IMG/VR virus record: IMGVR_UViG_3300029705_000041 | Strand: one strand, 5' to 3' | Length of the DNA: 64,000 nt | Source: a virus | Lineage: Duplodnaviria > Caudoviricetes | Shown: positions 1 to 64,000 of the stretch, in pieces | How the letters are laid out: each line of letters opens with the position of its first letter | Position numbering within the stretch: position 1 is the stretch's first letter | Notes under the pieces: model-generated | The model's input: the letters and a program-made list of their open reading frames with translations, nothing else | Told to the model about the DNA's origin: nothing | Database searches by the model: none | Translations under genes and position numbers: made by a program

Positions 1-21
1 CAAATTCAGTACGAAAGATAT

Positions 22-426
22 TTGATGAATGAACTTATTAAAGAACTTGCTAATAATATTCCAACCTTGTATGTATTCAGTCTTGGAGAAGATGAAATAA
101 TTTTACATACAGAAGATTGCGGGTATTGTTTAAGTAAGTTTTACGAAGTGTTAGAAAACCATCCGCTCGGAAAATATATCAGATTAACCATGTTTGATTT
201 ATATAAAATTAAAGGCACTGATGGTTGGATGAAATACATATATAATTTTGATGCAGATTCTGATGTTGATGACAAAGTGGAATTCAAATGTTTAAATGCA
301 GAAATATTCCACCAAATTATTAAACATTATTATAATGAGGTGATAACACCAAATGATTTGGTTTTTTATCACAATGGAGAACTTGCTGCATATTTAAAGG
401 AAGTGGATAATCCATGGAAATCATAA
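22..426 (+). CDS. hypothetical protein
   Basis: 134-aa ORF overlapping the start of cca; no recognisable motif. Confidence 0.6.
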   Translation: MMNELIKELANNIPTLYVFSLGEDEIILHTEDCGYCLSKFYEVLENHPLGKYIRLTMFDLYKIKGTDGWMKYIYNFDADSDVDDKVEFKCLNAEIFHQIIKHYYNEVITPNDLVFYHNGELAAYLKEVDNPWKS

Positions 427-1664
427 AATTACCAGAATCGGTTCAATACATACTTAGTCGGCTCAATAAAAACAATTATGAAGCATATGTGGTGGGTGGA
501 TGTGTAAGAGATAGTTTAATGAAAAGAATACCGCATGATTGGGATATTTGCACATCCGCTCTGCCGGAGCAAGTAATGGAAATATTTAACGAACATCAGA
601 TAATTCCTACAGGTTTAAAGCATGGTACGGTCACAATAGTAATTGACAAGGAACCGTTTGAAGTAACAACATATCGAATTGATGGTGAATATGAAGATAA
701 TAGACATCCCAAAAATGTTGTTTATACTAAAAGTTTGCATGAAGATTTAATGCGTAGAGATTTTACAATAAATGCACTGGCTTACAATCCAACTGAAGGT
801 ATAATAGATATTGTTGGCGGAATTAAGGACATTAAAAATAAGACAATAAGATGTGTTGGTAATTCAGGAGAACGTTTTAGAGAAGATGCTTTACGTATGT
901 TAAGAGCTATTCGTTTTGCGGCAAGGTACTCTTTTAGAATTCATCATAAAACCATATTCTCTATTCTTGCAAATAAAGAGTTGTTAAAGAATATATCAAT
1001 AGAAAGAATAAACTCTGAAATAATGAAAACATTATCAAGTAATTATGTTAATTCACGAATTTACTATTTACTTGCAACTTGTGTAAAACAAATTATTCCG
1101 GAACTTGATAATACTAATGTGGTGAATACTAGTTATAAAGTGGAAAGGTCTCCGGCTGATATTTATGTTAGACTGGCTTTATTATTTAATTTTGACCAAG
1201 AAAAATTGTTGGAAGTTTTAAAACAATTAAGGTTTGATAACGATACTATCAAAAAAGTTTGTAGTGTATCTAAGTTAGGTAAATATATTTGTTTTGAAAC
1301 TGCTGCCCCATTTAATATTGAGATACATCAAGAAAACCTATACAAATACCTTGCAAGGATTCTTATTAAAGAATTAGGTAATAAAATGGCAATTTCATCT
1401 ATTCATTTCGCAGCACTTTTGCAAGAATATAAATATAACGATATTATTCGTCTTATAGATTTTGTAAATACTGAAATTGAAAATAATTCATGTTGTAGTA
1501 TTGCACAAATGCAAATAGATGGCAATGATTTAGTTAATATAGGTTTTTGTGGAATAGAAGTAGGGAAATGTTTAAATACTTTGCTTGAAGAAATTATGCA
1601 AGACAAATTAGAAAACAACAGAGAATGTCTATTAAAAAGAGCAGAAGAATTGAGGAACTTATGA
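414..1664 (+). CDS. cca: CCA-adding tRNA nucleotidyltransferase (class II, PolyA_pol family)
   Basis: VGGCVRD, DWDI, RRDFTINA and EDALRMLRAIRF motifs, ERI motif, C-terminal IDGNDL. Confidence 0.9.
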   Translation: MEIIKLPESVQYILSRLNKNNYEAYVVGGCVRDSLMKRIPHDWDICTSALPEQVMEIFNEHQIIPTGLKHGTVTIVIDKEPFEVTTYRIDGEYEDNRHPKNVVYTKSLHEDLMRRDFTINALAYNPTEGIIDIVGGIKDIKNKTIRCVGNSGERFREDALRMLRAIRFAARYSFRIHHKTIFSILANKELLKNISIERINSEIMKTLSSNYVNSRIYYLLATCVKQIIPELDNTNVVNTSYKVERSPADIYVRLALLFNFDQEKLLEVLKQLRFDNDTIKKVCSVSKLGKYICFETAAPFNIEIHQENLYKYLARILIKELGNKMAISSIHFAALLQEYKYNDIIRLIDFVNTEIENNSCCSIAQMQIDGNDLVNIGFCGIEVGKCLNTLLEEIMQDKLENNRECLLKRAEELRNL

Positions 1665-1987
1665 TTTATGAATGTAAAAAGTGTGGTCAAACAGAGGTAT
1701 TTATAAAGCAAGTTGGAAATCAAACCGGATTATATTGTTTAAAATGCAGTGCCTGGATAAAATGGCTAACAAAAGCAGAAATCAAAAAAGTATATGAACA
1801 TATTAAAGAGCAATATAATGACAAAAATGTTTCGATAAGAACATTTATAAAAAAGAATGGTACTACAATAATAAGATGTTCTGAATGCGGATGTCAGCTT
1901 TATAATTCAAATACTCCACGACCACAAGGGCAATTTGACTTAATCGGTGCAAAATATTGTCCTCAATGTGGAAAAGAATTAATATAA
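1661..1987 (+). CDS. zinc-ribbon protein
   Basis: Four CxxC pairs; ATG at 1661 overlaps the cca stop (ATGA) and follows a GAGG SD. Confidence 0.65.
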   Translation: MIYECKKCGQTEVFIKQVGNQTGLYCLKCSAWIKWLTKAEIKKVYEHIKEQYNDKNVSIRTFIKKNGTTIIRCSECGCQLYNSNTPRPQGQFDLIGAKYCPQCGKELI

Positions 1988-2005
1988 GAAAGGAAAAATG
2001 AAAAT

Positions 2006-2548
2006 ATGAATGGTGCATTAGTGGTAAACCTTTTTGGTGTCCCTGGAGCCGGCAAAAGTACCGGAGCTGCATACATATTCTACAAACTAAAAGTAAATGG
2101 AATTAATGCTGAACTGGTAACAGAATTTGCAAAAGATAAAGTATGGGAAGAAAGTAATGAAGTTTTCAAAAATCAATCTTATATTTTTGGAAAACAATCC
2201 TTCAGAATGACGAGATGTGCAGATAAGGTTGATGTTATCATTACAGATAGTCCTCTACCTTTATCTATATTATATAACAACGATAAGCGATTAACCGAAA
2301 ATTTTAATAAATCGGTAATGGATGTATTCAATTCTTATGATAACGTTAATTATTTACTGATTAGAACAAAACCATATAATCCTTCAGGAAGAATACAGAC
2401 AGAAGAAGAATCTAATGCTCTCGGAGAGCCAATAAAGAAATTACTTTCAGATAGAAATATCGAATATAAGGTTGTAAATGGAGAGTGTAGTGGATATGAA
2501 AAAATAGTAGATGAAGTTCTACAAATTATGAAAAAAAGAAAAAAATAA
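2006..2548 (+). CDS. P-loop nucleotide kinase (NadR/AAA_28-like)
   Basis: Walker A GVPGAGKST; EFAKD, ITDSP and GRIQ motifs. Confidence 0.75.
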   Translation: MNGALVVNLFGVPGAGKSTGAAYIFYKLKVNGINAELVTEFAKDKVWEESNEVFKNQSYIFGKQSFRMTRCADKVDVIITDSPLPLSILYNNDKRLTENFNKSVMDVFNSYDNVNYLLIRTKPYNPSGRIQTEEESNALGEPIKKLLSDRNIEYKVVNGECSGYEKIVDEVLQIMKKRKK

Positions 2549-2558
2549 ATTTTTTAAA

Positions 2559-2606
2559 AAATAATTCAGAAAAAGTATTGACAAACAAAAGGAAGTGTGG
2601 TATAAT
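2559..2606 (+). promoter_or_regulatory. sigma-A-type promoter with extended -10 and an upstream 16-bp motif
   Basis: TTGACA 2578-2583, 17-bp spacer, TG-G-TATAAT with -10 at 2601-2606; about 31 bp identical to the promoter at 27362. Confidence 0.85.
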
Positions 2607-2628
2607 AAATTCAAGAATTAAATAAGGA

Positions 2629-2832
2629 GTGTTCAAAATGCTATGCAGACATTGTAAAAAACAAATGAAACACGTATTAAGATTTGATAAAAATAAAATA
2701 TATGAATTCTATCGTTGTTCTAGATGTTATGCTGAAAGTAAAAAGCTGCCTTATTATTTTAAACAAGAAATAAGACAGAAAAAGTATAAAAAGATGAACA
2801 CTAAAACTGATAGCAGAGGTAAAAGGGAATGA
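2629..2832 (+). CDS. small zinc-finger protein
   Basis: Two CxxC pairs, AAGGAG SD, first ORF after the promoter. Confidence 0.55.
   Translation: MFKMLCRHCKKQMKHVLRFDKNKIYEFYRCSRCYAESKKLPYYFKQEIRQKKYKKMNTKTDSRGKRE
2768..2783 (+). promoter_or_regulatory. repeated motif AAATAAGACAGAAAAA (putative operator)
   Basis: Exact copies at 15528, 27411 and 34967. Confidence 0.55.
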
Positions 2833-3500
2833 GTAAGAAAAGAGCTTTTACAGGATTAACTTTTAATTATGTCATTGACCAAGTGTTATTGAAAGCTAAA
2901 TTCAAAACAATAGAAGAATTTCTGGAGACTATTTTTCCAAAGAACAATAATCCTAAATCGCCAAATGATAATAGCGAAATATCAAACATTCGTTGGAAAA
3001 AATATCACATTGATACACGTGATAGTGTTAAAACGGTTGCTGATTTAAAGATTCTTTTAATTAATGAACCGGATGTGATAAATCCACCAAAGAAACCACC
3101 TAAAACTTTGCAGCTAATTCGCAAACAAAAATATTCTATTGAAGAAGTTAAAGAGACTGTAAAAGATGTTTTGTTTGAAACAGATGATAAAAAGGCACGA
3201 ATAGAATTTGACGGTGATTATATTAAAGGTAATAGTCAAAGATACCAAACATTCTTTACTGATGGAGTTAAATGTTCTTGTTGCGGTATAGAGGGTAAGT
3301 TCTTTGCAAAAGAAAGACATTCAACTTCAAAATGCTATCATTTAAACTTATATGCCGTTGATGATAATGGCATAGAAATCCTTATGACAAAAGACCACAT
3401 TATTCCAAAATCCAAGGGTGGGAAAAACCATTTGAGCAATTATCAAACAATGTGTTCAGTGTGTAACTCCCTTAAAGGAAATAGAATGGAGAATGAATAA
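2829..3500 (+). CDS. HNH endonuclease
   Basis: C-terminal TKDHIIPKSKGGKNHLSNYQTMCSVCN; upstream CSCC. Confidence 0.85.
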   Translation: MSKKRAFTGLTFNYVIDQVLLKAKFKTIEEFLETIFPKNNNPKSPNDNSEISNIRWKKYHIDTRDSVKTVADLKILLINEPDVINPPKKPPKTLQLIRKQKYSIEEVKETVKDVLFETDDKKARIEFDGDYIKGNSQRYQTFFTDGVKCSCCGIEGKFFAKERHSTSKCYHLNLYAVDDNGIEILMTKDHIIPKSKGGKNHLSNYQTMCSVCNSLKGNRMENE

Positions 3501-4813
3501 TGTATTGTGCTTATATAACAACAATTCGTGAACTAAGGAAACATAGTAATGCAGATAGATTGCAGTGTGCAACGATTTTTGGCAATAACGTCATAGTTGA
3601 TATGACATATAAATCGGGGGACAGAGTAATTTATTTTCCTGTTGACGGTCAACTTGGAAAAGAATTTGCAGATGATAATAATTTAGTTCGTAAAAAAGAT
3701 GCTGAAGGAAATAATATTGGTGGTTATTTAGACCCTAATAAAAGAAATATTACAGCTTTAAAATTACGTGGTGAACAATCAGATGGTTTAGTTTTGCCGA
3801 TAACTGTTTTAAGTAAATACATCAATGTAGACACTTTGACAGATGGAGAGCAAATAACAGTATTAAATGGATATGAAATTTGTAAAAAATACATTCCGGT
3901 TGGAAAACCACGTTCACATACATATACAACAAGTAAAACAAGAAAAAATAAAAAGGAAGAAAAACAAAAAATTACATATCCGTTTTTTGTAGAACACATA
4001 GACACTGCGCAACTTGCGTATAATCAGTCTGCATTTAAACCAGGAGATACTTGCTACATTACACTTAAAATGCATGGAACATCTGCTAGAACTATGAATG
4101 CAGTTGAGGTTACAAAAAGAAAAGCAAATCCGATTGCAAAAAAAGTTTTTAAAGTTAAAGACAAAGAAACAAGGCAATATAAGTGCGTAAGTGGAACAAG
4201 AAGAACCACGTTAAAAAATTATGATGGTGGTTGGTATGGTAGCAATGCATTTAGAGAAAAGTATCATGAATTCTTTAAAGAAAGACTCCCAAAAGGCGCA
4301 GAAATATTCTACGAAATTGTTGGCTGGATAAACGAAGATACAACAATAATGGGTAGATGTTCTAACAAGCTAATAAAAGATAAAGAATTTAGTAAGCAAT
4401 ATGGTGACGAAACTATTTTCTCTTATGGTTGCAATATTGGCGAAAGTGATTGTTATGTTTACAGAATGACACTAACAAATGAAGATGGCTTTGCCGTTGA
4501 GATTCCTTGGGAACAAGTATTGATAGAATGTGAAAAAATGGGAGTTAAATGTGTTCCTACATTTGAAAAATTCACATTTACAACTTGGGAAGATTTAATG
4601 GAAAGAGTTGAGAAATATTATGACGGTGCTGACCCTGTAGGCAAAAGTCATGTAAGAGAAGGTGTCGTTGTAAGAATTGATAACAGACCGAGTTTTACTG
4701 CTTATAAACATAAGAATTTCAGTTTCAAATGTTTAGAGGGAATTATCAAAGATACATCCGATGCTCCGGATATAGAAGAAGCAGAAGAACTCATTATAGA
4801 TGAAGTAATTTAA
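3500..4813 (+). CDS. RNA ligase (DRB0094/Rnl2-like, N-terminal tRNA-binding OB fold)
   Basis: HSNADRL and LRGEQSDGL OB motifs; ligase motifs I (KMHGTS), III (YEIVG), IV (EGVVVR) and V (KHK). Confidence 0.85.
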   Translation: MYCAYITTIRELRKHSNADRLQCATIFGNNVIVDMTYKSGDRVIYFPVDGQLGKEFADDNNLVRKKDAEGNNIGGYLDPNKRNITALKLRGEQSDGLVLPITVLSKYINVDTLTDGEQITVLNGYEICKKYIPVGKPRSHTYTTSKTRKNKKEEKQKITYPFFVEHIDTAQLAYNQSAFKPGDTCYITLKMHGTSARTMNAVEVTKRKANPIAKKVFKVKDKETRQYKCVSGTRRTTLKNYDGGWYGSNAFREKYHEFFKERLPKGAEIFYEIVGWINEDTTIMGRCSNKLIKDKEFSKQYGDETIFSYGCNIGESDCYVYRMTLTNEDGFAVEIPWEQVLIECEKMGVKCVPTFEKFTFTTWEDLMERVEKYYDGADPVGKSHVREGVVVRIDNRPSFTAYKHKNFSFKCLEGIIKDTSDAPDIEEAEELIIDEVI

Positions 4814-4814
4814 G

Positions 4815-5384
4815 GTGATACCAATGGTTATTGAAAATTTAGAAAATATCAATAAAGAATACAACTTAATCTATGCAGACCCACCCTGGAAACAATCTAA
4901 GGGTGGGAAGAAAAAGGTAAGAAGCAACAGTAGCGGAAAAGACTTGGATTATCCAACTTGTAGTTTAGACGAAATTGAAAGTCATCTAAAAGCTGTAAGT
5001 GATAATTCAGGGGGAAATAGTATTTTGTTTTTATGGACAATAGATAAATACTTATTTGAAGCACAAAGAATAGCTGAAAATCTTGGTTATAAACTTCATG
5101 CACGCATGATTTGGGATAAGGTTACAGGGATTCCGGCGGCTTTTACAGTAAGATATGGTCATGAGTATTTGCTCTATATGTATAAAGGAAAACTTCTTCC
5201 GGTTGCAAAGGAAGAAAGAGGCAAAATACATACGGTATTTCGGGAAAGAGTTACTAAACATAGTAAAAAACCTGAAATAGCATACGAAATTATTGAAAGA
5301 TTGTACCCTGATACTCAAAAGCTCGAAATGTATGCAAGGAACACAAGAGCAGGATGGGATTCATGGGGCAATGAAGTTGTGTAA
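4815..5384 (+). CDS. MT-A70 family N6-adenine methyltransferase
   Basis: YADPPW, LFLWT, HSKKP, LEMYAR and GWDSWGNE motifs; in-frame G5 at 5010-5014. Confidence 0.9.
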   Translation: MIPMVIENLENINKEYNLIYADPPWKQSKGGKKKVRSNSSGKDLDYPTCSLDEIESHLKAVSDNSGGNSILFLWTIDKYLFEAQRIAENLGYKLHARMIWDKVTGIPAAFTVRYGHEYLLYMYKGKLLPVAKEERGKIHTVFRERVTKHSKKPEIAYEIIERLYPDTQKLEMYARNTRAGWDSWGNEVV

Positions 5385-5417
5385 ACAACAATATATTTTG
5401 AAAGAAGGATAAAGAAA

Positions 5418-8012
5418 ATGAGAGGTTTAACAAAAAACGAGGTACTTGATAGCAGACGAAGATACGGAAGCAATAAGTTACCAGAACCAAAACAGAAGAA
5501 ATGGTATGATTTCGCAAAAGAAGCATTAAGCGAAAAAATTACACTTATCTTAATTGCAATTGCAGCACTTCAACTTGTCCTTGCATTTGTTGGAGTTATG
5601 GAATGCTCTGAACCGATTATGATTATGTTGGTGTTAGGTATTGTAACTAGCATTGCAATCAGAACAGGATTAGGTGTTCAGAAGTCAGCAACAGAATTAA
5701 GAATGAAAACCGCTGTGCGATATTGTGATGTTATACGAGATGGCGAAGTGCAGACAATAAATAAAGATGAAATTGTTGTCGGAGATATTGTTTGTATAGG
5801 AATGGGTCAAGAGATTTTTGCTGATGGCTACATTATCGAAGGTAAGGTAAGTGTTAATAATGCAGCTATTAATGGTGAAACAAAAGAATGCAGAAAAACA
5901 CCGGTTGAAAATTATGTACATCAGAAAACAACTTCAACAGATGCATATACAAACCAAAACTGTCTTTTTGCCGGAACAAGCATTATGTCTGGCGAAGGAA
6001 AAATGATTGTTACAGATGTTGGTGTTAATACAGTGAACGGTGATACTCTTGTAAAAATGCAGACACTTGAAGCACCAAAAACAGCTCTTGATATAGCTCT
6101 TGACAATTTAAGTGAGTTCATTTCAAAGTGGGGAACCATTGCCGCAGTTATTACATTCTTTGTTCTAACAATTTCCGGAATGCTTGAAGTTGGTATGGCA
6201 AAATACTTTACAGGTAATATCTTGAATATTGTTCAGAAACTTGCTTCAAACTTTTCTGTTGCATTAACAATTATTGTTGCAGCAGTGCCGGAAGGATTAC
6301 CACTAATTGTAAAACTAGTAACAAAGCAGAATGTAAAAACTATGGAGAAGTCGAATATTTTGGCGAAAAATCCTGGTAAAATTCCTGAACTTGCTTATGT
6401 AAATCTGATTTGTACAGATAAAACAGGTACTCTTACTACAGGCATTATGTCTCCAAGAACAATTGTAGATTATTCAGGAAATGAAGTTCAGAGAGATACT
6501 GCTCTATTTGCAGAACTAAAGAAGAATATTGTATTGAATAACAGTGCAGTATTTGATTCGGATAATAAGATTACAGGCGGTAACTCTATTGACAGAGCTG
6601 TACTATCATTGGTTTTGCCCGCAGAAGCAAAAGATATTTCTGCTGATAATACATTGCTTGATAAGCAAGTATTTAACAGTATTAATAAATATTCTGCGTT
6701 TACAACCAGTGATAAGATTACATATTATAAGGGCGCTCCAGAAAAGATTATCGAATCTTGTGCTACAGCAATGTTAGCTGATGGAACGGTAGTTGATTTC
6801 AATGATAAGGAAGTGCTTAACAATAAGATTAAAGAGTTTACAACTAATTCCATTAGATGTATTGCTTTAGCGGTAGCTAATGAATGTTTGGTTGAAAATG
6901 AACTTCCTACAAATATGACACTTTTAGGAATCATAGGCGTTGTTGACCCGATTAGACCGGAAGTGCCAGAAGCAGTAAGAGTTGCAAACAAAGCAGGAAT
7001 CCAAGTAATTGAAATTACCGGTGACTGTATTGAAACAGCAATTGCAGTTGCAAAAGAATGCGGTATTTACAAAGATGGCGATATTGCTCTTACAAATGAA
7101 AAATTTGAAAAAATGAGTGATGAAGAAGTAAAAGCAATAATTCCTGGATTAAGAGTTATTTCAAGATGTTCACCTAATACGAAATTAAGACTTGTTACTT
7201 TGGCACAAGAAATTGGAATGTCTGTAGCAATGACAGGTGATGGAGTTAATGACTCTCCGGCATTAAAGAGAGCCGATGTAGGTTTTGGTATGCAGAGCGG
7301 CAGTGATGTCGCAAAAGAAGCATCAGACATCATTCTTACAGATGATAACTTTGCATCTGTTGTGAAAGCTGTTGAACTCGGAAGAACATTTATGCACAAT
7401 ATCATGATGTTCCTCGAATTCCAGTTACCAATAAATATATCGTTACTTATTTTGAGTATGGTTTATCCTATGTTTGCTGCCGGTTCAATTTTGGCATCAG
7501 TTCAGATTCTTATTGTAAATATTATCATGGATTCCTTAAATTCATTGTCATTCGGTGGAGAACCACCTAAAGATGAATATATGGATGAAAAACCGATTAA
7601 AAAGGGTTCAGGATTATTTATTCGTGGTGCAAAAGGTAAAATTGCAGTAAGCACTATTACATTTATTCTTGCTTATGCAATTCTGATATTTGCTATTCCT
7701 GATAAGTTTTTTGCAAATGAAACAAGTGCTTTGACAGCTCGATTTGCGTTGCTTTGTTTCATGGCAACATTGAATGGTTTTAATATTAGAACCGAACATA
7801 TTAATTTGTTTACAGGATTAAATAAAAATAAATTGTTTGTAAAGATTGCAATTGGTATTTTTGTAGGAGTAATTCTTACTTGTACTTTTGCAGGAAATCT
7901 TGTAAAGGTTTGTCCATTAGATATTACACAGTGGATTATAATTATGGTCTTATCATTAATTGTAATTCCTGTTGATAGTATAAGAAAAATTATAACAAAT
8001 AAAAGGAGATAA
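5418..8012 (+). CDS. P-type (type II, Ca2+-like) cation-transporting ATPase
   Basis: VPEGLP, DKTGTLT, KGAPE, DPIRPE, TGD and TGDGVND motifs, about 10 TM segments; TGES replaced by NGET. Confidence 0.92.
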   Translation: MRGLTKNEVLDSRRRYGSNKLPEPKQKKWYDFAKEALSEKITLILIAIAALQLVLAFVGVMECSEPIMIMLVLGIVTSIAIRTGLGVQKSATELRMKTAVRYCDVIRDGEVQTINKDEIVVGDIVCIGMGQEIFADGYIIEGKVSVNNAAINGETKECRKTPVENYVHQKTTSTDAYTNQNCLFAGTSIMSGEGKMIVTDVGVNTVNGDTLVKMQTLEAPKTALDIALDNLSEFISKWGTIAAVITFFVLTISGMLEVGMAKYFTGNILNIVQKLASNFSVALTIIVAAVPEGLPLIVKLVTKQNVKTMEKSNILAKNPGKIPELAYVNLICTDKTGTLTTGIMSPRTIVDYSGNEVQRDTALFAELKKNIVLNNSAVFDSDNKITGGNSIDRAVLSLVLPAEAKDISADNTLLDKQVFNSINKYSAFTTSDKITYYKGAPEKIIESCATAMLADGTVVDFNDKEVLNNKIKEFTTNSIRCIALAVANECLVENELPTNMTLLGIIGVVDPIRPEVPEAVRVANKAGIQVIEITGDCIETAIAVAKECGIYKDGDIALTNEKFEKMSDEEVKAIIPGLRVISRCSPNTKLRLVTLAQEIGMSVAMTGDGVNDSPALKRADVGFGMQSGSDVAKEASDIILTDDNFASVVKAVELGRTFMHNIMMFLEFQLPINISLLILSMVYPMFAAGSILASVQILIVNIIMDSLNSLSFGGEPPKDEYMDEKPIKKGSGLFIRGAKGKIAVSTITFILAYAILIFAIPDKFFANETSALTARFALLCFMATLNGFNIRTEHINLFTGLNKNKLFVKIAIGIFVGVILTCTFAGNLVKVCPLDITQWIIIMVLSLIVIPVDSIRKIITNKRR

Positions 8013-8018
8013 AGGAAT

Positions 8019-8597
8019 ATGTCAATTAGTTTAGTAAAAGGTCAGAAAATTGATTTGACAAAAGGAAACGGTGGTCTCAATAGCGTTGTTTTTGGATTAG
8101 GTTGGGACACCAACAAATACGATGGAGATAATGATTTTGATTTAGATGTTTCTGTTTTCTTGACGGATGCAACAGGAAAAGTAACTGGAGAGCAGGATTT
8201 CATCTTCTATAATCAGACTTCACATCCAAGTGGTGCAGTGGTTTATTCGGGCGATAATAGAAATGGTGAAGGTGCCGGAGATGACGAAACAATGAAAGTT
8301 GACTTATCGAAAGTTCCTACAAATATCGAAAAGATTAGTTTTGTTGCGACAATTCATGAAGCAGAAGCAAGATTGCAGAATTTTGGCATGGTTGATAATT
8401 CTTATATTCGTGCATATAACACAGATACAAATGAAGAATTGTTTAAGTACGAATTGAATGAAGATTTTTCATTAGAAACAGGTATTATTGCAGGAGAACT
8501 TTACAGACATAATGGCGAATGGAAGTTTGCAGCTGTAGGTTCTGGTTATGCTGGTGGCTTAACCACTATAGCACGTAATTTTGGTTTAAATATTTAA
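8019..8597 (+). CDS. terD: TerD family protein
   Basis: GLGWD, DLDVS, GDNRNGEGAGDDE, EWKFAAVGSGY. Confidence 0.92.
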   Translation: MSISLVKGQKIDLTKGNGGLNSVVFGLGWDTNKYDGDNDFDLDVSVFLTDATGKVTGEQDFIFYNQTSHPSGAVVYSGDNRNGEGAGDDETMKVDLSKVPTNIEKISFVATIHEAEARLQNFGMVDNSYIRAYNTDTNEELFKYELNEDFSLETGIIAGELYRHNGEWKFAAVGSGYAGGLTTIARNFGLNI

Positions 8598-8615
8598 TTT
8601 TAGGAGGATAAAAAT

Positions 8616-9188
8616 ATGTCAATTAGTTTATCAAAGGGTCAGAAGATTAGTTTATCAAAAGAGGTTGAAGGTTTAAGTAAGGTTGTTGTTGGTCTTGGTT
8701 GGGATGCTGCAAAGAAAGGTCTTTTTGGTGGACAGCATAATATCGACTGCGATGCATCAGCGATTATTCTTGACAATGAGGGTAAGTATGTAGATTGCGT
8801 TTATTATGGCAATACTTCTTCGGTTTCCGGCAATGTATTCCATCACGGCGATAATCTCACAGGAGATGGTGACGGAGACGATGAACAGATTACAGTAAAT
8901 CTCGCAAATATGCCATCAAATGTAGGCAAGATTGTATTTGTTGTTAATATTTATGCTTGTGAATCCAGAAAGCAAGATTTCGGAATGATTCAGAACGCAT
9001 TTATCAGACTTGTTGATTCTTCAAGTAGCAAAGAAATTTGTAAGTATAATCTTTCTGAAAATTATGACGGTAAGACAGCTATGATTTTTGCGGAAGTTTA
9101 TAAGCATGATAATGAGTGGAAATTCAATGCTATCGGTCAGGGAACAGTAGATAAGAGCATTTCTGAACTCACAAAGAGATATAAATAA
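8616..9188 (+). CDS. TerD/TerZ family protein
   Basis: GLGWD, IDCDAS, HGDNLTGDGDGDDE, EWKFNAIGQG. Confidence 0.9.
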   Translation: MSISLSKGQKISLSKEVEGLSKVVVGLGWDAAKKGLFGGQHNIDCDASAIILDNEGKYVDCVYYGNTSSVSGNVFHHGDNLTGDGDGDDEQITVNLANMPSNVGKIVFVVNIYACESRKQDFGMIQNAFIRLVDSSSSKEICKYNLSENYDGKTAMIFAEVYKHDNEWKFNAIGQGTVDKSISELTKRYK

Positions 9189-9202
9189 GGAGGAAACTAG
9201 AT

Positions 9203-9784
9203 ATGTCAGTAATGTTAAGTAAAGGTGAAAAGGTAGATTTAACCAAGAATAATCCTACTCTTAGTAAAATAAGAGTAGGTCTTGGCTGGGACACAAATCA
9301 GTATGATGGCGAAGCAGATTTTGACTTAGATGCTTCTGTATTTATGCTGAAAGCAAACGGCAAAGTTGGCAGTGATAAGGATTTTGTATTCTATGGTAAT
9401 TTAGCTCATCCAAGCCAGAGTGTTGTACATACCGGAGATAATAGAACCGGAGAAGGAGACGGAGACGATGAAACAATTAAGGTTGAATTGTCAAAAGTTC
9501 CTGCGGATTATGAAAAGCTTGTTGTAGTGGTTACTATTTATGATGCAGATAAGAGATTGCAGAATTTTGGTATGGTATCAAACGCTTATATTCGTTTAAT
9601 TGACGAAAATAACGGAGAAGAAATTTTACGTTACGATTTGAGCGAAGATTTCTCAACACAGACAGCACTTGTTATTGGTGAAATTTATAAGCATGGCAAC
9701 GATTGGAAATTTAACGCAGTTGGCAGCGGCTATAATGGTGGTTTAGCGCAGTTGTGTTCAGCATACGGTATCGAAGCAAACTAA
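9203..9784 (+). CDS. terD: TerD family protein
   Basis: GLGWD, FDLDAS, GDNRTGEGDGDDE, WKFNAVGSGY. Confidence 0.92.
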   Translation: MSVMLSKGEKVDLTKNNPTLSKIRVGLGWDTNQYDGEADFDLDASVFMLKANGKVGSDKDFVFYGNLAHPSQSVVHTGDNRTGEGDGDDETIKVELSKVPADYEKLVVVVTIYDADKRLQNFGMVSNAYIRLIDENNGEEILRYDLSEDFSTQTALVIGEIYKHGNDWKFNAVGSGYNGGLAQLCSAYGIEAN

Positions 9785-9797
9785 GAGGGGGATTAAT

Positions 9798-10550
9798 ATG
9801 ACAAACTTTATGTTTTTCGTTATTGTCCTGATTGCGGTAATTATTCTTATTCTTTTGCTTAATAAACCATTTCGTCAGCAGTTACTTGTCAAGTTTCGTG
9901 GACGAACAGATGAAATGATGAGACAGGATGCATCTACTCCTGAAGGTGCAAAAGACTATTATAATGCAGCAATTAGAGAAAAAGAAGATTTTTACAATAA
10001 GGCTTCTGCTACATATGCAGAAATCTCCGGTAAGTTAGATTCTACAGAAAAAGACTTATATCAAGCTAATAAAGATATTATGAAAGTCACACAACAGCTT
10101 AATCAGTGTATCGACAATAATAATGATGAAGATGCGATGACTTATGCAATGAAGAAAACAACGCTTGAAAATAAAGTCGAAGTTCTTAAAGAAACAATTG
10201 TTGAAATTAAAGAAGCTCAAAAGCATCAAAAAGAAGTTCGTGACCAGGCTGCTTCTGACTTACAAAAACTTAGAGAAGAAAAAGAAAGAGTAGTTTTCCA
10301 ACTTGAAGCAGATAGTCAGATAATTGAACTCCATCAGTCGTTGGATAGTATTGCTGCAAACAACGAAAGTGACAGAATGCTTGAAAGAGTAAGAGAGGGT
10401 GCAAAAAAGGCAAGAGAAAAAGCTGAAGGTAGCAGAATTGCTTATGAAACAAGTTCACAAGCGGCAGACCGTAGACTTGCAAGAGAAGAAAGAGATAGAG
10501 AGGCACGCCGCATGGTAGAAGAACTAAAGAGACAGAGAGGTAAACAATGA
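9798..10550 (+). CDS. PspA/IM30-like coiled-coil protein with N-terminal membrane anchor
   Basis: N-terminal hydrophobic helix, then about 220 aa of coiled coil with a PspA-like layout. Confidence 0.65.
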   Translation: MTNFMFFVIVLIAVIILILLLNKPFRQQLLVKFRGRTDEMMRQDASTPEGAKDYYNAAIREKEDFYNKASATYAEISGKLDSTEKDLYQANKDIMKVTQQLNQCIDNNNDEDAMTYAMKKTTLENKVEVLKETIVEIKEAQKHQKEVRDQAASDLQKLREEKERVVFQLEADSQIIELHQSLDSIAANNESDRMLERVREGAKKAREKAEGSRIAYETSSQAADRRLAREERDREARRMVEELKRQRGKQ

Positions 10551-10687
10551 TAGTATTAAAAATATCCACACTATTAATTGTAATCGCAATTTCTCTTGTT
10601 GGCGGCTATTTAGCCGGAAGATATTTCTCTATTGTAGATTATTTTAGAAATAAAAAGAAAAAGAAAAATAATAGAGATGATTCTTAA
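10547..10687 (+). CDS. small single-pass membrane protein (46 aa, not in ORF track)
   Basis: MIVLKISTLLIVIAISLVGGYLAGR...; ATGA overlap with the upstream stop; basic C-terminal tail. Confidence 0.6.
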   Translation: MIVLKISTLLIVIAISLVGGYLAGRYFSIVDYFRNKKKKKNNRDDS

Positions 10688-10705
10688 ACAAAAGGGTGAT
10701 TAGCT

Positions 10706-11809
10706 ATTAATAACATTGCAATAATTGATGCCGATTTAATTGGCAAAAAGAATCATAGATTTCCTAATTTAGCTTGCATGAAATTAAGCGCTTATCACAA
10801 AGAAAATGGAGATAAAGTTTGTTTGTTGTTAGAATATAAAAATATTGAACAATATGATAAAGTTTATATTTCCAAGGTTTTTACAGATACTACTGTGCCT
10901 TCAGAAGTATTACAAATGAAGAATGTACAATATGGAGGCACAGGTTTCTTCTATGATAAAGCTCCGGCTCTTTCGGGGGATATTGAGCATCATATGCCTG
11001 ACTATCATTTATATGATGAATGGGTAAATGAACAAATTTCAAATGGTGTCAATCGTAACAATTTTAAATATTATTTGGATTATTCAATAGGTTTTATGAC
11101 AAGAGGTTGTTTTAGACAATGTGAATTCTGTGTCAACAAAAATTATAAAAAAGTTAATGTACATAGTCCATTACAAGAATTTGTTGATAATTCAAGAAAA
11201 AAGATTTGTTTGTTGGATGATAATTTTCTGGGTTGTCCGCAATGGAAAGTTATGCTTAAAGAACTTCAAGCAACAAACAAACCATTTCAATTTAAACAAG
11301 GTTTAGATGAAAGATTGTTGACTGACGAAAAATGTGAAATTTTATTCAAAAGTAAATATGATGGAGATTATATTTTCGCTTTTGATAACATTGCAGATTA
11401 TGACCTTATTGAAAAGAAGTTGATGTTGTTACGAAAGTACACCAATCGAATGCCGAAATTTTATACTTTGTGTGCATTTGACAGAAGTAATAAATGGGAT
11501 ATAGAGTTTTGGAAACAAGATTTGTGGGATTTGTTTAAAAGAATTGAATTACTTATGCGCTATAAATGTTTGCCATATGTAATGCGGTTCAATAGATATG
11601 AAGAATCTCCGTATAGAGGAACATATATAAATGTTGCTGCCTGGTGTAATCAACCAAATGCTTTTAAAAAGAAATCATATAGAGAATTTGTTGAATATCA
11701 GCAATCACGTCACAAAAAAGAATGTGCCGAGACAAGATATTTAAAAATGGTTGAAAATGATATTCCGGAGTTAGCAGAAAAATATTTTAACATGAAATAT
11801 GAGGAATAA
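10706..11809 (+). CDS. radical SAM protein (phage family, probable DNA-modification role); likely ATT start
   Basis: CxxxCxxC (CFRQCEFC), DDNF, FAFD; the frame is open upstream of ATG 10778 and reads NNIAIIDADLIGKKNHRFPNLAC; GGGTGA SD before ATT 10706. Confidence 0.8.
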   Translation: MNNIAIIDADLIGKKNHRFPNLACMKLSAYHKENGDKVCLLLEYKNIEQYDKVYISKVFTDTTVPSEVLQMKNVQYGGTGFFYDKAPALSGDIEHHMPDYHLYDEWVNEQISNGVNRNNFKYYLDYSIGFMTRGCFRQCEFCVNKNYKKVNVHSPLQEFVDNSRKKICLLDDNFLGCPQWKVMLKELQATNKPFQFKQGLDERLLTDEKCEILFKSKYDGDYIFAFDNIADYDLIEKKLMLLRKYTNRMPKFYTLCAFDRSNKWDIEFWKQDLWDLFKRIELLMRYKCLPYVMRFNRYEESPYRGTYINVAAWCNQPNAFKKKSYREFVEYQQSRHKKECAETRYLKMVENDIPELAEKYFNMKYEE

Positions 11810-11812
11810 TAA

Positions 11813-12013
11813 ATGGAAGTAATTAAAGAACCGTCTTGCGTGGTTAAGTGTCCACAATGCAATTGTGAGTTTAAATTTGGAAAAGAAGATATTTATAATG
11901 CAACCGGCGGATGCAGAAAGGGCAACCCAATAAACCCTCATAAAGCTGTTCATTGTCCGTTTTGTGATACAAAAATAGCAATATGGGGAACAGATAAGAA
12001 AGTGAGAAGTTGA
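11813..12013 (+). CDS. small zinc-ribbon protein
   Basis: CPQC and CPFC; GAGG SD. Confidence 0.6.
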   Translation: MEVIKEPSCVVKCPQCNCEFKFGKEDIYNATGGCRKGNPINPHKAVHCPFCDTKIAIWGTDKKVRS

Positions 12014-12016
12014 AAA

Positions 12017-13051
12017 ATGATAAAAAGTGGTAATAAAATCAGTGTTTTATCATCAGCAAACAGAGGTTTAAGAAGTATGCTGGGAATTCGTGAAGATGCA
12101 TCAAATTTCAAAAATCCAGCAATTACTGTATTAGTAGGATTGCCAGCAAGCGGAAAATCTACAATTGCTGAAAAACTTGAAAATAAAAACACAGTCATTC
12201 ATTCATCTGATAAATTAAGAGAAGAATTATATGGCGATGAAAACACCCAGGAACATAATGCAGACTTATTTGTTGAGTTGCACAGAAGAATAAAAGAAGA
12301 TTTAAGAAATGGTAAAAATGTAATTTATGATGCAACCAACATTAATAAGAAACGAAGAATTGCTTTTCTTGGAGAATTAAAAAATATACCATGCAAAAAA
12401 GTATGTATATGTATGATGACACCATATGAATTATGTTTAAAATACAATTCTTCAAGAGAAAGAAAAGTTCCGGAAGAAGTAATAAAAAGAATGTATATGA
12501 ATTGGAATCCACCATCAATGCAAGAGGGTTTTGACGAGATACATTATCATTATAACTACGGTGAAAACCATGAAACCGTTAAATATAGATACAGATTAAC
12601 TACATTATTTGAGGGAGATTGTGGAATTGATAATTTTCCACAGGAAAATAGCCATCACACATTAACTCTTGGAATGCATTGTAGGCAAGCAAATGAGTAT
12701 GTAGTAGAGCATTTTCCTTCAGAAAGATTATTACATATTGCAACACTTTTGCACGATAACGGTAAAGTCTTTACTAAAACTAAATTAAATGCAAAAGGTG
12801 AAGAAGATGGCGAATGTCATTATTATCAACATCATTGTGTAGGAGCTTATGACTCATTATTTTACACTAATGAGATGAAATTAAGTGAAGAAGATAAGAC
12901 ATATATCGCTAATTTAATATACTTTCATATGCATCCCTTTACATCCTGGCACCAATCCAAAAGTGTTGAAAGACGAAATAAAATTCAAATTGGCGATGAA
13001 ATGTATGATGATATAATGCGTTTACATGAAGCTGATTTAGCTGCACATTAG
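12017..13051 (+). CDS. polynucleotide kinase fused to an HD phosphohydrolase (RNA end healing)
   Basis: GLPASGKST, SSDKLR and DATN kinase motifs; C-terminal H...LHDNGK...H...HM...D HD domain. Confidence 0.82.
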   Translation: MIKSGNKISVLSSANRGLRSMLGIREDASNFKNPAITVLVGLPASGKSTIAEKLENKNTVIHSSDKLREELYGDENTQEHNADLFVELHRRIKEDLRNGKNVIYDATNINKKRRIAFLGELKNIPCKKVCICMMTPYELCLKYNSSRERKVPEEVIKRMYMNWNPPSMQEGFDEIHYHYNYGENHETVKYRYRLTTLFEGDCGIDNFPQENSHHTLTLGMHCRQANEYVVEHFPSERLLHIATLLHDNGKVFTKTKLNAKGEEDGECHYYQHHCVGAYDSLFYTNEMKLSEEDKTYIANLIYFHMHPFTSWHQSKSVERRNKIQIGDEMYDDIMRLHEADLAAH

Positions 13052-13064
13052 GAGTTTTTTGTAA

Positions 13065-13559
13065 TTGTTAAAGTATTACATAGTTACAGAACAAAGCAAA
13101 GTTTTTGAACAATACTGGAAGTATGATTCAACACTTAAATGCATTCAGAAAGCTTTTGGCAGCTTTGCAGATGAGCATGATATAAAGGCTAATAAGTTTC
13201 ATACATTAGCAGACCGATTATACATTGTGCCAGAAAAAGAGGATATTGAAAGATTTAGTCAAGACTTTGTGAAAAATAATGTAGGAATGTTCAAGAAGAA
13301 AACACTTCTTTCTAATAAATGGATTGAGAAGTGTAAAGCTGAAGGAATAAAAACTCCTAATAAACCATTTATTCCATTTGTTTTCAATTGTGCAGACCGA
13401 TGTTTGTGGCGATTGTTCGATGTTGATAGTGTTATTTATTGTACATTTGAAAGTGAAGCAAAATTTGTTGCACCTAAAGGATTTCAGGAAATAGATGAAA
13501 AAGAGTTTTATTCGATTATGGAATCTCATAATGTTGAAATTTTAAAGGAGATATATTGA
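13065..13559 (+). CDS. hypothetical protein
   Basis: 164-aa ORF with AGGAG SD. Confidence 0.6.
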   Translation: MLKYYIVTEQSKVFEQYWKYDSTLKCIQKAFGSFADEHDIKANKFHTLADRLYIVPEKEDIERFSQDFVKNNVGMFKKKTLLSNKWIEKCKAEGIKTPNKPFIPFVFNCADRCLWRLFDVDSVIYCTFESEAKFVAPKGFQEIDEKEFYSIMESHNVEILKEIY

Positions 13560-14316
13560 TGAGATATATTGCAAGTTGTAGTTTCGGTAAAGACTCTCTT
13601 GCAATGGTTCTCCGCCTGATTGAAGAATGTAAACCACTTGATGAGGTTGTATTTTATGATACCGGAATGGAATTCGGTGCAATATATAATAATCTCAAAA
13701 AATTAAAAAACATTCTTGCTGAAAAGAATATTAAGTTAGTGATACTAAAACCAGAAGTAAGTTTTGAATATAAAGCTTTTGAAATTCCGGTAAAGAGCAG
13801 GAAAGGTCAAGGTTATCATTACGGCTATTCTTGGTGCGGGGGTGTTGTAGATGGGGAACTACCGATAAAATAAGAATTGTTGATAAATATTGTGAAAGTG
13901 AACCAACAAAAGTATATGTTGGTATTGCCATAGATGAACCTAAGAGAATAGAAAAGGAAAGAAAACCTTATAAAATATTTCCTTTGGTTGAATGGGGTAT
14001 GACGGAAAAAGATTGTTTGGAATACTGCCGCAATAACGGATGGGATTGGAAAGAAGAAACTCCAAATGGATATATTGACCTTTATGACATCTTAGACCGT
14101 GTTAGTTGCTGGTGTTGTTCAAATAAAAATCGTAAAGAGCTTAAAAATATTTATCTATATTTACCGTACTATTGGAATAAGTTAAAAGAATTTCAATCAA
14201 AAACTGAAAGACCTATGAAAAAATATTCTAAAAAAGGTATTTTATATGGAAATGTTTTTGATATGGAGAAAATATTTGAAATAGAAACAAAAAGAGAAAA
14301 AGGAAGCGTAATATGA
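13556..14316 (+). pseudogene. PAPS-reductase/DndC-like protein, frameshifted at G5 13838-13842
   Basis: N-half has SFGKDS and YSWCGG; C-half in the -1 frame has CRWGT, VGIAIDE and RVSCWCC; one extra G gives a single 253-aa ORF. Confidence 0.85.
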
Positions 14317-15172
14317 ATTATAAAAATCCATTCAATTATATTGGAGCAAAATTCAAGCTATTACCACAAATACTTCCTTTATTTCCTTCGCAAATCCAAA
14401 ATTTCATTGATTTGTTCGGGGGAGTGGCGAAGTTGCATTCAATGTAAATGCTCAAAAAGTTATTTACAATGAAAAAAGTGTTGCGATGGTTAATATGTTT
14501 GAATGTTTTGATGATAATTTTGTTAAAGAAGTTGAAGAAGTAATTTCAAAATGGAATCTTTCAAAAAATAACAAGGTAGAATTTTTAAAGCTAAGAGAAT
14601 ATTATAATGATAATCTTGATACTTTGTCGAATAGAGAAAAAGCTGTAATTCTATATTGTTTATTAACTCATGCGTTTAACTATCAAATTGCATTTAACTC
14701 TAAGGGCGAATATAATATGCCTTCAGGAGCCGGCAGGAGTTATTTTAGTCCACAATTAAAAAATAAATTAATTGACTACATAGCAAGAAAAAATGAAATA
14801 AATATAGTTTTTCAGAATAACGATTTCTGCGATATGGACATAAATAATCTTCCAGCAGCTAAAAACACTTTTATATATGCTGACCCACCTTATCTTATCA
14901 CTACAGGTGCTTATGAAAGAGATTATTTCTGTAAATGGTCAGAAGAATATGAGATTAAATTACTTGATTTTTTAGATAAACTTAATGATAAAGGTTATAG
15001 ATTTGCACTATCAAATGTTTTGGAACATAAAGGAAAATCAAATAATTTACTTAAAGATTGGTCAAAGAAATACATAACTCACTTTTTGAACAAGGATTAC
15101 AAAAATTGTAATTATCAGACAAAAGATAAGAGTGCCAATAGTAGTGTAGAAGTTTTGATTACAAATTATTAA
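14313..15172 (+). pseudogene. Dam-like (D12 class) DNA adenine methyltransferase, frameshifted at G5 14418-14422
   Basis: ATG 14313 reads MNYKNPFNYIGAKFKLL...FIDLFGG, then stops at 14445; the -1 frame continues SGEVAFNV...DPPY...EVLITNY; one extra G gives 286 aa. Confidence 0.88.
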
Positions 15173-15260
15173 TTAAAATAACACTTTTAGCGTTTCTAAT
15201 CGCTGCCAGATATGCTTTAAGTGATGACATAGATATTCTAAAAGAAAGGAAAAGACTGTT

Positions 15261-15533
15261 ATGCATTATTTCAAATTTGGCGAAGCTATTGAAAATTTAA
15301 AGAATGGCAAAGCTATGTCTCGACAGGGTTGGAATGGTAAAAATGCCTATATTTATTATATTCCGGCTAATAACTACAATGCTGAAACAGAAGTTGCTAA
15401 AGCAGAATTTGGTGATAAAGTTCCTTATGGTGCTTATATTGCCATGAAAACAACGCAAGGGAATGTTGTTCCTTGGGTAGCTTCACAAACAGATATTTTA
15501 GCAGAAGATTGGTTTATTGTCGATAAGAAATAA
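15261..15533 (+). CDS. tad2: Thoeris anti-defence Tad2-like protein (DUF2829)
   Basis: FGEAIENLKNG..SRQGWNGK ... PWVASQTDILAEDW signature. Confidence 0.82.
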   Translation: MHYFKFGEAIENLKNGKAMSRQGWNGKNAYIYYIPANNYNAETEVAKAEFGDKVPYGAYIAMKTTQGNVVPWVASQTDILAEDWFIVDKK

Positions 15534-15543
15534 GACAGAAAAA
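15528..15543 (+). promoter_or_regulatory. repeated motif AAATAAGACAGAAAAA upstream of the sak-ssb-replication genes
   Basis: Exact copy of the 16-mer, immediately before the SD of sak. Confidence 0.6.
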
Positions 15544-15563
15544 TTATTGAAAGGAGAATTATT

Positions 15564-16196
15564 TTGGCAGAAAAAAATATTTTTGAATCCCTTAATAATG
15601 TGGATTTAACAGAAAAAGTAAAATCAAAAAATAATCTTACATACTTACCATGGAGTTCTGCATGGTCAGAAGTAAAAAGACGTTATCCAGATGCAAATTT
15701 CAGAATTATTCCACAGGTAATTGATGAAGGTGGAAATACACGTCCTTGGCATGATGATGGTAAAACAGGTTGGGTAGAAGTAGGGGTTACAATTGACGGT
15801 CAGGAAATTATTGAAACTCTTGCAATTATGGACTTCAAGAATAAGTCTATTACAGCCGACCAGATTACATCTGTTGATGCAAATAAGTCAATTAAGCGTT
15901 GTCTGGTAAAAGCTTGTGCTATGCATGGTCTCGGCTTGTACATTTACGAGGGCGAAGAATTGCCGGAAGAAGCATCAAAGACATTAGAATTGCAGGATGA
16001 AATTAAAGAATTGATTTCTAAAAAATGTGCGCTTTCTGATAAAGCAAAAAGTAAAGTTGCTGATTTATGTAAGGCGGCAGAAAAAGAAGCTGACCCAACT
16101 TTAGATGATGATGCAATTACAGGCAATCCTAAGAATATCGAAGATGTTGACATCTTAACTAATTTAAAAAAGCAGCTTTTGGCTGTTAGAAAATAA
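15564..16196 (+). CDS. Sak/Rad52-like single-strand annealing protein (DUF1071)
   Basis: LTYLPWSSAW and KRCLVKACAMHGLGLYIYEGE. Confidence 0.85.
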   Translation: MAEKNIFESLNNVDLTEKVKSKNNLTYLPWSSAWSEVKRRYPDANFRIIPQVIDEGGNTRPWHDDGKTGWVEVGVTIDGQEIIETLAIMDFKNKSITADQITSVDANKSIKRCLVKACAMHGLGLYIYEGEELPEEASKTLELQDEIKELISKKCALSDKAKSKVADLCKAAEKEADPTLDDDAITGNPKNIEDVDILTNLKKQLLAVRK

Positions 16197-16215
16197 GAAA
16201 AGGAGACTATTTATT

Positions 16216-16611
16216 ATGGGTTTTAGACAAGGTGCATACGCAAAAGTATGGAAGGTAGAAGATAAAGGAAATTATTCCGTAGCACAGATTAGTGTTAGTA
16301 AAAAGGATAAAGAAACTGGAGAATACAATGTTGAATTCCAGGATGGATTTGTTCGTTTGGTAGGTAACGCTCATGAGGCTGCTAAGAATTTGCAGATTAC
16401 TGATAATGGTGCTTCAATCCAGATTACTTCTTGCGATGTAACAAATAAATATGACGGAGAAAAGCAGAAGTCTTATATCAACTTTACAATTTTCGGATTT
16501 GATATTCCTGATGGAAATAACACTTCAAAGCCGGCTAAAAACACAGGTAAGAGTAGTAAAGCTGCACCAGCTACAGATAACGGTGCTGACGAAGATGACC
16601 TTCCGTTTTAA
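16216..16611 (+). CDS. ssb: single-stranded DNA-binding protein
   Basis: OB-fold size, acidic tail DEDDLPF, follows sak. Confidence 0.8.
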   Translation: MGFRQGAYAKVWKVEDKGNYSVAQISVSKKDKETGEYNVEFQDGFVRLVGNAHEAAKNLQITDNGASIQITSCDVTNKYDGEKQKSYINFTIFGFDIPDGNNTSKPAKNTGKSSKAAPATDNGADEDDLPF

Positions 16612-16624
16612 TTAGGAGGTCAAC

Positions 16625-17242
16625 ATGATAGAACAGACAAACATAGAAAAATTTGAACAATACTTAAACAGTATTGAACGAGAGGGTATTGATAAGTTAA
16701 TTGAGTTTATAAAAAAATCAGATTTTTATACAGCTCCGGCAAGTACATGTTACCATTCTTGTCATCAAGGCGGTTTGTTAGAACATAGTTTGAATGTTCT
16801 TGAATGTCTTTTGAAAAAATTCGACAATCCTGTTTGGTCTGAAATATTGAATGAGGTTGGGCGTGAGAGCGCTATTCTTTGCGCCCTGCTTCATGATATT
16901 TGTAAGAGTTATTATTATGGTATTGAAGAAAAAAATAAAAAGATATATAGCGAATACGGCAAAAAAGTTGACAAAAAAGGTAGATTTGATTGGGAAACAG
17001 TTGATACCTTTGTTGTAGATGATAAATTTCCATATGGTCATGGTGAGAAATCAGTTATGATGATTGAGGAATTTATTAAATTAAAACCAGTTGAAAGATA
17101 TTCTATCAGATGGCATATGGGATTTACCGAACCAAAAGAAAATTGGGGTACATTAGGATTAGCAATTAAAAAATATCCTTTAATTTTAGCACTCCATGAA
17201 GCTGATTTAGAATCAACATATTTACTTGAAAAGGAAGAATAA
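16625..17242 (+). CDS. HD-domain phosphohydrolase
   Basis: APAS..YH..GGLLEHSLNV, LLHDICK, GHGEKS, RWHMG, LHEAD. Confidence 0.85.
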   Translation: MIEQTNIEKFEQYLNSIEREGIDKLIEFIKKSDFYTAPASTCYHSCHQGGLLEHSLNVLECLLKKFDNPVWSEILNEVGRESAILCALLHDICKSYYYGIEEKNKKIYSEYGKKVDKKGRFDWETVDTFVVDDKFPYGHGEKSVMMIEEFIKLKPVERYSIRWHMGFTEPKENWGTLGLAIKKYPLILALHEADLESTYLLEKEE

Positions 17243-17245
17243 GAC

Positions 17246-17728
17246 ATGACAAAAAAAGCTGATACAAGAGTGTGTAGATACCCACATTGCAAACATGATG
17301 ACAAAACTATAAATTTAACCTCTGACAAATATGTGAAAGATGGCAGTTCTTATTATCATGAGGAATGTTATAAAAACAAATCCAATATTCAACTGATTAA
17401 AAATTTGTGGCATGACCACATTAGTTCTACGGTTGTATATTCTCAATTAATGAACATTCTTAATCAGCTTATTTTTAAGGATAATATTTCTTCTGATTAT
17501 ATCGTGTTTGTCATGCAATATTGCATTGACAATCAGAGAAAACTGCGCTATCCACCAGGTTTAAGATATTGTGTTGATGACCAGGTAATAAAAGATGCAT
17601 ATAACAAAAAAATGCAACCTATTATCCACCATTCGGATTTTTCTGCCGATAACGTAGAAGATGATTCACCTAAATTTACCATCAACAAAAAACCAGCTGG
17701 ATTTAAGAGCATATTAGGAGGTAAATAA
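17246..17728 (+). CDS. hypothetical replication-associated protein (Cys/His N-terminus)
   Basis: CRYPHCKH...YHEEC; coupled to the helicase gene. Confidence 0.55.
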   Translation: MTKKADTRVCRYPHCKHDDKTINLTSDKYVKDGSSYYHEECYKNKSNIQLIKNLWHDHISSTVVYSQLMNILNQLIFKDNISSDYIVFVMQYCIDNQRKLRYPPGLRYCVDDQVIKDAYNKKMQPIIHHSDFSADNVEDDSPKFTINKKPAGFKSILGGK

Positions 17729-19071
17729 TGGATATTGCGGAACTTTCCGATATTCAGTCAGAAAGCGGAGTAATCGGTACATTAATTTATCATCCGGAAT
17801 TTATTTTGCATACTGATTATCTCCAACCAGGATATTTTTTCGGAGTAGAAAATGGTTGTATTTATTGGGCTATTCAAGAGTTGTATAAGAGCGGAATTAC
17901 TAATATTGATGCGTATAACATTTCTAATAAATTACAGAGTAATAAATCGGTTCAGAAAACTATTGAAAAATACAATTTACCTTCAGTACAAGAATTTATT
18001 GAATTGTATAAAGAAACAGCCAGACACACAATGGAAGAATATAAAATGCTCGCCGATAACATTGTAACCCTAGCTTTTAAGAGAGATTTGGTAAAAACTC
18101 TAAATCAATTATCAGCTAATTGTTTTAATCCGGATTACGAACTTGAAAAGTTAAACAATGTTGTGTATGGAGAGCTTGATAAATTAACTCAAAAATACAT
18201 CTCCACAAATGATATACATATTTTAGGAAATGATATTGATGCGATTTGGAATGAAATTATAAATCGAAGAACTTCTGATGGTATGTATGGAATTCCTTCA
18301 AAATACAAATTATTTTCAGATTATTATACATATGAACCAGGAGAGTTAGTAGTTATTCAGGCAAAATATAAACAAGGCAAATCGGTTTTATTAATGAATG
18401 AGGTTGTTCACAAATTGAAAAATGGTGTTCCAACATTAGTCGTTGATAGTGAAATGCCTACTCGTTTATATACAGAGAGGTTAATATCTCATTTGTCTGG
18501 TATAGAGATGAAAAGAATCAAAAATGGTAATTATTCAGAAGAAGAAGGAAAAATAATAAATAATTGGATTTTATGGTTAAAAGAACAACCATTTGTTCAT
18601 ATATACAATCCAAACTTAACAAACGAAAAGTTATATTCGATTTGTAAAATGTTAAAACATAAAATCGGACTTACTTTTGTTGTTTATGATTATTTAAAAA
18701 GCAATGAAACTTCTTCAAGTGATAACTACAATGTGCTAGGAGCAAAATGCGACTTTTTAAAAAATAACATTGCTGGAGAACTTGATTTAGCTGTATTAGC
18801 AGCCTGTCAGTTAAATAGAAATGGTGAAGTTGCAGATAGTATAAAAATTAACCGTTATTTATCAGTCGGAATTAAATGGGAATATAAGACACAAGAAATG
18901 ATTGCAAAAGATGGAATTAAATGTGGAAATGCTTTTGCAAAAATATATGTAAATCGTTTAGGTAGACAAATGTTGGAAGATGACGATGAAGATTATATTG
19001 ACTTTATTTTTGATGGTGACAAAATGACGATAATTGAAGCACAGCAGCACGAAAGAGCAAGTGATTTTTAA
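17728..19071 (+). CDS. dnaB: replicative DnaB-like helicase
   Basis: SESGVIG N-terminus, Walker A AKYKQGKS, DSEM, Walker B VVYDYL, CQLNR. Confidence 0.85.
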   Translation: MDIAELSDIQSESGVIGTLIYHPEFILHTDYLQPGYFFGVENGCIYWAIQELYKSGITNIDAYNISNKLQSNKSVQKTIEKYNLPSVQEFIELYKETARHTMEEYKMLADNIVTLAFKRDLVKTLNQLSANCFNPDYELEKLNNVVYGELDKLTQKYISTNDIHILGNDIDAIWNEIINRRTSDGMYGIPSKYKLFSDYYTYEPGELVVIQAKYKQGKSVLLMNEVVHKLKNGVPTLVVDSEMPTRLYTERLISHLSGIEMKRIKNGNYSEEEGKIINNWILWLKEQPFVHIYNPNLTNEKLYSICKMLKHKIGLTFVVYDYLKSNETSSSDNYNVLGAKCDFLKNNIAGELDLAVLAACQLNRNGEVADSIKINRYLSVGIKWEYKTQEMIAKDGIKCGNAFAKIYVNRLGRQMLEDDDEDYIDFIFDGDKMTIIEAQQHERASDF

Positions 19072-19083
19072 ATAAGATAGGGA

Positions 19084-20100
19084 GTGCATATCTTGGAAAT
19101 TTACGATGATGATATGTTACAGCAAATTAATGAGAATGCAAACCTATTAGATTATGTCAGCCAATTTATTGAGATGGAGAAAAGAGGAAACGATTACTTT
19201 GGTCAATGTCCATTACATATAGACAACACACCCTCTTTCTCCATCACGCCAGCTAAAAACTCTTACTATTGTTTTTCTTGCGGCAAATCTGGTGGGATAA
19301 TTGGCTATTTAATGGATTATGAAGGAATGCAATTTGAAAGTGCTGTAGAAAAAGCCGCAAAATTAGCTGATATGGATTTGAGTAAAATGTGCAAATCAAA
19401 TACTGTATCGTGGTTGAAAAAATTACGAATGTTGGCTCTTAAAAAGGATAATGATTTTAGTCATGAAATCCTTCCAGAAAGTGAACTGAAAAAATACAAA
19501 AAAGAACCGGTATGGGAATGGCTAAATGAAGATATAAGTCAGGAAACAATGGATTTATTCGGCGTTATGGTTGATACATGGCAAAATCGAATCATTTATC
19601 CGGTATATGACATTCATGGTAATTTAATAAACATTAAAGCGAGAACTCGTTATCCTAATTACAAAAAATTAAAAATCCCTAAGTACATCAACTATTATCC
19701 TGTAGGAGTAATGGACTATTTTCAAGGATTGAATATAACGTTGAAGTATGTAAAAGAAAAGGGAGAAATTATCATTTTTGAATCTGTGAAATCAGTAATG
19801 AAAGCATTTGGTTGGGGCTATAAAAATTGCGCATCTGCTGAAAAACATACTTTAACAAAAGAACAGCTTGATTTATTAGTAAAACTAAAAGTTAATGTTG
19901 TTTTTGCTTATGATAGTGATATAAGCTATCGACAAAGTGATGTTAAACAGAACATTGATAAATTAAAACGTGTAACAAACGTGTATATAATTGAAGATAA
20001 AAATAAACTTCTTGGCGGTGTAGCAGCGAAGAATGCTCCGGTTGATTGCGGTGAGGATATTTGGAGTCAGCTATATGAAGCTAAAAAGAAAATAGTTTAG
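19084..20100 (+). CDS. dnaG: DNA primase (CHC2 zinc finger + TOPRIM)
   Basis: CPLH.DNTPSF...YCFSC; IIFE and YDSD TOPRIM motifs. Confidence 0.85.
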   Translation: MHILEIYDDDMLQQINENANLLDYVSQFIEMEKRGNDYFGQCPLHIDNTPSFSITPAKNSYYCFSCGKSGGIIGYLMDYEGMQFESAVEKAAKLADMDLSKMCKSNTVSWLKKLRMLALKKDNDFSHEILPESELKKYKKEPVWEWLNEDISQETMDLFGVMVDTWQNRIIYPVYDIHGNLINIKARTRYPNYKKLKIPKYINYYPVGVMDYFQGLNITLKYVKEKGEIIIFESVKSVMKAFGWGYKNCASAEKHTLTKEQLDLLVKLKVNVVFAYDSDISYRQSDVKQNIDKLKRVTNVYIIEDKNKLLGGVAAKNAPVDCGEDIWSQLYEAKKKIV

Positions 20101-20123
20101 TAACGAAGTCAAGGAGTGGTTAT

Positions 20124-20930
20124 TTGAGTGAATATAAAGAAAGTATTGACAAAATGCGTTGGTCATATTCCAGACTAACATCATTTGAGCATTGTCAATA
20201 TGAATTTTATTTAAACTATATCATCAATAATGATGATGAATATTTATCTGAAGGAAATTTTTATGCAGAAGTCGGAATATTTGTCCACGAAGTTTTAGCA
20301 AAAATTTTCAACGGAGAATTAACTCCTGATGAAGCATCTCAATATTATGTAGATAACTTTGAAAAAAATATATTCTATAAAGTTAAAAAATCAACAATGG
20401 ATAAAACTTTTGAATTATGTGCTGATTACTTTGCCAATGTAGATTTTGGTTGGTTGAACAATTATGAAATCCTTGGAGTTGAACTCGAAATGGAATTCAA
20501 AATAGAAGGCTATGATTTTGTTGGTTATATTGATTTGCTTTTAAAGGATAAAAGAGATGGTAAGATTGTGATTATAGACCATAAAAGCGCACCTTACCCT
20601 TTAAAATTAGATGGAACTGTAAAAAAGAATTCACAAGCAAGTTTTGAAATGTATAAAAAACAAATGTATTTGTATTCGTATGCAGTAAAAGAAAAGTATG
20701 GCGTTTTTCCTAAAGAAATAATCTGGAATCATTTTAAAGCTGAAGGTAAATTTGTAACAATTCCTTTCATCGAAAAAGAATATGATGAAGCAGTTAAATG
20801 GCTTACACAAACTATACATAAAGTAGAAAATGAAAAAGATTTCAAACCCACTTTAGATTATTTTTACTGCACCAATCTTTGTAATTTCAGAAATTGTTGT
20901 GAATATTGTAAAGATTCAGACTGGCGGTGA
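20124..20930 (+). CDS. PD-(D/E)XK exonuclease (RecB/Cas4-like)
   Basis: WSYSRL..FEHC, GYIDLL, IIDHK, QMYLY, C-terminal Cys cluster. Confidence 0.85.
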   Translation: MSEYKESIDKMRWSYSRLTSFEHCQYEFYLNYIINNDDEYLSEGNFYAEVGIFVHEVLAKIFNGELTPDEASQYYVDNFEKNIFYKVKKSTMDKTFELCADYFANVDFGWLNNYEILGVELEMEFKIEGYDFVGYIDLLLKDKRDGKIVIIDHKSAPYPLKLDGTVKKNSQASFEMYKKQMYLYSYAVKEKYGVFPKEIIWNHFKAEGKFVTIPFIEKEYDEAVKWLTQTIHKVENEKDFKPTLDYFYCTNLCNFRNCCEYCKDSDWR

Positions 20931-23900
20931 AATTATTGCAAATACCAAACACATATGTTCCGTATCATGTTCACAGTATGTTGAGCAGTGGTACAACAAA
21001 CATAGATAGTATTACAAATTTCAGAGACTATGTTAATGCGGCTCAAAACAACGGTATGAATGCTCTTGGAATTAGCGAACATGGCAACTTGTTTGAATGG
21101 CTGCATAAAAAGGAATGTATTGAAGCTGCCGGAATGAAGTATTTGCATTGTGTTGAAGCTTATCTTACAGAGGATAACGGCGAAAAAGTAATTTATAATG
21201 CCGTAGAGTTAGTACATGATAGGCGAATTGAATTTGAAAAATATAGACAAAGAGAAGATGGAGGTTATCTTGCAGAAGTAGATGGTATATCATATCTAAT
21301 TGATATAGATACATTAAAAAAAGAGTATGTAAAAACCAGAGACAATTACCATTGTGTTTTAATTGCAAAAAATTATGATGGTGTAAAAGAGTTGAATCGT
21401 CTGGTATCTAAATCATTCTGTAGAGATGACTTCCATTTCTACTATATGCCGAGAATTTCATTTGATGAATTATTCAAAACATCCTCAAACATTATTATTA
21501 CTACAGCTTGTTTGGGTGGAGTTTTAAACAATGGAACTCCTATTGCAAAAGAAAAGATGTTAGGTTTTTTAAAACAAAATAAAAACCGTTGTTTTTTAGA
21601 AATACAACATCATAATTGCAAAGAACAAATTGAATATAATAAAGTTTTGTATGAATTAAGTAAAGACACAGGAATACCTCTTATTGCCGGCACCGATACA
21701 CACGCACTTAATGAAGAACACATGGATGGTCGTGCAATGTTACAAAAAGCAAAAAATGTACGATTTTCCAATGAAGATGATTGGGACTTAACGTTTAAGA
21801 CAACAGAAGAATTAATAGCAGCATATAAAAAACAAAATTCATTACCTATGGATGTTGTATATGAGGCGATTAACAATACAGTTAAAATGGCAGAGATGGT
21901 TGAAACATTTAAGCTTGATTATAGTCCTAAATATCCAAAACTATATGAAGATTCTGAAAGTGTGTTCAAACAAAAAATAAATAAAGGTGTTCTCAATAGG
22001 AACATTATGCAATATCCAAATTATCAAGAATATTTGGATAGAATTCATTATGAATATGATACATATAAGCATAACAACGCTATTGATTTTATGCTTTTAG
22101 AAGAAGATTACAAAACAGAAATGCGTAATCGAAATGTTAAATTTGGTTATAGTAGAGGTTCTGTTTCCGGAAGTATCATAGCATATCTTTTAGGTATTAC
22201 AGAAGTTGATAGTGTAAAGTTCAAATTAAACTTTGAGCGTTTCATGAATAAAGAAAGAGTAAGCCTTGCCGATATTGATACGGATTGGTTATCAGAAGAT
22301 AGAAAAACTGTTAAAGATTACTTATATAGTAAAACAGGACTATATTGTTGTGATATTGTTACTTTTAACACAATAGCCCTCAAAGGTGCTATTCGTGATA
22401 TAGGTAGAGCATTAGAAATACCTTTGAATGAGGTTGCAGAAATTTGCGATGCCGTTGAAACCAATGAAGAAGCATTACGAAGGCAATATAAAACACTGTT
22501 TAAATATGTTGATTTGGTAAACGGAGTAGTAGTTTCTGTAGGAAATCATCCTGCTGGATGCGTTATTTCGCCTTTTCCAGTTGATGAATGGTTTGGAACT
22601 TTTACAACAACCACTGATGAGTACCCAATATCTGTACTTAACATGAAAGAAATTGACTCTTTAAATTTCGTTAAGCTTGACATTTTGGGACTTGATAATA
22701 TTGGATTAATATATAAAACGTGTGATTTAGCAGGAATACCATTTTTAACACCAGATAATACTCCGGCTGACGATATGGAAGTGTGGGAGAGTATTAGGGA
22801 AGATACTACTATGATTTTTCAATGGGAATCACAAAGTGCAACCTCTTATTTAAAACAATTATTCAGTGATACAACTATTGAACAGATAAGAGCTAAAAAC
22901 CCTGATTTCTCATATATGGATTTACTCTCAATAGGTAATGGTGCTATTCGCCCAGCAGGAGAATCTTATAGAGATAAACTTGCACAAGGTATATATCAAG
23001 ATAACGGTCATAAAGCATTAAATGATTTCTTAGCATCAACTTTAGGTTATCTGGTATATCAAGAACAAATCATAGAATTTTTACATATATTCTGTGGATA
23101 TACAATGGGAGAGGCAGATGTTGTAAGACGAGGTTTTGCAAAGAAAACTGGAACAGAAAAATTTATACCTAAAATTAAGAGTGGTTTTTCTGAAACTATG
23201 CAGAAGAAATTTAGTGTTGCTGAAAAAGAATCAGAAAAGCTAATAGTAAATTTCATAAAGGTTATAGAAGATGCAAGTTCATATTTGTTTTCAAAAAATC
23301 ACGCAGACCCTTATTCATGGATAGGATATATTTGTGGTTATCTTAGATACCATTATCCACTTGAATTTATTACTACAGCTTTAAATATCTTTGAGGGAAA
23401 AGAAGAAAAAAGTCTGGCTATAATTAATTATGCAAAAAAACAAGGAATAAAAATTTCGCCGATTAAATTCAGATATTCAATAGCTCAATATAACTTTAAT
23501 AAAGACACAAACGAAATTTATAAAGGTATTTCTTCTATTAAATTTATGAATGCAAATGTCGCTGATGAAATTTATTCTTTGCGTGAAAACCAATACAGAA
23601 ATTTTATTGAATTGATATATGACTTAAAAAATAAGACATCAATAAATTCACGCCAATTAAAAATTCTTATTGAGCTTGATTTCTTTTCAGAATTTGGAGA
23701 TACAAATTATCTGTTAGGGTTATATGATTTATTTGATGCACTTGATGGCAAAGTACAATTCAAAAAAGAAAAACTAGCGGAAATGGGTATTCCAGAAGAT
23801 ATGATTAGATTATTCGCTGAAAAGGAAACTGATAAAATGTTTACAAAAGTAAATACAAAAGGTTTCTTAGAATATGCTGCAAAGCAAGCAAAATATAATC

Positions 23901-24238
23901 ACAGAACTCTCAAAGAAAAAATCCATGCACAAATTAATCACCTTGGGTATGTGGATATTATAGATGATTGTTATGCAGGAATGGCAGCTGTATTATCGGT
24001 AGACACAAAATTTGCTCCAAAATTGAAAATGTACTCTTTGAAAAACGGAACAGTTATTGATTGCAAAATTGATAAAAGGAGTTTTGCGAAAAACAAGCTA
24101 CAATCCGGAGATATAGTAAGAATACATGGACAAAGAAAAAAGCCAAAATTAAAACGGTTAGAAAATGGTCAATATGAACCGATTCCAGGAGTAGATGAAT
24201 TATGGATAACCGGTTATACAAAGGTGGAGAATATGTAA
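20927..24238 (+). CDS. dnaE: DNA polymerase III alpha subunit (family C)
   Basis: PHP motifs HVHS and SEHG; RGSVSGS, FERF, ADIDTD, KLDILGL, YQEQ, FSKNHA. Confidence 0.95.
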   Translation: MKLLQIPNTYVPYHVHSMLSSGTTNIDSITNFRDYVNAAQNNGMNALGISEHGNLFEWLHKKECIEAAGMKYLHCVEAYLTEDNGEKVIYNAVELVHDRRIEFEKYRQREDGGYLAEVDGISYLIDIDTLKKEYVKTRDNYHCVLIAKNYDGVKELNRLVSKSFCRDDFHFYYMPRISFDELFKTSSNIIITTACLGGVLNNGTPIAKEKMLGFLKQNKNRCFLEIQHHNCKEQIEYNKVLYELSKDTGIPLIAGTDTHALNEEHMDGRAMLQKAKNVRFSNEDDWDLTFKTTEELIAAYKKQNSLPMDVVYEAINNTVKMAEMVETFKLDYSPKYPKLYEDSESVFKQKINKGVLNRNIMQYPNYQEYLDRIHYEYDTYKHNNAIDFMLLEEDYKTEMRNRNVKFGYSRGSVSGSIIAYLLGITEVDSVKFKLNFERFMNKERVSLADIDTDWLSEDRKTVKDYLYSKTGLYCCDIVTFNTIALKGAIRDIGRALEIPLNEVAEICDAVETNEEALRRQYKTLFKYVDLVNGVVVSVGNHPAGCVISPFPVDEWFGTFTTTTDEYPISVLNMKEIDSLNFVKLDILGLDNIGLIYKTCDLAGIPFLTPDNTPADDMEVWESIREDTTMIFQWESQSATSYLKQLFSDTTIEQIRAKNPDFSYMDLLSIGNGAIRPAGESYRDKLAQGIYQDNGHKALNDFLASTLGYLVYQEQIIEFLHIFCGYTMGEADVVRRGFAKKTGTEKFIPKIKSGFSETMQKKFSVAEKESEKLIVNFIKVIEDASSYLFSKNHADPYSWIGYICGYLRYHYPLEFITTALNIFEGKEEKSLAIINYAKKQGIKISPIKFRYSIAQYNFNKDTNEIYKGISSIKFMNANVADEIYSLRENQYRNFIELIYDLKNKTSINSRQLKILIELDFFSEFGDTNYLLGLYDLFDALDGKVQFKKEKLAEMGIPEDMIRLFAEKETDKMFTKVNTKGFLEYAAKQAKYNHRTLKEKIHAQINHLGYVDIIDDCYAGMAAVLSVDTKFAPKLKMYSLKNGTVIDCKIDKRSFAKNKLQSGDIVRIHGQRKKPKLKRLENGQYEPIPGVDELWITGYTKVENM

Positions 24239-24239
24239 A

Positions 24240-24581
24240 ATGAAAAACGAAAAATTTCTAATTACCTTTGAAGAATTTGAAAATCATATTAAAAGTATTG
24301 AACGACTAATTAATTTTGAGAACGGATTACGTTGTTTAATACATTCTTATAAAAAGAATAACGAAGAAATAATTGAATTATCCTTTCCAACACTAATGAC
24401 CAATACAATTCAATTACTTGCAACTCTAACACAAGATGTTAATGATTGGATTAGTTATTGGGTTTTTGACTTAGAGTGTGGAACTAAATACAAAGATGGC
24501 TGTGTTAAGGATGTAAATAATAATGACATTCCTTTAAAAACCATCAAAGATTTATGGGATATTTTAAATATGGAGGAATAA
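24240..24581 (+). CDS. hypothetical phage protein
   Basis: 113-aa ORF with DWISYWVFDLECG. Confidence 0.6.
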   Translation: MKNEKFLITFEEFENHIKSIERLINFENGLRCLIHSYKKNNEEIIELSFPTLMTNTIQLLATLTQDVNDWISYWVFDLECGTKYKDGCVKDVNNNDIPLKTIKDLWDILNMEE

Positions 24582-24586
24582 GAGAA

Positions 24587-25341
24587 TTGAAATATATTGC
24601 AAATTGCAGTTTTGGAAAAGATTCTCTTGCTCAAATTATAAAAATTAAAGAATTAGGTTTGCCTTTGGATGAGGTCATATATTGTGATATACGTTTCTCC
24701 CCCTGATAAGTGGAGAACACCCTTTAATGGCAGAATGGATTCCTTGTGCGGAAGAAATTCTGGAGAAACAATTCGGAATAAAAGTCAAACATATATCGGC
24801 AAAAACTACTTTTACAGAGCAGTTTTATAAAGTAAAACAAAAAGGAAAACATATCGGAGAAATATATGGTTTCCCATATACTATAGGTGCCTGGTGTAAT
24901 AGTCGATTAAAAGTTAATCCTTTATCACAATATATTTCATCCATAAACGATGAGGTATATCAATACATAGGTATTGCTTATGATGAGCCGGAACGCTATC
25001 AGAGACTAAAACAACAAGAAACGCCAAAGGTCAAATATGGTTCTGTTTTATATGAAAATCAAATAACAGAACCTATGGCTTTTGAAATATGTGAAAAATA
25101 TAATTTAGTTTCTCCAATTTATTCAGACGAAGTGTACCGTGGTGGATGCTGGTTTTGTGTAAAACAATGTTACGCTGACTTATATAAATTATGGAAAGAA
25201 TATCCTGACTATTTTAATATGTTACTAGAAATGGAAAAGGATTCTTCGATAACGTTTAAACCTAATTATACTTTAAAAGAATTTGTAGAGAAGTTTGAGA
25301 ACGGATATATTCCAAAAAGGCGAAAAACAAGTAAAAAATAA
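24587..25341 (+). pseudogene. second PAPS-reductase/DndC-like protein, frameshifted at C5 24699-24703
   Basis: TTG 24587 after GGAGG reads MKYIANCSFGKDS...RFSP, then TGA 24704; the -1 frame continues LISGEHP...WCNSRLK...GIAYDE...RGGCWFC; one extra C gives 251 aa. Confidence 0.85.
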
Positions 25342-25357
25342 AACGGAGGATTTTAAA

Positions 25358-25795
25358 ATGACAATTAATGAAATTAATGGTGATTTATTCAGAGTGCCGC
25401 AAGGTTATTATTTAGCACATTGTATTAGTGGTGATTATGCTCTTGGTGCCGGTATTGCTAAGAAGTTTGATGCAGAATACAATATGAGATTCAAGTTATT
25501 CAGAGATTATGCTATTCCGGATGGTGAAAAATCAGCAAATGTTGGTAGAGCATTGTTGATAGATAATGTATTTAATCTGGTAACAAAAGAAAGATGTTTC
25601 CATAAGCCAACATACGATACTTTATATGACACATTGGTTGATATGCGTGAACAGTGTGAGGATTTTGATATTACTAGACTTGCGATGCCTCTTATTGGTT
25701 GTGGTTTAGATAAGTTGGAATGGGATAAGGTAAAAGATGTAATTGAAGATGTTTTTGAAAACACTAACATTGAAATTTTAATCTGCATTTTATAA
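25358..25795 (+). CDS. macrodomain ADP-ribose hydrolase (TARG1/OARD1-like)
   Basis: GDLF, AHCISGD..LGAGIA, NLVTKERCFHKPTY, MPLIGCGLDKLEW; GGAGG SD before ATG 25358. Confidence 0.88.
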   Translation: MTINEINGDLFRVPQGYYLAHCISGDYALGAGIAKKFDAEYNMRFKLFRDYAIPDGEKSANVGRALLIDNVFNLVTKERCFHKPTYDTLYDTLVDMREQCEDFDITRLAMPLIGCGLDKLEWDKVKDVIEDVFENTNIEILICIL

Positions 25796-25807
25796 GGAGT
25801 ATTTATT

Positions 25808-27025
25808 ATGTCAGAAATTAAACCTAGATATTTGGTAATGGTTACAGCTTCTGCAAATAATAATAAATATTATAAACAAATTCCGCATGGTGATTCGTGG
25901 ACTGCCGAATATGGTAGAGTAGGAAGCAGTCCTCAACGCCGTGAGTATTCAATGAGTCAATGGGAAAGTAAGTATAACGAAAAAATCCGTAAAGGTTATG
26001 TAGACCAAAGCGATTTAGTAGAAGATTTAATTCAGGTTGAAAAACCAAAGAAATCTGAATACAAAGAAATTGAGAATAAAGTCATTGCTGAAATTGTTGA
26101 AAGGTTGCAGAACATGGCTAAAAAAGCTATTAGTGATAACTATACAATTTCATCGAATAAAGTTACACAAGCAATGGTTGATGAAGCTCAAAACATTTTA
26201 ACAAGCTTGATACATATTGATGATTTGAAAGAATTTAATGATACTTTATTAAAATTGTTTACAACCATTCCAAGAAAAATGAGTGACGTTAAACTATATT
26301 TGGTGAAAAACACAGATGATTTTGCTAAAACAATTCAAAGAGAACAAGATTTGCTTGATGTTATGAGAGGGCAAGTTGTTCAACATCAAACAGTTGAAGA
26401 AGTTGTAGAAGATAGTTCCGAAGAAAAATCATATACAATTTTGGAACAACTCGGATTAGAGTTTGAAGAATGTGATGCTAATGATATTGCAACAATCAAA
26501 GCAGCTTTAGGTTCTTGTGTGGATAAGTTTTATAAAGCATGGAAAGTGAAAAATTTACGCACACAAAAGAGATATGATGAATTTGTTAAAGCAAATAATA
26601 TTACGAACACCAAACTACTATTCCATGGTAGCAGAAACGAAAATTGGTGGTCAATCATTAACAGTGGATTAATGCTTAAACCGACAAATGCTGTTATAAC
26701 CGGCAAAATGTTTGGATATGGAATTTACTATGCTCCTAAAGCAAGAAAATCTTTAGGCTATACAAGTTTAAGTGGTAGTTATTGGGCTAAAGGCAGTTCC
26801 AATTCCGGCTTTATGGCATTGATGGATGTTGCATACGGAAAACCATATGATGTACATTCTTTTGATAGTAAATATTATAATTTCAATTATGAAGCATTGC
26901 AAAGAAATTGCCCTGGGGCAAATTGTTTACACGCTCATGAAGGTAGTATGTTACGTAATGATGAAATTATAGTTTATAAAGAAGAACAATGTACAATTCA
27001 TTATTTGATTGAATTAAAAAATTAA
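25808..27025 (+). CDS. PARP-family ADP-ribosyltransferase (WGR + helical regulatory + catalytic domains)
   Basis: NNNKYY and YGRVG (WGR); FTTIP (helical domain); LFHGSR, GKMFGYGIYYA..KSLGY and NDEIIVY (H-Y-E triad). Confidence 0.9.
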   Translation: MSEIKPRYLVMVTASANNNKYYKQIPHGDSWTAEYGRVGSSPQRREYSMSQWESKYNEKIRKGYVDQSDLVEDLIQVEKPKKSEYKEIENKVIAEIVERLQNMAKKAISDNYTISSNKVTQAMVDEAQNILTSLIHIDDLKEFNDTLLKLFTTIPRKMSDVKLYLVKNTDDFAKTIQREQDLLDVMRGQVVQHQTVEEVVEDSSEEKSYTILEQLGLEFEECDANDIATIKAALGSCVDKFYKAWKVKNLRTQKRYDEFVKANNITNTKLLFHGSRNENWWSIINSGLMLKPTNAVITGKMFGYGIYYAPKARKSLGYTSLSGSYWAKGSSNSGFMALMDVAYGKPYDVHSFDSKYYNFNYEALQRNCPGANCLHAHEGSMLRNDEIIVYKEEQCTIHYLIELKN

Positions 27026-27026
27026 G

Positions 27027-27368
27027 GTGATTCATGTGAGAACAAAAAATACATTAATTAATTTGCAAAATATATCTACTTTGCTACAATATTTGTATAT
27101 GAGTCAAGAGCATTCTATTATATTCAACAATGGTATAGCTGACTTAAAACTTCAAATGAATGAAAACCTTGGTATTAAATGTCAAAACTTAAATTTCCCT
27201 GATTTGCCGCCGACTAATTGGAGTTCAAATATGACACCTGAAAATTGCTATAATATAGTTGAAATTTTAAAGGAAACTCCAAGTGTTGAATTTCCTAATC
27301 ATTTTAAAAATAGATGGGAAGAAATTGCGACAATAACAAAAACTAATTTAAGTTTAAATATAAAATAA
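27027..27368 (+). CDS. hypothetical protein
   Basis: 113-aa ORF directly after PARP. Confidence 0.55.
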   Translation: MIHVRTKNTLINLQNISTLLQYLYMSQEHSIIFNNGIADLKLQMNENLGIKCQNLNFPDLPPTNWSSNMTPENCYNIVEILKETPSVEFPNHFKNRWEEIATITKTNLSLNIK

Positions 27369-27426
27369 TTCAGAAAAAGTATTGACAAACAACAAAATAG
27401 GTGGTATAATAAATAAGACAGAAAAA
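27363..27426 (+). promoter_or_regulatory. sigma-A-type promoter flanked by two copies of the 16-bp motif
   Basis: TTGACA 27382-27387, 17-bp spacer, TG-G-TATAAT with -10 at 27405-27410; motifs at 27363-27378 and 27411-27426. Confidence 0.85.
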
Positions 27427-27503
27427 CTATTGAAATTCTGTTGTTAAAAATACTATTTTATTTATCTTATATCACCTATATTTGTTAAATAATGGAGGTA
27501 AAG

Positions 27504-28307
27504 ATGAAAGTAGAAATTATCAATCCAGAAATCGTAGAAAATCTTTATCACAATCATGGCGTTTTTGCTTGCACTTGTTATAATACTCCAGAGAAATATG
27601 CAGACAAAGTAGGCAAGAGTTGTGAACAAGATGGTCATATGAGTGGTAGCAGATGCGAATATATTAAATTTAAAATATCTGATTTAGACAGAGGAACAGC
27701 AGAACAAGCATTAAGACATGAAATTGGAACTGAAATTCCATATGAATTTCAAGATAATTATTCTTTTGCCGATTTTTCTGATTTAATAAAAGATGTAAGT
27801 CCAGACCAGATTGTAAAAAATATGGCATCGTTCAGATACATAGATAAAGATGGTTTTAATTGGGAAACACCACAAACCATACAAAATTGTAATAAGGCTA
27901 AAGATTTATACGATAATTTGATGACACAAATTAATAACACAAGAAAAGAAATAAAGCTTGCTTTGGAAGAAAATGGAGTAGAAAGCAAACGTGCGACACA
28001 AGATGCAAATTTTGTTTTGCCAAGAGCTACTACTACAGAATTTGTTATCGGTTTTACTCCGGAAGCTTTAATTCATTTTTGCCATAAAAGATTGTGTACA
28101 CGTGCGCAAGAATTTATCAGGGAAATGGCGGTCTTGATGAAAAAAGAAATTGAAAAATATTCTGTTGATTTCGCAAAGGAACTTATGCCACATTGTAAAC
28201 ATCTGTTATGGTGTCCAGAAGGCAATCATACTTGTGGTGCTGCACCAACTAAAACACAGTTGATTAATATTATAAATTCTGGAAGTGTGCAAAATGAAAA
28301 AGATTGA
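27504..28307 (+). CDS. thyX: flavin-dependent thymidylate synthase (divergent)
   Basis: ACTCY, GHMS, QALRH, ASFRY, DANFVLP, RLCTRAQEFIR; GGAGG SD before ATG 27504. Confidence 0.8.
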   Translation: MKVEIINPEIVENLYHNHGVFACTCYNTPEKYADKVGKSCEQDGHMSGSRCEYIKFKISDLDRGTAEQALRHEIGTEIPYEFQDNYSFADFSDLIKDVSPDQIVKNMASFRYIDKDGFNWETPQTIQNCNKAKDLYDNLMTQINNTRKEIKLALEENGVESKRATQDANFVLPRATTTEFVIGFTPEALIHFCHKRLCTRAQEFIREMAVLMKKEIEKYSVDFAKELMPHCKHLLWCPEGNHTCGAAPTKTQLINIINSGSVQNEKD

Positions 28308-28533
28308 AAGTTTTTGTGTTAGTTGTGGGTTGCCTTGTCTTGGTAGAGCGTGTCCTAACCACTCCGGCACAGTTTATTATTGTGATGAGTGTGGAGATTA
28401 TGCAAAATACCAGATTGAGGATAATGACTACTGTGAGTCATGTGCAAAAGAATATATACAAGAAGCTTTTGACGATTTAACAATGTCAGAAAAAGCGGAA
28501 TTATTGGATATATCTTTGCACGAATATGACTAA
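28285..28533 (+). CDS. small Cys-rich protein
   Basis: Multiple CxxC pairs. Confidence 0.6.
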   Translation: MCKMKKIESFCVSCGLPCLGRACPNHSGTVYYCDECGDYAKYQIEDNDYCESCAKEYIQEAFDDLTMSEKAELLDISLHEYD

Positions 28534-28561
28534 AATAGTTAGACGTAAGAAAGGATTAAAT

Positions 28562-29149
28562 ATGAAAAAAATTATAACTTTGATGATAACAATATTATTG
28601 TTGCTTAGTATCACAATAAACGTAAATGCAGCATATGAAACTTGTTACGTAACTGCATCTGTTTTAAATTGTAGAACACAACCTAATATGCAAAGTGCAG
28701 TAATTACAACATTTAATCGTGGCAAAGAACTACAGGTCATTGGTGCTGAAGGTAGTTGGTGGCAAGTATATGATGGTAATGTACAAGGCTGGTGCCATAG
28801 TACATACTTATCTATAAATAATACATCTATTAATAGCGCCAATTATACTAATGGTAAATATTTAGGCAACTTCAAAATTTCCTACTACACTTGTTCTAGT
28901 GCAGAAAATGGTGGATGGAATTTGACTGCTAAAGGTCAAAAATTAACTGATGTTGTGGGAATCTGTATTGCTGCTGACCCAAGAGTTATTCCATATTATT
29001 CAAAAGTGTACATTGAGGGAATTGGTGTAAGAACCGTTCTTGATTGTGGTGGCGCTATTAAAGGTAATAAGATTGATGTATTAGTTAGAAATCATAGTGA
29101 TATTCCTTCTTGTGGAGTACATTATTCAAATGTTTATTTGTTAAATTAA
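28562..29149 (+). CDS. secreted SH3b + 3D-domain cell-wall protein
   Basis: Signal peptide MKKIIT..VNA, SH3b (LNCRTQP..GSWW), 3D domain (IAADPRVIP, DCGGAIKGNKIDV). Confidence 0.85.
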   Translation: MKKIITLMITILLLLSITINVNAAYETCYVTASVLNCRTQPNMQSAVITTFNRGKELQVIGAEGSWWQVYDGNVQGWCHSTYLSINNTSINSANYTNGKYLGNFKISYYTCSSAENGGWNLTAKGQKLTDVVGICIAADPRVIPYYSKVYIEGIGVRTVLDCGGAIKGNKIDVLVRNHSDIPSCGVHYSNVYLLN

Positions 29150-29168
29150 TTACCAGGGGGATTATCAT

Positions 29169-29726
29169 ATGATTGTATTAATAGGTGAAAGTGCATCAGG
29201 CAAAACTACTTTAGCGAATGGATTCATCGAAAAATATCCGGAATATCATAAAATAGTTACATATACAACAAGACCTAAAAGAGAAAATGAAGTAGATGGT
29301 GTTGATTATCATTTTATTTCCGATGAAAAATTTGATGAATTAGTCAAACAAGGCTTTTTTGTAGAACACGCAAAATATAGAGATTGGTCTTATGGTACTG
29401 CTAAATCTGACTGTATAAATAATAAGAAAGCAGTTGTAGTTCTAACTCCTTCAGGTTTGAGAAGTTTAAAGAAAATCAATAAAAAAGTTACATCAATATA
29501 TATTTATGTTGACCGCCGCTCCAGACTGATAAATATTTTACTTCGTGGTGATAATATTGACGAGGCATATCGTAGGAATTTATCAGATGTAGGTCAATTC
29601 GATGGAGTTATTGATGAAGTAGACTATGTTATTGATAATACACAATTCCATATGGATGAAAATGAAGTTCTGAAATGTTTAGAGGCAATTTTGAAAAAAG
29701 GTGATGTAAGTGTCAAAAACATTTAA
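29169..29726 (+). CDS. gmk: guanylate kinase
   Basis: GESASGKTT and TTRPKRENEVDGVDYHF. Confidence 0.9.
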   Translation: MIVLIGESASGKTTLANGFIEKYPEYHKIVTYTTRPKRENEVDGVDYHFISDEKFDELVKQGFFVEHAKYRDWSYGTAKSDCINNKKAVVVLTPSGLRSLKKINKKVTSIYIYVDRRSRLINILLRGDNIDEAYRRNLSDVGQFDGVIDEVDYVIDNTQFHMDENEVLKCLEAILKKGDVSVKNI

Positions 29727-30153
29727 AATATACACCGTAGGAAAAATGAAAGATATTTCATATACAAAACAAATGGAATGGAGACTTAAAATTGCCAATC
29801 TTATAAAAAGTAAAACAGAAAAACGTATATCTTTTGTTCATCCGCCACTTTTTTATAATTATGAACAAAAAGATTACAAATCGGAAAGAGAAATTAAGGA
29901 ATGGGAACTAAACCAAGTAAAACAGTGTGATATTCTGATTGTAAACTTAGATGGTATTAACGATAGTATTGGTTCGCATTTTGAAATTAGTGCAGCTGAA
30001 ACAATAAATACAATGAGCGACAAACATATTTATATTATCGGAATAGGTCAAAGCAAAGAACAATTGAATCCATGGATTGAATTAAGCTTGTTTAGACAAG
30101 AAGATGATTTTGAGAATGCAGCCAGATATATTACAGATTATTTATTAATTTAA
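29710..30153 (+). CDS. nucleoside 2-deoxyribosyltransferase-like protein
   Basis: IYTVGKM..WR, CDILIVN and SIGSHFE pattern. Confidence 0.65.
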   Translation: MSKTFKIYTVGKMKDISYTKQMEWRLKIANLIKSKTEKRISFVHPPLFYNYEQKDYKSEREIKEWELNQVKQCDILIVNLDGINDSIGSHFEISAAETINTMSDKHIYIIGIGQSKEQLNPWIELSLFRQEDDFENAARYITDYLLI

Positions 30154-30168
30154 AATAAGGCAGAAAAA
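30153..30168 (+). promoter_or_regulatory. motif variant AAATAAGGCAGAAAAA upstream of nrdD
   Basis: One mismatch to the 16-mer; intergenic. Confidence 0.55.
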
Positions 30169-30194
30169 GTATATATTAATAAGGAGCGAATTTA

Positions 30195-32414
30195 ATGAAA
30201 ATTATTAAAAGAGATTGTTCCGAGGTCGAATTTGATAAAAATAAAATTTATGATGCAATTATGAAAGCAATGACTTTTGGCAGTGGCATTATTAAACCGG
30301 AAATTGCAAAAGAAATTGCTGCGGAAATTGAATCAGAGGCAGAATATATCAAAGACCTAGATATTTATACCGTTGAATCTATGGTTTTTGAAAAATTAGT
30401 AGGCAAAAATGAAATCTTAACAGCTAAAGCCTATGAGGGTTATCGTAGAGTAAGAGAATTCCAGAGAGATACTAAAAATTCAACAGATGAATCAATTATG
30501 GAATTATTATCAGGAGAAAGTGATTATTGGAACAATGAAAATTCTAATAAGAATGCAATGCTAGTAACAACACAGAGAGATTACATGGCTGGTATCGAAA
30601 GTGAAGATATTAGTAAGCGTATGTTACTTACTCCGGATATTATTCAAGCTCATGAAGATGGTGTATTACATTTTCATGATATAGATTATTTTGGACAAAA
30701 TGCGATTCACAATTGTGATTTAATCAATCTTGAAGATATGTTAAATAACAATACAGTAATTAGTGGAGTTATGATAGAAAAACCACATAGTTTTTCTACT
30801 GCTTGTAATGTGGCAACACAAATAATTGCACAAGTAGCTTCTTCACAATATGGTGGACAGAGCATAAGCCTTACACACTTAGCACCATTTGTTAATGTAA
30901 GCAGAGAAAAAATTCGTGAAGAAGTAAGAGCAGAAATCACAACTACTTTAGGATTATCTGTTACTGATGTTATTGAAACAGCTGTTGAAGAAATCACAGA
31001 ACAAAGATTAAAAAAGGAAATAAGTAAAGGTGTACAGACAATTCAATATCAAGTTGTAACACTTATGACAACCAACGGTCAAGCTCCTTTCTTATCCGTA
31101 TTTATGTATCTTGGTGAAACAGATGATGAAAGAACAAAAGCTGATTTAGCACTTATCATTGAAGAAGTATTGAAACAAAGAATTCAAGGTGTTAAAAATG
31201 AGAAGGGTATTTGGGTAACACCCGCTTTCCCAAAACTTTTATATGTTTTAGAAAAAGATAATACATATAAAGATAGTAAATATTTCTATCTTACAAAATT
31301 AGCGGCAGAATGTTCAGCTAAAAGACTTGTTCCTGATTACATCTCTGAAAAGAAAATGTTGGAATATAAGATTGATAAAAACGGAAATGGAAATTGTTAT
31401 CCTTGTATGGGATGTCGTTCATTCTTAACACCATATGTTGACGAAAATGGAAAACCAAAGTATTATGGAAGATTCAATCAAGGTGTTGTTACAATTAATC
31501 TTGTAGATATTGCATTATCTTCTGGTAAAGATGTTGAAACATTTTGGAAATTATTTGAAGCAAGAACTGAACTATGTCACAAAGCTTTACAGTTAAGGCA
31601 TCAAAGATTAGAGGGAACACCTTCAGATGTTGCACCTATTTTGTGGCAACATGGTACTTTAGCAAGACTTGAAAAAGGTGAAGTTATTGATGATTTGCTG
31701 CATAATGGATATTCAACAATTTCATTGGGCTATGCTGGTTTGTACGAATGTGTTAAATACATGACAGGTAATAGCCATACAGACGGTGGTGTTGGAGAAA
31801 AATTTGGATTAGATGTTATGCAAGCATTGAATGATAAATGCAAACAATGGAAAGATGCGGAGCATATAGATTATAGCTTGTATGGTAGTCCAATCGAAAG
31901 TACAACTTATAAATTTGCTAAATGTTTGAAAAAGAGATTTGGTGTAGTTGAGGGTATTACAGATAGAGATTATATTACTAATTCTTATCATGTTCCTGTA
32001 TTTGAAGAAATTAATGCATTTGACAAACTTGCTTTAGAAGCTAAATTCCAGAAGTTATCTCCTGGAGGAGCAATCAGCTATGTTGAAATTCCTAATATGA
32101 ACGATAATTTAGAAGTAGTTATTCAGATTATGCAATTTATTTATGAGAATATCATGTATGCTGAATTAAATTCTAAAAGTGATTATTGTATGACTTGTGG
32201 CTACGATAAAGAAATTAAAATTATTACTGATGAAAATTCCGGTAAACTTATTTGGGAATGTCCGCAGTGCGGCAATCGAGACCAAACAAAAATGAGTGTA
32301 GCAAGGCGTACTTGTGGATATATCGGTAGTCAGTTCTGGAATCAAGGCAGAACACAAGAAATTAAAGAAAGAGTTTTGCATATTGACGATAAAGCCTACA
32401 AGGAGAATGAATAA
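30195..32414 (+). CDS. nrdD: anaerobic ribonucleoside-triphosphate reductase
   Basis: ATP cone, HFHD, HNC, MGCRS, two C-terminal CxxC, glycyl-radical loop RRTCGYIG. Confidence 0.96.
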   Translation: MKIIKRDCSEVEFDKNKIYDAIMKAMTFGSGIIKPEIAKEIAAEIESEAEYIKDLDIYTVESMVFEKLVGKNEILTAKAYEGYRRVREFQRDTKNSTDESIMELLSGESDYWNNENSNKNAMLVTTQRDYMAGIESEDISKRMLLTPDIIQAHEDGVLHFHDIDYFGQNAIHNCDLINLEDMLNNNTVISGVMIEKPHSFSTACNVATQIIAQVASSQYGGQSISLTHLAPFVNVSREKIREEVRAEITTTLGLSVTDVIETAVEEITEQRLKKEISKGVQTIQYQVVTLMTTNGQAPFLSVFMYLGETDDERTKADLALIIEEVLKQRIQGVKNEKGIWVTPAFPKLLYVLEKDNTYKDSKYFYLTKLAAECSAKRLVPDYISEKKMLEYKIDKNGNGNCYPCMGCRSFLTPYVDENGKPKYYGRFNQGVVTINLVDIALSSGKDVETFWKLFEARTELCHKALQLRHQRLEGTPSDVAPILWQHGTLARLEKGEVIDDLLHNGYSTISLGYAGLYECVKYMTGNSHTDGGVGEKFGLDVMQALNDKCKQWKDAEHIDYSLYGSPIESTTYKFAKCLKKRFGVVEGITDRDYITNSYHVPVFEEINAFDKLALEAKFQKLSPGGAISYVEIPNMNDNLEVVIQIMQFIYENIMYAELNSKSDYCMTCGYDKEIKIITDENSGKLIWECPQCGNRDQTKMSVARRTCGYIGSQFWNQGRTQEIKERVLHIDDKAYKENE

Positions 32415-32944
32415 TGAGATATTCCCTAATTAGGGAAATGGATGTGTCTAACGGATGGGGAGTGGGAATCTCCCTATTCGTTCAGGGATGTCATTTCCAT
32501 TGTAAAGGATGTTTTAATCAAGATACATGGGATTTTAATGGCGGAAAAGAATGGACGCCTGAAATCGAAAAAAAATTTATTGAACTAGCTAATAAGGAAT
32601 ACATAAAAAGAATTTCTTTTCTTGGTGGAGAACCTTTAGCAAAAGAAAATGTTGAAACTGTTTTGTGGTTGATTGAAACATTAAAATCTAATTATCCTGA
32701 TAAAAAAATTTGGTTATACACCGGTCATACTTGGGAACAAATAATGAACTCACAAGAAAAAGTTGACCTCATTAGACAATCAGTTTTAAATTTAGTTGAC
32801 GTGGTAGTAGACGGACAATTCCAACTTAGTAATCAGGATATAAATAATAAAACTATATTATGGGCTGGAAGTACAAATCAAAGAGTTATAGATGCAAAAA
32901 AATCTATTAGCTTAAATACTGTATTTCCTTGGAGAAATGAATGA
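32414..32944 (+). CDS. nrdG: anaerobic RNR activating enzyme
   Basis: GCHFHCKGCFN, LGGEP, GSTNQR; coupled to nrdD. Confidence 0.95.
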   Translation: MRYSLIREMDVSNGWGVGISLFVQGCHFHCKGCFNQDTWDFNGGKEWTPEIEKKFIELANKEYIKRISFLGGEPLAKENVETVLWLIETLKSNYPDKKIWLYTGHTWEQIMNSQEKVDLIRQSVLNLVDVVVDGQFQLSNQDINNKTILWAGSTNQRVIDAKKSISLNTVFPWRNE

Positions 32945-33276
32945 ATAATTTAAAAGAATTATTAAAGCTAATAAATGAAAATCCCGAACTTTCTGTAATT
33001 CCCATGGTAAACAATGAAGTATGTGGTTCAGATGATGGATATTGGATGGCTTCTTTTGGGAAATGTGAAATAGCAGAATGCACACATATTACCATGGAAG
33101 AAAGAGTGCGAATTTGTTTTAAAAATGACATTGAAGAAATAAAAAACTACTTTTATCAACAAATTGCCGACAATGATGACATTGAACCAGCCGCAAAAAT
33201 TAAAATGGTGTCTGAAAAATTGCAAGCTCTTGAATGGACTAAGATAATCATTGTATATTTGGAATTACCTGAATAA
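32941..33276 (+). CDS. hypothetical phage protein
   Basis: 111-aa ORF (ENPELSVIPMV). Confidence 0.6.
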   Translation: MNNLKELLKLINENPELSVIPMVNNEVCGSDDGYWMASFGKCEIAECTHITMEERVRICFKNDIEEIKNYFYQQIADNDDIEPAAKIKMVSEKLQALEWTKIIIVYLELPE

Positions 33277-33300
33277 AAACAATAGAAAGGTAGATTAACT

Positions 33301-33831
33301 ATGAAACAAATTGCTACATTTGAAAAAATAAGCTATGAACAATTTAAAAAAGACATTTTAGAAACAATGGTGGAAAGATATGGCGATGCTTATACAGAAG
33401 AAATGATTGAAAATATGTATAAGAAAATTAAGTTGCCAAAAAGAGCTACAGTCGGAAGTGCTGGATATGATTTTTCACTTCCTATAGATATAACTCTTGC
33501 TCCACAAGAAACTGTAAAAATTCCTACTGGAATAAGGGTTAGAATTGATAACGGTTGGGTATTGAAAGTATATCCAAGAAGCGGTTTAGGTTTCAAATAT
33601 CGCTTACAGTTAGATAATACTGTTGGAATCATAGATAGTGATTACTATAATAGCGATAATGAAGGTCATATTTTCGCTAAAATTACTAACGACTCATATT
33701 CAGAAAAAACAGTTGAATTGAAAGACGGAGATGCTTTTATGCAAGGAATATTTGTTGAATATGGAATCACAACTGACGATAATGCTGATGGCATAAGAAA
33801 TGGCGGTTTTGGAAGCACAGGTGCTAATTAA
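33301..33831 (+). CDS. dut: trimeric dUTPase
   Basis: SAGYDF, PRSGLG, GIIDSDY, RNGGFGSTG. Confidence 0.95.
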   Translation: MKQIATFEKISYEQFKKDILETMVERYGDAYTEEMIENMYKKIKLPKRATVGSAGYDFSLPIDITLAPQETVKIPTGIRVRIDNGWVLKVYPRSGLGFKYRLQLDNTVGIIDSDYYNSDNEGHIFAKITNDSYSEKTVELKDGDAFMQGIFVEYGITTDDNADGIRNGGFGSTGAN

Positions 33832-34217
33832 TGCAAGAAATAATTGAAAAGTTAAATAGAATGATACTCTTAGAAACTCATGCAAATATGAGTAAAGAAC
33901 AAGAGTGTTATGTTGCCGGAATTGCCGATGCTTTACAAGTGATAGAAGAACATATGGGAAATGATTTAATTATTGGAAAACATTATTTTGTAATTATGTA
34001 TAAAGATAATAATAGATATGACCCATATGTAGAAGAAATGAAGTTATACCGTATCAATAAGAAACAAAAACAAGTATATTGTTTTACACGTAATTTAAAA
34101 AATAATAATTCAACTCCAGATTTAGTTTTAGCAAGCAAGGGTGGATTAGCTATGCGTGTATTTAAAACAAGAGAAGAAGCAGAAAGCAGGAAGTATTTTT
34201 ATAATGAAAAACATTAA
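33831..34217 (+). CDS. hypothetical protein
   Basis: 128-aa ORF coupled to dut. Confidence 0.55.
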   Translation: MQEIIEKLNRMILLETHANMSKEQECYVAGIADALQVIEEHMGNDLIIGKHYFVIMYKDNNRYDPYVEEMKLYRINKKQKQVYCFTRNLKNNNSTPDLVLASKGGLAMRVFKTREEAESRKYFYNEKH

Positions 34218-34803
34218 AAAATCTATATCGGCTGGTATAATGATTGGGATAGGTGCAACAGTCTATCTACTTTGTGAAAACAAAATTATTGCAGCATTCT
34301 TATTTGCTACCGGATTATTTGCAATTTGCACATTTGAAATGAATTTATTTACCGGAAAAATCGCTTACATATTTGAAAACAAAAATTCTCCAAATTGTTT
34401 TGTTATTTGGATAGGAAATTTAATAGGTTGCTTTTTGACTGCTTTTCCAATAAGATTAGCAATACCAGAAATAACACAAAAAGCATATTTATTAGTAGAA
34501 TATAAATTACATAATGATTTGTTATCAACCATATTTTTATCTATTTTCTGTGGCGTATTAATGTATTTAGCCGTTGAGAATTATAAAACTAACAAAAATG
34601 AATTTGCTAAAATTGTAGGCTTATTTTTAAATGTAGTGGTATTTATTATATGTGGTTTTGAACACAGTATTGCAAATATGTGTTATTGTATTTTTTCTGT
34701 GAATAGCTACAATATGATGATACATTCTCTAATATTCATCTTAATCGTATCTTTTGCAAATAGTGTTGGCGCAATTCTATGTCGCAATCTTACAAAAAAC
34801 TAA
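34204..34803 (+). CDS. formate/nitrite transporter (FNT) family channel
   Basis: AGIMIG, LFTG, GNLIG, GFEHSIANM; about 6 TM segments. Confidence 0.85.
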   Translation: MKNIKKSISAGIMIGIGATVYLLCENKIIAAFLFATGLFAICTFEMNLFTGKIAYIFENKNSPNCFVIWIGNLIGCFLTAFPIRLAIPEITQKAYLLVEYKLHNDLLSTIFLSIFCGVLMYLAVENYKTNKNEFAKIVGLFLNVVVFIICGFEHSIANMCYCIFSVNSYNMMIHSLIFILIVSFANSVGAILCRNLTKN

Positions 34804-34821
34804 TGTAAAAGAGGTAATAAG

Positions 34822-34965
34822 ATGGTTAATGGAAAAAAAGTATCAACGTGCGAAAAAAAATTTACAGTAAAAAACATACACCCTACATTTGCCACAGAAC
34901 AAGAAAAAAATAAACAAGAAAAAAATATAAAAATTCAATTATATGACATATTTAAAAAATATTAA
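34822..34965 (+). CDS. small protein (47 aa) upstream of the integrase, candidate recombination directionality factor
   Basis: GAGG SD; MVNGKK...QLYDIFKKY; below the ORF-track size cutoff. Confidence 0.45.
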   Translation: MVNGKKVSTCEKKFTVKNIHPTFATEQEKNKQEKNIKIQLYDIFKKY

Positions 34966-34966
34966 T

Positions 34967-35023
34967 AAATAAGACAGAAAAATTCGGTAAAGTATTGAAA
35001 AAAGAGGGTTGCTGTGGTATAAT
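34967..35023 (+). promoter_or_regulatory. integrase promoter with upstream 16-bp motif
   Basis: Motif 34967-34982; TTGAAA 34995-35000, 17-bp spacer, TG-G-TATAAT with -10 at 35018-35023. Confidence 0.75.
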
Positions 35024-35028
35024 AATAC

Positions 35029-35062
35029 TATTAGCGACCTTCTTTCTATTTTAGAAAGGAGG
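35029..35062 (+). promoter_or_regulatory. integrase 5' UTR: SD-sequestering hairpin and left arm of an 18-bp inverted repeat
   Basis: CCTTCTTTCTA (35038-48) pairs with TAGAAAGGAGG (35052-62); 35029-35046 is the exact reverse complement of 36628-36645. Confidence 0.75.
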
Positions 35063-35068
35063 AACACA

Positions 35069-36574
35069 ATGGATGCAATATATGGTAGACAGTCTATAGA
35101 CAAGAAAGACAGTATTAGTATTGAATCGCAAATTGAATTTTGTAAATATGAAACAAGAGGGAGGGAATACCGAGTCTACACGGATAAGGGCTATAGTGGT
35201 AAAAACACGGATAGACCTCAATTCCAAGAGTTATTGCAAGACATTAAAAATGGTGAAATTCATAGAGTAATTGTTTACAAATTAGACCGTATAAGCCGTT
35301 CAATATTAGACTTTGCAAGTATGATGCAAATATTTGAGCAGTACGGAGTCGAGTTTGTTTCGTCCACCGAAAAATTTGATACCTCAACTCCAATGGGTAG
35401 AGCAATGTTAAATATATGTGTGGTATTCGCACAGTTGGAAAGAGAAACAATCCAAAAGCGTGTTCTTGACTCTTATAATGCACGAAAGAAAAAAGGTTTT
35501 TATATGGGCGGCAAAATTCCATATGGTTTTTCAAAAGAAAAAATTGTAATCAATGGCATTAGAACATCTAAGTATATAATCAATCCGGAAGAAATGGAAC
35601 AGGTAATTACTATATATGAAATGTATTCTAATCCAACAACTTCTATGAGAGATATAATTGGTTATTTTAATGAAAATGGAATAAAGCAACTACGTGGCGG
35701 AAAATGGAGAGCTACAAATTTATTATCTCTTGTTAAAAACCCAATATATGTTCAAGCTGATTTAGATATATACGAATTTTTCAAAAGTCAAGGTGTTGAA
35801 ATTATTAATCCACCTTCAGAGTTCATTGGAACAAATGGCTGTTATCTATATAAAGGTGAAAATGCCGAAGCGGATAAATCTGTTAGATTAGAAGGACATA
35901 CATTAGTATTAGCTCCGCATGGCGGCACAATACCATCTGAAACATGGTTAAAGGTTCGGAGAAAATGTTTGAATGACAATAAAATATTGAAACCAAACAA
36001 AGCTAAAAACACATGGCTATCCGGAAAGCTGAAATGCAAAAAATGTGGATATGCGATACTATCAAGAGGTTCTACTAAAGGAGAAAAGTTTAGATACTTG
36101 TTCTGCCAATTCAGCAAAAATGATAATGGTTGTGAAGGCATACATTGTATGAAAACAAGCGACATGGAAGATGCAATTCTCAATGAGATAAAAGAAAAGT
36201 TGAGTAATTTTAAAACTCTTTCAAGAGAACAAAGTGCAGCCATTAATCCTAAAATCAATGAATTAAGAATCAAAGAAAAAGACATTGATAATGAAATAGA
36301 ATCATTGATGGAAAAGCTGGTAGATGCAAATGACACTTTATTAAAATATATTAATAAAAGAATTGTGGAACTGGACAATGCGAAAAAACAAATTCTATCT
36401 GACTTAAATACTCTAACACTATCACAGAACAATATAACAAATAGCAAAACCATTGTAGACCATGTTGACAAATGGGATAAACTTTCTTTTGACGATAAAA
36501 GAAGCGTAGTGGATGCTTTGATAGATAAGATAATGGTTAGTGATGAAAGTGTGGAGATAAATTGGAAGATATAG
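35069..36574 (+). CDS. large serine recombinase (integrase)
   Basis: IYGRQS catalytic Ser, DKGYSG, RPQFQ, KLDRISR, recombinase domain, CKKC...C...C zinc ribbon, coiled coil. Confidence 0.95.
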   Translation: MDAIYGRQSIDKKDSISIESQIEFCKYETRGREYRVYTDKGYSGKNTDRPQFQELLQDIKNGEIHRVIVYKLDRISRSILDFASMMQIFEQYGVEFVSSTEKFDTSTPMGRAMLNICVVFAQLERETIQKRVLDSYNARKKKGFYMGGKIPYGFSKEKIVINGIRTSKYIINPEEMEQVITIYEMYSNPTTSMRDIIGYFNENGIKQLRGGKWRATNLLSLVKNPIYVQADLDIYEFFKSQGVEIINPPSEFIGTNGCYLYKGENAEADKSVRLEGHTLVLAPHGGTIPSETWLKVRRKCLNDNKILKPNKAKNTWLSGKLKCKKCGYAILSRGSTKGEKFRYLFCQFSKNDNGCEGIHCMKTSDMEDAILNEIKEKLSNFKTLSREQSAAINPKINELRIKEKDIDNEIESLMEKLVDANDTLLKYINKRIVELDNAKKQILSDLNTLTLSQNNITNSKTIVDHVDKWDKLSFDDKRSVVDALIDKIMVSDESVEINWKI

Positions 36575-36575
36575 T

Positions 36576-36625
36576 TTGTGGCACATTGACTACATCGTTC
36601 AATCATTATAGTCAATGTACCATAA
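36576..36625. other. candidate attP site
   Basis: 50-bp imperfect palindrome TTGTGGCACATTGACTA-16nt-TAGTCAATGTACCATAA (15/17 match) starting just after the integrase stop. Confidence 0.7.
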
Positions 36626-36627
36626 GC

Positions 36628-36645
36628 GAAAGAAGGTCGCTAATA
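36628..36645 (+). repeat. right arm of the 18-bp perfect inverted repeat
   Basis: GAAAGAAGGTCGCTAATA is the reverse complement of 35029-35046. Confidence 0.9.
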
Positions 36646-36725
36646 AGCCATTTGGCAAGGCTTTTATATACTTATTTTAATTTATAAATTGACTATTTTG
36701 TAGCTTAAAATAAATATATAAACGC

Positions 36726-36770
36726 AAAAAATTAAGGTTATAAGCTTTTAAACTTATAACCTCATTTTTT
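36726..36770. terminator. bidirectional intrinsic terminator between the convergent arms
   Basis: AGGTTATAAG/CTTATAACCT 10-bp stem flanked by A and T tracts. Confidence 0.75.
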
Positions 36771-36798
36771 ATATTAACAACAATAACGAACAATATAA

Positions 36799-37251
36799 TT
36801 ACTTATTTTTTTCTTTAAATTTTAAAATTGTATGTCCAAACAATTTATAGTAAGGAACCGGCAGAATTTCAAACACATAATAATTAATTGCATCAGCAAT
36901 GAATATTCCTAATATAGAAATAATTATCCAAATTAAACTAAACGGCAAGCATATAATTCCATTAAAATTTAAAGGGACATTTGTATAATCCCACATTAAT
37001 TCAAAATTATAAACTAAACATATACTTCCGATAATTAATTCAAATAATGTTGCAATAATAGAACCAATACATCCTTGTAAAAGAATATCTGTATTCCAGG
37101 AAATTTTTTCATTAATGCAGTCTATCATTAATAAAATAATTCCGCCACATAATCCCATAAGAGGATAAGAATAGCCTCTATAACAAACTTCAATAGTGAT
37201 ATAAATACAAAAACCAACAATAAATAATACTAATTGTCTTAAATATTTCAT
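36799..37251 (-). CDS. multi-pass membrane protein (putative ABC-transporter type IV-like family)
   Basis: About 4 TM segments; WDYTNVPLNFNGIICLPFS motif. Confidence 0.7.
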   Translation of the reverse strand: MKYLRQLVLFIVGFCIYITIEVCYRGYSYPLMGLCGGIILLMIDCINEKISWNTDILLQGCIGSIIATLFELIIGSICLVYNFELMWDYTNVPLNFNGIICLPFSLIWIIISILGIFIADAINYYVFEILPVPYYKLFGHTILKFKEKNK

Positions 37252-37257
37252 TTGATA

Positions 37258-38256
37258 TTACTTTCCTTGTTTATGTAACCTATATAAAAATACGATTACC
37301 TCTTGTCTTGTACAATTATTATGTAATTTATAGTTTCCTGTATTATCACCATTTAAAATGCCTGTTGAGAGCGAATTATTAATAGCCTCTTTAGCCCATT
37401 CATCAGGAGTATTATCTAATACCGGTACAACATCAGGAATCGTTTCTGAAGGTGTTTCAGGCTGTATAATAGGTATTTCTGGTTGTGGTGCTACAATTTC
37501 CTGTGCAGTAACATAATTACCTGAAATATATCCAATACCAATATTAGGATAATTAACTTTATACCATCCATTATTTGTTTTTGCACAAATAACCACAACA
37601 TCATTTCTTGCGTGTTGTCCGATACGTTCTGAACTTGTTGTTGGTTGTTTTCTTATATTTAATACACTTGCAGTAATAGTACCAGTTAAATTAACTGCTT
37701 CTTCTGTCCATTCAAAAGGTTTTTCTACTAAACTATAATTTGGTCTGCCATAACCGGCAATTCTATTATAATTTAATTTATAAGATTTTTTTCTTACACA
37801 ACCACCATTAGCAACAACTCCGCTTGATGAAGAAGTGTTTCCTTCAATAGTATATACATAAGTATTATCTACAGCATAAACAAGACCAGTATGACAAATT
37901 CCGCCACCACTATTAGTAAAAAAGATTTGGTCTCCAACTTTCGGGGATTTGTACCATTCTCCATTATTTTTGAAATATCCAGAAGAATTGACTGTATAAT
38001 CGTCAAATCTGTGAAGAATTTTTGTAGCCATTTCTGCTCCGAAAGCTTGCACAAAACACCAATCTACAAAGCAATCGCACCATGCAGCAGGATAATCCAT
38101 TGTTGCAGGATAAAGCTGATGCATCTCATAACCATATTTAGTATAATTAGCACTGCCAGCATTTGCAGTTTTATCATATAAAGATTTGGCGCTTGCTTTT
38201 TCAAGATAGCCGACTTCATTGCTTGCAATTGTTAAAAGTTTTTCTATTGCACTCAT
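37258..38256 (-). CDS. endolysin: CHAP + SH3b + SLH-like tail
   Basis: EVGYLEK, WCDCFV (Cys), CHTGLV (His), IEGNT; LNIRKQP SH3b; C-terminal WAKEA..GIL.GD..TRQE. Confidence 0.88.
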   Translation of the reverse strand: MSAIEKLLTIASNEVGYLEKASAKSLYDKTANAGSANYTKYGYEMHQLYPATMDYPAAWCDCFVDWCFVQAFGAEMATKILHRFDDYTVNSSGYFKNNGEWYKSPKVGDQIFFTNSGGGICHTGLVYAVDNTYVYTIEGNTSSSSGVVANGGCVRKKSYKLNYNRIAGYGRPNYSLVEKPFEWTEEAVNLTGTITASVLNIRKQPTTSSERIGQHARNDVVVICAKTNNGWYKVNYPNIGIGYISGNYVTAQEIVAPQPEIPIIQPETPSETIPDVVPVLDNTPDEWAKEAINNSLSTGILNGDNTGNYKLHNNCTRQEVIVFLYRLHKQGK

Positions 38257-38270
38257 ATATAGCTACCTCC

Positions 38271-38927
38271 TTATTTTAAATTACTATATCTATTAAGAAA
38301 TACTAAAACTTCTTGTCTTGTGCAAACATCATGAAGCTTTAAATTTCCTGTATCGTCACCTTTTAAAATACCGTTATTTTTCGCCCATTCAACCGCTTCT
38401 GTAGCCCAAGTATCAGGTGTGTTATCTAATGTTATGTTACTCATAATAGTTTCCTCCTTAATAATGTCGAATTGGTTTAAATTATATGTTTCAATTAAAT
38501 TGATTAATTTGTCTGCATATGTAGGGTCTGTTGCGTACCCTGCTGCATGAATAGCTTTACAAGCCTTTTTATAATCAGTTTCTCCAATAACATTTTTATA
38601 TCTTGATAATCCGCAAAGTAATGCACTATGGTCATTAATGCTTTCTTCCCAACTGTCATAAGCTCTAAAAGAAGCATCAATTGTTACGAATGTAGAACCA
38701 TCATAACATTCTTTGGTTTTTGCATTATAAACTTTGCCTTTCCAAGAAGTACCAGCTTTAATTCCAAACAAAGCTTTGCCAACAGTAGATAAAGAACTTT
38801 TTCCCCAACCACTTTCTAATATCGCTTGTGCGATAGTTAAACTTGCCAAAACTCTAGTTTTCTTCATATCCTTTTGTGCTAATGTGCCAATTTGATTAAT
38901 AAATTCCATTTGTGAATTACTAGCCAT
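38271..38927 (-). CDS. endolysin: GH73 glucosaminidase + SLH-like tail
   Basis: AQAILESGWG, LFGIKA, FRAY, GYATDP.YA. Confidence 0.9.
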   Translation of the reverse strand: MASNSQMEFINQIGTLAQKDMKKTRVLASLTIAQAILESGWGKSSLSTVGKALFGIKAGTSWKGKVYNAKTKECYDGSTFVTIDASFRAYDSWEESINDHSALLCGLSRYKNVIGETDYKKACKAIHAAGYATDPTYADKLINLIETYNLNQFDIIKEETIMSNITLDNTPDTWATEAVEWAKNNGILKGDDTGNLKLHDVCTRQEVLVFLNRYSNLK

Positions 38928-38953
38928 AGTATCACCGTCCTATCTTGTATAAC

Positions 38954-38987
38954 AAAAAAGCCAGCCACACAAAAAGTGTGACTGACC
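38954..38987 (-). terminator. intrinsic terminator
   Basis: Minus strand GTCAGTCACAC-ttttt-GTGTGGCTGGC followed by T6. Confidence 0.7.
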
Positions 38988-39006
38988 GTATAATGATTTA
39001 TTATTC

Positions 39007-39744
39007 TTAATTTTCAGAATTCAATAATGTAACCAATACCTCTGATTGATATTTTTCGGGTATTTCACAACCATATACAATAGCACTAATAGTATTAATA
39101 CTTCTCAAAGATGAAATATATAATTTCAATGAATTGTAGTATGTTGTATGATATGCAATGTGATTCTTTGCCTCTGTTATAATAATTAAAATATCTTCTA
39201 CCGAATAGTATTTACATGGCTCATTGTCTGCATGATATGGAATAGAAGTTTCTCCAGCAGAAACCATAGCTGAAAGTGTAGTTAAATTCAACTGGTCTTG
39301 TGTTGTAAGTGAAAAATGATAAGTCTCTCCATCAGATAAAACAACATCAATTCCATTCTCTATGGTTGACCTACAAGTGCTTTTCATTTCTTTTATTTTA
39401 GCATCTTTAATAAATGCTACTGTCATTTCTTCCGGAACTTCTTCTGTTGTGTTGTCAATAGGTTCTTCCGCTTCAATTTCTATTTTTTCGTTTGTTTCAA
39501 AAGCTGCTACAAGAGCATTATATTCTTCTTCGTCAATAGAAACTATGTCGGCGGCAACAAATTCAGTTGGGGCAGCAAATTGTAACATCCAATCCGCACG
39601 ATAAATAACTCCATTGCATATAATAGCTTCGGCAGAGGATTCGGATGCAAGCAAATACATCTTATGTAATAATTGATAACGAATTAAATCATCAGATGTT
39701 GCAACACCCAAAATAGTATTATCATTTACTATTTTATAATACAT
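39007..39744 (-). CDS. DUF4376-like tail-associated protein
   Basis: HFSLTTQDQLN, YHADNEPCKYYS, YHTTYYNSLK; overlaps the RT stop. Confidence 0.65.
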   Translation of the reverse strand: MYYKIVNDNTILGVATSDDLIRYQLLHKMYLLASESSAEAIICNGVIYRADWMLQFAAPTEFVAADIVSIDEEEYNALVAAFETNEKIEIEAEEPIDNTTEEVPEEMTVAFIKDAKIKEMKSTCRSTIENGIDVVLSDGETYHFSLTTQDQLNLTTLSAMVSAGETSIPYHADNEPCKYYSVEDILIIITEAKNHIAYHTTYYNSLKLYISSLRSINTISAIVYGCEIPEKYQSEVLVTLLNSEN

Positions 39745-40972
39745 TAATCAAACCTCCTCGCATATTAACTAATCTATATCCCATTAGTCTGTTTATATAT
39801 TTACACATACTTTGTAATGTTTTTCTGTGTTTTACATATTTAAGGTGTGATAACCAAGATTGAAAAGAAGCATACATTTCTTCAATGGTGCGAACTCCAT
39901 TTTTTATAAAGTTTATAAATTTCTTAATTTTTCTTCTCATTCTCACAATTCCTTTTCGTACAGGTCTGCGTATGATATTTCCATCTTTTGTGATGTTATA
40001 TTTTGTTTTTAAGAATTTAAAACCACGTGAAGCCTTGACAATGTGTGTTTTCTTTGTATTAAACTTTAAGCCGAGTTTTTCAACAATTTCACACATACCA
40101 GCATATAGTTCTTTTAGAAACTCCTTATCATCTGATATAATAACACCATCATCCATATATCTTATATAGTGTTTTACACTCATTTTGTCTTTTATGTAAT
40201 GGTCAAGGTCATTAGGAACTATCAAAGCCATCATTTGAGAAATTTGACTTCCGAGACAAATTCCGACATCTTCTCCGTTTTTATAATAAGACTTAATTAT
40301 CTTCATTATAATATCATTTAAGCCATTGTTAGATATATACTTATCCAACACATATCTACAAGAAGAATGAGGAATACTATCAAAGAATGATTTAAAATCA
40401 AATGTTAGTATATAAAAATCTGTACCATATTCCCGAATTGCAGATTTTAAATGCGAATACATTCTTCTCCTTGCAAAATCAATTCCCTTATCCTTGGTAC
40501 TTGCACCATTATCATAAATTAAATTGTCTTTTGCCGAAGGAACTATTGCATTATCACATAAAACACGTTGTATAATTCTATCTTCGATTGTTATCGGAAC
40601 GATAATCCTTTCTTTTCCTCTTTCATATAAAGATATTCTACTCGTATTTACAAGTTTAGGTAATTCTCCGTTTTCAATAACCTTAACTGTTGTGTACATA
40701 TTTTGAATGGCATATCTATTATATTTTTGAACGCTTCCTTTCCACATTACACTCTTATTACATTTATTTAATGCATCAACGAAATTTTGCATTTTAAAAA
40801 TATTGTCAACATTATATTTTTCAGCCTTTAGCTTTCGTTTCTCTAATTTTTTTGCTTTATCTCTGGCTATTCGAGCCTGTATTCTTTCTCTGTTATTTAT
40901 GGTAATATCCACCTCTGTTGTATATAAGTTAAATATAATATTCTCCGAATGGTTTATTTTATATATAGTCAT
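39734..40972 (-). CDS. DGR reverse transcriptase
   Basis: GKER, DRIIQ, DFKSFFDSI, GICLGSQISQ (DGR-type SQ), RYMDD, FKFL. Confidence 0.95.
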   Translation of the reverse strand: MTIYKINHSENIIFNLYTTEVDITINNRERIQARIARDKAKKLEKRKLKAEKYNVDNIFKMQNFVDALNKCNKSVMWKGSVQKYNRYAIQNMYTTVKVIENGELPKLVNTSRISLYERGKERIIVPITIEDRIIQRVLCDNAIVPSAKDNLIYDNGASTKDKGIDFARRRMYSHLKSAIREYGTDFYILTFDFKSFFDSIPHSSCRYVLDKYISNNGLNDIIMKIIKSYYKNGEDVGICLGSQISQMMALIVPNDLDHYIKDKMSVKHYIRYMDDGVIISDDKEFLKELYAGMCEIVEKLGLKFNTKKTHIVKASRGFKFLKTKYNITKDGNIIRRPVRKGIVRMRRKIKKFINFIKNGVRTIEEMYASFQSWLSHLKYVKHRKTLQSMCKYINRLMGYRLVNMRGGLINVL

Positions 40973-41188
40973 TCAACCATGTGATTATGGGTATGAAAAT
41001 TAAACTGACTATCAAGTTTAATCCATGCAAGTAGCTTCAACCCAGCTTCATCGGACTGCTATTATAGCAGGACAATCTTAAAGCAGAAAGTCGCAATATT
41101 TACCCTTTCGGGAAGGACAAACACTCCTTCAAGTGATGTTGTTGAATATTCATTTTTCACCCTCATTTTGTGGTTACTGTCATCAAAT

Positions 41189-41315
41189 GAATCAGGGGCA
41201 AACGCCATTAGCATTGCTGGCGTTGTTGTTGTTGTTGTTACCTGTGTTGTTGACATTGTAGAAGTTAGTCGTGTTGGTAGCATTCGGAGAACGCTCCCAC
41301 CAGTTGTACGCACGA
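41189..41315 (-). repeat. DGR template repeat (TR), 127 bp
   Basis: AAC/AAT-rich copy of the VR, reading RAYNWWERSPNATNTTNFYNVNNTGNNNNNNASNANGVCP*F. Confidence 0.95.
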
Positions 41316-41358
41316 CAACACGATGGAAAATCAGTATTTGCCCTATAAATTTATATTT

Positions 41359-42153
41359 TTATTTTAATTCTTTAAATCGTTTAGCATCGCTTTGTTGCAA
41401 TGCACGTAATTTCTTTATTTCTTTTGTAAGCATATCAGACCATTCAATCATAATACGCTCACTATATTGCATAATATTGAAATATGTCAGCATCGGTCTA
41501 TTTGCCTGTTCAAGCCTTTGTATAGCAGTAGATATACATTTTCTCCGCCTCATATATTCATCATGTGTTTCCGGTATTTTTCGATTTGCTTTTACAACTT
41601 GGTATAAGGCATCATCCATTAAATTAATTAGCATGGCAGAAGAAGTATATTTCAAACTATTACTGCCATGCATAACCTTTGTATGTGTGTATCTATTTAA
41701 CTTTACCATATTACTCATAAACTCTGCCCGATTGATATAATCCCAATTTAATACCAAAAATGATTTATGAGGATGCTTTTTATCTTCCGGTAAAAGACCA
41801 TTCAATAGTGCTTCTTCATTTTCTATCATATCCGCTATTCTCCTTATCTTTTTACTTTCAACTCCCTCAATAATTTGATATATCATTAATGGCTTTTCAA
41901 ATTCAGATAAAGTATCTATCGCAGAAGATATTAAATCATATTTTTCATCAAGTTTACCTTTAAAATATCCGTAAGATATTTGTGAAATATTATCAAACAT
42001 CTTATTCATAACATCACATATAGGTTTTGCAATATATTCCTGTTTTCTTTTAGGAACTCTTTTCATACGAGTAGCAAGTTCCTTGTAAATTAAATTAAAT
42101 GTATTATCATATTCATATGATGATTGATTTCGTAAAGCCTTAACTACTGACAT
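41359..42153 (-). CDS. avd: Avd-like accessory protein, apparent tandem two-domain form
   Basis: Lies between VR and TR; two ~130-aa helical halves each resembling Avd (MSVVKALR..., ...ANRKIP...RRR...WSDML..E.K.L....SD.KRF). Confidence 0.72.
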   Translation of the reverse strand: MSVVKALRNQSSYEYDNTFNLIYKELATRMKRVPKRKQEYIAKPICDVMNKMFDNISQISYGYFKGKLDEKYDLISSAIDTLSEFEKPLMIYQIIEGVESKKIRRIADMIENEEALLNGLLPEDKKHPHKSFLVLNWDYINRAEFMSNMVKLNRYTHTKVMHGSNSLKYTSSAMLINLMDDALYQVVKANRKIPETHDEYMRRRKCISTAIQRLEQANRPMLTYFNIMQYSERIMIEWSDMLTKEIKKLRALQQSDAKRFKELK

Positions 42154-42184
42154 ATTTCCTCCTTTGAGTTCAGTTTAAGATATA

Positions 42185-42205
42185 AGGGCGGTGGCAAGCC
42201 GCCCT
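42185..42205. other. GC-rich hairpin downstream of the VR (DGR target-recognition cruciform)
   Basis: AGGGCGG-tggcaag-CCGCCCT, about 22 bp past the target stop. Confidence 0.8.
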
Positions 42206-42227
42206 ATGATAAATAAGTATAAGTCGC

Positions 42228-45200
42228 TTACGCTCCGATAGAGAAGCAGGGGCAAACGCCACCAGCATAGCTGGCGCCGTAGTAGCTGCCGTTGCCACCT
42301 GTGCTGCCGACACTGCAGAAGGTAGTCGCGCCGGTAGCAACCGGAGAACGCTCCCACCAGCTGTACGCACGAATCCATAAACCACCGTCATCAGCTTCAA
42401 TAAAATAAGTTTCATCGGCAGTATGATTATATAGCTCACGTGTTTCTGCATCCTCATATATATAAACAGCAGTATTGTTCTTCCATACATCTCCAGATTT
42501 AACTGTAAATAATGTAGTTGGGTCTGATACAGATACTGTTGCTCCTGCCGTTGCGGTTGCGGCATAGTATGTCGCATCTTCCGGAACGATTCTGCCTATG
42601 AATTTTGCTCTAAATATATCAGAGTTTGCAACCAATGTGTTGCCGTACAAACCTTCTCTTACGTAAGGTTCGCCGCTGCCGCCAACTTCTCGCAATGATG
42701 GTAAATAAATATAATCATCATCTGAACGAACTGGTGTGCTTGCGCTGTTTCCTGCTGCATTACCAACATTGGCGTAAGTCTTAACTCTCTTAATTAATGA
42801 CCTTAATTGAACAGGTAAACCACGATAAAAACGACCCATTTCACCAGCGTACTTTTCACTTGTTCCAACAGTATAAGTATCTTTAGAACAATCACTGTGT
42901 TCTGGATTCAAGAATTTTCTCATTTGAGTATCATGCCAACCAGAATATGTGTAATATCCATCTCCGGCACTTCCACCAGAAGTAGAGTAGTTATAATTAC
43001 CAACATTCATTCTATGTGTATGCATAAGCAGTCCTTCAAACATAAAAGATACGGATGATGTTTTAAGAGCATTATCGGATAATGCATATCTTCCTGTGAC
43101 ATCGCCATCAGAAGAAGCAACCCTAATAACAACATTTTCAGTAGTCCAATCACAAATACTCCTTGCAACTGAATCACCAAGGTCATCAAACCATATTTTA
43201 CACTTATGAATAAATCCTTTTCCGAAAGCACCAAATCCAGAACTTGATTCTGCGCCACCAATTACAAGTTTTCCAGCACCAATACTTGAATTTGTTAATG
43301 TTGAAATTGTTTTACTGTCAGTAAAAGCAACAGGGGCATTAGTCGAAGGTGTTGTTGCAAGGTTAAATGAATATGTATATAGTTTATCTTCGCCCTTAAT
43401 ATGACGAATTACTAACATATTTCTGTTTTTAGCATTTCCAACAATATTATAGGCGCTTCCAAAGTCAAGCCTATGACCACCGCTGTATTGTAGCCTCAAA
43501 GGAATGCTATTATTAGTTGTATCAGATACAGATAAGAGAGTAGAAGTTAAACTTGTTGCTGTATATTCATAATCTAAACATAATGTAAATGATTTATCTT
43601 TATCTCCGAACAATTCAACAACATTTCCATCTCCATCGGTTACTTCATATGCTGTAAATCCATCGAAATAAGTTGACTCCGAAATAATATCAATTTCTTC
43701 AACATTACTAAACGAATAATCGTTACCCATTCTGAATGTTTTTCTGTCTCCACCTTTAATATAATTGTTTATAGAAAGAGGATAGCCAGCACAAATTCGA
43801 TATATATCAGTCCATGAGGCATTATTTAGATATTCTGTATCTGAATCATCTCTAGTAACAGGAGCATTAGAAACTAAATCCCAAAGAGCAGTTACTGTCA
43901 TATCACTAGTTACATAGCCAGTAGACTTATTCCAGCCTTTGAATAAATAGAATCTCAATGAACTCTCAACAGCAGTATATGTTGGAATTCCATCTGCTGA
44001 AGGCATAAAATCCCATACTGCTTCCGAACCATAAGATACGGTTTGTGTTTTAAGAGTTGTACCAAATCCATCAACCCATGTTACTGTAAATTCTCTTTCG
44101 ACAGCAGTGTACTGTGCTTTATAAGTAATTGTGTGACCTACATTTGTGGCAAAGTTGGTTGCACTTTCAGGATAGGTAACATCACTTGATACATCTTTCC
44201 AATTTTTAAATGTATAGATATATCTTTCATCCATTGGTTTTACAGGTGTTGTATAATCGTCAAAATAATTTTTAGGATTGACAACGGTGCCGCCGGCATC
44301 TACCCATTCTGTAAATAAAATAGTTATTTCATCATCATCTATAAACTTAATTTCATGCTGTTCAATGTAAGTGTTATATGCAATTGTAAGGTCGTTACCC
44401 CAAATATCTAAATATTCAATCTCTTTTGATTGTTTTAGTGTTGGAATAAATACATATCCTGTAAATACAGATTTAGACTGATTATATCCATTAGCATTAT
44501 AACCAGCAAGAAGTTTTATATCATCAAGTATAGATGCAGTATCATTGTCGAGAATCCAATACATATTAGTTAATCTGATACGTTCAATATTATCGCACGC
44601 TTGATATAAAGCTAAAGCGTTAATACACGCCATATCAGAAGAAGCATTTAAAGATGCCTGATATGTATTGTCCATATTTTCTACAATTAACTGTTTAAGA
44701 TTTGTATTACCTTCAAAAGTAAGAGTATCACTAACATCTTCTTTGCCATAGTAAAGTTTTGTTAAATTCTTTGCTATTAATGCCCCTATATCATTTAGCT
44801 CGGCTTTTTCAACCATTCCACCAGTTGCAAACGTTATACCCGAACATTGTGTTCCTGTTGTATAAACTTCTTTTAACGCTTGGCAGTTTGAAAGGTCAAG
44901 CGCAGAATTAAACGAAGCGCAATTACGTAAATCAAGAATTTCTAATAAAGTATTCGCAGAAACATCTATACCATTACCAGCCTCAGAACTACCAAATGAA
45001 GTATTAATATAATCCTCATCAGCCGAACCAACATATAATTCTGTAAGTTTAGTAGCAGGAGAGAAGTTAGCATATCCTATATGTAATGAAGCTAGACCAT
45101 TAATTTTTTGAATAAGTGAAGCACTAAAAATATAAGTTTCTGTATCATTAAGAGTAAGATGAGTTAAATCAACTACAACCTTTTCACCTCTCATAGCTCT

Positions 45201-48200
45201 TTGTGTAATTCTTGTTGAACCAGCTTGAACAGCGACATAGACAGAAGCATAAGGAATGATTTCAAGTACACCACCTGAATATGAACGAACTGTAATAGCC
45301 GCAGAACTTCCTGTTGCAGCACTACCATTATATTTAGATGAACAATACAACTCTTGGTATGTTTCAAATAATGTTCTTTGTAATTCTTTCAAGCCATACA
45401 TCATTGCAAAATATGCAGAGTTTGAAGTATATCCACCTAATGTATTTGGATTTTCATAAGGTCTGATATATTTTCTTCTTGCATCAAACATTTGTAAGCG
45501 TCTACATTTAACACTTTGATATGCTTTAAATTTATTGATAATACGAGTGGAATCCCAGGCACCCTTAGATTCGAGAGTTTTAAATAATGCTGCCAAATCA
45601 TCGTACATATTTTCTCTGACATTCGCCCATAAAGTACAAGAATCAGCATCGCCAATGATAGATGCACCATTATATACATTACCATCGCCAATCTTATCAA
45701 TATCTTCCATACCAAAAGTCAAAGTAAGATTACCTTCATTATTATTTCCATCCGCCGTATCGTTATCATAGTCAAAAACTAAATCCCAATGAATACCATC
45801 AGATGTATGCCAGAAAGTATTTTTAGCTCGGTTATCAACCATAGTATGTCTTTCAGTAAACAAATAATGATAAAGAATACTATCCTTAATCATATATTCT
45901 TCAAATTCATTAACAAACTTAGCTTGTCTATATTCTGCACTATCTACAGTATAAGTAGTTTCACCATATGTTACAGATTCTTCGAGTGTCGCATTTGTTG
46001 CAGCTGCTGTATCAGTAGAAGCAATAAATGTGTAAAGTCTTTTGAAACTGTCAATAAGACTCGTTTTATGCTCATCCTCTGTCCACACTTTACCATTCTT
46101 GTCGGTTAAGCCAAAATCTTCTGGGTATCTAAATTCAACGGAGTTATGCCAACCAACTTCCATTTGTGCATCAGTTGCATCACCCCAACCTTCCCAATTG
46201 AAAATTGTGTCATAATCTGCAAGACCATTTGCCTTAAACGATGTTCCATCGTGCTTAAACAAACAAATTCTGTCAGTATTATTTGCAATTTCAACAATAC
46301 ATTCGTTAGGATTTGTTTTGTCCATACCCATAGCAGCATGGTTTTTCTTTGAGTTACCAAAGTCACCACAAGAATAGAAGTGATAGTTGGTATCAGCAAA
46401 CTCCTTATGTGTACTAATATCAGGATTTGACTCTCTAACAAAGATTACACAAGGATGGAATTCCATAGTGTCTCTAACTTTACTATTAGCCAATCTTGCT
46501 GCTCTTATGTAAGGTTGGAATGTATTGTAATCATCTGCAAGACACGCATTATTTGCATTTTCAGATGAAGCAACATTAACTTTGATATTAAAATAATTAA
46601 CACCAATAGAATTTTCTGTCATTGAATATGTATCAGAAGTTTTGCCATCATTAAATACAAAACCATTTGAACACTTAATATCCAAATTTCTCGAAGATGC
46701 GCCATACTGTTCGGATGAAGTACCTTGTCCTTTTAAAGTTATGCCTGATGCAGTCCAAGTGTGTGCTGCACCTCCAGCTGGATATATATGCTGAACCGAA
46801 CAATCATATAATACATTGCCTTCGCTATCTTTTAATGCTGTAACAGAATCTTTTTTACCTGTTGTAAACCTTGGACAGTCGATAAGGATAACTCTCATAT
46901 CAGGAAGAATTGCATTTATCTTAGTGTAATCTAATTCGCCATCATCATTTAAAATATTATTCTTGTTATATCTGTCAGCCATTTCTGTTGCATCAGGAGC
47001 ATCAGCAATATAGTTTGCAATAAGGTCTGTGTCAGACAAATGAGTTCTATATGCCTTTAATCTATAAATCCACACATCACAGTTATCAGAACCAAAAATA
47101 ATAGGTGCTTGTGTTGACTGCATAAATGCATCTGTCGCACTGTAAAGTTTAGGCTGAGTATAATCACCATCAAGCAAACAGAATATTTCAGAGAATCCAC
47201 CTGAATTTTCGTCAGGTGTAATATTCCACTCAAATTCCATATATGTATCATCACAATACGGTACTTTTACTTTTTCTGCTGCCGAACCAGTACGTAAATA
47301 AGCATTAGTTGCTGTCATTTTCATACCGATGTTTCCGGACATACAAGACATTACCTCTGCCTCTAAATCTCTACAGTTGGTTGCTTTATAAATAAGTTTA
47401 AAATTCATACCAGTCTGCTTAATATCATCATCGCCAATAGGGAAGAACAAAGGATAATTAAGTGACATTGTAGTACCGGCTTTAACGCAGAAATAAGAAT
47501 TTCCATCTTTATCTGTTTTCCAACCACCATTAGTCCAGTCAAAATTATCTGATACACTCATTGTATATCCATTATTAGTATAGGTTGCAAAGTTGGTATC
47601 ACTATTGCTTCTTCCAGAAGGATTAAAGTCAAATGCTTTACCAGAAACTTCATTTATATCATACGGAAATTTATTAATAGTTATAGGAATTTCTTTTGTT
47701 GTAGCGCCACAAGTAAAGACTATAACTTTATTCCCATAACTAGTTGGTTTGTAAGCCCAAGACTGTGCTGTTCTATCCACACTAACTGTTGTTGAACTAT
47801 CAAGCGTTCTAATTTCCTCACTGACACTATAAACAGAAATATTAACATTCGCTGTTTGTGAGGCGGGATTATAAACAAAATAATCCAATGTTAAAGCAGA
47901 ATATTGTTCTCCATTATCGCCATTATAAGCACAACCAATTACTGGCGCTGTTTCTTCTGAATCTATATACATAATATCAAAATATAATATATCAGAAGTG
48001 ATTGGAATTTCGTTGACTGTTGCAGTACAATATACCCTTAAAGAATGAGAACCGTGTCCTAAATCTTCTTTTGGAATAATAAGCGATTGAGCAACACCAC
48101 TTGAAGTGTATGCCTTTGAAAAATAAGGCTCATCCTCATTATCAAGATAAATATATACCGTTTTTTCAATGCCAGAGCCATTAGGTGTAAATCTAAATGT

Positions 48201-49538
48201 TACATCAGAAGAATATGTAAGTTTATCATCGAATGTAGAACTAATATACATATTGATTGCTCTTACAACCCATGTGGTAGTACCAATAGAACCATTACTA
48301 TCTGTGATTTTTAATCTTACATTATTCGACCCACTGCTTAAAAATTTTCCGATATTAAAGCTGCAATTTCCTTGTGCTATGGTTTCAGTAGCAACTTTAA
48401 TATTTGATACATACCAATCGGCGGTACAGTCACCAGTAGCATCGCCAGTTGTATCAAGTGATGAAAAACTATACGATAACTCACAATCATCTCCAAGTAA
48501 CATAGTTACTGGTGTTCTTGTGATTTTTTCAATAGTAACCGTTGAACCAGTTGCAACACCGCCGCCTCCAGCAGGTAAAGTAACTTGGTCTTGAATATTA
48601 CCATCGCAATATAATGTTAATACATTAGTTTCTTGGTCAAGTCTAATCATATATTCATGACCATCATTCATACTATTTAAGGTATCTTGAATATCACTAA
48701 TATTATTTCCATTTGTCTCAACATCTGTAAGTAAATTAGTGATACTGATATTCATATTGTTTACATTTCTTTGTAATTCTTCTATATCTGATTTTATATT
48801 AATAGTATCTCCGATATTTATCCAAATTTCTTCATCTTCATTTGAAATGTATCTGTAATGACTATAAACTCCATTAAATAAAATATAGTAATCAGTAAAA
48901 GAATTTGCGGTTATTGTATTTAAAAAGCTATCTATTGACTCACTATCACTTCCATTTAAAAATTGAGCAGTAGAACCGCCTACCATACAAAATTGACCGC
49001 CAATATATTTATAATATAAACAACCATCAGAATTATGTACAATATAATCAACATCTTCTGAAGGTTGTACAATTTCAGTTAAAGCTCCGACAACTATTGT
49101 TGTAGCCGAGCCGAAAACATCCCATTTATATGCAATATTATCTTCATCATCAGAATATTTAATCCATACATATTTATCATATCCATTGCCCGCTTTATTA
49201 GGGACAAGATAGAATGTTGATACAGAAGGGCTTTCTACATTAGGGTATCCTTCAGCAGTTAAAGAATCTACAATTTCCCAACTTACTGCCTCATATGTTG
49301 AAAGTCTGCCATCCGAATATTCTTTTGCTCTTGCAAATCCGGTTTCTGCACCAGCCTCAATAACTGCCGAAAGTGCATTTTTAAGATTGGAATATGTTTT
49401 ATCATTGACAATTCTTGCAGCAGAAATTTCAGAATTTATATTTCCAATCGAAGTATTTAAGTCCTCTTTAACTCCATCAGCATATTTTTTTGTAGCATAA
49501 CTTTCTAAATCAGAGCTTAAAATGATTTTCTCTTTCAT
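42228..49538 (-). CDS. giant DGR-targeted tail/receptor-binding protein (beta-rich domains, CotH-kinase-like region, LRRs, InlB-B-like repeats, C-terminal CLec-type domain)
   Basis: 2436 aa; VDNRAKN...DYDND, LEILDLRNC...LDLSNC, TVTWVD..G...F.GW repeats, YIYLPSLREV...WWERSP plus VR. Confidence 0.85.
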   Translation of the reverse strand: MKEKIILSSDLESYATKKYADGVKEDLNTSIGNINSEISAARIVNDKTYSNLKNALSAVIEAGAETGFARAKEYSDGRLSTYEAVSWEIVDSLTAEGYPNVESPSVSTFYLVPNKAGNGYDKYVWIKYSDDEDNIAYKWDVFGSATTIVVGALTEIVQPSEDVDYIVHNSDGCLYYKYIGGQFCMVGGSTAQFLNGSDSESIDSFLNTITANSFTDYYILFNGVYSHYRYISNEDEEIWINIGDTINIKSDIEELQRNVNNMNISITNLLTDVETNGNNISDIQDTLNSMNDGHEYMIRLDQETNVLTLYCDGNIQDQVTLPAGGGGVATGSTVTIEKITRTPVTMLLGDDCELSYSFSSLDTTGDATGDCTADWYVSNIKVATETIAQGNCSFNIGKFLSSGSNNVRLKITDSNGSIGTTTWVVRAINMYISSTFDDKLTYSSDVTFRFTPNGSGIEKTVYIYLDNEDEPYFSKAYTSSGVAQSLIIPKEDLGHGSHSLRVYCTATVNEIPITSDILYFDIMYIDSEETAPVIGCAYNGDNGEQYSALTLDYFVYNPASQTANVNISVYSVSEEIRTLDSSTTVSVDRTAQSWAYKPTSYGNKVIVFTCGATTKEIPITINKFPYDINEVSGKAFDFNPSGRSNSDTNFATYTNNGYTMSVSDNFDWTNGGWKTDKDGNSYFCVKAGTTMSLNYPLFFPIGDDDIKQTGMNFKLIYKATNCRDLEAEVMSCMSGNIGMKMTATNAYLRTGSAAEKVKVPYCDDTYMEFEWNITPDENSGGFSEIFCLLDGDYTQPKLYSATDAFMQSTQAPIIFGSDNCDVWIYRLKAYRTHLSDTDLIANYIADAPDATEMADRYNKNNILNDDGELDYTKINAILPDMRVILIDCPRFTTGKKDSVTALKDSEGNVLYDCSVQHIYPAGGAAHTWTASGITLKGQGTSSEQYGASSRNLDIKCSNGFVFNDGKTSDTYSMTENSIGVNYFNIKVNVASSENANNACLADDYNTFQPYIRAARLANSKVRDTMEFHPCVIFVRESNPDISTHKEFADTNYHFYSCGDFGNSKKNHAAMGMDKTNPNECIVEIANNTDRICLFKHDGTSFKANGLADYDTIFNWEGWGDATDAQMEVGWHNSVEFRYPEDFGLTDKNGKVWTEDEHKTSLIDSFKRLYTFIASTDTAAATNATLEESVTYGETTYTVDSAEYRQAKFVNEFEEYMIKDSILYHYLFTERHTMVDNRAKNTFWHTSDGIHWDLVFDYDNDTADGNNNEGNLTLTFGMEDIDKIGDGNVYNGASIIGDADSCTLWANVRENMYDDLAALFKTLESKGAWDSTRIINKFKAYQSVKCRRLQMFDARRKYIRPYENPNTLGGYTSNSAYFAMMYGLKELQRTLFETYQELYCSSKYNGSAATGSSAAITVRSYSGGVLEIIPYASVYVAVQAGSTRITQRAMRGEKVVVDLTHLTLNDTETYIFSASLIQKINGLASLHIGYANFSPATKLTELYVGSADEDYINTSFGSSEAGNGIDVSANTLLEILDLRNCASFNSALDLSNCQALKEVYTTGTQCSGITFATGGMVEKAELNDIGALIAKNLTKLYYGKEDVSDTLTFEGNTNLKQLIVENMDNTYQASLNASSDMACINALALYQACDNIERIRLTNMYWILDNDTASILDDIKLLAGYNANGYNQSKSVFTGYVFIPTLKQSKEIEYLDIWGNDLTIAYNTYIEQHEIKFIDDDEITILFTEWVDAGGTVVNPKNYFDDYTTPVKPMDERYIYTFKNWKDVSSDVTYPESATNFATNVGHTITYKAQYTAVEREFTVTWVDGFGTTLKTQTVSYGSEAVWDFMPSADGIPTYTAVESSLRFYLFKGWNKSTGYVTSDMTVTALWDLVSNAPVTRDDSDTEYLNNASWTDIYRICAGYPLSINNYIKGGDRKTFRMGNDYSFSNVEEIDIISESTYFDGFTAYEVTDGDGNVVELFGDKDKSFTLCLDYEYTATSLTSTLLSVSDTTNNSIPLRLQYSGGHRLDFGSAYNIVGNAKNRNMLVIRHIKGEDKLYTYSFNLATTPSTNAPVAFTDSKTISTLTNSSIGAGKLVIGGAESSSGFGAFGKGFIHKCKIWFDDLGDSVARSICDWTTENVVIRVASSDGDVTGRYALSDNALKTSSVSFMFEGLLMHTHRMNVGNYNYSTSGGSAGDGYYTYSGWHDTQMRKFLNPEHSDCSKDTYTVGTSEKYAGEMGRFYRGLPVQLRSLIKRVKTYANVGNAAGNSASTPVRSDDDYIYLPSLREVGGSGEPYVREGLYGNTLVANSDIFRAKFIGRIVPEDATYYAATATAGATVSVSDPTTLFTVKSGDVWKNNTAVYIYEDAETRELYNHTADETYFIEADDGGLWIRAYSWWERSPVATGATTFCSVGSTGGNGSYYGASYAGGVCPCFSIGA
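42243..42372 (-). repeat. DGR variable repeat (VR), 130 bp
   Basis: 3' end of the target gene, RAYSWWERSPVATGATTFCSVGSTGGNGSYYGASYAGGVCPCF. Confidence 0.95.
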
Positions 49539-49571
49539 ATATGTAATGAACTCCTTTCAATTTGTTAAATT

Positions 49572-49603
49572 AAAAAGGGATAGGCAGAGTTTACCATATC
49601 CCT
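49572..49603 (-). terminator. putative intrinsic terminator just upstream of the DGR target gene
   Basis: Minus strand AGGGATA...TATCCC followed by T5. Confidence 0.5.
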
Positions 49604-49627
49604 CGTATATTAAATTATTTTTTATAT

Positions 49628-50998
49628 TTACATCAAGATTACAGCTGGTTCTACCGCAAATATAATAGTTCCTTCCAAAAACCATGATTCGGTTTCTAAA
49701 GCTTTCACTTTATAAACACCATCATTTTCAGATACAATACCATTCAAATATGCAATATCTTCATTCGGACTTATCATTTCACCCGCTTCGCCATCCCAAT
49801 ATTTTGTACAGTTAAATTTATAATTTAATGGCACAATTACACCTTCTGACCTCATATAAAGATTTACTCCAAGCATCGTAACAACATAATCATCATGATA
49901 ATCTAAAAGCAAATCACTTACATAGCCTAAAATCTTCTCGTTTGTTGTAATAGAACGAGAAATACTTTTTCTGTATATAGATGCACCAGTGGATAAAACC
50001 CCAATTTTATCTATTCCATTTACACTATGAAAAACGGCATTAACTGCATCAACAACACCATATTTACAGGTTGAATAACCTTCGTTACGTTCATAATTGG
50101 CACTTTCTAATTTGTCCATAGTAATAGCATTATTCTTCAAATTTGAGTTACCCACAGAATTATCTGCAAGTTTTTCATCTGTAACTGAATTATTAATAAT
50201 ATTATTTGTATTAACAGAATTATCTGCAAGTTTTTCATTTGTAATTGCATTATCTATAATATGATTTGTGGCGATACATCCATTACCAAATGTAGTTGTA
50301 AGGTATTTCACAATAGGGTCTGAAATAGTTGCTCCATCCCAATATACCACAAATCCATAGTATTCATCTTCGGTATCTAAAGGCATATAAAGATATAATC
50401 CCGATTCTAATCCTTCAAATTCTTCAAACGCTAATTGAGTAACAATACCTTTCGGAGAAGCACTTAAATTTCTTAATGTTTCTTCATCCACTGCTTTAAG
50501 TGTCTCATATCCATCATAAATAAGTTCGATAAGTTGCTCGTATGTCGCACTTTCTTTTGAAATAGAGAAGTCTGAACTATTTATACCAGGTCTAATTATC
50601 AGTGTTGCTGGACTCGTAGATAATTTATAAACGTTGTCTCCATTATCAAACAATACAAACACTAATTGAAATTTAACTTCTCCTGCTGATATAGTAACAT
50701 CTCTACCAACTAACCAAGCAAGAGATATAGTTCCATCATCGTTTTCTTTAACTTCACTAATTGTATATACACCAAAAGAGCCATCTGCGTTAACAAAATG
50801 AACCTGTGCAGTCTTTTGATATAAATCTCCATTGCCTTGAACATCCGGTTCATCAAAATATCTTGCAACTTTAAACCATACTTTTTCAGAATTATTATCT
50901 GCCTCTACTCCAATATATTTTAATTCTTCTGGTATGGTAATTGTTCTTGTATCTAAATCAACAACTAAAGGATGTTCTTTTATGCTTTCCATTGCCAT
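49628..50998 (-). CDS. baseplate-upper/tail fibre-like protein
   Basis: BppU-like N-terminus (RTITIP, GVEADN, RYFD, W...G.V.F); (I/V)T.EKLADNSV repeats. Confidence 0.65.
   Translation of the reverse strand: MAMESIKEHPLVVDLDTRTITIPEELKYIGVEADNNSEKVWFKVARYFDEPDVQGNGDLYQKTAQVHFVNADGSFGVYTISEVKENDDGTISLAWLVGRDVTISAGEVKFQLVFVLFDNGDNVYKLSTSPATLIIRPGINSSDFSISKESATYEQLIELIYDGYETLKAVDEETLRNLSASPKGIVTQLAFEEFEGLESGLYLYMPLDTEDEYYGFVVYWDGATISDPIVKYLTTTFGNGCIATNHIIDNAITNEKLADNSVNTNNIINNSVTDEKLADNSVGNSNLKNNAITMDKLESANYERNEGYSTCKYGVVDAVNAVFHSVNGIDKIGVLSTGASIYRKSISRSITTNEKILGYVSDLLLDYHDDYVVTMLGVNLYMRSEGVIVPLNYKFNCTKYWDGEAGEMISPNEDIAYLNGIVSENDGVYKVKALETESWFLEGTIIFAVEPAVILM
50154..50238. repeat. 25-bp direct repeat with 60-bp period, encoding EKLADNSV fibre repeats
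   Basis: ACAGAATTATCTGCAAGTTTTTCAT at 50154 and 50214. Confidence 0.85.
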
Positions 50999-51012
50999 AT
51001 ATAATCACCTCT

Positions 51013-52227
51013 TTATTCGTCAAGATTTTTTAATACAACTCCACTACCCGTATATCCATCAATGTAGTAAAATACTGGCATAAACATATAATTTTTTCCG
51101 CCATTATCATCATCAATATGTGTGAATATTAATCTGTTATAATATGCATTACTATTTTCATATGATTCCTTAAATGGAACAATTTCATAATATGATGAGT
51201 CATTAATTGGCAAAAACATTAATGTATTATAGTTACTTGATTGCATATATCCAAAAACAACATAATCATCATAAAATCCACAAGGATAAATATATTCATC
51301 TGACGAATTATCTGGAATAACTTTTGTTACTTTAAATGTTGCTTTGCTACTTGAATTTGAATATAATGAAAACTTATAACCGCCAGTATATGTTGTATTT
51401 CCAACAGTTGCAATATTAATACCTCTTTGATAAAAATAATATTGACCATTATAAAATCCCGTTGGTAAACTAACGCTTAATTGTTTTCTAGTTGACCCAT
51501 CCCATACAAATTGAATATTATATTCAGAATAATAACTACTGTAATTGGTTCTTGGATTGCATATTACACAAACCTTGTCTCCAACTAAAATGGATAACGA
51601 AACTCTAAAATAACTGGTTGAAGTTGAATATACTGGTGTTGTTCCAGAAACAACATAATAATTTGAATCTTGTGCAATATCGTATATGTATAAACTTGAA
51701 ATAGAAGATGCATAACTTGCATCTCCATGTTTAACCTTGAAAATTCCATATCCACTACCTCCGATTCCCCAAAGATAGCTATAAATATCATCACCATCTA
51801 CATATGTTCCAATATACCACTGATATGTTATAGACGAATTATTCGTTTTCATACTGTATTTGGTGATATTACCATTAATAGGATTAATTTCTATAACATA
51901 TTGATTCGCACAATCATATTCAAAAATTCTTCCTTCTTGTGTAATGGTTTTTCTATAATTATATCTATTTGGGTATGAGCTTGAATATGGATAAGCATAA
52001 TTTGAATATAAATATTTAAAAATATCACTATTTGGGTCATTAAAAATATCTGTATTCTTATATCTAAAAGCATTTTGAATACCATACTGTTTTTTGGTAA
52101 TTCTTTCAGATATATCAGCTGCATTTTGAGAAATTGAATTAGACAATGTTGTTAGTGTACTAGCAAGTTTGGTTTTAAAACTTCCCCAAACATTTGACAT
52201 TTCTACGCCATCTAACCAATTAGCCAT
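51013..52227 (-). CDS. Tyr/Ser-rich putative tail-associated adhesin
   Basis: 404 aa; short helical N-terminus, then an aromatic-rich beta domain; lies in the tail operon. Confidence 0.55.
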   Translation of the reverse strand: MANWLDGVEMSNVWGSFKTKLASTLTTLSNSISQNAADISERITKKQYGIQNAFRYKNTDIFNDPNSDIFKYLYSNYAYPYSSSYPNRYNYRKTITQEGRIFEYDCANQYVIEINPINGNITKYSMKTNNSSITYQWYIGTYVDGDDIYSYLWGIGGSGYGIFKVKHGDASYASSISSLYIYDIAQDSNYYVVSGTTPVYSTSTSYFRVSLSILVGDKVCVICNPRTNYSSYYSEYNIQFVWDGSTRKQLSVSLPTGFYNGQYYFYQRGINIATVGNTTYTGGYKFSLYSNSSSKATFKVTKVIPDNSSDEYIYPCGFYDDYVVFGYMQSSNYNTLMFLPINDSSYYEIVPFKESYENSNAYYNRLIFTHIDDDNGGKNYMFMPVFYYIDGYTGSGVVLKNLDE

Positions 52228-52244
52228 ATATATCTGCCTCCTTT

Positions 52245-52562
52245 CTAAAACTTAACTCCAATGTAAGCATTACTCATATTGGATTTATTATAAAAAATTT
52301 TCACTTTATTTCCTTCGGCAAGAATACTACCACTTAAATTTGGTAATGAAGTTAATGTGTTAAAGGCTAATTCTACATCCGCAGATGTAGTACCTATTAC
52401 ATTTCCACTACTGTCTGTAGTTTGTACAGGATTTCTTACAATTCCTTCATAAGAAAACTCAACATTTGCTGAATTTAATTGTTTACTAAATTTTTCTTCG
52501 ATACGTTGATAAATAATATCAACTAATTCGTCAAGCAAAGAACTATTTATATTACTCATCAA
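52245..52562 (-). CDS. small tail protein (spike-like)
   Basis: 105 aa with LPNLSG..L..G.KV pattern; follows the hub-like gene. Confidence 0.55.
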   Translation of the reverse strand: MMSNINSSLLDELVDIIYQRIEEKFSKQLNSANVEFSYEGIVRNPVQTTDSSGNVIGTTSADVELAFNTLTSLPNLSGSILAEGNKVKIFYNKSNMSNAYIGVKF

Positions 52563-54055
52563 AAACTCACCTCATTTATACTACTTACACTCATTTTCAT
52601 AACCATTTCAGAAGATATTTCAATAGAATTAATGACAAATTTTTCATTATCAATTCCAGACCTTGAATCTGTCAAAAATACTAGATAATTACATTCAAGA
52701 TGCGGTATATAAATGCTATCAAACTTCATTTGAATTCCCAATCTACCTTGTTTAATCATTTCATATTTTGCTCTCGTCTTACAATATGTATCTCCGATAA
52801 GATTAGAATCTTCTATATAAAGAGGGGAGGGGGTAGTCATATAAATATTCATTTGAGATTGTGGGTTTTCGTTTATAACAGTTGCCTTATATTGTCTACC
52901 ATTCTCAATACTTCCCGCAACAATAATTTGATTTACGAGTTCTGAAAATTTAATATCATATACTGGCTTTGTATGTTGATTTTTATTATCTTCATAATTC
53001 CATAAAATAGATTTATTATCCAAATCATCATTAGTTGTGGCTCCAGGAGTTAAAACCAAGTTGCCAGATGTATTGTAACAAACATCACAAGAAATCATAT
53101 CTGCAAGTTCTATAATTATATCTCCAATTGTACAATTCTCATCGGTTGTAATTGTATAAGGTGTAACCTCTGTGATATACATAAATGGGAATACAATAGG
53201 CTTTTTATCAAAAACTTTATCAGGTATTTCAATAAATCTTTTTCCATTAAATCTGTATGTTTTAGAAGAAACAGTATAGGAATGCCCTTCAATAATTTCC
53301 ACAAATGTTCTTTTAGCGGTACAATAATAATATGTACCAGTTGATGTTACTTTGTACACATATCCAACCGTTCCAGAAGTTGGAATTGAGCTTATTGTTT
53401 GTATATTACTTGTACTCATGTTCGGTAAAGAAGATAAAGTTGTTGTAACCCCAATATCATCTCTTTTTAAATTTAAGCATAATTCTATTGCTGCTTTAAT
53501 TGTAGTTCCGACAGGAATATTAAAACTGCTTGCCCTCTTTCCTGAAACGGTTCCGTCAAGCATCGCAAACTTATCATATATAGGAACACCAACAGTACCT
53601 TTTTCGTAATTCATTGAAATATCTCCGCAAACAAAAATACCACAATCTTTCCAAAATATAATTTGATTGTGATATATACCTATTTCAATTTTAAATTTTG
53701 TACCTTTCCAAATTGTTTGCTTAACAGGACTTGGATTCCATTCTCCTTTATAATTCATCAATGTGATATTGCCGGTTCTAGTCATCCCTTGCTCATATGT
53801 AAACGATAAATTCCATTCTAAGACATATTCACTAATATCTTTATTTAATGTTTCATCTTCATTTAATATATATACTCTTACAGCTTTTTGGCTCAAAGGT
53901 GATTTAATAGCCATATTATATTCAGAGCCACAAAGACTGTATATATCATTTGAAACTAACGGTACTTCATTTTCAACATTTGAAAATACCTCATATTCAT
54001 TATTGCCATTTAAAACATATAATGTCGTACCACTTAATATAGCCAAAAAAATCAC
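52559..54055 (-). CDS. tail hub/Tal-like structural protein
   Basis: TRTGNIT, YDKFAMLDG, NQIIVAG and IPHLECN motifs; tail operon position. Confidence 0.6.
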   Translation of the reverse strand: MIFLAILSGTTLYVLNGNNEYEVFSNVENEVPLVSNDIYSLCGSEYNMAIKSPLSQKAVRVYILNEDETLNKDISEYVLEWNLSFTYEQGMTRTGNITLMNYKGEWNPSPVKQTIWKGTKFKIEIGIYHNQIIFWKDCGIFVCGDISMNYEKGTVGVPIYDKFAMLDGTVSGKRASSFNIPVGTTIKAAIELCLNLKRDDIGVTTTLSSLPNMSTSNIQTISSIPTSGTVGYVYKVTSTGTYYYCTAKRTFVEIIEGHSYTVSSKTYRFNGKRFIEIPDKVFDKKPIVFPFMYITEVTPYTITTDENCTIGDIIIELADMISCDVCYNTSGNLVLTPGATTNDDLDNKSILWNYEDNKNQHTKPVYDIKFSELVNQIIVAGSIENGRQYKATVINENPQSQMNIYMTTPSPLYIEDSNLIGDTYCKTRAKYEMIKQGRLGIQMKFDSIYIPHLECNYLVFLTDSRSGIDNEKFVINSIEISSEMVMKMSVSSINEVSF

Positions 54056-54059
54056 CTCC

Positions 54060-54920
54060 TTAAATATTTTCTATTGCATATACTGCTATATTGTCGCTAT
54101 CATCTAACTGTGTAAAATTAAATGATATTGTTGTTTGTAATTCTCCAAATTTGTCATCACTATCATATGAAGCATCGGTTATTTCGCAAGGTATAATGTG
54201 TCCTTTAATATCTCTCAATAATTTTAATTTACCATTATTACAAAATTTTCTCCATTGTCTTAATTTATTAATATCATCATTCTGATAATTAATTTCACAA
54301 TCTACATTTCCTATAAGACATTTAACATTTCCGGTCAAATAATCAGTTTCACCAACATATGTTTTAGGGAATTTTCCTAATCCACTTGTAATAGATTTAT
54401 CGTCATTTATTGAAAATGTTCCACCTTCAACATCAACATAGAAATTCCAAATATTATCTGCGTCAACAATATATGAGTTTTCTTCATTGGTTGGAGTAAG
54501 GCTAATAATACTCCAAGAATCAAAATTCGTTTCTATACTATCTGTCAAAATAGGCTCTCCTAATATTTTATTTCCATTTTTCATATATATAGGAGTAATA
54601 AAATACTGATAGTTTGCTCTGCTACCAATGTTGAAATCTTTAATATTTGTTATGGTCGAATCTACTTCTGCAACTTTATAACGAACATCTTCATCTAATC
54701 TTTGACGGTGAATTAAATAACCATAAACAGTTTCGGAAATATTACTTGCATTTAAAGTATTCATAAATGTAGCTAATGTAACCGTGGTGTTATCCCAAGA
54801 AGGAGAGTATATTCCTTTTTCGGTTAAACTGCTAATGTCAGTTGCTGTCAGAGTAGCTTTCTTGCTCCACACATAATTAATGTCGCAATTACCATAAACT
54901 TTTAGTGTTGAAAATGCCAT
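54060..54920 (-). CDS. distal-tail-like structural protein
   Basis: Fn3-like segment plus KLLRDIKG..I C-terminal pattern; tail operon. Confidence 0.55.
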   Translation of the reverse strand: MAFSTLKVYGNCDINYVWSKKATLTATDISSLTEKGIYSPSWDNTTVTLATFMNTLNASNISETVYGYLIHRQRLDEDVRYKVAEVDSTITNIKDFNIGSRANYQYFITPIYMKNGNKILGEPILTDSIETNFDSWSIISLTPTNEENSYIVDADNIWNFYVDVEGGTFSINDDKSITSGLGKFPKTYVGETDYLTGNVKCLIGNVDCEINYQNDDINKLRQWRKFCNNGKLKLLRDIKGHIIPCEITDASYDSDDKFGELQTTISFNFTQLDDSDNIAVYAIENI

Positions 54921-56422
54921 TACTCACTCACCACCGTTTCATTATATTTTTTGCTACGATATACAACAGCATTGTCATTCAAAATACCAATTATCCACCA
55001 ATACTTGTTTGTTGTATCATTACTTAATAATACGTTATTATCAGATATTTCATCAGTATCATTAAGTATATATAAAGTATCATCATCAATTTTTGATGTG
55101 GCACTACTTTCATCAGTGACTACTGTTTCAGATTTGTATATAGCAGATGTTAATTTTAAAAATTCACTAACATACATTTTTGAAGATACACCAAATTTAT
55201 AATAAAAACCGGCACCCATATTACTACGTGCGATACCTATTGGCATATTTTCATCTTCTGTATCTGTATAAATCAAATCTGTTCTGTTTGAGTGGGTTAT
55301 TGAATTAGGAATATCATGTCCAACAAAGATTATATTTGCCAAAGCATTTGGGTCTGATTTTTCAATAATTATTCCTTCGTATGCTTCATGACCATGCCAA
55401 TGTATGATTTGATTTGTGTCATCTAATTCAAGTGGAACTCCAGCTGTCTGTTCATTCCAATATACTATCTGATTTTTTGGAATGCACGCAGCATTATTAC
55501 TTCCGTCTGCGGGAATTTCACCTGTATCACTCAATATGTATTTATCAAATGTTATATTTTCTTCATCCTCATCGCACTTACCAACAATACTAATATTGTA
55601 AGAATAGTCAATAGACACAAATTCTTTATCAATATCTATATCTACAACAGGATTTATGGGGGCAGAGAAGTAGTCATACACTACATTCAAATCATAAATA
55701 TATTTTGTTTGAGTTTTGTCATCATCTAGTATTAAAAGTTCAAGTTTATATTCGTTTCCACTTATCAACGAATCATATTCAAATATAATATTAGACGAAA
55801 CTACATTTCCTGTTGTATAAACTATATCGTTTCCTAAATAAAGATTAAAACAATAATAAGCCGGTAAAATATTTTGTGCTTGTGAATAAGTAGCTTGGAT
55901 ATATATATTACCTGAATTAATGTTATTAATATTTGAAGTTGATATTTCAACATCATTATTAAATAATTCAATATGTGCCTTATCTCTCACTTTAAAATAA
56001 TAATCACAGCTTGTTATTGCATTATCATGATTATCATATAATGTTATATTCCATATATAATCTCCATATTTTTTATCTTCATCTTCTGTTTCAGAATTTT
56101 CTTGTGATTTATCTAATATATAGTTTGCTGGAATAGGGATTTTTAACATAGTATCATTTTTATATGTTCCATAAAGCGGTAATTGTAAATTATCAATTAA
56201 TATAGATGTATCTATCTGTGAACTTGTCCCTGTATATTGTAATCCAGCCTCATCCTCGGTAACTGTTAATACAGATTTACCAGTTGTACTATTCATATCC
56301 ACTATCCTTAAAATATATTTAGAAATAATATCTCTTGGATTTATTACACAAACAAATATATTATCAACTGTTGAGTCGATTGTTTCCAAATATGGAGTAG
56401 GAGACATAGGTTGATATGGCAT
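54920..56422 (-). CDS. tail structural protein
   Basis: 500 aa, acidic and beta-rich, coupled to the next gene. Confidence 0.55.
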   Translation of the reverse strand: MPYQPMSPTPYLETIDSTVDNIFVCVINPRDIISKYILRIVDMNSTTGKSVLTVTEDEAGLQYTGTSSQIDTSILIDNLQLPLYGTYKNDTMLKIPIPANYILDKSQENSETEDEDKKYGDYIWNITLYDNHDNAITSCDYYFKVRDKAHIELFNNDVEISTSNINNINSGNIYIQATYSQAQNILPAYYCFNLYLGNDIVYTTGNVVSSNIIFEYDSLISGNEYKLELLILDDDKTQTKYIYDLNVVYDYFSAPINPVVDIDIDKEFVSIDYSYNISIVGKCDEDEENITFDKYILSDTGEIPADGSNNAACIPKNQIVYWNEQTAGVPLELDDTNQIIHWHGHEAYEGIIIEKSDPNALANIIFVGHDIPNSITHSNRTDLIYTDTEDENMPIGIARSNMGAGFYYKFGVSSKMYVSEFLKLTSAIYKSETVVTDESSATSKIDDDTLYILNDTDEISDNNVLLSNDTTNKYWWIIGILNDNAVVYRSKKYNETVVSE

Positions 56423-56441
56423 ATTATTTCATCTCCCATCT

Positions 56442-56999
56442 TTAAGTTGTTCTTTTTGAAGAGTCTACTATCACCAACATTTTCATAGCAGGAGCTACTT
56501 CCTCATGCATATATCCATTGCCACCTGCATCTTCATAATCTTGAAACAATGCCCAGAATGTTTCTGATTCAACACGTGTCCATGTTCCTGATGGATTTGT
56601 ATTTGGATTAGTGTAGTATCTATAATTTTGTAAAAGACAATCTCTTAATTTATTCTTTTCTCTACGTTGAGTAATCTCCTCCATATCGGCAAGTCGTTCT
56701 GCTGTCTGTTTTTGTGTTTCTCTTAATCCTTCTTGGGATTCTCGTAATCCTTTAATGTCACTTTCTAATTTTTTTTGAATTTCAATACTTTGTTGACGAT
56801 ATTCTGGATATTTACGAACTGCATCAAGAGCTTCTTTTAATTGTTCATCTCGTTTCTTTTCTGACTCATGGATTTTTATTAAATGGTCTTTAACTTTTTT
56901 ATATATTAAATATAAAAAGAAGGCAGCGAGTATCAATTCTATAACATTCAGAATAGTTATATCGCCAAAAAGCTTTACGAATTCATCGAAACCGTTCAA
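56442..56999 (-). CDS. membrane-anchored coiled-coil protein (holin-associated)
   Basis: N-terminal TM, coiled coil, YEDAGGNG motif. Confidence 0.6.
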   Translation of the reverse strand: MNGFDEFVKLFGDITILNVIELILAAFFLYLIYKKVKDHLIKIHESEKKRDEQLKEALDAVRKYPEYRQQSIEIQKKLESDIKGLRESQEGLRETQKQTAERLADMEEITQRREKNKLRDCLLQNYRYYTNPNTNPSGTWTRVESETFWALFQDYEDAGGNGYMHEEVAPAMKMLVIVDSSKRTT

Positions 57000-57074
57000 T
57001 TATATCACTCCATTCGTTAGATAAAGAAAGGAGTTGGAATAATACCAACACCTTTCCTTAAAATTATGTATTAT

Positions 57075-57485
57075 TTACTTTTTTGTTTGTTTTGTACTTT
57101 CAGCACTTTTATTCTTTTCGATAATAGTCCTCAATTCTTCTAAGGCATTATCAATTTCTTTATCAATCCATTCAACAAGGTCTTTTTGGTCTGTTACTTT
57201 TGAAAGGATAGGATATTTTTCAAAAATATCTTGAATTACTTGTGAACGTTTGATACTGCCGGCTTGTTTCCATTCATTATAATCTAATTCTGCGTCAGAG
57301 ATTAATTTAAGAATAGTTTCACTTACCTGTGTTTTTGCAATTTCAATCTTTTCATCATCAGTTAAATTAATATAATTCTTAATCTTTTTTGCCAAAGCGA
57401 TAATTAAACCGATAATAACAATAATTGTAGTCCAATTATCATTAATCAACGAAAGAAAATTTTGAATACCTTCTAAAAAAATCAT
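57075..57485 (-). CDS. holin (LL-H-like)
   Basis: Single N-terminal TM; AE...G..KR..V pattern. Confidence 0.65.
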   Translation of the reverse strand: MIFLEGIQNFLSLINDNWTTIIVIIGLIIALAKKIKNYINLTDDEKIEIAKTQVSETILKLISDAELDYNEWKQAGSIKRSQVIQDIFEKYPILSKVTDQKDLVEWIDKEIDNALEELRTIIEKNKSAESTKQTKK

Positions 57486-57497
57486 TAAAAAACCTCC

Positions 57498-57884
57498 TTA
57501 ACCACAAGCATTTTCTTCATCTTTGATTGAGGTGTCAACATTTATATTTGCCATTGTGGATTCATATACAATTCCACCTCTTGTGTTTTCCGCCTTACTC
57601 TTACTATAATATCCCCAAATAACAGGGGTAAGAGCAACCGGAATTCCGATTAACGCATATAATGCACTTATATTTTTTGTTTCCCACATAACCCATTCTA
57701 CAAATACAACAATTTGGATGCATAATATAATCATGCCAAACAATACAAGTTTACTTGTAGATGGAAATTTAAACCCTCGTTTTATCTTTGCATCTTTCAA
57801 AGCCTGTTTTCTTTCGTAGGATTCATTTCTCTTTTCAATTTTTCTCAATTTCTGTTTATATTCTCTTTCAGTCATTTCAAACAT
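57498..57884 (-). CDS. holin-like two-TM protein
   Basis: Two TM helices; YYSKSKAEN..GGI motif. Confidence 0.6.
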   Translation of the reverse strand: MFEMTEREYKQKLRKIEKRNESYERKQALKDAKIKRGFKFPSTSKLVLFGMIILCIQIVVFVEWVMWETKNISALYALIGIPVALTPVIWGYYSKSKAENTRGGIVYESTMANINVDTSIKDEENACG

Positions 57885-57942
57885 TTTATATCATCCTTTT
57901 CATGTATAGAAAAAATATATACAATAAAAATAGTGTTTTGTT

Positions 57943-57980
57943 AAAAAAGAGCCTTGAAATCAAAATCAAAGCTCTTTTCT
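57943..57980 (-). terminator. intrinsic terminator after the tape measure gene
   Basis: AAAAGAGC...GCTCTTTT stem with a T6 tract on the minus strand. Confidence 0.65.
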
Positions 57981-57989
57981 CATATATCG

Positions 57990-60900
57990 CTATTTCTTCT
58001 TTTTGAATTCATTAATCAATCTTCTTGTAAACTCATCAAAGTTTGCGGGATTATTAATGGTAATATGAGCATCTCCAAAAGATGTATCATTAGAATCATA
58101 GTAATTTTGCATTGTCTGCAATAATTCGGGAGTTTCCGAAACCTTATTACCAGATTTTAATATACTTTTATTTAGATAGTTATGACTGGATTGATTTGCT
58201 AAATCGTGTAGTATTTTTGTCTGTTCGGCTGTAAATACAACTTCGCCACCAGAAAAGTTATGGAATTTACCATCAGTAGTGATGTAGGTTTCGCCACCGT
58301 TTTCATCTACTTCGTGCCAACCCTTTGTGGCATTCATAGTACCGGATGCATAACCCATCTTTTTCTTAACATCACTTAGACTTTCCTTCTTATAACTCAA
58401 ACCTTCGCCATCAATTTTAGCATTTCTCTTTTCGAGATATTTTTGCGCGCTCGCATCATCGCCTCTTGAAATAGCACTTTGAGCTTGTGCCATATAATCA
58501 ATACTACTATCATAAGTAACTCTTGAAGATGAGTTGCCACCGCTACCATAACTATATCCTTTATTTTGGAAATTAGATGATGTGGTCTGTTTAGTAGAAG
58601 AAGCAGAACTAATAGCAACATTTCCTAGTTTTGCAACCATTGAATCTATGGCGGCACTAAAACTAGCAACATTGTTTCTTCTTAATTTGTCAATATCAAT
58701 TCCTAAATTTTTGATAGGATTTTCAATATCATCAATGGCTTTTTTGACATCATCAACAGTATCTCCGAGTTCTTCAACAAGTTTGTTATTTCTTTCTTGT
58801 TCATCAGCAAAATCATCAATATTTTCTTGCATTCTATTAAGATTAATCTGTTGATTTTTCTCATCAAGAGCTTTCTGATACTCATATTCTGCATCTGAAA
58901 GGGCTTCGGTTGCGGCACGAACTTTATCTGTATCAGCAACCCATTCCCATTCAAGTTTTCCGTTTCGTTCAACTAATTGACGGATATTTCTTTCTGCAAG
59001 AACATTATTTAATTCTGTCTGCTTTTTAGTTACTTCAAGTTCAGCTTGTGCAATAGCTAATTCTTGCATCTTCAACTCAACTTGTCTTTCATATTCGGCA
59101 GTTATATTTTCAATAAGATATTCTTGACCATTTGCATAAGCATTTTTAATTTGTCTATTGAAATTTTTAGTTAAGAGTGAAATATCTTCATCAATATCGC
59201 CAATAACTTTTGATACAGCAGTGTAATCTTCCTCATTATAAATTAGGCTATATTCATAATCACTTAAATAAGATTTTGAAATTCTTGAATCGGCAATGGC
59301 TTTATCTGCTTCATGTTGTGCTTCGGTTAATTTGTTAATAGCATCATATTGTTTTGATTTTACATCAAGTAATGCCTGTTCCTTTACAATTTGATTATCT
59401 ATTTCTTCATTGATTTCACCGATTTTATCAGCATAATCATTATATATCTTATCCATTGTAGATAAGACTGTATCTCTATAATTTTGATATTGCTCTAAAT
59501 ATGCTTCTTGCCATTCTTCTTCACTTTCAAACAAAGACCTATAATAATCTGATTGCATCCAAGCAAGAATTCTTTCCCTTGCCTTAATTTCGTTATCGCC
59601 ATTTTCCCAGCCAAGAAGTTTACTTCTTTCAATATAATCGTCCGAGAGTTCTAAACGTCTATCAAAAATTTCTCTCAAAGAGTCATTTTTGTTTTCTTCG
59701 GCATCCCACCACTGTTTCTGGAGGTCTTGAATTTCTTCTGAATCTTCTGCATATCCCAAAGCTCTTAAAGCTTCGGCTTCTTCGTGAAGTTTATTTTGAA
59801 TATTTGTATATTTCGATACAATAGTGCCACTAAATTCTTCTGCCGAGCCATCATCGTAAACTGTAACGAAATCCTTTAAATGCTTTTTAGCAAGTTCAAT
59901 AGTGTTTTCAATAGATGATACAGCTTTTTCATATACATCAGTAATTGTTTTAAGAATATTTTCTTCGGCATCCCACCAAAGTTCTTGTAACTCCTGAATG
60001 GTTTCAGAGTTGTCATCCAAACCATTATTTCTATATTCTTCTGCCTTTGCATGAACTTTTTCCTGTATATCACGATAATAGGCGATAATTTGGTCTGATG
60101 GTTTTTTAGTTAAGAAATATTCATCATGCAATTTATGAATTCTATTTGCGAATTGTTCAGCTTGTGTAATAGAATCTTCTCCAGTAAACATACCCATATT
60201 AATGTCTACATCAATAGGGTTTCCAATAAGCAACTCATTTGCATAATGTTCTAATTGCTCTGGAGATAAAACTTCACCATTTGGCAGAATGGGAGTAACA
60301 ACAATGGTTTTTGAACCATCTTCATTAGAAAACGAAGATGAAAATACAGTTGCAATTTCTCCATCAACAACATCTTGCCAACCTGCATTTTTTAGTTTAG
60401 AAGTATCAACCTTTGGTCTAATAGTAAAATCAATTTTACCATCTCCATTATAAGAAAGAAGTTCCTTATATATATTTTCGATATTTTGTAAATATGTGTC
60501 ATCAACTAAACCAATTTTTGAATTTTGATTATTTATTAAAGTTATCTTATGTTCAATATCATTAATATAATCATCAAATAAACTTTTGGATTTTTCGTAA
60601 ACTTCTTCTTTATATTTATAATATTCCTCTAATTCTATTTGCCCTGTATCATAGGCATTTTGGTAAGAACTTTTTAACCAATCAAAATATTCTTTGTCAG
60701 TCTCTTTTTCAGTATTAACCAAATGTTGATGATAATCATAATCAAGTTCAAATTGAGATTTTTCAGATTTATCAGTTGAGGTACTTACAGGTTTAATGTC
60801 AACATTTCCTTCAGAAAATGCTCGTCCTCTACGTTTTCCATGTGTAATTTTGCCTTTTTCAAAAATTTGTTTTGTTTGCTCGGCATTAAAAATTATATCA

Positions 60901-63900
60901 TCTTTACGATATGTGAAAAATTCAGCAGAATCAGAACCAATAGTAAAGAATTTTCCATCTCTTACAACAAGTTCTTCTCCTAATTCTCCACCTAATGCGA
61001 TTCCGGAACCTTTTTTGCCCCAATTTCCATGTTTAACATTTCCGCCGGCAAAAGCAGTACCATCAGCGTGAGCAGTACCATCAACATCTCCACCGCCGAA
61101 TACTTTTGCAACAACGCTAACAACCTTACTTTTTATACTATCTATAAGACCTTTTAAGCCTTGTAGCGCACTTTCTCCAGAGGTTGTTGCAGATACAGTA
61201 ACAGCTTTAGAGTTTGTGTTTTCAATGGCACTATCTAAATTTTCAACATCGCCGGTACCGGTAACGTTAGCATTCACATTCGCTGTCTTATCAGGAACTG
61301 CATTAATCGCTCCGGTAGTTAAATTAATTGTCGCAATAGCGTCTCCGTTTTCAGCACGAAGTGTAGCAGTGCCGGCTTTAGCATCATAATCTGAAATGGC
61401 AAAATTTGTTTCGCCTATCTTTGCCATTACTGGTGTGTTATCTGCCGAAAGGGTTACATAACATTCTTGTCCGTTAAGTTCCGCTAAATCTCCTTTTAGC
61501 CCTTCGATAGCACCAAGGTTTTCAACATCAGCATAAACATTAAATTTAATATTGCCCTCTTTATCTAATACCTGTATTTCTTTTGTTAGTGTATTTATAA
61601 CCTCAAGGTTTCCTTCGGCATCTATATGAAAAACGATATCTTTATCTTTTTTTAATTTTGCTATGGCATTTCCAGCCTCGTTTAAAACCTCGGCATCACC
61701 ATTAACATCAATATTGAACGAGATGTTATCGTAGTTGCGTAATTCATCAATAGAGTGTGCGTATTCATCAATTCCGGATGTTCCGCTGTATGTGGCTTTT
61801 ATTTCAATGATTTTCGATTCAGGTAAAAGTTCAATTTTTCCATTTACTAAATCAATCGTACCTATAGTGTTCCCGTCTTCTGCATACAAAGTTGCTGTAC
61901 CGGTTGACTCATCATAGTCTTGTAGAGTGTATGAAACATCATCAATCACTGCTCTCGCTGGAGAACCATCAGCATTAAAGGTAATCTTACAGTCTTTATT
62001 ATTAAGAGCCTCTACTTTATCGGTGTAGTCGTCAATGTCATCACCGTCAACTTCTGTGTTAACTTTGACATTAAGGGTTTTATCTCCGCCGCCCCAAACA
62101 TCATTGATTTGTTTGGTGAAATTTGTAATAACTGAAACTTCGCCTGTATCCACATTGATTTTAACTTCTTTGTCTTCGGGGATTAATCCTATTTGATGAG
62201 CAAAATTTGAGAGCTGTTCTTCTTTTTGCTCAAGCCCCATATCATCGGTAAACAAACCTTCGTATTCATATAAGCCTTTGGCGCTATTTAAGAATTTGTT
62301 AATACCCACATCGCCGGCGGCAATTACATCCTGAAGGGAATTAAATCCGGAAGCATATATGGAGGTGCCTTCGATTGCGTTCTTTACAAAATCCTGAACA
62401 CCTTCTGACTCGCCCAAATCTCTCATATCCTTATATACGGCATTGATTGAATCACCAGTCACTTGTGTTGCTTCTGTAAATCCTCGCTTTAAAAGAGCAG
62501 CACCTCGTACTGCATTTTCTGAAGTTTCTCCGATAGTTTCTTTAAAACCAATGTAATCATTTACTACGCTGTCTAATTTACCATCTTGAATTGCTTGGTT
62601 TAAATCGAGAGTACCCTGTTTTGCAATGGCAAACTTTTGTGATATGTAGTCGGTATTCATACCGACTTCTTTGAGCTTTTTTCCATAATCCTCGAAGAAG
62701 CCAATGTCCGTTCTTTCTCCATAAGAGTTGCCGGAAAGAACATCGCTTGCTAATGTCTGGGCTAAAATGTCAGTTCCGTCTCTGACTGCTTTTTCAAAAT
62801 TTTCAACCGTGGTTTCATCTTTCTGAATTGTTCCTGTTTTTTTATCATTAATCAGTTTGCTGATTTCATTACCAATCACCAAGGCATCTGCACCGAACAT
62901 CATATCATAATATTCGTGAACCAAATCACCATAACCCATTTTTTCAATATTAGCATAAATCTCTTTTGCATCTTGTTTGAGCTTATACTCTTGAGATGCT
63001 CTCAGGTCGAGGTCTGTGATACTATCAAGCCGTCCGTAATTACTTCCGAGGGATTGTATATCTCCAAGTATTTGTGTTAAATCTGTGTACCTTTGCTTAT
63101 CAGAAGACAATCTCTTTTTTGCATTGCTATAATCAGTGGCATCTAATTTAGAAAAATAGTCTTCAACATCACTAATCATTTCTCCACGTTCTGTAACAGA
63201 TAATAGGTTGATTGTCTTTTTAAGCTCACCCGTATTTGCCTCAATATTGAGTTCATACTTATCATTGACCAATGCTGCAATTTCTTCAAGTCTTGCTTTA
63301 GCACTATCAATTTGTTCTTGTGTGCTTGAAGGTGTGTTGATTATTAACTCCAGAGCCTTCACTTCTGACATTAAATTGTTTAGTTCCACAATTCTATCAG
63401 AGTGTTCCTTTATCTGTTCTGTATCCTCAGCTAAGGTCGCGCCTATTTTTAAATCATCTGAATGTTTCTTTGTTTTGTATATTGCAACACCAATTGCAGT
63501 TATAGCTGCAACAGCTGCTAAAGCTGGAACAGGAATTGCACCAAGAACACTAACTAATCCGCCTAATCCTTTCGCTCCGATGAATTTTTTCAAACCAAAA
63601 GCGCCAGCACCAGCTAAAACTGTTCCGAAACTTCCTAAAGCATTTACTACTGCATCTACACCGTTTACAATTCCCCTAAGTGCATCTACTCCAAACTTTA
63701 CAAAATCCGCACTTAAAAAGTCTTGTGATAATCCTTCCCAGGCTGCTTTTAACTGCAACTGTTTTGCTTCTACAGAATCTAACCACTTTTCATGTTCTTT
63801 CATTGCAGAACCATCTGAACCCATAGATACTGCAAGTGCTTCTCTAGCCTCATCAAAGTTATTCATCAATGAAGCCATTACATTACCTTGGTGTTTACCA

Positions 63901-64000
63901 GCTAATAATTCAATAATACTTGCTTGTTGAATATCAGTAAGTCCGCCCCATTTTTGAGCTAATTCATCTAATATCTGATATGTAGACTTAAATTCATCTT
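57990..64000 (-). CDS. tail tape measure protein (5'-partial, runs off the window)
   Basis: Frame is open to 64000 (DEFKSTYQILDELAQKW...LAGKHQGNV, TP901-type core); TM-like segment, long coiled coils, HADGT and YASGT motifs. Confidence 0.9.
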   Translation of the reverse strand, partial: DEFKSTYQILDELAQKWGGLTDIQQASIIELLAGKHQGNVMASLMNNFDEAREALAVSMGSDGSAMKEHEKWLDSVEAKQLQLKAAWEGLSQDFLSADFVKFGVDALRGIVNGVDAVVNALGSFGTVLAGAGAFGLKKFIGAKGLGGLVSVLGAIPVPALAAVAAITAIGVAIYKTKKHSDDLKIGATLAEDTEQIKEHSDRIVELNNLMSEVKALELIINTPSSTQEQIDSAKARLEEIAALVNDKYELNIEANTGELKKTINLLSVTERGEMISDVEDYFSKLDATDYSNAKKRLSSDKQRYTDLTQILGDIQSLGSNYGRLDSITDLDLRASQEYKLKQDAKEIYANIEKMGYGDLVHEYYDMMFGADALVIGNEISKLINDKKTGTIQKDETTVENFEKAVRDGTDILAQTLASDVLSGNSYGERTDIGFFEDYGKKLKEVGMNTDYISQKFAIAKQGTLDLNQAIQDGKLDSVVNDYIGFKETIGETSENAVRGAALLKRGFTEATQVTGDSINAVYKDMRDLGESEGVQDFVKNAIEGTSIYASGFNSLQDVIAAGDVGINKFLNSAKGLYEYEGLFTDDMGLEQKEEQLSNFAHQIGLIPEDKEVKINVDTGEVSVITNFTKQINDVWGGGDKTLNVKVNTEVDGDDIDDYTDKVEALNNKDCKITFNADGSPARAVIDDVSYTLQDYDESTGTATLYAEDGNTIGTIDLVNGKIELLPESKIIEIKATYSGTSGIDEYAHSIDELRNYDNISFNIDVNGDAEVLNEAGNAIAKLKKDKDIVFHIDAEGNLEVINTLTKEIQVLDKEGNIKFNVYADVENLGAIEGLKGDLAELNGQECYVTLSADNTPVMAKIGETNFAISDYDAKAGTATLRAENGDAIATINLTTGAINAVPDKTANVNANVTGTGDVENLDSAIENTNSKAVTVSATTSGESALQGLKGLIDSIKSKVVSVVAKVFGGGDVDGTAHADGTAFAGGNVKHGNWGKKGSGIALGGELGEELVVRDGKFFTIGSDSAEFFTYRKDDIIFNAEQTKQIFEKGKITHGKRRGRAFSEGNVDIKPVSTSTDKSEKSQFELDYDYHQHLVNTEKETDKEYFDWLKSSYQNAYDTGQIELEEYYKYKEEVYEKSKSLFDDYINDIEHKITLINNQNSKIGLVDDTYLQNIENIYKELLSYNGDGKIDFTIRPKVDTSKLKNAGWQDVVDGEIATVFSSSFSNEDGSKTIVVTPILPNGEVLSPEQLEHYANELLIGNPIDVDINMGMFTGEDSITQAEQFANRIHKLHDEYFLTKKPSDQIIAYYRDIQEKVHAKAEEYRNNGLDDNSETIQELQELWWDAEENILKTITDVYEKAVSSIENTIELAKKHLKDFVTVYDDGSAEEFSGTIVSKYTNIQNKLHEEAEALRALGYAEDSEEIQDLQKQWWDAEENKNDSLREIFDRRLELSDDYIERSKLLGWENGDNEIKARERILAWMQSDYYRSLFESEEEWQEAYLEQYQNYRDTVLSTMDKIYNDYADKIGEINEEIDNQIVKEQALLDVKSKQYDAINKLTEAQHEADKAIADSRISKSYLSDYEYSLIYNEEDYTAVSKVIGDIDEDISLLTKNFNRQIKNAYANGQEYLIENITAEYERQVELKMQELAIAQAELEVTKKQTELNNVLAERNIRQLVERNGKLEWEWVADTDKVRAATEALSDAEYEYQKALDEKNQQINLNRMQENIDDFADEQERNNKLVEELGDTVDDVKKAIDDIENPIKNLGIDIDKLRRNNVASFSAAIDSMVAKLGNVAISSASSTKQTTSSNFQNKGYSYGSGGNSSSRVTYDSSIDYMAQAQSAISRGDDASAQKYLEKRNAKIDGEGLSYKKESLSDVKKKMGYASGTMNATKGWHEVDENGGETYITTDGKFHNFSGGEVVFTAEQTKILHDLANQSSHNYLNKSILKSGNKVSETPELLQTMQNYYDSNDTSFGDAHITINNPANFDEFTRRLINEFKKKK

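Follow-up and report, generated by a model that had tools for sequence, protein, structure and literature searches.

Length-variable G/C tracts split two PAPS-reductase-like genes and a Dam-like methyltransferase gene in a temperate gut phage: candidate phase-variable loci

The window, a stretch of 64,000 nucleotides within a 94-kb record, belongs to a large gut prophage with a 32% GC genome, and the complete temperate phage is estimated at ~155 kb. Two PAPS-reductase-like genes (PAPS1 and PAPS2) and a Dam-like methyltransferase (MTase) gene (Dam) are each split at a run of five G or C (Table 1), exactly at the positions named in the original prediction. At each of the three breaks, the upstream frame ends within 0 to 9 codons and the downstream half continues in the −1 frame, so that one extra base repairs the gene. 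The window is thus all-OFF (PAPS1 G5, Dam G5, PAPS2 C5). The full-length ORFs of 253, 286, and 251 aa that were expected from runs of six agree with the gene calls in G6/C6 relatives and, for Dam, with the sum of its parts (35+2+249 = 286 aa).

Table 1. Coordinates of the split genes, their tracts, and other genes with G5 runs in the window
Feature	Coordinates	Strand	Remarks
RNA-ligase-like gene, control tract	3500..4813	+	PF09414; in-frame G5 3616-3620; same G5 kept in G001
MT-A70 adenine methyltransferase	4815..5384	+	PF05063; in-frame G5 5010-5014, ON in the window
Radical-SAM-like gene	10778..11809	+	phrog_9298; in-frame G5 10975-10979
PAPS1, N-terminal part	13559..13873	+	PP-loop SFGKDS; premature stop after G5; PF01507, 31.6 bits; phrog_424
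PAPS1 G5 tract	13838..13842	+	OFF; G6 = ON
PAPS1, C-terminal part, −1 frame	13843..14316	+	CRWGTT and CWCC cysteine motifs; phrog_424; aligned to intact relatives
Dam-like (D12 class) MTase, N-terminal part	14313..14447	+	Up to motif I; PF02086 profile positions 1-30
Dam G5 tract in motif I, DLFGG(S)G	14418..14422	+	OFF; G6 ON; G7 OFF; length varies in relatives
Dam, C-terminal part, −1 frame	14423..15172	+	249 codons; DPPY; PF02086 profile positions 68-248
PAPS2, N-terminal part	24587..24706	+	SFGKDS; TGA stop directly after the C5 run
PAPS2 C5 tract	24699..24703	+	OFF; C6 = ON
PAPS2, C-terminal part, −1 frame	24703..25341	+	phrog_424

PAPS1 passes from frame 2 to frame 1 and carries this one lesion only. 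Its repaired reading, WCGG-CCRWGTTDK, fits the WCGGxCRWGTT motif present in 75 of 78 relatives, and gene callers find a single ORF of 252 aa in two near-identical contigs, L328 and L329 (253 aa if counted from the TTG at 13556). In Dam the change is from frame 0 to frame 2, and upon repair motif I reads DLFGGSG (FxGxG). The two Dam parts score 24.8 and 67.7 bits against PF02086 (cut-off 22) and, together with motif I and DPPY, mark the protein as a D12-class N6-adenine MTase. PAPS2 makes the same change of frame as PAPS1, at 'tcc ccc tga'; the repaired gene encodes 262 aa from the upstream start chosen by the gene caller in C6 relatives, or 251 aa from a TTG, and an ON allele, P0121, reads past the break (structure model pLDDT 88).

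Runs of this kind are few in the window, and the original estimate of about ten was exact: there are nine G5 and one C5, five being the longest G/C run, besides the anticipated long A/T homopolymers (25 A7/T7 and 3 A8/T8). Half of the ten fall, as had been remarked, in a class of five genes covering 6.2% of the window (binomial p = 1.8e-4, the class having been set post hoc). Outside the three split genes, a homopolymer frame-junction scan of the 94-kb record found zero broken genes, in line with the claim that only these are frameshifted. The tracts are spelled with GGG (3.1% of Gly codons) and CCC (4.2% of Pro codons), and GGG-GGA is used in 1 of 75 Gly-Gly pairs; because GGG and CCC are the rarest codons for their amino acids, the tracts look maintained.

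Tract lengths were compared with those in contigs from five other samples, 97.8 to 99.8% identical to the window, all of them consensus assemblies and some with low or unknown coverage. L324 (99.83% identical) has PAPS1 at G5 and Dam at G7, while L328 (97.8%) has both at G6. L329 (99.4% and 98.7% over 19 kb, within a 349-kb contig) combines PAPS1 G6 with Dam G5 and PAPS2 C5, L330 (99.1%) has Dam G5, and L332 (99.45%) has PAPS2 C6. Five of the six real indels in 28.7 kb of these alignments lie at the three tracts, the sixth being an intergenic T6/T5 change. Counted as run-by-contig comparisons, G/C5 runs changed in 5/11 cases, against 1/110 for A/T runs of at least 6 (Fisher p = 1.3e-5), 0/13 for G/C4, and 0/13 for A/T7. 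Both ON and OFF alleles were found, lengths of 5, 6, and 7 amount to change in both directions, and the states of the three genes combine independently across same-species contigs, although no gene was seen as both ON and OFF within a single contig. That near-identical phages differ in the length of precisely these three runs (5, 6, or 7 bases) argues for real mutational on/off switches.

Dam is ON at G6 also in L325 and L326, and similar variation extends to other lineages. Within the L004 species group, whose flanks are 98.3 to 99.3% identical, the Dam tract occurs as G5, G6, and G7, and many full-length alleles of the group were found in the protein collection. A sister Dam clade carries a tract at the same motif, ON as G8 at 14 loci and OFF as G7, G9, or G10 at 9 loci; the clade of the window uses G5/G6. 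PAPS2 is OFF through a C5 at the same site in L041 and L042 (72% amino acid identity).

Homopolymers are classic sites of indel error and the data are metagenome consensus contigs, one of which, the related-species contig L177, has only 3.6x coverage; G/C-specific miscalls could thus have turned true G6/C6 tracts into apparent frameshifts. This caveat, raised with the original prediction, loses its force because the G5/C5 states are not private to one assembly. They recur across independent samples and assemblies (NODE SPAdes-style, k141, Logan, JGI), including the 125-kb contig L192 at 11.7x coverage, and G6 and G7 runs within the same assemblies indicate that runs were not collapsed. Errors would not be expected to cluster in three accessory genes while sparing A/T7 runs, and the G5 runs at 3616 and 5010, which serve as controls, show no indel in L329 (alignment over window positions 1 to 6037). 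We therefore regard a sequencing or assembly artefact as very unlikely.

Dispensable genes under loss, with G/C runs the first places to break, would also leave frameshifts, and the all-OFF window, the OFF state of Dam in four of five same-species contigs (window included), and an accessory region prone to deletion (L329 is without 6 kb, and L127/L168 have an internal Dam deletion) agree with such decay. However, each gene has one lesion, on either side of which a long stretch stays open although the genome has 32% GC, same-species ON alleles persist, and the rare-codon tracts are kept rather than lost. Both halves of PAPS2 and of Dam are constrained: pN is 0.10 to 0.16 against pS of 0.69 to 0.75 for PAPS2, and 0.08 to 0.30 against 0.49 to 0.91 for Dam across five lineages (0.17 to 0.30 against 0.69 to 0.87 in its C-terminal part). 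dN/dS thus lies far below 1 on either side of the break among lineages with saturated synonymous sites, and relatives showed neither extra stops or indels beyond the tract nor a dN/dS near 1. The pseudogene alternative entertained earlier is, on these grounds, very improbable.

Programmed recoding would make G5/C5 the normal functional allele, with a −1 ribosomal P-site slip (G-GGN, C-CCC) or RNA-polymerase slippage giving constitutive low-level expression of the full-length protein. All three sites need the identical −1 shift, and P-site re-pairing is possible at each (GGA to GGG, GGT to GGG, and CCC to CCC before TGA). The out-of-frame G5 is common to five Dam lineages saturated at synonymous sites, as is the out-of-frame C5 of PAPS2 to the window and L041, and a C always precedes the Dam run, though the search pattern permitted T. 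That DNA search pattern demanded at least five G, however, so that the universality of G5 is partly built in. Alleles that are in frame (G6/C6) are common within the species as well as in other lineages, which implies that ordinary translation is the functional mode; G7 alleles would need a +1 shift, and the opposite shift would be needed in the PAPS gene of L003 and the ClpP-like and SleB-like genes of G001. The arrangement is not invariant among relatives, the canonical X-XXY-YYZ heptamer is absent, and downstream structure is not conserved (−6.7 kcal/mol, 0 covarying pairs). An efficient slip would also harm other genes with in-frame G5. Recoding is accordingly as improbable as decay.

Taken together, the ON and OFF relatives, purifying selection, and rare-codon tracts render assembly error, pseudogenes, and obligatory frameshifting unlikely. 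The breaks are probably (at roughly 0.8) real DNA states of slippage-prone G/C tracts that act as contingency, or phase-variable, loci in this temperate gut phage: in-gene repeats at the frame junction show excess length polymorphism, both states occur, and Dam and PAPS2 are under purifying selection. Replication strand slippage would gain or lose one G:C pair, with G6/C6 giving the full-length enzyme and G5/C5 or G7 a truncation after 39 to 104 residues. The three tracts would switch independently of each other, so that a phage or lysogen population could mix up to eight combinations. Within one population, switching is presumed to be fast and reversible, and it may serve as bet-hedging, with nucleic-acid modification varied in the face of host defences, conceivably between restriction and modification-dependent nucleases. 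Against switching, hot spots of mutation at which function is lost repeatedly, and in one direction, would leave a similar picture.

The original prediction spoke of three DNA-modification genes forming a phase-variable phage epigenome. Tract variation, the presence of both alleles, and selection bear out the variable part, and PF02086 supports the modification label for Dam; for the PAPS pair the label is conjectural, as the placement of these proteins goes no further than the PP-loop/PAPS-reductase fold, which they share with tRNA thiolases. SFGKDS and phrog_424 in both genes mark them as PAPS-reductase/PP-loop ATP pyrophosphatases. The P0121 model is nearest to PAPS/APS reductases (TM about 0.5, probability 1.0), and the tRNA thiolases NcsA and TtuA fit about equally well. 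Phosphorothioate synthesis requires a PAPS-reductase-domain protein paired with a DndD/SspC/BrxC-type P-loop NTPase (PMC12914056). A scan of the neighbouring genes for such a DndC/SspD/BrxP-type setting gave zero DndD/SspC/BrxC-type family matches, the nearest P-loop protein being a polynucleotide-kinase-like AAA_33 protein, and an NCBIfam search of the PAPS-like genes returned no DndC match.

The top PDB match to the repaired MTase is T4 Dam (PDB 1yfj, 1q0s; E = 4e-44, full length). The two proteins are ~40% identical and share motif I (FxGxG) and DPPY. At S112 and R116 of T4 Dam, which we take to be DNA-contact residues, the aligned residues of the window Dam differ. The phage genome contains 0 GATC sites against 252 expected, so that a GATC-specific Dam would be without a target on phage DNA, which calls self-methylation by the Dam-like enzyme into question.

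Hypermutable polyG tracts are found in Campylobacter phages. Switching of this kind is already known from bacterial phasevarions and from T2/T4 loci; here it involves three loci and unusually short runs. In Type III mod genes (Haemophilus, Neisseria, Helicobacter) and Campylobacter poly-G genes (PMC4889913), repeat slippage toggles an MTase and, as here, ON and OFF alleles stand side by side among near-identical genomes; those loci are chromosomal with longer tracts (G8 or more, tetra/pentanucleotide repeats), whereas the present ones are phage-borne, 5 to 7 nt long, and also lie in non-methylase PP-loop enzymes. In phages, contingency loci are described for T2 agt, a gene of DNA glucosylation, and for T4 rIIA (Gomez, Barrick and Waters, bioRxiv 10.1101/2025.10.21.683753). 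Runs of at least 6 nt in T2/T4, that of agt among them, mutate at about 3e-4, run mutants revert 1000 to 10000 times faster than point mutants, and agt ON versus OFF trades off two restriction systems. Contingency runs of 6 nt in T-even phages lift the earlier reservation that 5- to 6-mers are short for phase variation. Both cases share short mononucleotide runs in phage genes, reversible ±1 frameshifts, and the involvement of a DNA-modification gene; the T2/T4 loci are A runs in lytic coliphages with switching measured by experiment, while the temperate window phage has G/C tracts, 5 or 6 long and spelled with rare codons, at three loci, and the evidence is comparative.

The MT-A70 and radical-SAM-like genes, likewise flagged as candidates, carry their G5 runs in frame as first read. 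The radical-SAM tract gave no sign of switching, the L003 ortholog being without a tract at the site. The homologous MT-A70 tract is G5 and ON in G001, and G6, out of frame and OFF, in G003, in keeping with its candidacy. Modification genes of relatives that behave alike comprise MT-A70, a DPPY methylase, and a multi-TRD C5-methylase.

The three tracts lie exactly where the original prediction had placed them, in two PAPS-reductase-like genes (PAPS1 and PAPS2) and in a T4-Dam-like methyltransferase gene (Dam). The gene families claimed for them were confirmed by matches to PF01507 on the N-terminal part of PAPS1, to phrog_424 on both PAPS1 and PAPS2, and to PF02086 on both pieces of Dam. At every tract the upstream frame stops 0 to 9 codons on and the remainder of the gene is in the −1 frame, so that adding one base restores the gene (ON, G6 or C6; OFF, G5, C5, or G7). 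The Dam run forms the codons for both glycines of motif I (DLFGGSG). The G/C homopolymers of the window (32% GC) comprise nine G5 and one C5, with none of 6 or longer, and the A/T homopolymers include 25 A7/T7 and 3 A8/T8. When the 94-kb record (G000) was scanned for homopolymers lying at frame junctions, no further broken gene emerged, bearing out the claim that no other gene is frameshifted.

Contigs of the same phage species from other samples differ in the state of these tracts, as listed below.

Tract states in the window and in contigs of its own species
Contig	Identity to window	PAPS1	Dam	PAPS2
Window	reference	G5 OFF	G5 OFF	C5 OFF
L324	99.83%	G5 OFF	G7 OFF	not covered
L328	97.8%	G6 ON (252-aa ORF with PF01507)	G6 ON	not covered
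L329	99.4% / 98.7% over 19 kb	G6 ON	G5 OFF	C5 OFF
L330	99.1%	not covered	G5 OFF	not covered
L332	99.45%	not covered	not covered	C6 ON (protein-collection entry P0121, 22 member sequences)

The combinations seen (PAPS1/Dam/PAPS2) were OFF/OFF/OFF, ON/OFF/OFF, ON/ON/?, and OFF/OFF(G7)/?, indicating that each tract changes independently of the others and can do so in either direction. Same-species alignments totaling 28.7 kb contained six real indels, five at the three tracts and one at an intergenic T6/T5. Counted per run and contig, 5 of 11 G/C5 runs were changed, versus 1/110 A/T runs of at least 6, 0/13 A/T7 runs, and 0/13 G/C4 runs (Fisher p = 1.3e-5). Within L329, the G5 run of the MT-A70 gene was matched and unchanged, and the alignment over window positions 1-6037, the RNA-ligase run included, was without an indel. 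Assembly error is an unlikely source of the frameshifts, since the same states recur between independent samples and between assemblies that are named differently, those assemblies retain G6 and G7 runs, and longer A/T runs are stable. In the comparison with relatives that the original prediction had itself proposed, the outcome was neither G6 throughout nor a fixed length of 5 accompanied by further decay. Phase-variable switching at the three tracts appears well supported by the comparative data; its purpose we infer. Slipped-strand mispairing is an established mechanism for such runs. G5 is the commonest tract state; shorter runs would be more stable, which may be why a gene that needs G6 to be ON is mostly found at G5.

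Comparison of the C-terminal part of Dam with a large protein collection retrieved many full-length proteins (284 to 286 aa), 228-aa products corresponding to the OFF form, and 255- to 277-aa products with N termini in the third frame, corresponding to the G7 form. More distant lineages are ON, through G6 (L325 and L326) or GGGGGA-AGT (L327). Obligatory recoding, in which a programmed −1 frameshift would read through the break, had been suggested by a first pass in which G5 (OFF) seemed universal in five lineages. That universality was rejected on the many in-frame G6 alleles of the protein collection, which revealed the pattern search as biased: the Dam DNA patterns demanded a run of at least 5 G. 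Obligatory recoding is unlikely given how common in-frame alleles are, that G7 alleles occur, and that the breaks of some relatives need the opposite shift. The tracts showed no canonical slippery heptamer, and a search of the sequence following the Dam tract for a conserved RNA structure able to stimulate frameshifting was negative. Phage-encoded shifty tRNA-Gly or tRNA-Pro were also considered and dropped, such tRNAs being present in one relative (G003) and absent from another (G001) and from G000.

The Dam relatives in IMG/VR form two groups. In a sister clade the corresponding motif holds a long tract, in frame as G8 at 14 loci and out of frame as G7, G9, or G10 at 9 loci, while interrupted codons at 11 loci are in frame every time. 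The nearest relatives, L003 and L004 (68 to 69% amino acid identity), have an out-of-frame G5 as in the window, and DNA pattern scans of IMG/VR and JGI metagenomes yielded additional G5 contigs, together spanning five lineages. Strains of the L004 species group have G5, G6, or G7 between flanks that are 98.3 to 99.3% identical. Among these lineages, both halves of Dam display pN of 0.08 to 0.30 versus saturated pS of 0.49 to 0.91, pointing to strong purifying selection on each half. PAPS2 of L041/L042 (72% amino acid identity) has C5 with an identical −1 break (pN 0.10 to 0.16, pS 0.69 to 0.75); in more distant PAPS2 relatives the tract is absent and the gene intact. Pseudogenization of the three genes is unlikely, given one lesion per gene, selection on both halves of Dam and PAPS2, and the persistence of ON alleles. 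No PAPS1 ortholog was found in records G001 to G005. A PAPS1 DNA pattern scan gave at least 103 matches, and all 80 loci examined were an in-frame G5 (TGTGGGGGAACA) of another phage group, which is uninformative on PAPS1 switching.

The tracts consist of rare codons: GGG accounts for 3.1% of Gly codons and CCC for 4.2% of Pro codons, and of the 75 Gly-Gly pairs counted in long ORFs only one is GGG-GGA. Since the runs are nevertheless kept across lineages with saturated synonymous sites, they look as if maintained by selection.

Splits in modification genes recur among relatives. In G003 the MT-A70 tract, which keeps the frame in the window, is an out-of-frame G6, and a DPPY methylase is split at a G5 run. 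A multi-TRD C5-cytosine methyltransferase of G001 and G003 is cut into 4 to 5 frames, and several of its module borders carry G5 to G7 tracts. At one site G001 keeps the frame with G6 and G003 loses it with G5; at another, both genomes have an out-of-frame G5. Splits in ClpP-like and SleB-like genes of G001 extend G-run breaks in this phage group beyond methylases and modification genes. The coordinates of these and other features are collected below.

Locations of tracts and associated features
Feature	Location	Strand	Remarks
PAPS1 tract	window 13838-13842		G5
Dam tract	window 14418-14422		G5
PAPS2 tract	window 24699-24703		C5
Sole non-tract indel	window 13050-13055		T6, T5 in L328; separates a GGAG ribosome-binding site from the start (13065) of a 164-aa gene
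Tad2-like (Thoeris anti-defence 2) protein	window 15261-15533	+	PF11195, E = 2e-26; directly downstream of Dam
Reverse transcriptase	window 39737-40972	-	phrog_1423; beside tail-fibre genes; listed with regions 39007-39744 and 49628-50998
Segment missing in L329	window 6037-12041		~6 kb
PAPS-like gene, G001	L003:1653-2776		G5 break needing the opposite correction, one base fewer
Multi-TRD C5-methylase	L308:12784-14460 (G001); L323 and L316 (G003:153900-156001 and 1-1700)		
ClpP-like protease gene, G001	L313:5963-6596	-	split at G6 run; G5 = in frame
SleB-like cell-wall hydrolase gene, G001	L315:9854-10565	+	split at G6 run; G5 = in frame

The PAPS-like gene of G001 further contains a ~300-nt insertion repeating a diverged YGFP...WC motif, followed by another frame change. 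A C precedes 76% of runs of at least 5 G in G001, versus 2% for G4 and 13% for G3; the corresponding values are 41% versus 15% in G003 and 25% versus 4% in G000. In these three genomes, TTC-GGGGG and TGC-GGGGG are recurrent contexts whatever the reading phase.

Palindromes are strongly avoided in G000 (observed/expected: GATC 0/252, GGCC 0/69, CGCG 3/34, GATATC 1/38), with GGNCC and the 6-mers AGTACT, ATCGAT, CTTAAG, GTATAC, and TTCGAA all at 0. Avoidance is alike in G001 (GATC 0, 536 expected) and differs in G003 (CTAG 1, 179 expected; GATC 56, 597 expected). The closest match of the restored Dam-like enzyme is T4 Dam. If GATC-specific, the enzyme would lack any target in phage DNA, and its substrate would be the host chromosome of a lysogen; otherwise, its specificity would differ from that of T4 Dam. 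Either way, the originally proposed term “phage epigenome” is premature.

The PAPS-like proteins are PP-loop enzymes with invariant cysteines. A model of the PAPS2 ON allele (pLDDT 88) is about equally close in fold to PAPS/APS reductases and to the [4Fe-4S] tRNA thiolases NcsA and TtuA (TM ~0.5), and NCBIfam and PDB sequence searches gave no finer family. A DndD/SspC/BrxC-type partner is described as required for DNA phosphorothioation (PMC12914056); no such NTPase is annotated among the genes neighboring the PAPS-like genes, which sit among tRNA- and RNA-repair genes. With no partner NTPase annotated among the neighbors, about equal likeness to thiolases, and these surroundings, the DNA-modifying role of the PAPS-like genes stays putative.

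The type of system is already known: according to a 2025 preprint, 6-nt runs of T2/T4, including one in the DNA-glucosylation gene agt, act as contingency loci whose reversible changes are a hedge between two restriction systems (10.1101/2025.10.21.683753). What is new is the very short length of the tracts, the presence of three loci assorting independently within a single temperate gut phage, and the involvement of PAPS-reductase-like genes. In this uncultured, temperate phage of the gut, as few as five or six G or C could suffice for a natural on/off switch, and three such tracts assort independently in nature; automated annotation would drop such genes as pseudogenes or treat their frameshifts as sequencing errors to be “fixed.” Phage contingency loci would extend from laboratory coliphages to the gut virome and to phrog_424, a widespread but uncharacterized PAPS-reductase-like phage family. 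A wider and rather unlikely reading is a combinatorial multi-locus switchboard, with selected rare-codon G/C tracts in at least 5 to 6 nucleic-acid-modifying genes (Dam-like, MT-A70, multi-TRD C5-methylase, DPPY methylase, and two Fe−S PP-loop enzymes), forming a prophage “phasevarion” that toggles the host epigenome. Phage DNA being purged of GATC, GGCC, and many other palindromes, the switched enzymes would act mainly on the chromosome or RNA of the lysogen and would toggle host compatibility with methyl-dependent or methyl-sensitive defenses; these would be the first phase-variable PAPS-reductase-like modification enzymes. Combined with complete GATC/GGCC avoidance, the locus is a concrete case in which to study the balance that a prophage facing host restriction strikes between avoiding sites and switchable modification.

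The IMG/VR record holding the window is 94,283 bp long and estimated to be 61% complete; complete relatives are 156 to 161 kb. A GenBank phage search gave no close relative and only 60 to 80% local matches to T-even dam and to Clostridioides difficile phage PAPS genes. MAGs with relatives of these genes carry the names Lachnospiraceae and Roseburia. A copy 99.4% identical is embedded in a 349-kb contig (L329), which fits a temperate phage. Genes in the window include those for a CCA-adding enzyme, RNA ligase, and polynucleotide-kinase-like protein; an MT-A70 methylase, P-type ATPase, three TerD proteins, and a radical-SAM protein; a Tad2-like protein, Sak, DnaB, DnaG, and Pol III alpha; and endolysins and a reverse transcriptase adjoining tail-fibre genes. 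With tail-fibre genes beside it, the reverse transcriptase probably belongs to a diversity-generating retroelement, which would give this phage a further diversification device of another kind. The accessory region appears deletion-prone: the segment missing in L329 removes most of the P-type ATPase, the three TerD, PspA-like, and radical-SAM genes, and the start of the kinase gene, and an MT-A70/Dam chimera in the protein collection (P0024, 96% identical over the Dam part) implies a ~9.5-kb deletion in another contig.

Follow-up and report, generated by a model that had tools for sequence, protein, structure and literature searches.

A candidate integration-dependent RNA switch spanning attP at the serine integrase locus of an uncultured gut phage

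The integrase gene, its promoter and its leader

The DNA analysed here, a 64-kb stretch (hereafter the window) of a 94-kb record (IMGVR_UViG_3300029705_000041), comes from a large uncultured temperate gut phage of Clostridia type. Phage genes flank the integrase locus on both sides, and the window is thus in the non-integrated attP form. The integrase gene (int; plus strand, 35069 to 36574) encodes a large serine integrase of 501 residues, in which the Pfam domains Resolvase (PF00239; 1.2e-37), Recombinase (PF07508; 1e-12) and Zn_ribbon_recom (PF13408; 1.1e-6) each scored above their respective cut-offs. The coordinates proposed in an earlier, sequence-only reading of this locus all held save for one offset, the integrase start codon being at 35069. 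No integrase more than 33% identical to this protein was found in any cultured phage.

A conserved 47-residue ORF (plus strand, 34822 to 34965) lies directly upstream of int. An ORF of 47 to 48 residues precedes int in every group-A lineage, with 38 to 53% identity and a retained C-terminal LYxVFKxY motif. Neither Pfam nor PHROG provided an assignment for it, and we regard its product as a candidate accessory or directionality factor. Integrase cassettes are exchanged among these phages: L039 carries a window-type cassette within an L049-type backbone.

The int promoter (P_int; plus strand, 34995 to 35023) consists of the -35 box TTGAAA, a 17-nt spacer and an extended -10 element, TG-n-TATAAT. 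It is a strong promoter, matching 11 of 12 consensus positions in addition to the extended -10, and its arrangement of -35, 17-nt spacer and -10 is kept in nearly all of 58 distinct related-integrase leaders. The first 18 nucleotides of the predicted int mRNA, which begin 6 nt past the -10 hexamer, constitute element B (plus strand, 35029 to 35046). The integrase Shine-Dalgarno (SD) sequence, AAAGGAGG at 35055-62, is buried within a hairpin that we term B:C (plus strand, 35038 to 35062). Its stem, 35038-48 paired with 35052-62, had been described from the letters alone and proved to be as stated, with 11 bp, one G-U pair and a 3-nt loop. Minimum-energy folding yielded B:C at -12 to -13.1 kcal/mol, and the 72-nt leader had a z of -2.8. 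When 56 distinct related-integrase leaders were folded in this way, the SD core was base-paired in 54, with stem sequences that vary by group. The SD hairpin is a family-wide feature of what is an RNA-level leader. A search of Rfam over 34700-37000 identified no family and returned a single chance-level match (PsrR1, E = 1.3).

Within the promoter spacer resides a further SD-like arm, element A (plus strand, 35001 to 35014), which is complementary to B and is carried only by transcripts reading through from upstream. The A:B duplex was calculated at -19.9 to -20.4 kcal/mol with three to four G-U pairs, and the read-through RNA folds as A:B (z = -3.7). As the A:B and B:C helices share one arm, covariation and strand preference were assessed by alignment-free tests. 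Cognate pairs of A and B averaged -19.0 kcal/mol versus -11.0 kcal/mol for non-cognate pairs (permutation p < 1e-4), and the helix covaries between groups of leaders. In all 21 leaders the helix was also more stable as plus-strand RNA, with a mean difference of -7.2 kcal/mol, and its mismatches are almost all G-U on that strand. The G-U pattern and the strand-specific stability argue against a double-stranded DNA operator. The -10 box itself sits in the loop of this covarying helix, and the SD-sequestering hairpin follows. Pairing of A with B would either open the SD by a second route or terminate the transcripts arriving from upstream.

Elements B and D on either side of attP

The sequence-only reading had reported 35029-35046 (TATTAGCGACCTTCTTTC) and 36628-36645 as exact reverse complements of one another, and our analysis confirmed this. 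We term the second copy, which lies in the int 3' UTR on the plus strand, element D. At up to three mismatches the 18-mer occurs just twice in the window, and none of 100 shuffles reached two matches; elsewhere in the 94-kb record there is one more match, with three mismatches. As had also been noted, the 18-mer covers a 9-nt unpaired toehold and 9 nt of the anti-SD arm. D is consequently complementary to the arm that sequesters the SD, rather than to the SD itself. It does not lie within any strong local hairpin, its partner being the 5' leader 1.6 kb away.

D begins 3 nt past the P' arm of attP and upstream of the sole terminator. No terminator-like site was detected between the int stop codon and 36645, and the terminator stem foreseen beyond the 3' 18-mer is present as part of a bidirectional intrinsic terminator (36733 to 36764) that closes both the int transcript and the convergent lysis/structural operon. 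With no terminator before it and one after, D appears to belong to the int transcription unit. A coding role for D was considered and rejected, since the 41-residue ORF that contains it (36562-36687) is not conserved in frame and carries different indels in different lineages.

The attP site (36576 to 36625) is an imperfect 50-bp palindrome, with 17-nt arms that are 88% complementary and 16 nt apart. Natural junction contigs place the crossover inside this palindrome, as had been predicted. The attR contig L046 matches the window through 36601, where host sequence takes over; in the attL contigs L197 and L205 host DNA comes first and identity with the window begins at 36602. The crossover at about 36600-36601 has the dinucleotide CA, in agreement with L046 and L197, while L205 has CT. 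Because the crossover falls there, integration separates D from the integrase gene. Indeed, D is missing at attR (L046 and L207) and kept at attL (L197 and L205), and its absence from the prophage-form int transcript of L046 upholds the claim that integration detaches the 3' 18-mer from int. Integration sites differ from contig to contig. A search for the empty attB by way of the host alpha-amylase gene yielded the lysogen contig as its sole match, and among the genome-contig matches listed, all of which belong to a group with ~53%-identical integrases, there was no lysogen of this phage lineage.

Element B is 100% identical in L003, L039 and L049 despite integrase proteins only 70-76% identical. 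D occupies the same place, 57-58 nt past the stop codon, in three attP-form lineages (the window, L049 and L206), between which the integrases are about 66-70% identical, the int coding sequences 68-71% identical at the nucleotide level and the attP arms different. Across these lineages the D core is 82-94% identical with a 14-nt invariant run, compared with 0-25% for the linker and, in L206, 17% for what follows D. In all three, the B:D complementarity starts 6-8 nt past the -10 hexamer, at the predicted transcript start. Five changes in B or D distinguish the lineages. Two are compensated in both arms (an A-U pair replaced by G-C, and an extra U met by an extra A), two are A-to-G changes opposite U that keep a plus-strand wobble, and one is disruptive. 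The apparent covariation of B with D thus comprises five changes in three lineages, one of them disruptive. Within the window-type lineage the invariance of D is not significant, as variation is too low (8 variable columns in 226). Moreover, because int cassettes are exchanged between phages, part of the conservation of B and D could reflect recent exchange.

The expectation that homologous loci would show covarying 5'/3' complementarity was therefore realised in part: complementarity is kept, with compensatory changes, in two further attP-form lineages, but is absent from five genomes of the ~53% group, in which a search with the reverse complement of the leader met leaders alone. Among 43 loci, complementarity between the leader and the 3' flank was found only in the window, L039 and L049; as most of the 40 loci lacking a partner are integrated, they say little about their attP forms. 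Searches of viral contigs for the predicted D partners of variant leaders, and of metagenome contigs for D with its context, returned only chance matches in coding DNA, and a second scan of viral contigs with an L003-type integrase query recovered no attP-form copy. On this comparison of sequences, the distribution of D is limited to the lineages of phage nearest the window. Given that no D-like partner was seen in the ~53% group or in the 40 other loci, the leader works without D in most relatives.

Modelled folding and alternative explanations

Thermodynamic modelling indicated that the B:D duplex (-27.5 kcal/mol; pairing probability 0.87-1.0 in the full mRNA) outcompetes the SD hairpin (-12 to -13 kcal/mol). 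In whole-transcript partition functions, the attP form gave a hairpin probability of about 0.01 with the SD 0.53 unpaired, versus 0.99 and 0.00, respectively, for the natural prophage form (L046). The hairpin remained closed in a control transcript with D reversed, and the L206 and L207 pair moved likewise (0.66 vs 0.27). The prediction that the SD would pass from closed to open only in the presence of the 3' element was thus reproduced, in calculations that describe equilibrium folding and ignore co-transcriptional kinetics and translating ribosomes.

B:D pairing might instead govern the fate of the RNA, either as an RNase III site (negative retroregulation) or as a protective end-to-end clamp, in which case int mRNA levels would differ between attP and prophage forms. 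In lambda, sib forms a local 3' hairpin that RNase III cleaves, lowering Int, and the position of D past attP reproduces the sib layout. The B:D duplex is perfect and long enough to approach the size of an RNase III substrate, and control of stability or RNase III cleavage by 5'-3' UTR pairing is documented for icaR (PMC3868564) and hbs (PMC5737220). Nevertheless, since 9 nt of the anti-SD arm are covered by D, the SD is bound to be released when B:D forms; an exclusively negative role would have no need of that arm as a target, and cleavage of the duplex would also take the anti-SD arm away. We consider an effect on RNA fate unlikely, albeit the most credible of the alternatives.

A DNA-level explanation, whereby a repressor, a directionality factor or Int itself binds a motif shared by the promoter and the flank of attP and so couples int transcription to recombination, is improbable in our judgement. 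The geometry is suitable, in that B overlaps promoter positions +1 to +18, A and B lie as inverted repeats on either side of the -10 hexamer, and D touches the P' arm of attP; a shared protein site would also predict co-variation of the two copies. Such a site is difficult to reconcile with the strand asymmetry of A:B described above, where mismatches are nearly all plus-strand G-U and stability favours the plus strand in 21/21 leaders, or with an arm spacing that varies by group. The window holds no further copy of the motif, the three-mismatch match in the rest of the 94-kb record being the only other one. Furthermore, three of the five changes between lineages make the two copies unequal, whereas four of the five keep plus-strand RNA pairing. 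For large serine integrases, att sites of about 50 bp suffice and the directionality factors bind the integrase itself, background that likewise speaks against extra sites. The sequence-only reading had itself offered protein-binding or inversion sites in the DNA as its alternative; the arrangement around the promoter and attP fits binding, but the G-U strand pattern of A:B and the single orientation of the segment do not favour that alternative.

D could also act in trans in lysogens. A host promoter at attL would then drive a short D RNA ending at 36735-62; by opening the int leader, this RNA would make Int translation, and with it competence for excision, dependent on host transcription at the integration site. 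D is intact at attL in L197 and L205; in L197 the adjacent host genes are oriented towards it, and their strand has no terminator-like site. The attB of L046 lies about 80 nt upstream of the host alpha-amylase gene, so the host promoter, once displaced, would be directed at attL. Since integration sites differ between contigs, however, a host input is unlikely to be conserved, and the reading is an entirely inferential one; we hold its probability to be low.

Finally, there is very little likelihood that the repeat is functionless, whether as a relic of duplication or cassette exchange or as inverted repeats for inversion or transposition of an int-attP cassette: L039 shows that the cassette moves between backbones with breakpoints close to B and D, and D invariance within the window-type lineage is not significant at so low a level of variation, but D is kept in non-coding DNA over lineages about 30% diverged with its changes compensated, and the recombinase is a large integrase rather than a Hin-type invertase. 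Two specific forms of this idea were rejected. Transposon termini would have sharp ends, and backbone homology extends past both ends of the repeat pair; a Hin/Gin-type invertible segment is at odds with about 20 independent attP-form contigs that share one orientation and with a recombinase that is a 501-aa integrase.

The proposed switch and its relation to known systems

We favour, at about even confidence, an integration-state-dependent translational switch on the integrase that would operate at the RNA level. Transcripts from P_int would start at about 35029-30 and the leader would fold to B:C, burying the SD so that translation is off by default. Whilst attP is intact, after infection or excision, the int transcript would cross attP to the 36735-62 terminator and so include D. 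D would then pair with the single-stranded 5' toehold and invade the anti-SD arm, and the resulting 18-bp duplex between the 5' and 3' UTRs would free the SD, allowing Int to be made. Integration would cut attP at 36600-01 and place D at the attL end, about 150 kb distant; the prophage int mRNA would run into host DNA and its hairpin would remain closed. Computation established the sequence elements, where the crossover falls, that D is lost from the prophage transcript, the three-lineage conservation and compensation, and the folding at equilibrium; the transcript ends, the pairing of B with D in the cell and the raised translation are what we infer in this scheme. Every prediction of the switch that could be checked computationally held. 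Two qualifications apply to it as first put forward, namely that D is confined to the nearest lineages and that the concept is less new than had been stated. The family-wide occurrence of the hairpin and the presence of element A had also escaped that first reading.

The prophage OFF state must still permit Int to be made for excision, which requires either leaky translation or a hypothetical route through element A. In read-through RNA from the upstream operon, A would pair with B and either terminate that RNA or open the SD. As an upstream-driven means of SD opening, the A route could come into play upon induction, for instance, since excision calls for Int.

Retroregulation by lambda sib (mentioned in PMC5300877 and PMC6379469) is the closest comparison. 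In common with sib, D is a cis element past attP in the int 3' region that is linked to the gene while attP is intact and lost on integration. Unlike sib, it lacks a local 3' hairpin of the RNase III type; its pairing partner is the 5' leader, at a distance of 1.6 kb, the predicted outcome is increased translation, and the enzyme concerned is a serine rather than a tyrosine recombinase. The locus had been called a positive counterpart of sib. The detachable element and its predicted activating effect fit that description, but novelty was overstated, since sib already couples int to the integrity of attP.

Pairing between a 3' UTR and a leader controls translation or stability in Staphylococcus aureus icaR (PMC3868564) and Bacillus subtilis hbs (PMC5737220). 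These too are long-range pairings within one mRNA in Firmicutes; here, a recombination site between the partners makes their pairing conditional. In addition, the icaR 3' UTR pairs with the SD and represses, whereas D pairs with the anti-SD arm, in a manner predicted to activate. The small RNAs DsrA and RprA, which activate rpoS, are separate molecules and often Hfq-dependent. As in those cases and in synthetic toehold switches, an RNA matching the toehold and the anti-SD arm would open an SD hairpin; the int leader sequesters its SD and, in thermodynamic modelling, D behaves as the competing activator, with the distinction that the activating sequence is the mRNA's own 3' UTR.

Circular intermediates of Tn4451 and of IS elements assemble junction promoters. 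Mycobacteriophages display integration-dependent immunity (PMC3694055, PMC4557955). In both, as proposed here, recombination at att sites or element ends rewires expression of the element's own recombinase or repressor; those systems alter a protein C-terminus or assemble a promoter, while at the present locus promoter and protein stay as they are and only the 3' UTR differs. We read the switch as a variant of retroregulation combined with 5'-3' UTR pairing.

A wider logic for the integrases of phages and mobile elements can be put forward only tentatively. In it, an anti-SD element (B) would be read by matched partners that report the state of the element, A reporting read-through of the lytic or excision operon and D an unrecombined attP, so that Int translation would be confined to occasions on which recombination is called for. 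On its own, the A:B:C leader is already spread through hundreds of Clostridia elements, and the conserved leader represents an undescribed RNA element before a very widespread clade of gut Clostridia integrases.

Serine integrases are assumed to be regulated mainly via directionality factors. If the proposed switch is true, it would provide a positive, long-range counterpart of lambda sib for these enzymes and a self-limiting, RNA-only circuit, in which integrase is made until integration and recombination itself shuts it off. It would also supply a compact, naturally occurring reporter of recombination state for use in synthetic biology and, for the virus, would constitute a new way of sensing its own integration.

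Integrase gene and integration junctions

The 94-kb IMG/VR viral contig of which the window is a portion has an estimated completeness of ~61%. Window genes include those for NrdD, NrdG, a dUTPase, SLH-domain endolysins and tail fibres; genes are on the + strand until 36574 and, from 36799 onwards, on the - strand. Closing the + strand series, int (35069-36574) codes for a large serine recombinase of 501 aa (the integrase, Int) with Resolvase, Recombinase and Zn_ribbon_recom domains; its start codon at 35069 is a small correction to the sequence-only reading. The presence of phage genes on either side of int indicates that the genome is in the non-integrated attP form. Among the integrases of cultured phages, none was more than 33% identical to that of the window. 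A relative, L051 (1-992), has an intein bearing an HNH endonuclease in its NrdD gene, and L041 has a free-standing HNH gene between its nrdD and nrdG.

Directly 5' of int is a 47-aa ORF (34822-34965) with a counterpart in every close lineage (38-53% identity). It matches no family, possesses a conserved C-terminal LYxVFKxY and contains a perfect 15-nt tandem duplication (34898-34927). We consider it a candidate for a recombination directionality factor or a regulator.

The int promoter (P_int, 34995-35023, + strand; TTGAAA, 17 nt, TG-n-TATAAT) matches at 11 of 12 positions, and the transcript start was placed from its position. The ribosome-binding site (SD) of int is buried in a hairpin (35038-48/35052-62, + strand; 11 bp, one G-U) that sequesters AAAGGAGG and constitutes the minimum-energy fold. 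A bidirectional terminator-like site (36733-64, both strands) is the sole such site after int. Promoter, hairpin and a terminator downstream of attP had all been proposed from the sequence and were recovered here, as was the exact reverse complementarity of the first 18 nt of the predicted int mRNA (B, 35029-35046) to an element past attP (D, 36628-36645). At up to 3 mismatches, B and D are the only copies of the 18-mer in the window, and two matches were reached in 0 of 100 shuffles; the whole 94-kb record holds one more 3-mismatch match, outside the window.

The attP-like palindrome has inverted-repeat arms at 36576-92 and 36609-25. L046, an integrated copy with an identical integrase, matches the window exactly up to 36601, with host DNA beyond (an alpha-amylase gene at a distance of ~80 nt, followed by a sigma factor gene and his genes), and the D 18-mer is missing from this int-side junction (attR). 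The D-side junctions (attL) of L197, situated in a 349-kb bacterial contig, and L205 were reached by look-up of the first gene across attP from int; in both, host DNA meets window sequence at 36602, with D intact immediately behind the P' arm. Together, these breakpoints place the crossover at 36600-01, the centre of the palindrome and within 36575-36627; a position outside this interval had been named beforehand as refuting the proposal. Integration thus moves D to the far end of the prophage, bearing out its predicted detachment from int. L207, an integrated relative of the third lineage described below, likewise lacks D downstream of int.

Several junctions possess features of their own. 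In L046 (5507-5600), attB lies 5' of the amylase gene (GH13) and no terminator follows int; the gene has probably been cut off from its own promoter and is read as part of the P_int transcript. On the host side of attL in L197 (3655-3720), GACAGCTCCCTTTACACAAGGGAGCC forms an SD-sequestering hairpin in the style of the integrase leaders, and a GTG comes next, immediately ahead of the crossover; the phage may thus have integrated into the beginning of a gene under similar regulation. L205 (3130-3200) has CT in place of the CA crossover dinucleotide expected from attP, L046 and L197, and a flank unlike that of L197; it may be a secondary integration site or the product of some other rearrangement. 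Finally, 3' of int in L059 (80-600; L003 provirus record), an attR-like site is followed by at least 2 tandem copies of a ~185-bp unit, each terminating in GTGGCACATTGACTACATCGTCCA, which resembles the left arm of the window attP. An N run separates the copies, which could be a tandemly integrated mini-element or an assembly artefact.

Predicted pairing of the leader with the 3' element

Predicted energies were -12 to -13 kcal/mol for the hairpin and -27.5 kcal/mol for the B:D duplex. In whole-transcript partition functions, which are equilibrium models ignoring kinetics and ribosomes, the attP form of the window (35029-36770) gave a hairpin probability of about 0.01, an SD unpaired probability of 0.53 and B:D pair probabilities of 0.87-1.0 each. 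The natural prophage form, L046, gave 0.99 for the hairpin and 0.00 for the unpaired SD; reversing D in the window also left the hairpin closed (SD unpaired 0.00). In the third lineage described below, the unpaired SD fell from 0.66 in the attP form (L206) to 0.27 in the integrated form (L207). Displacement of the SD hairpin by D, with closure in the prophage, is reproduced in these models.

Complementarity across attP, as predicted for homologues, was kept in two further lineages and is partly compensated. In L049 (integrase 70% identical, attP arms differing), B is unchanged and D forms 16 Watson-Crick pairs and one G-U. The third lineage (L206, L208 and L209, found via cluster members; integrase 66% identical, own attP) is altered in both arms, with B as TGTTAGCAACCTTCTTTTCT and D as AGAAAAGAAGGTCGCTAACG, pairing over 20 nt through 18 Watson-Crick pairs, one G-U and one A-C mismatch. 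Relative to the window, G-C replaces one A-U pair, and B has an additional U that finds its partner in an additional A of D. Two A-to-G changes confined to D, both opposite U, keep a + strand wobble pair, and one G-to-A in B, opposite C, is uncompensated. Pairing as + strand RNA fits 4 of the 5 changes and as - strand RNA 3, while two copies kept identical, as expected of a shared protein site, fits 2.

In all three lineages, 57-58 nt separate the stop codon from the D core, which follows closely on the P' arm and precedes the terminator. Its nucleotide identity of 82-94% among these, the only three lineages found to carry D, compares with 68-71% for the int coding sequence, 63-75% for attP, 0-25% for the attP-to-D linker and 17% for the sequence after D (L206). 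Within the core, a 14-nt invariant run is joint longest of the whole 1.65-kb alignment. A coding explanation was rejected, as no conserved reading frame covers D.

In L039, a cassette identical to window 34990-36690 (integrase, attP and D) resides in another phage backbone, with a KTI12-like kinase upstream, an Amidase_2 lysin downstream and exchange junctions near the promoter and ~40 nt past D. This is evidence that int cassettes are shuffled among these large phages, so some of the conservation of D may be recent. Among 43 loci, complementarity of leader to 3' flank was found in the window, L039 and L049 only, most others being integrated and hence little informative; no D-like partner was found in five genomes of a widespread, ~53%-identical integrase group. 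On the genomes compared, D is no general property of the integrase family; it recurs in those phage lineages that are nearest to the window.

A family-wide leader

Viral, genome and metagenome contigs supplied 58 distinct sequences upstream of related integrases (46-76% identity) for comparison. Nearly all share a -35 box, 17-nt spacer, TATAAT and SD-pairing hairpin, and in 54 of 56 leaders the minimum-energy fold pairs the SD core. Stem sequences vary by group: ACCTTCTTTCTA/TAGAAAGGAGG in the window, GCTCCGTTTCTT/GAAAAGGAGC in the commonest group and AGCTCCT/AGGAGC in another.

The sequence-only reading had the hairpin right and overlooked a third element, A (35001-14), in the promoter spacer. 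A is complementary to B, anti-SD included (about -20 kcal/mol), and the helix covaries between groups (cognate mean -19.0 versus non-cognate -11.0 kcal/mol, permutation p < 1e-4). Its imperfections are nearly all G-U on the + strand, and in 21/21 representatives the + strand RNA forms a more stable helix than its complement does (mean difference -7.2 kcal/mol). This asymmetry, with the variable spacing of the arms, favours an RNA structure over a protein operator. In read-through RNA of the window, A:B is the fold obtained (z = -3.7) and UAUUUU comes after it; the models suggest that A:B may end transcription arriving from upstream, or expose the SD in transcripts that run on.

The leader (window 34985-35071; L003-L139, L193 and L194), with its -10 box in the loop, fronts a very widespread clade of large serine integrases of Clostridia. 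Rfam held no family matching it and we found no description in the literature; it appears to be an RNA motif not yet described, perhaps one in which a terminator overlaps a promoter.

Proposed integration-state sensing and its alternatives

We hold with moderate confidence to an extended form of the original proposal: the resting state of the int leader would be closed; D, from the 3' UTR, would open it in cis only for as long as attP is unbroken; integration would take D away and close it; and A would be a separate input. The same B:D pairing might instead work mainly via RNase III or transcript stability, which we consider unlikely. That the repeats are DNA-level protein sites is slightly less probable still, given that the wobble pairs favour one strand, that arm spacing varies and that other copies are absent. 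Action of D in trans, from attL under host transcription, would suit the host genes of L197, which are oriented towards D, and seems improbable. A non-functional relic, or a repeat for inversion or transposition, is very improbable in view of the compensated conservation of D, homology boundaries that are not sharp and a single orientation in ~20 independent attP-form contigs.

Junction promoters of circular transposon forms sense integration state through promoter assembly. Integration-dependent immunity does so through a protein's C-terminus (PMC3694055, PMC4557955), and the predicted switch differs from both. As in lambda sib retroregulation, the element lies beyond attP and is detached by integration; unlike sib, it would pair at long range with the 5' leader and activate. 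The layout resembles the icaR and hbs 5'-3' UTR interactions (PMC3868564, PMC5737220), although D targets the anti-SD, not the SD. The predicted mechanism is like that of DsrA on rpoS or a synthetic toehold switch, only in cis.

Alongside the proposed opening by D in cis, the upstream-dependent input through A, by termination or opening, could supply Int for excision at induction.
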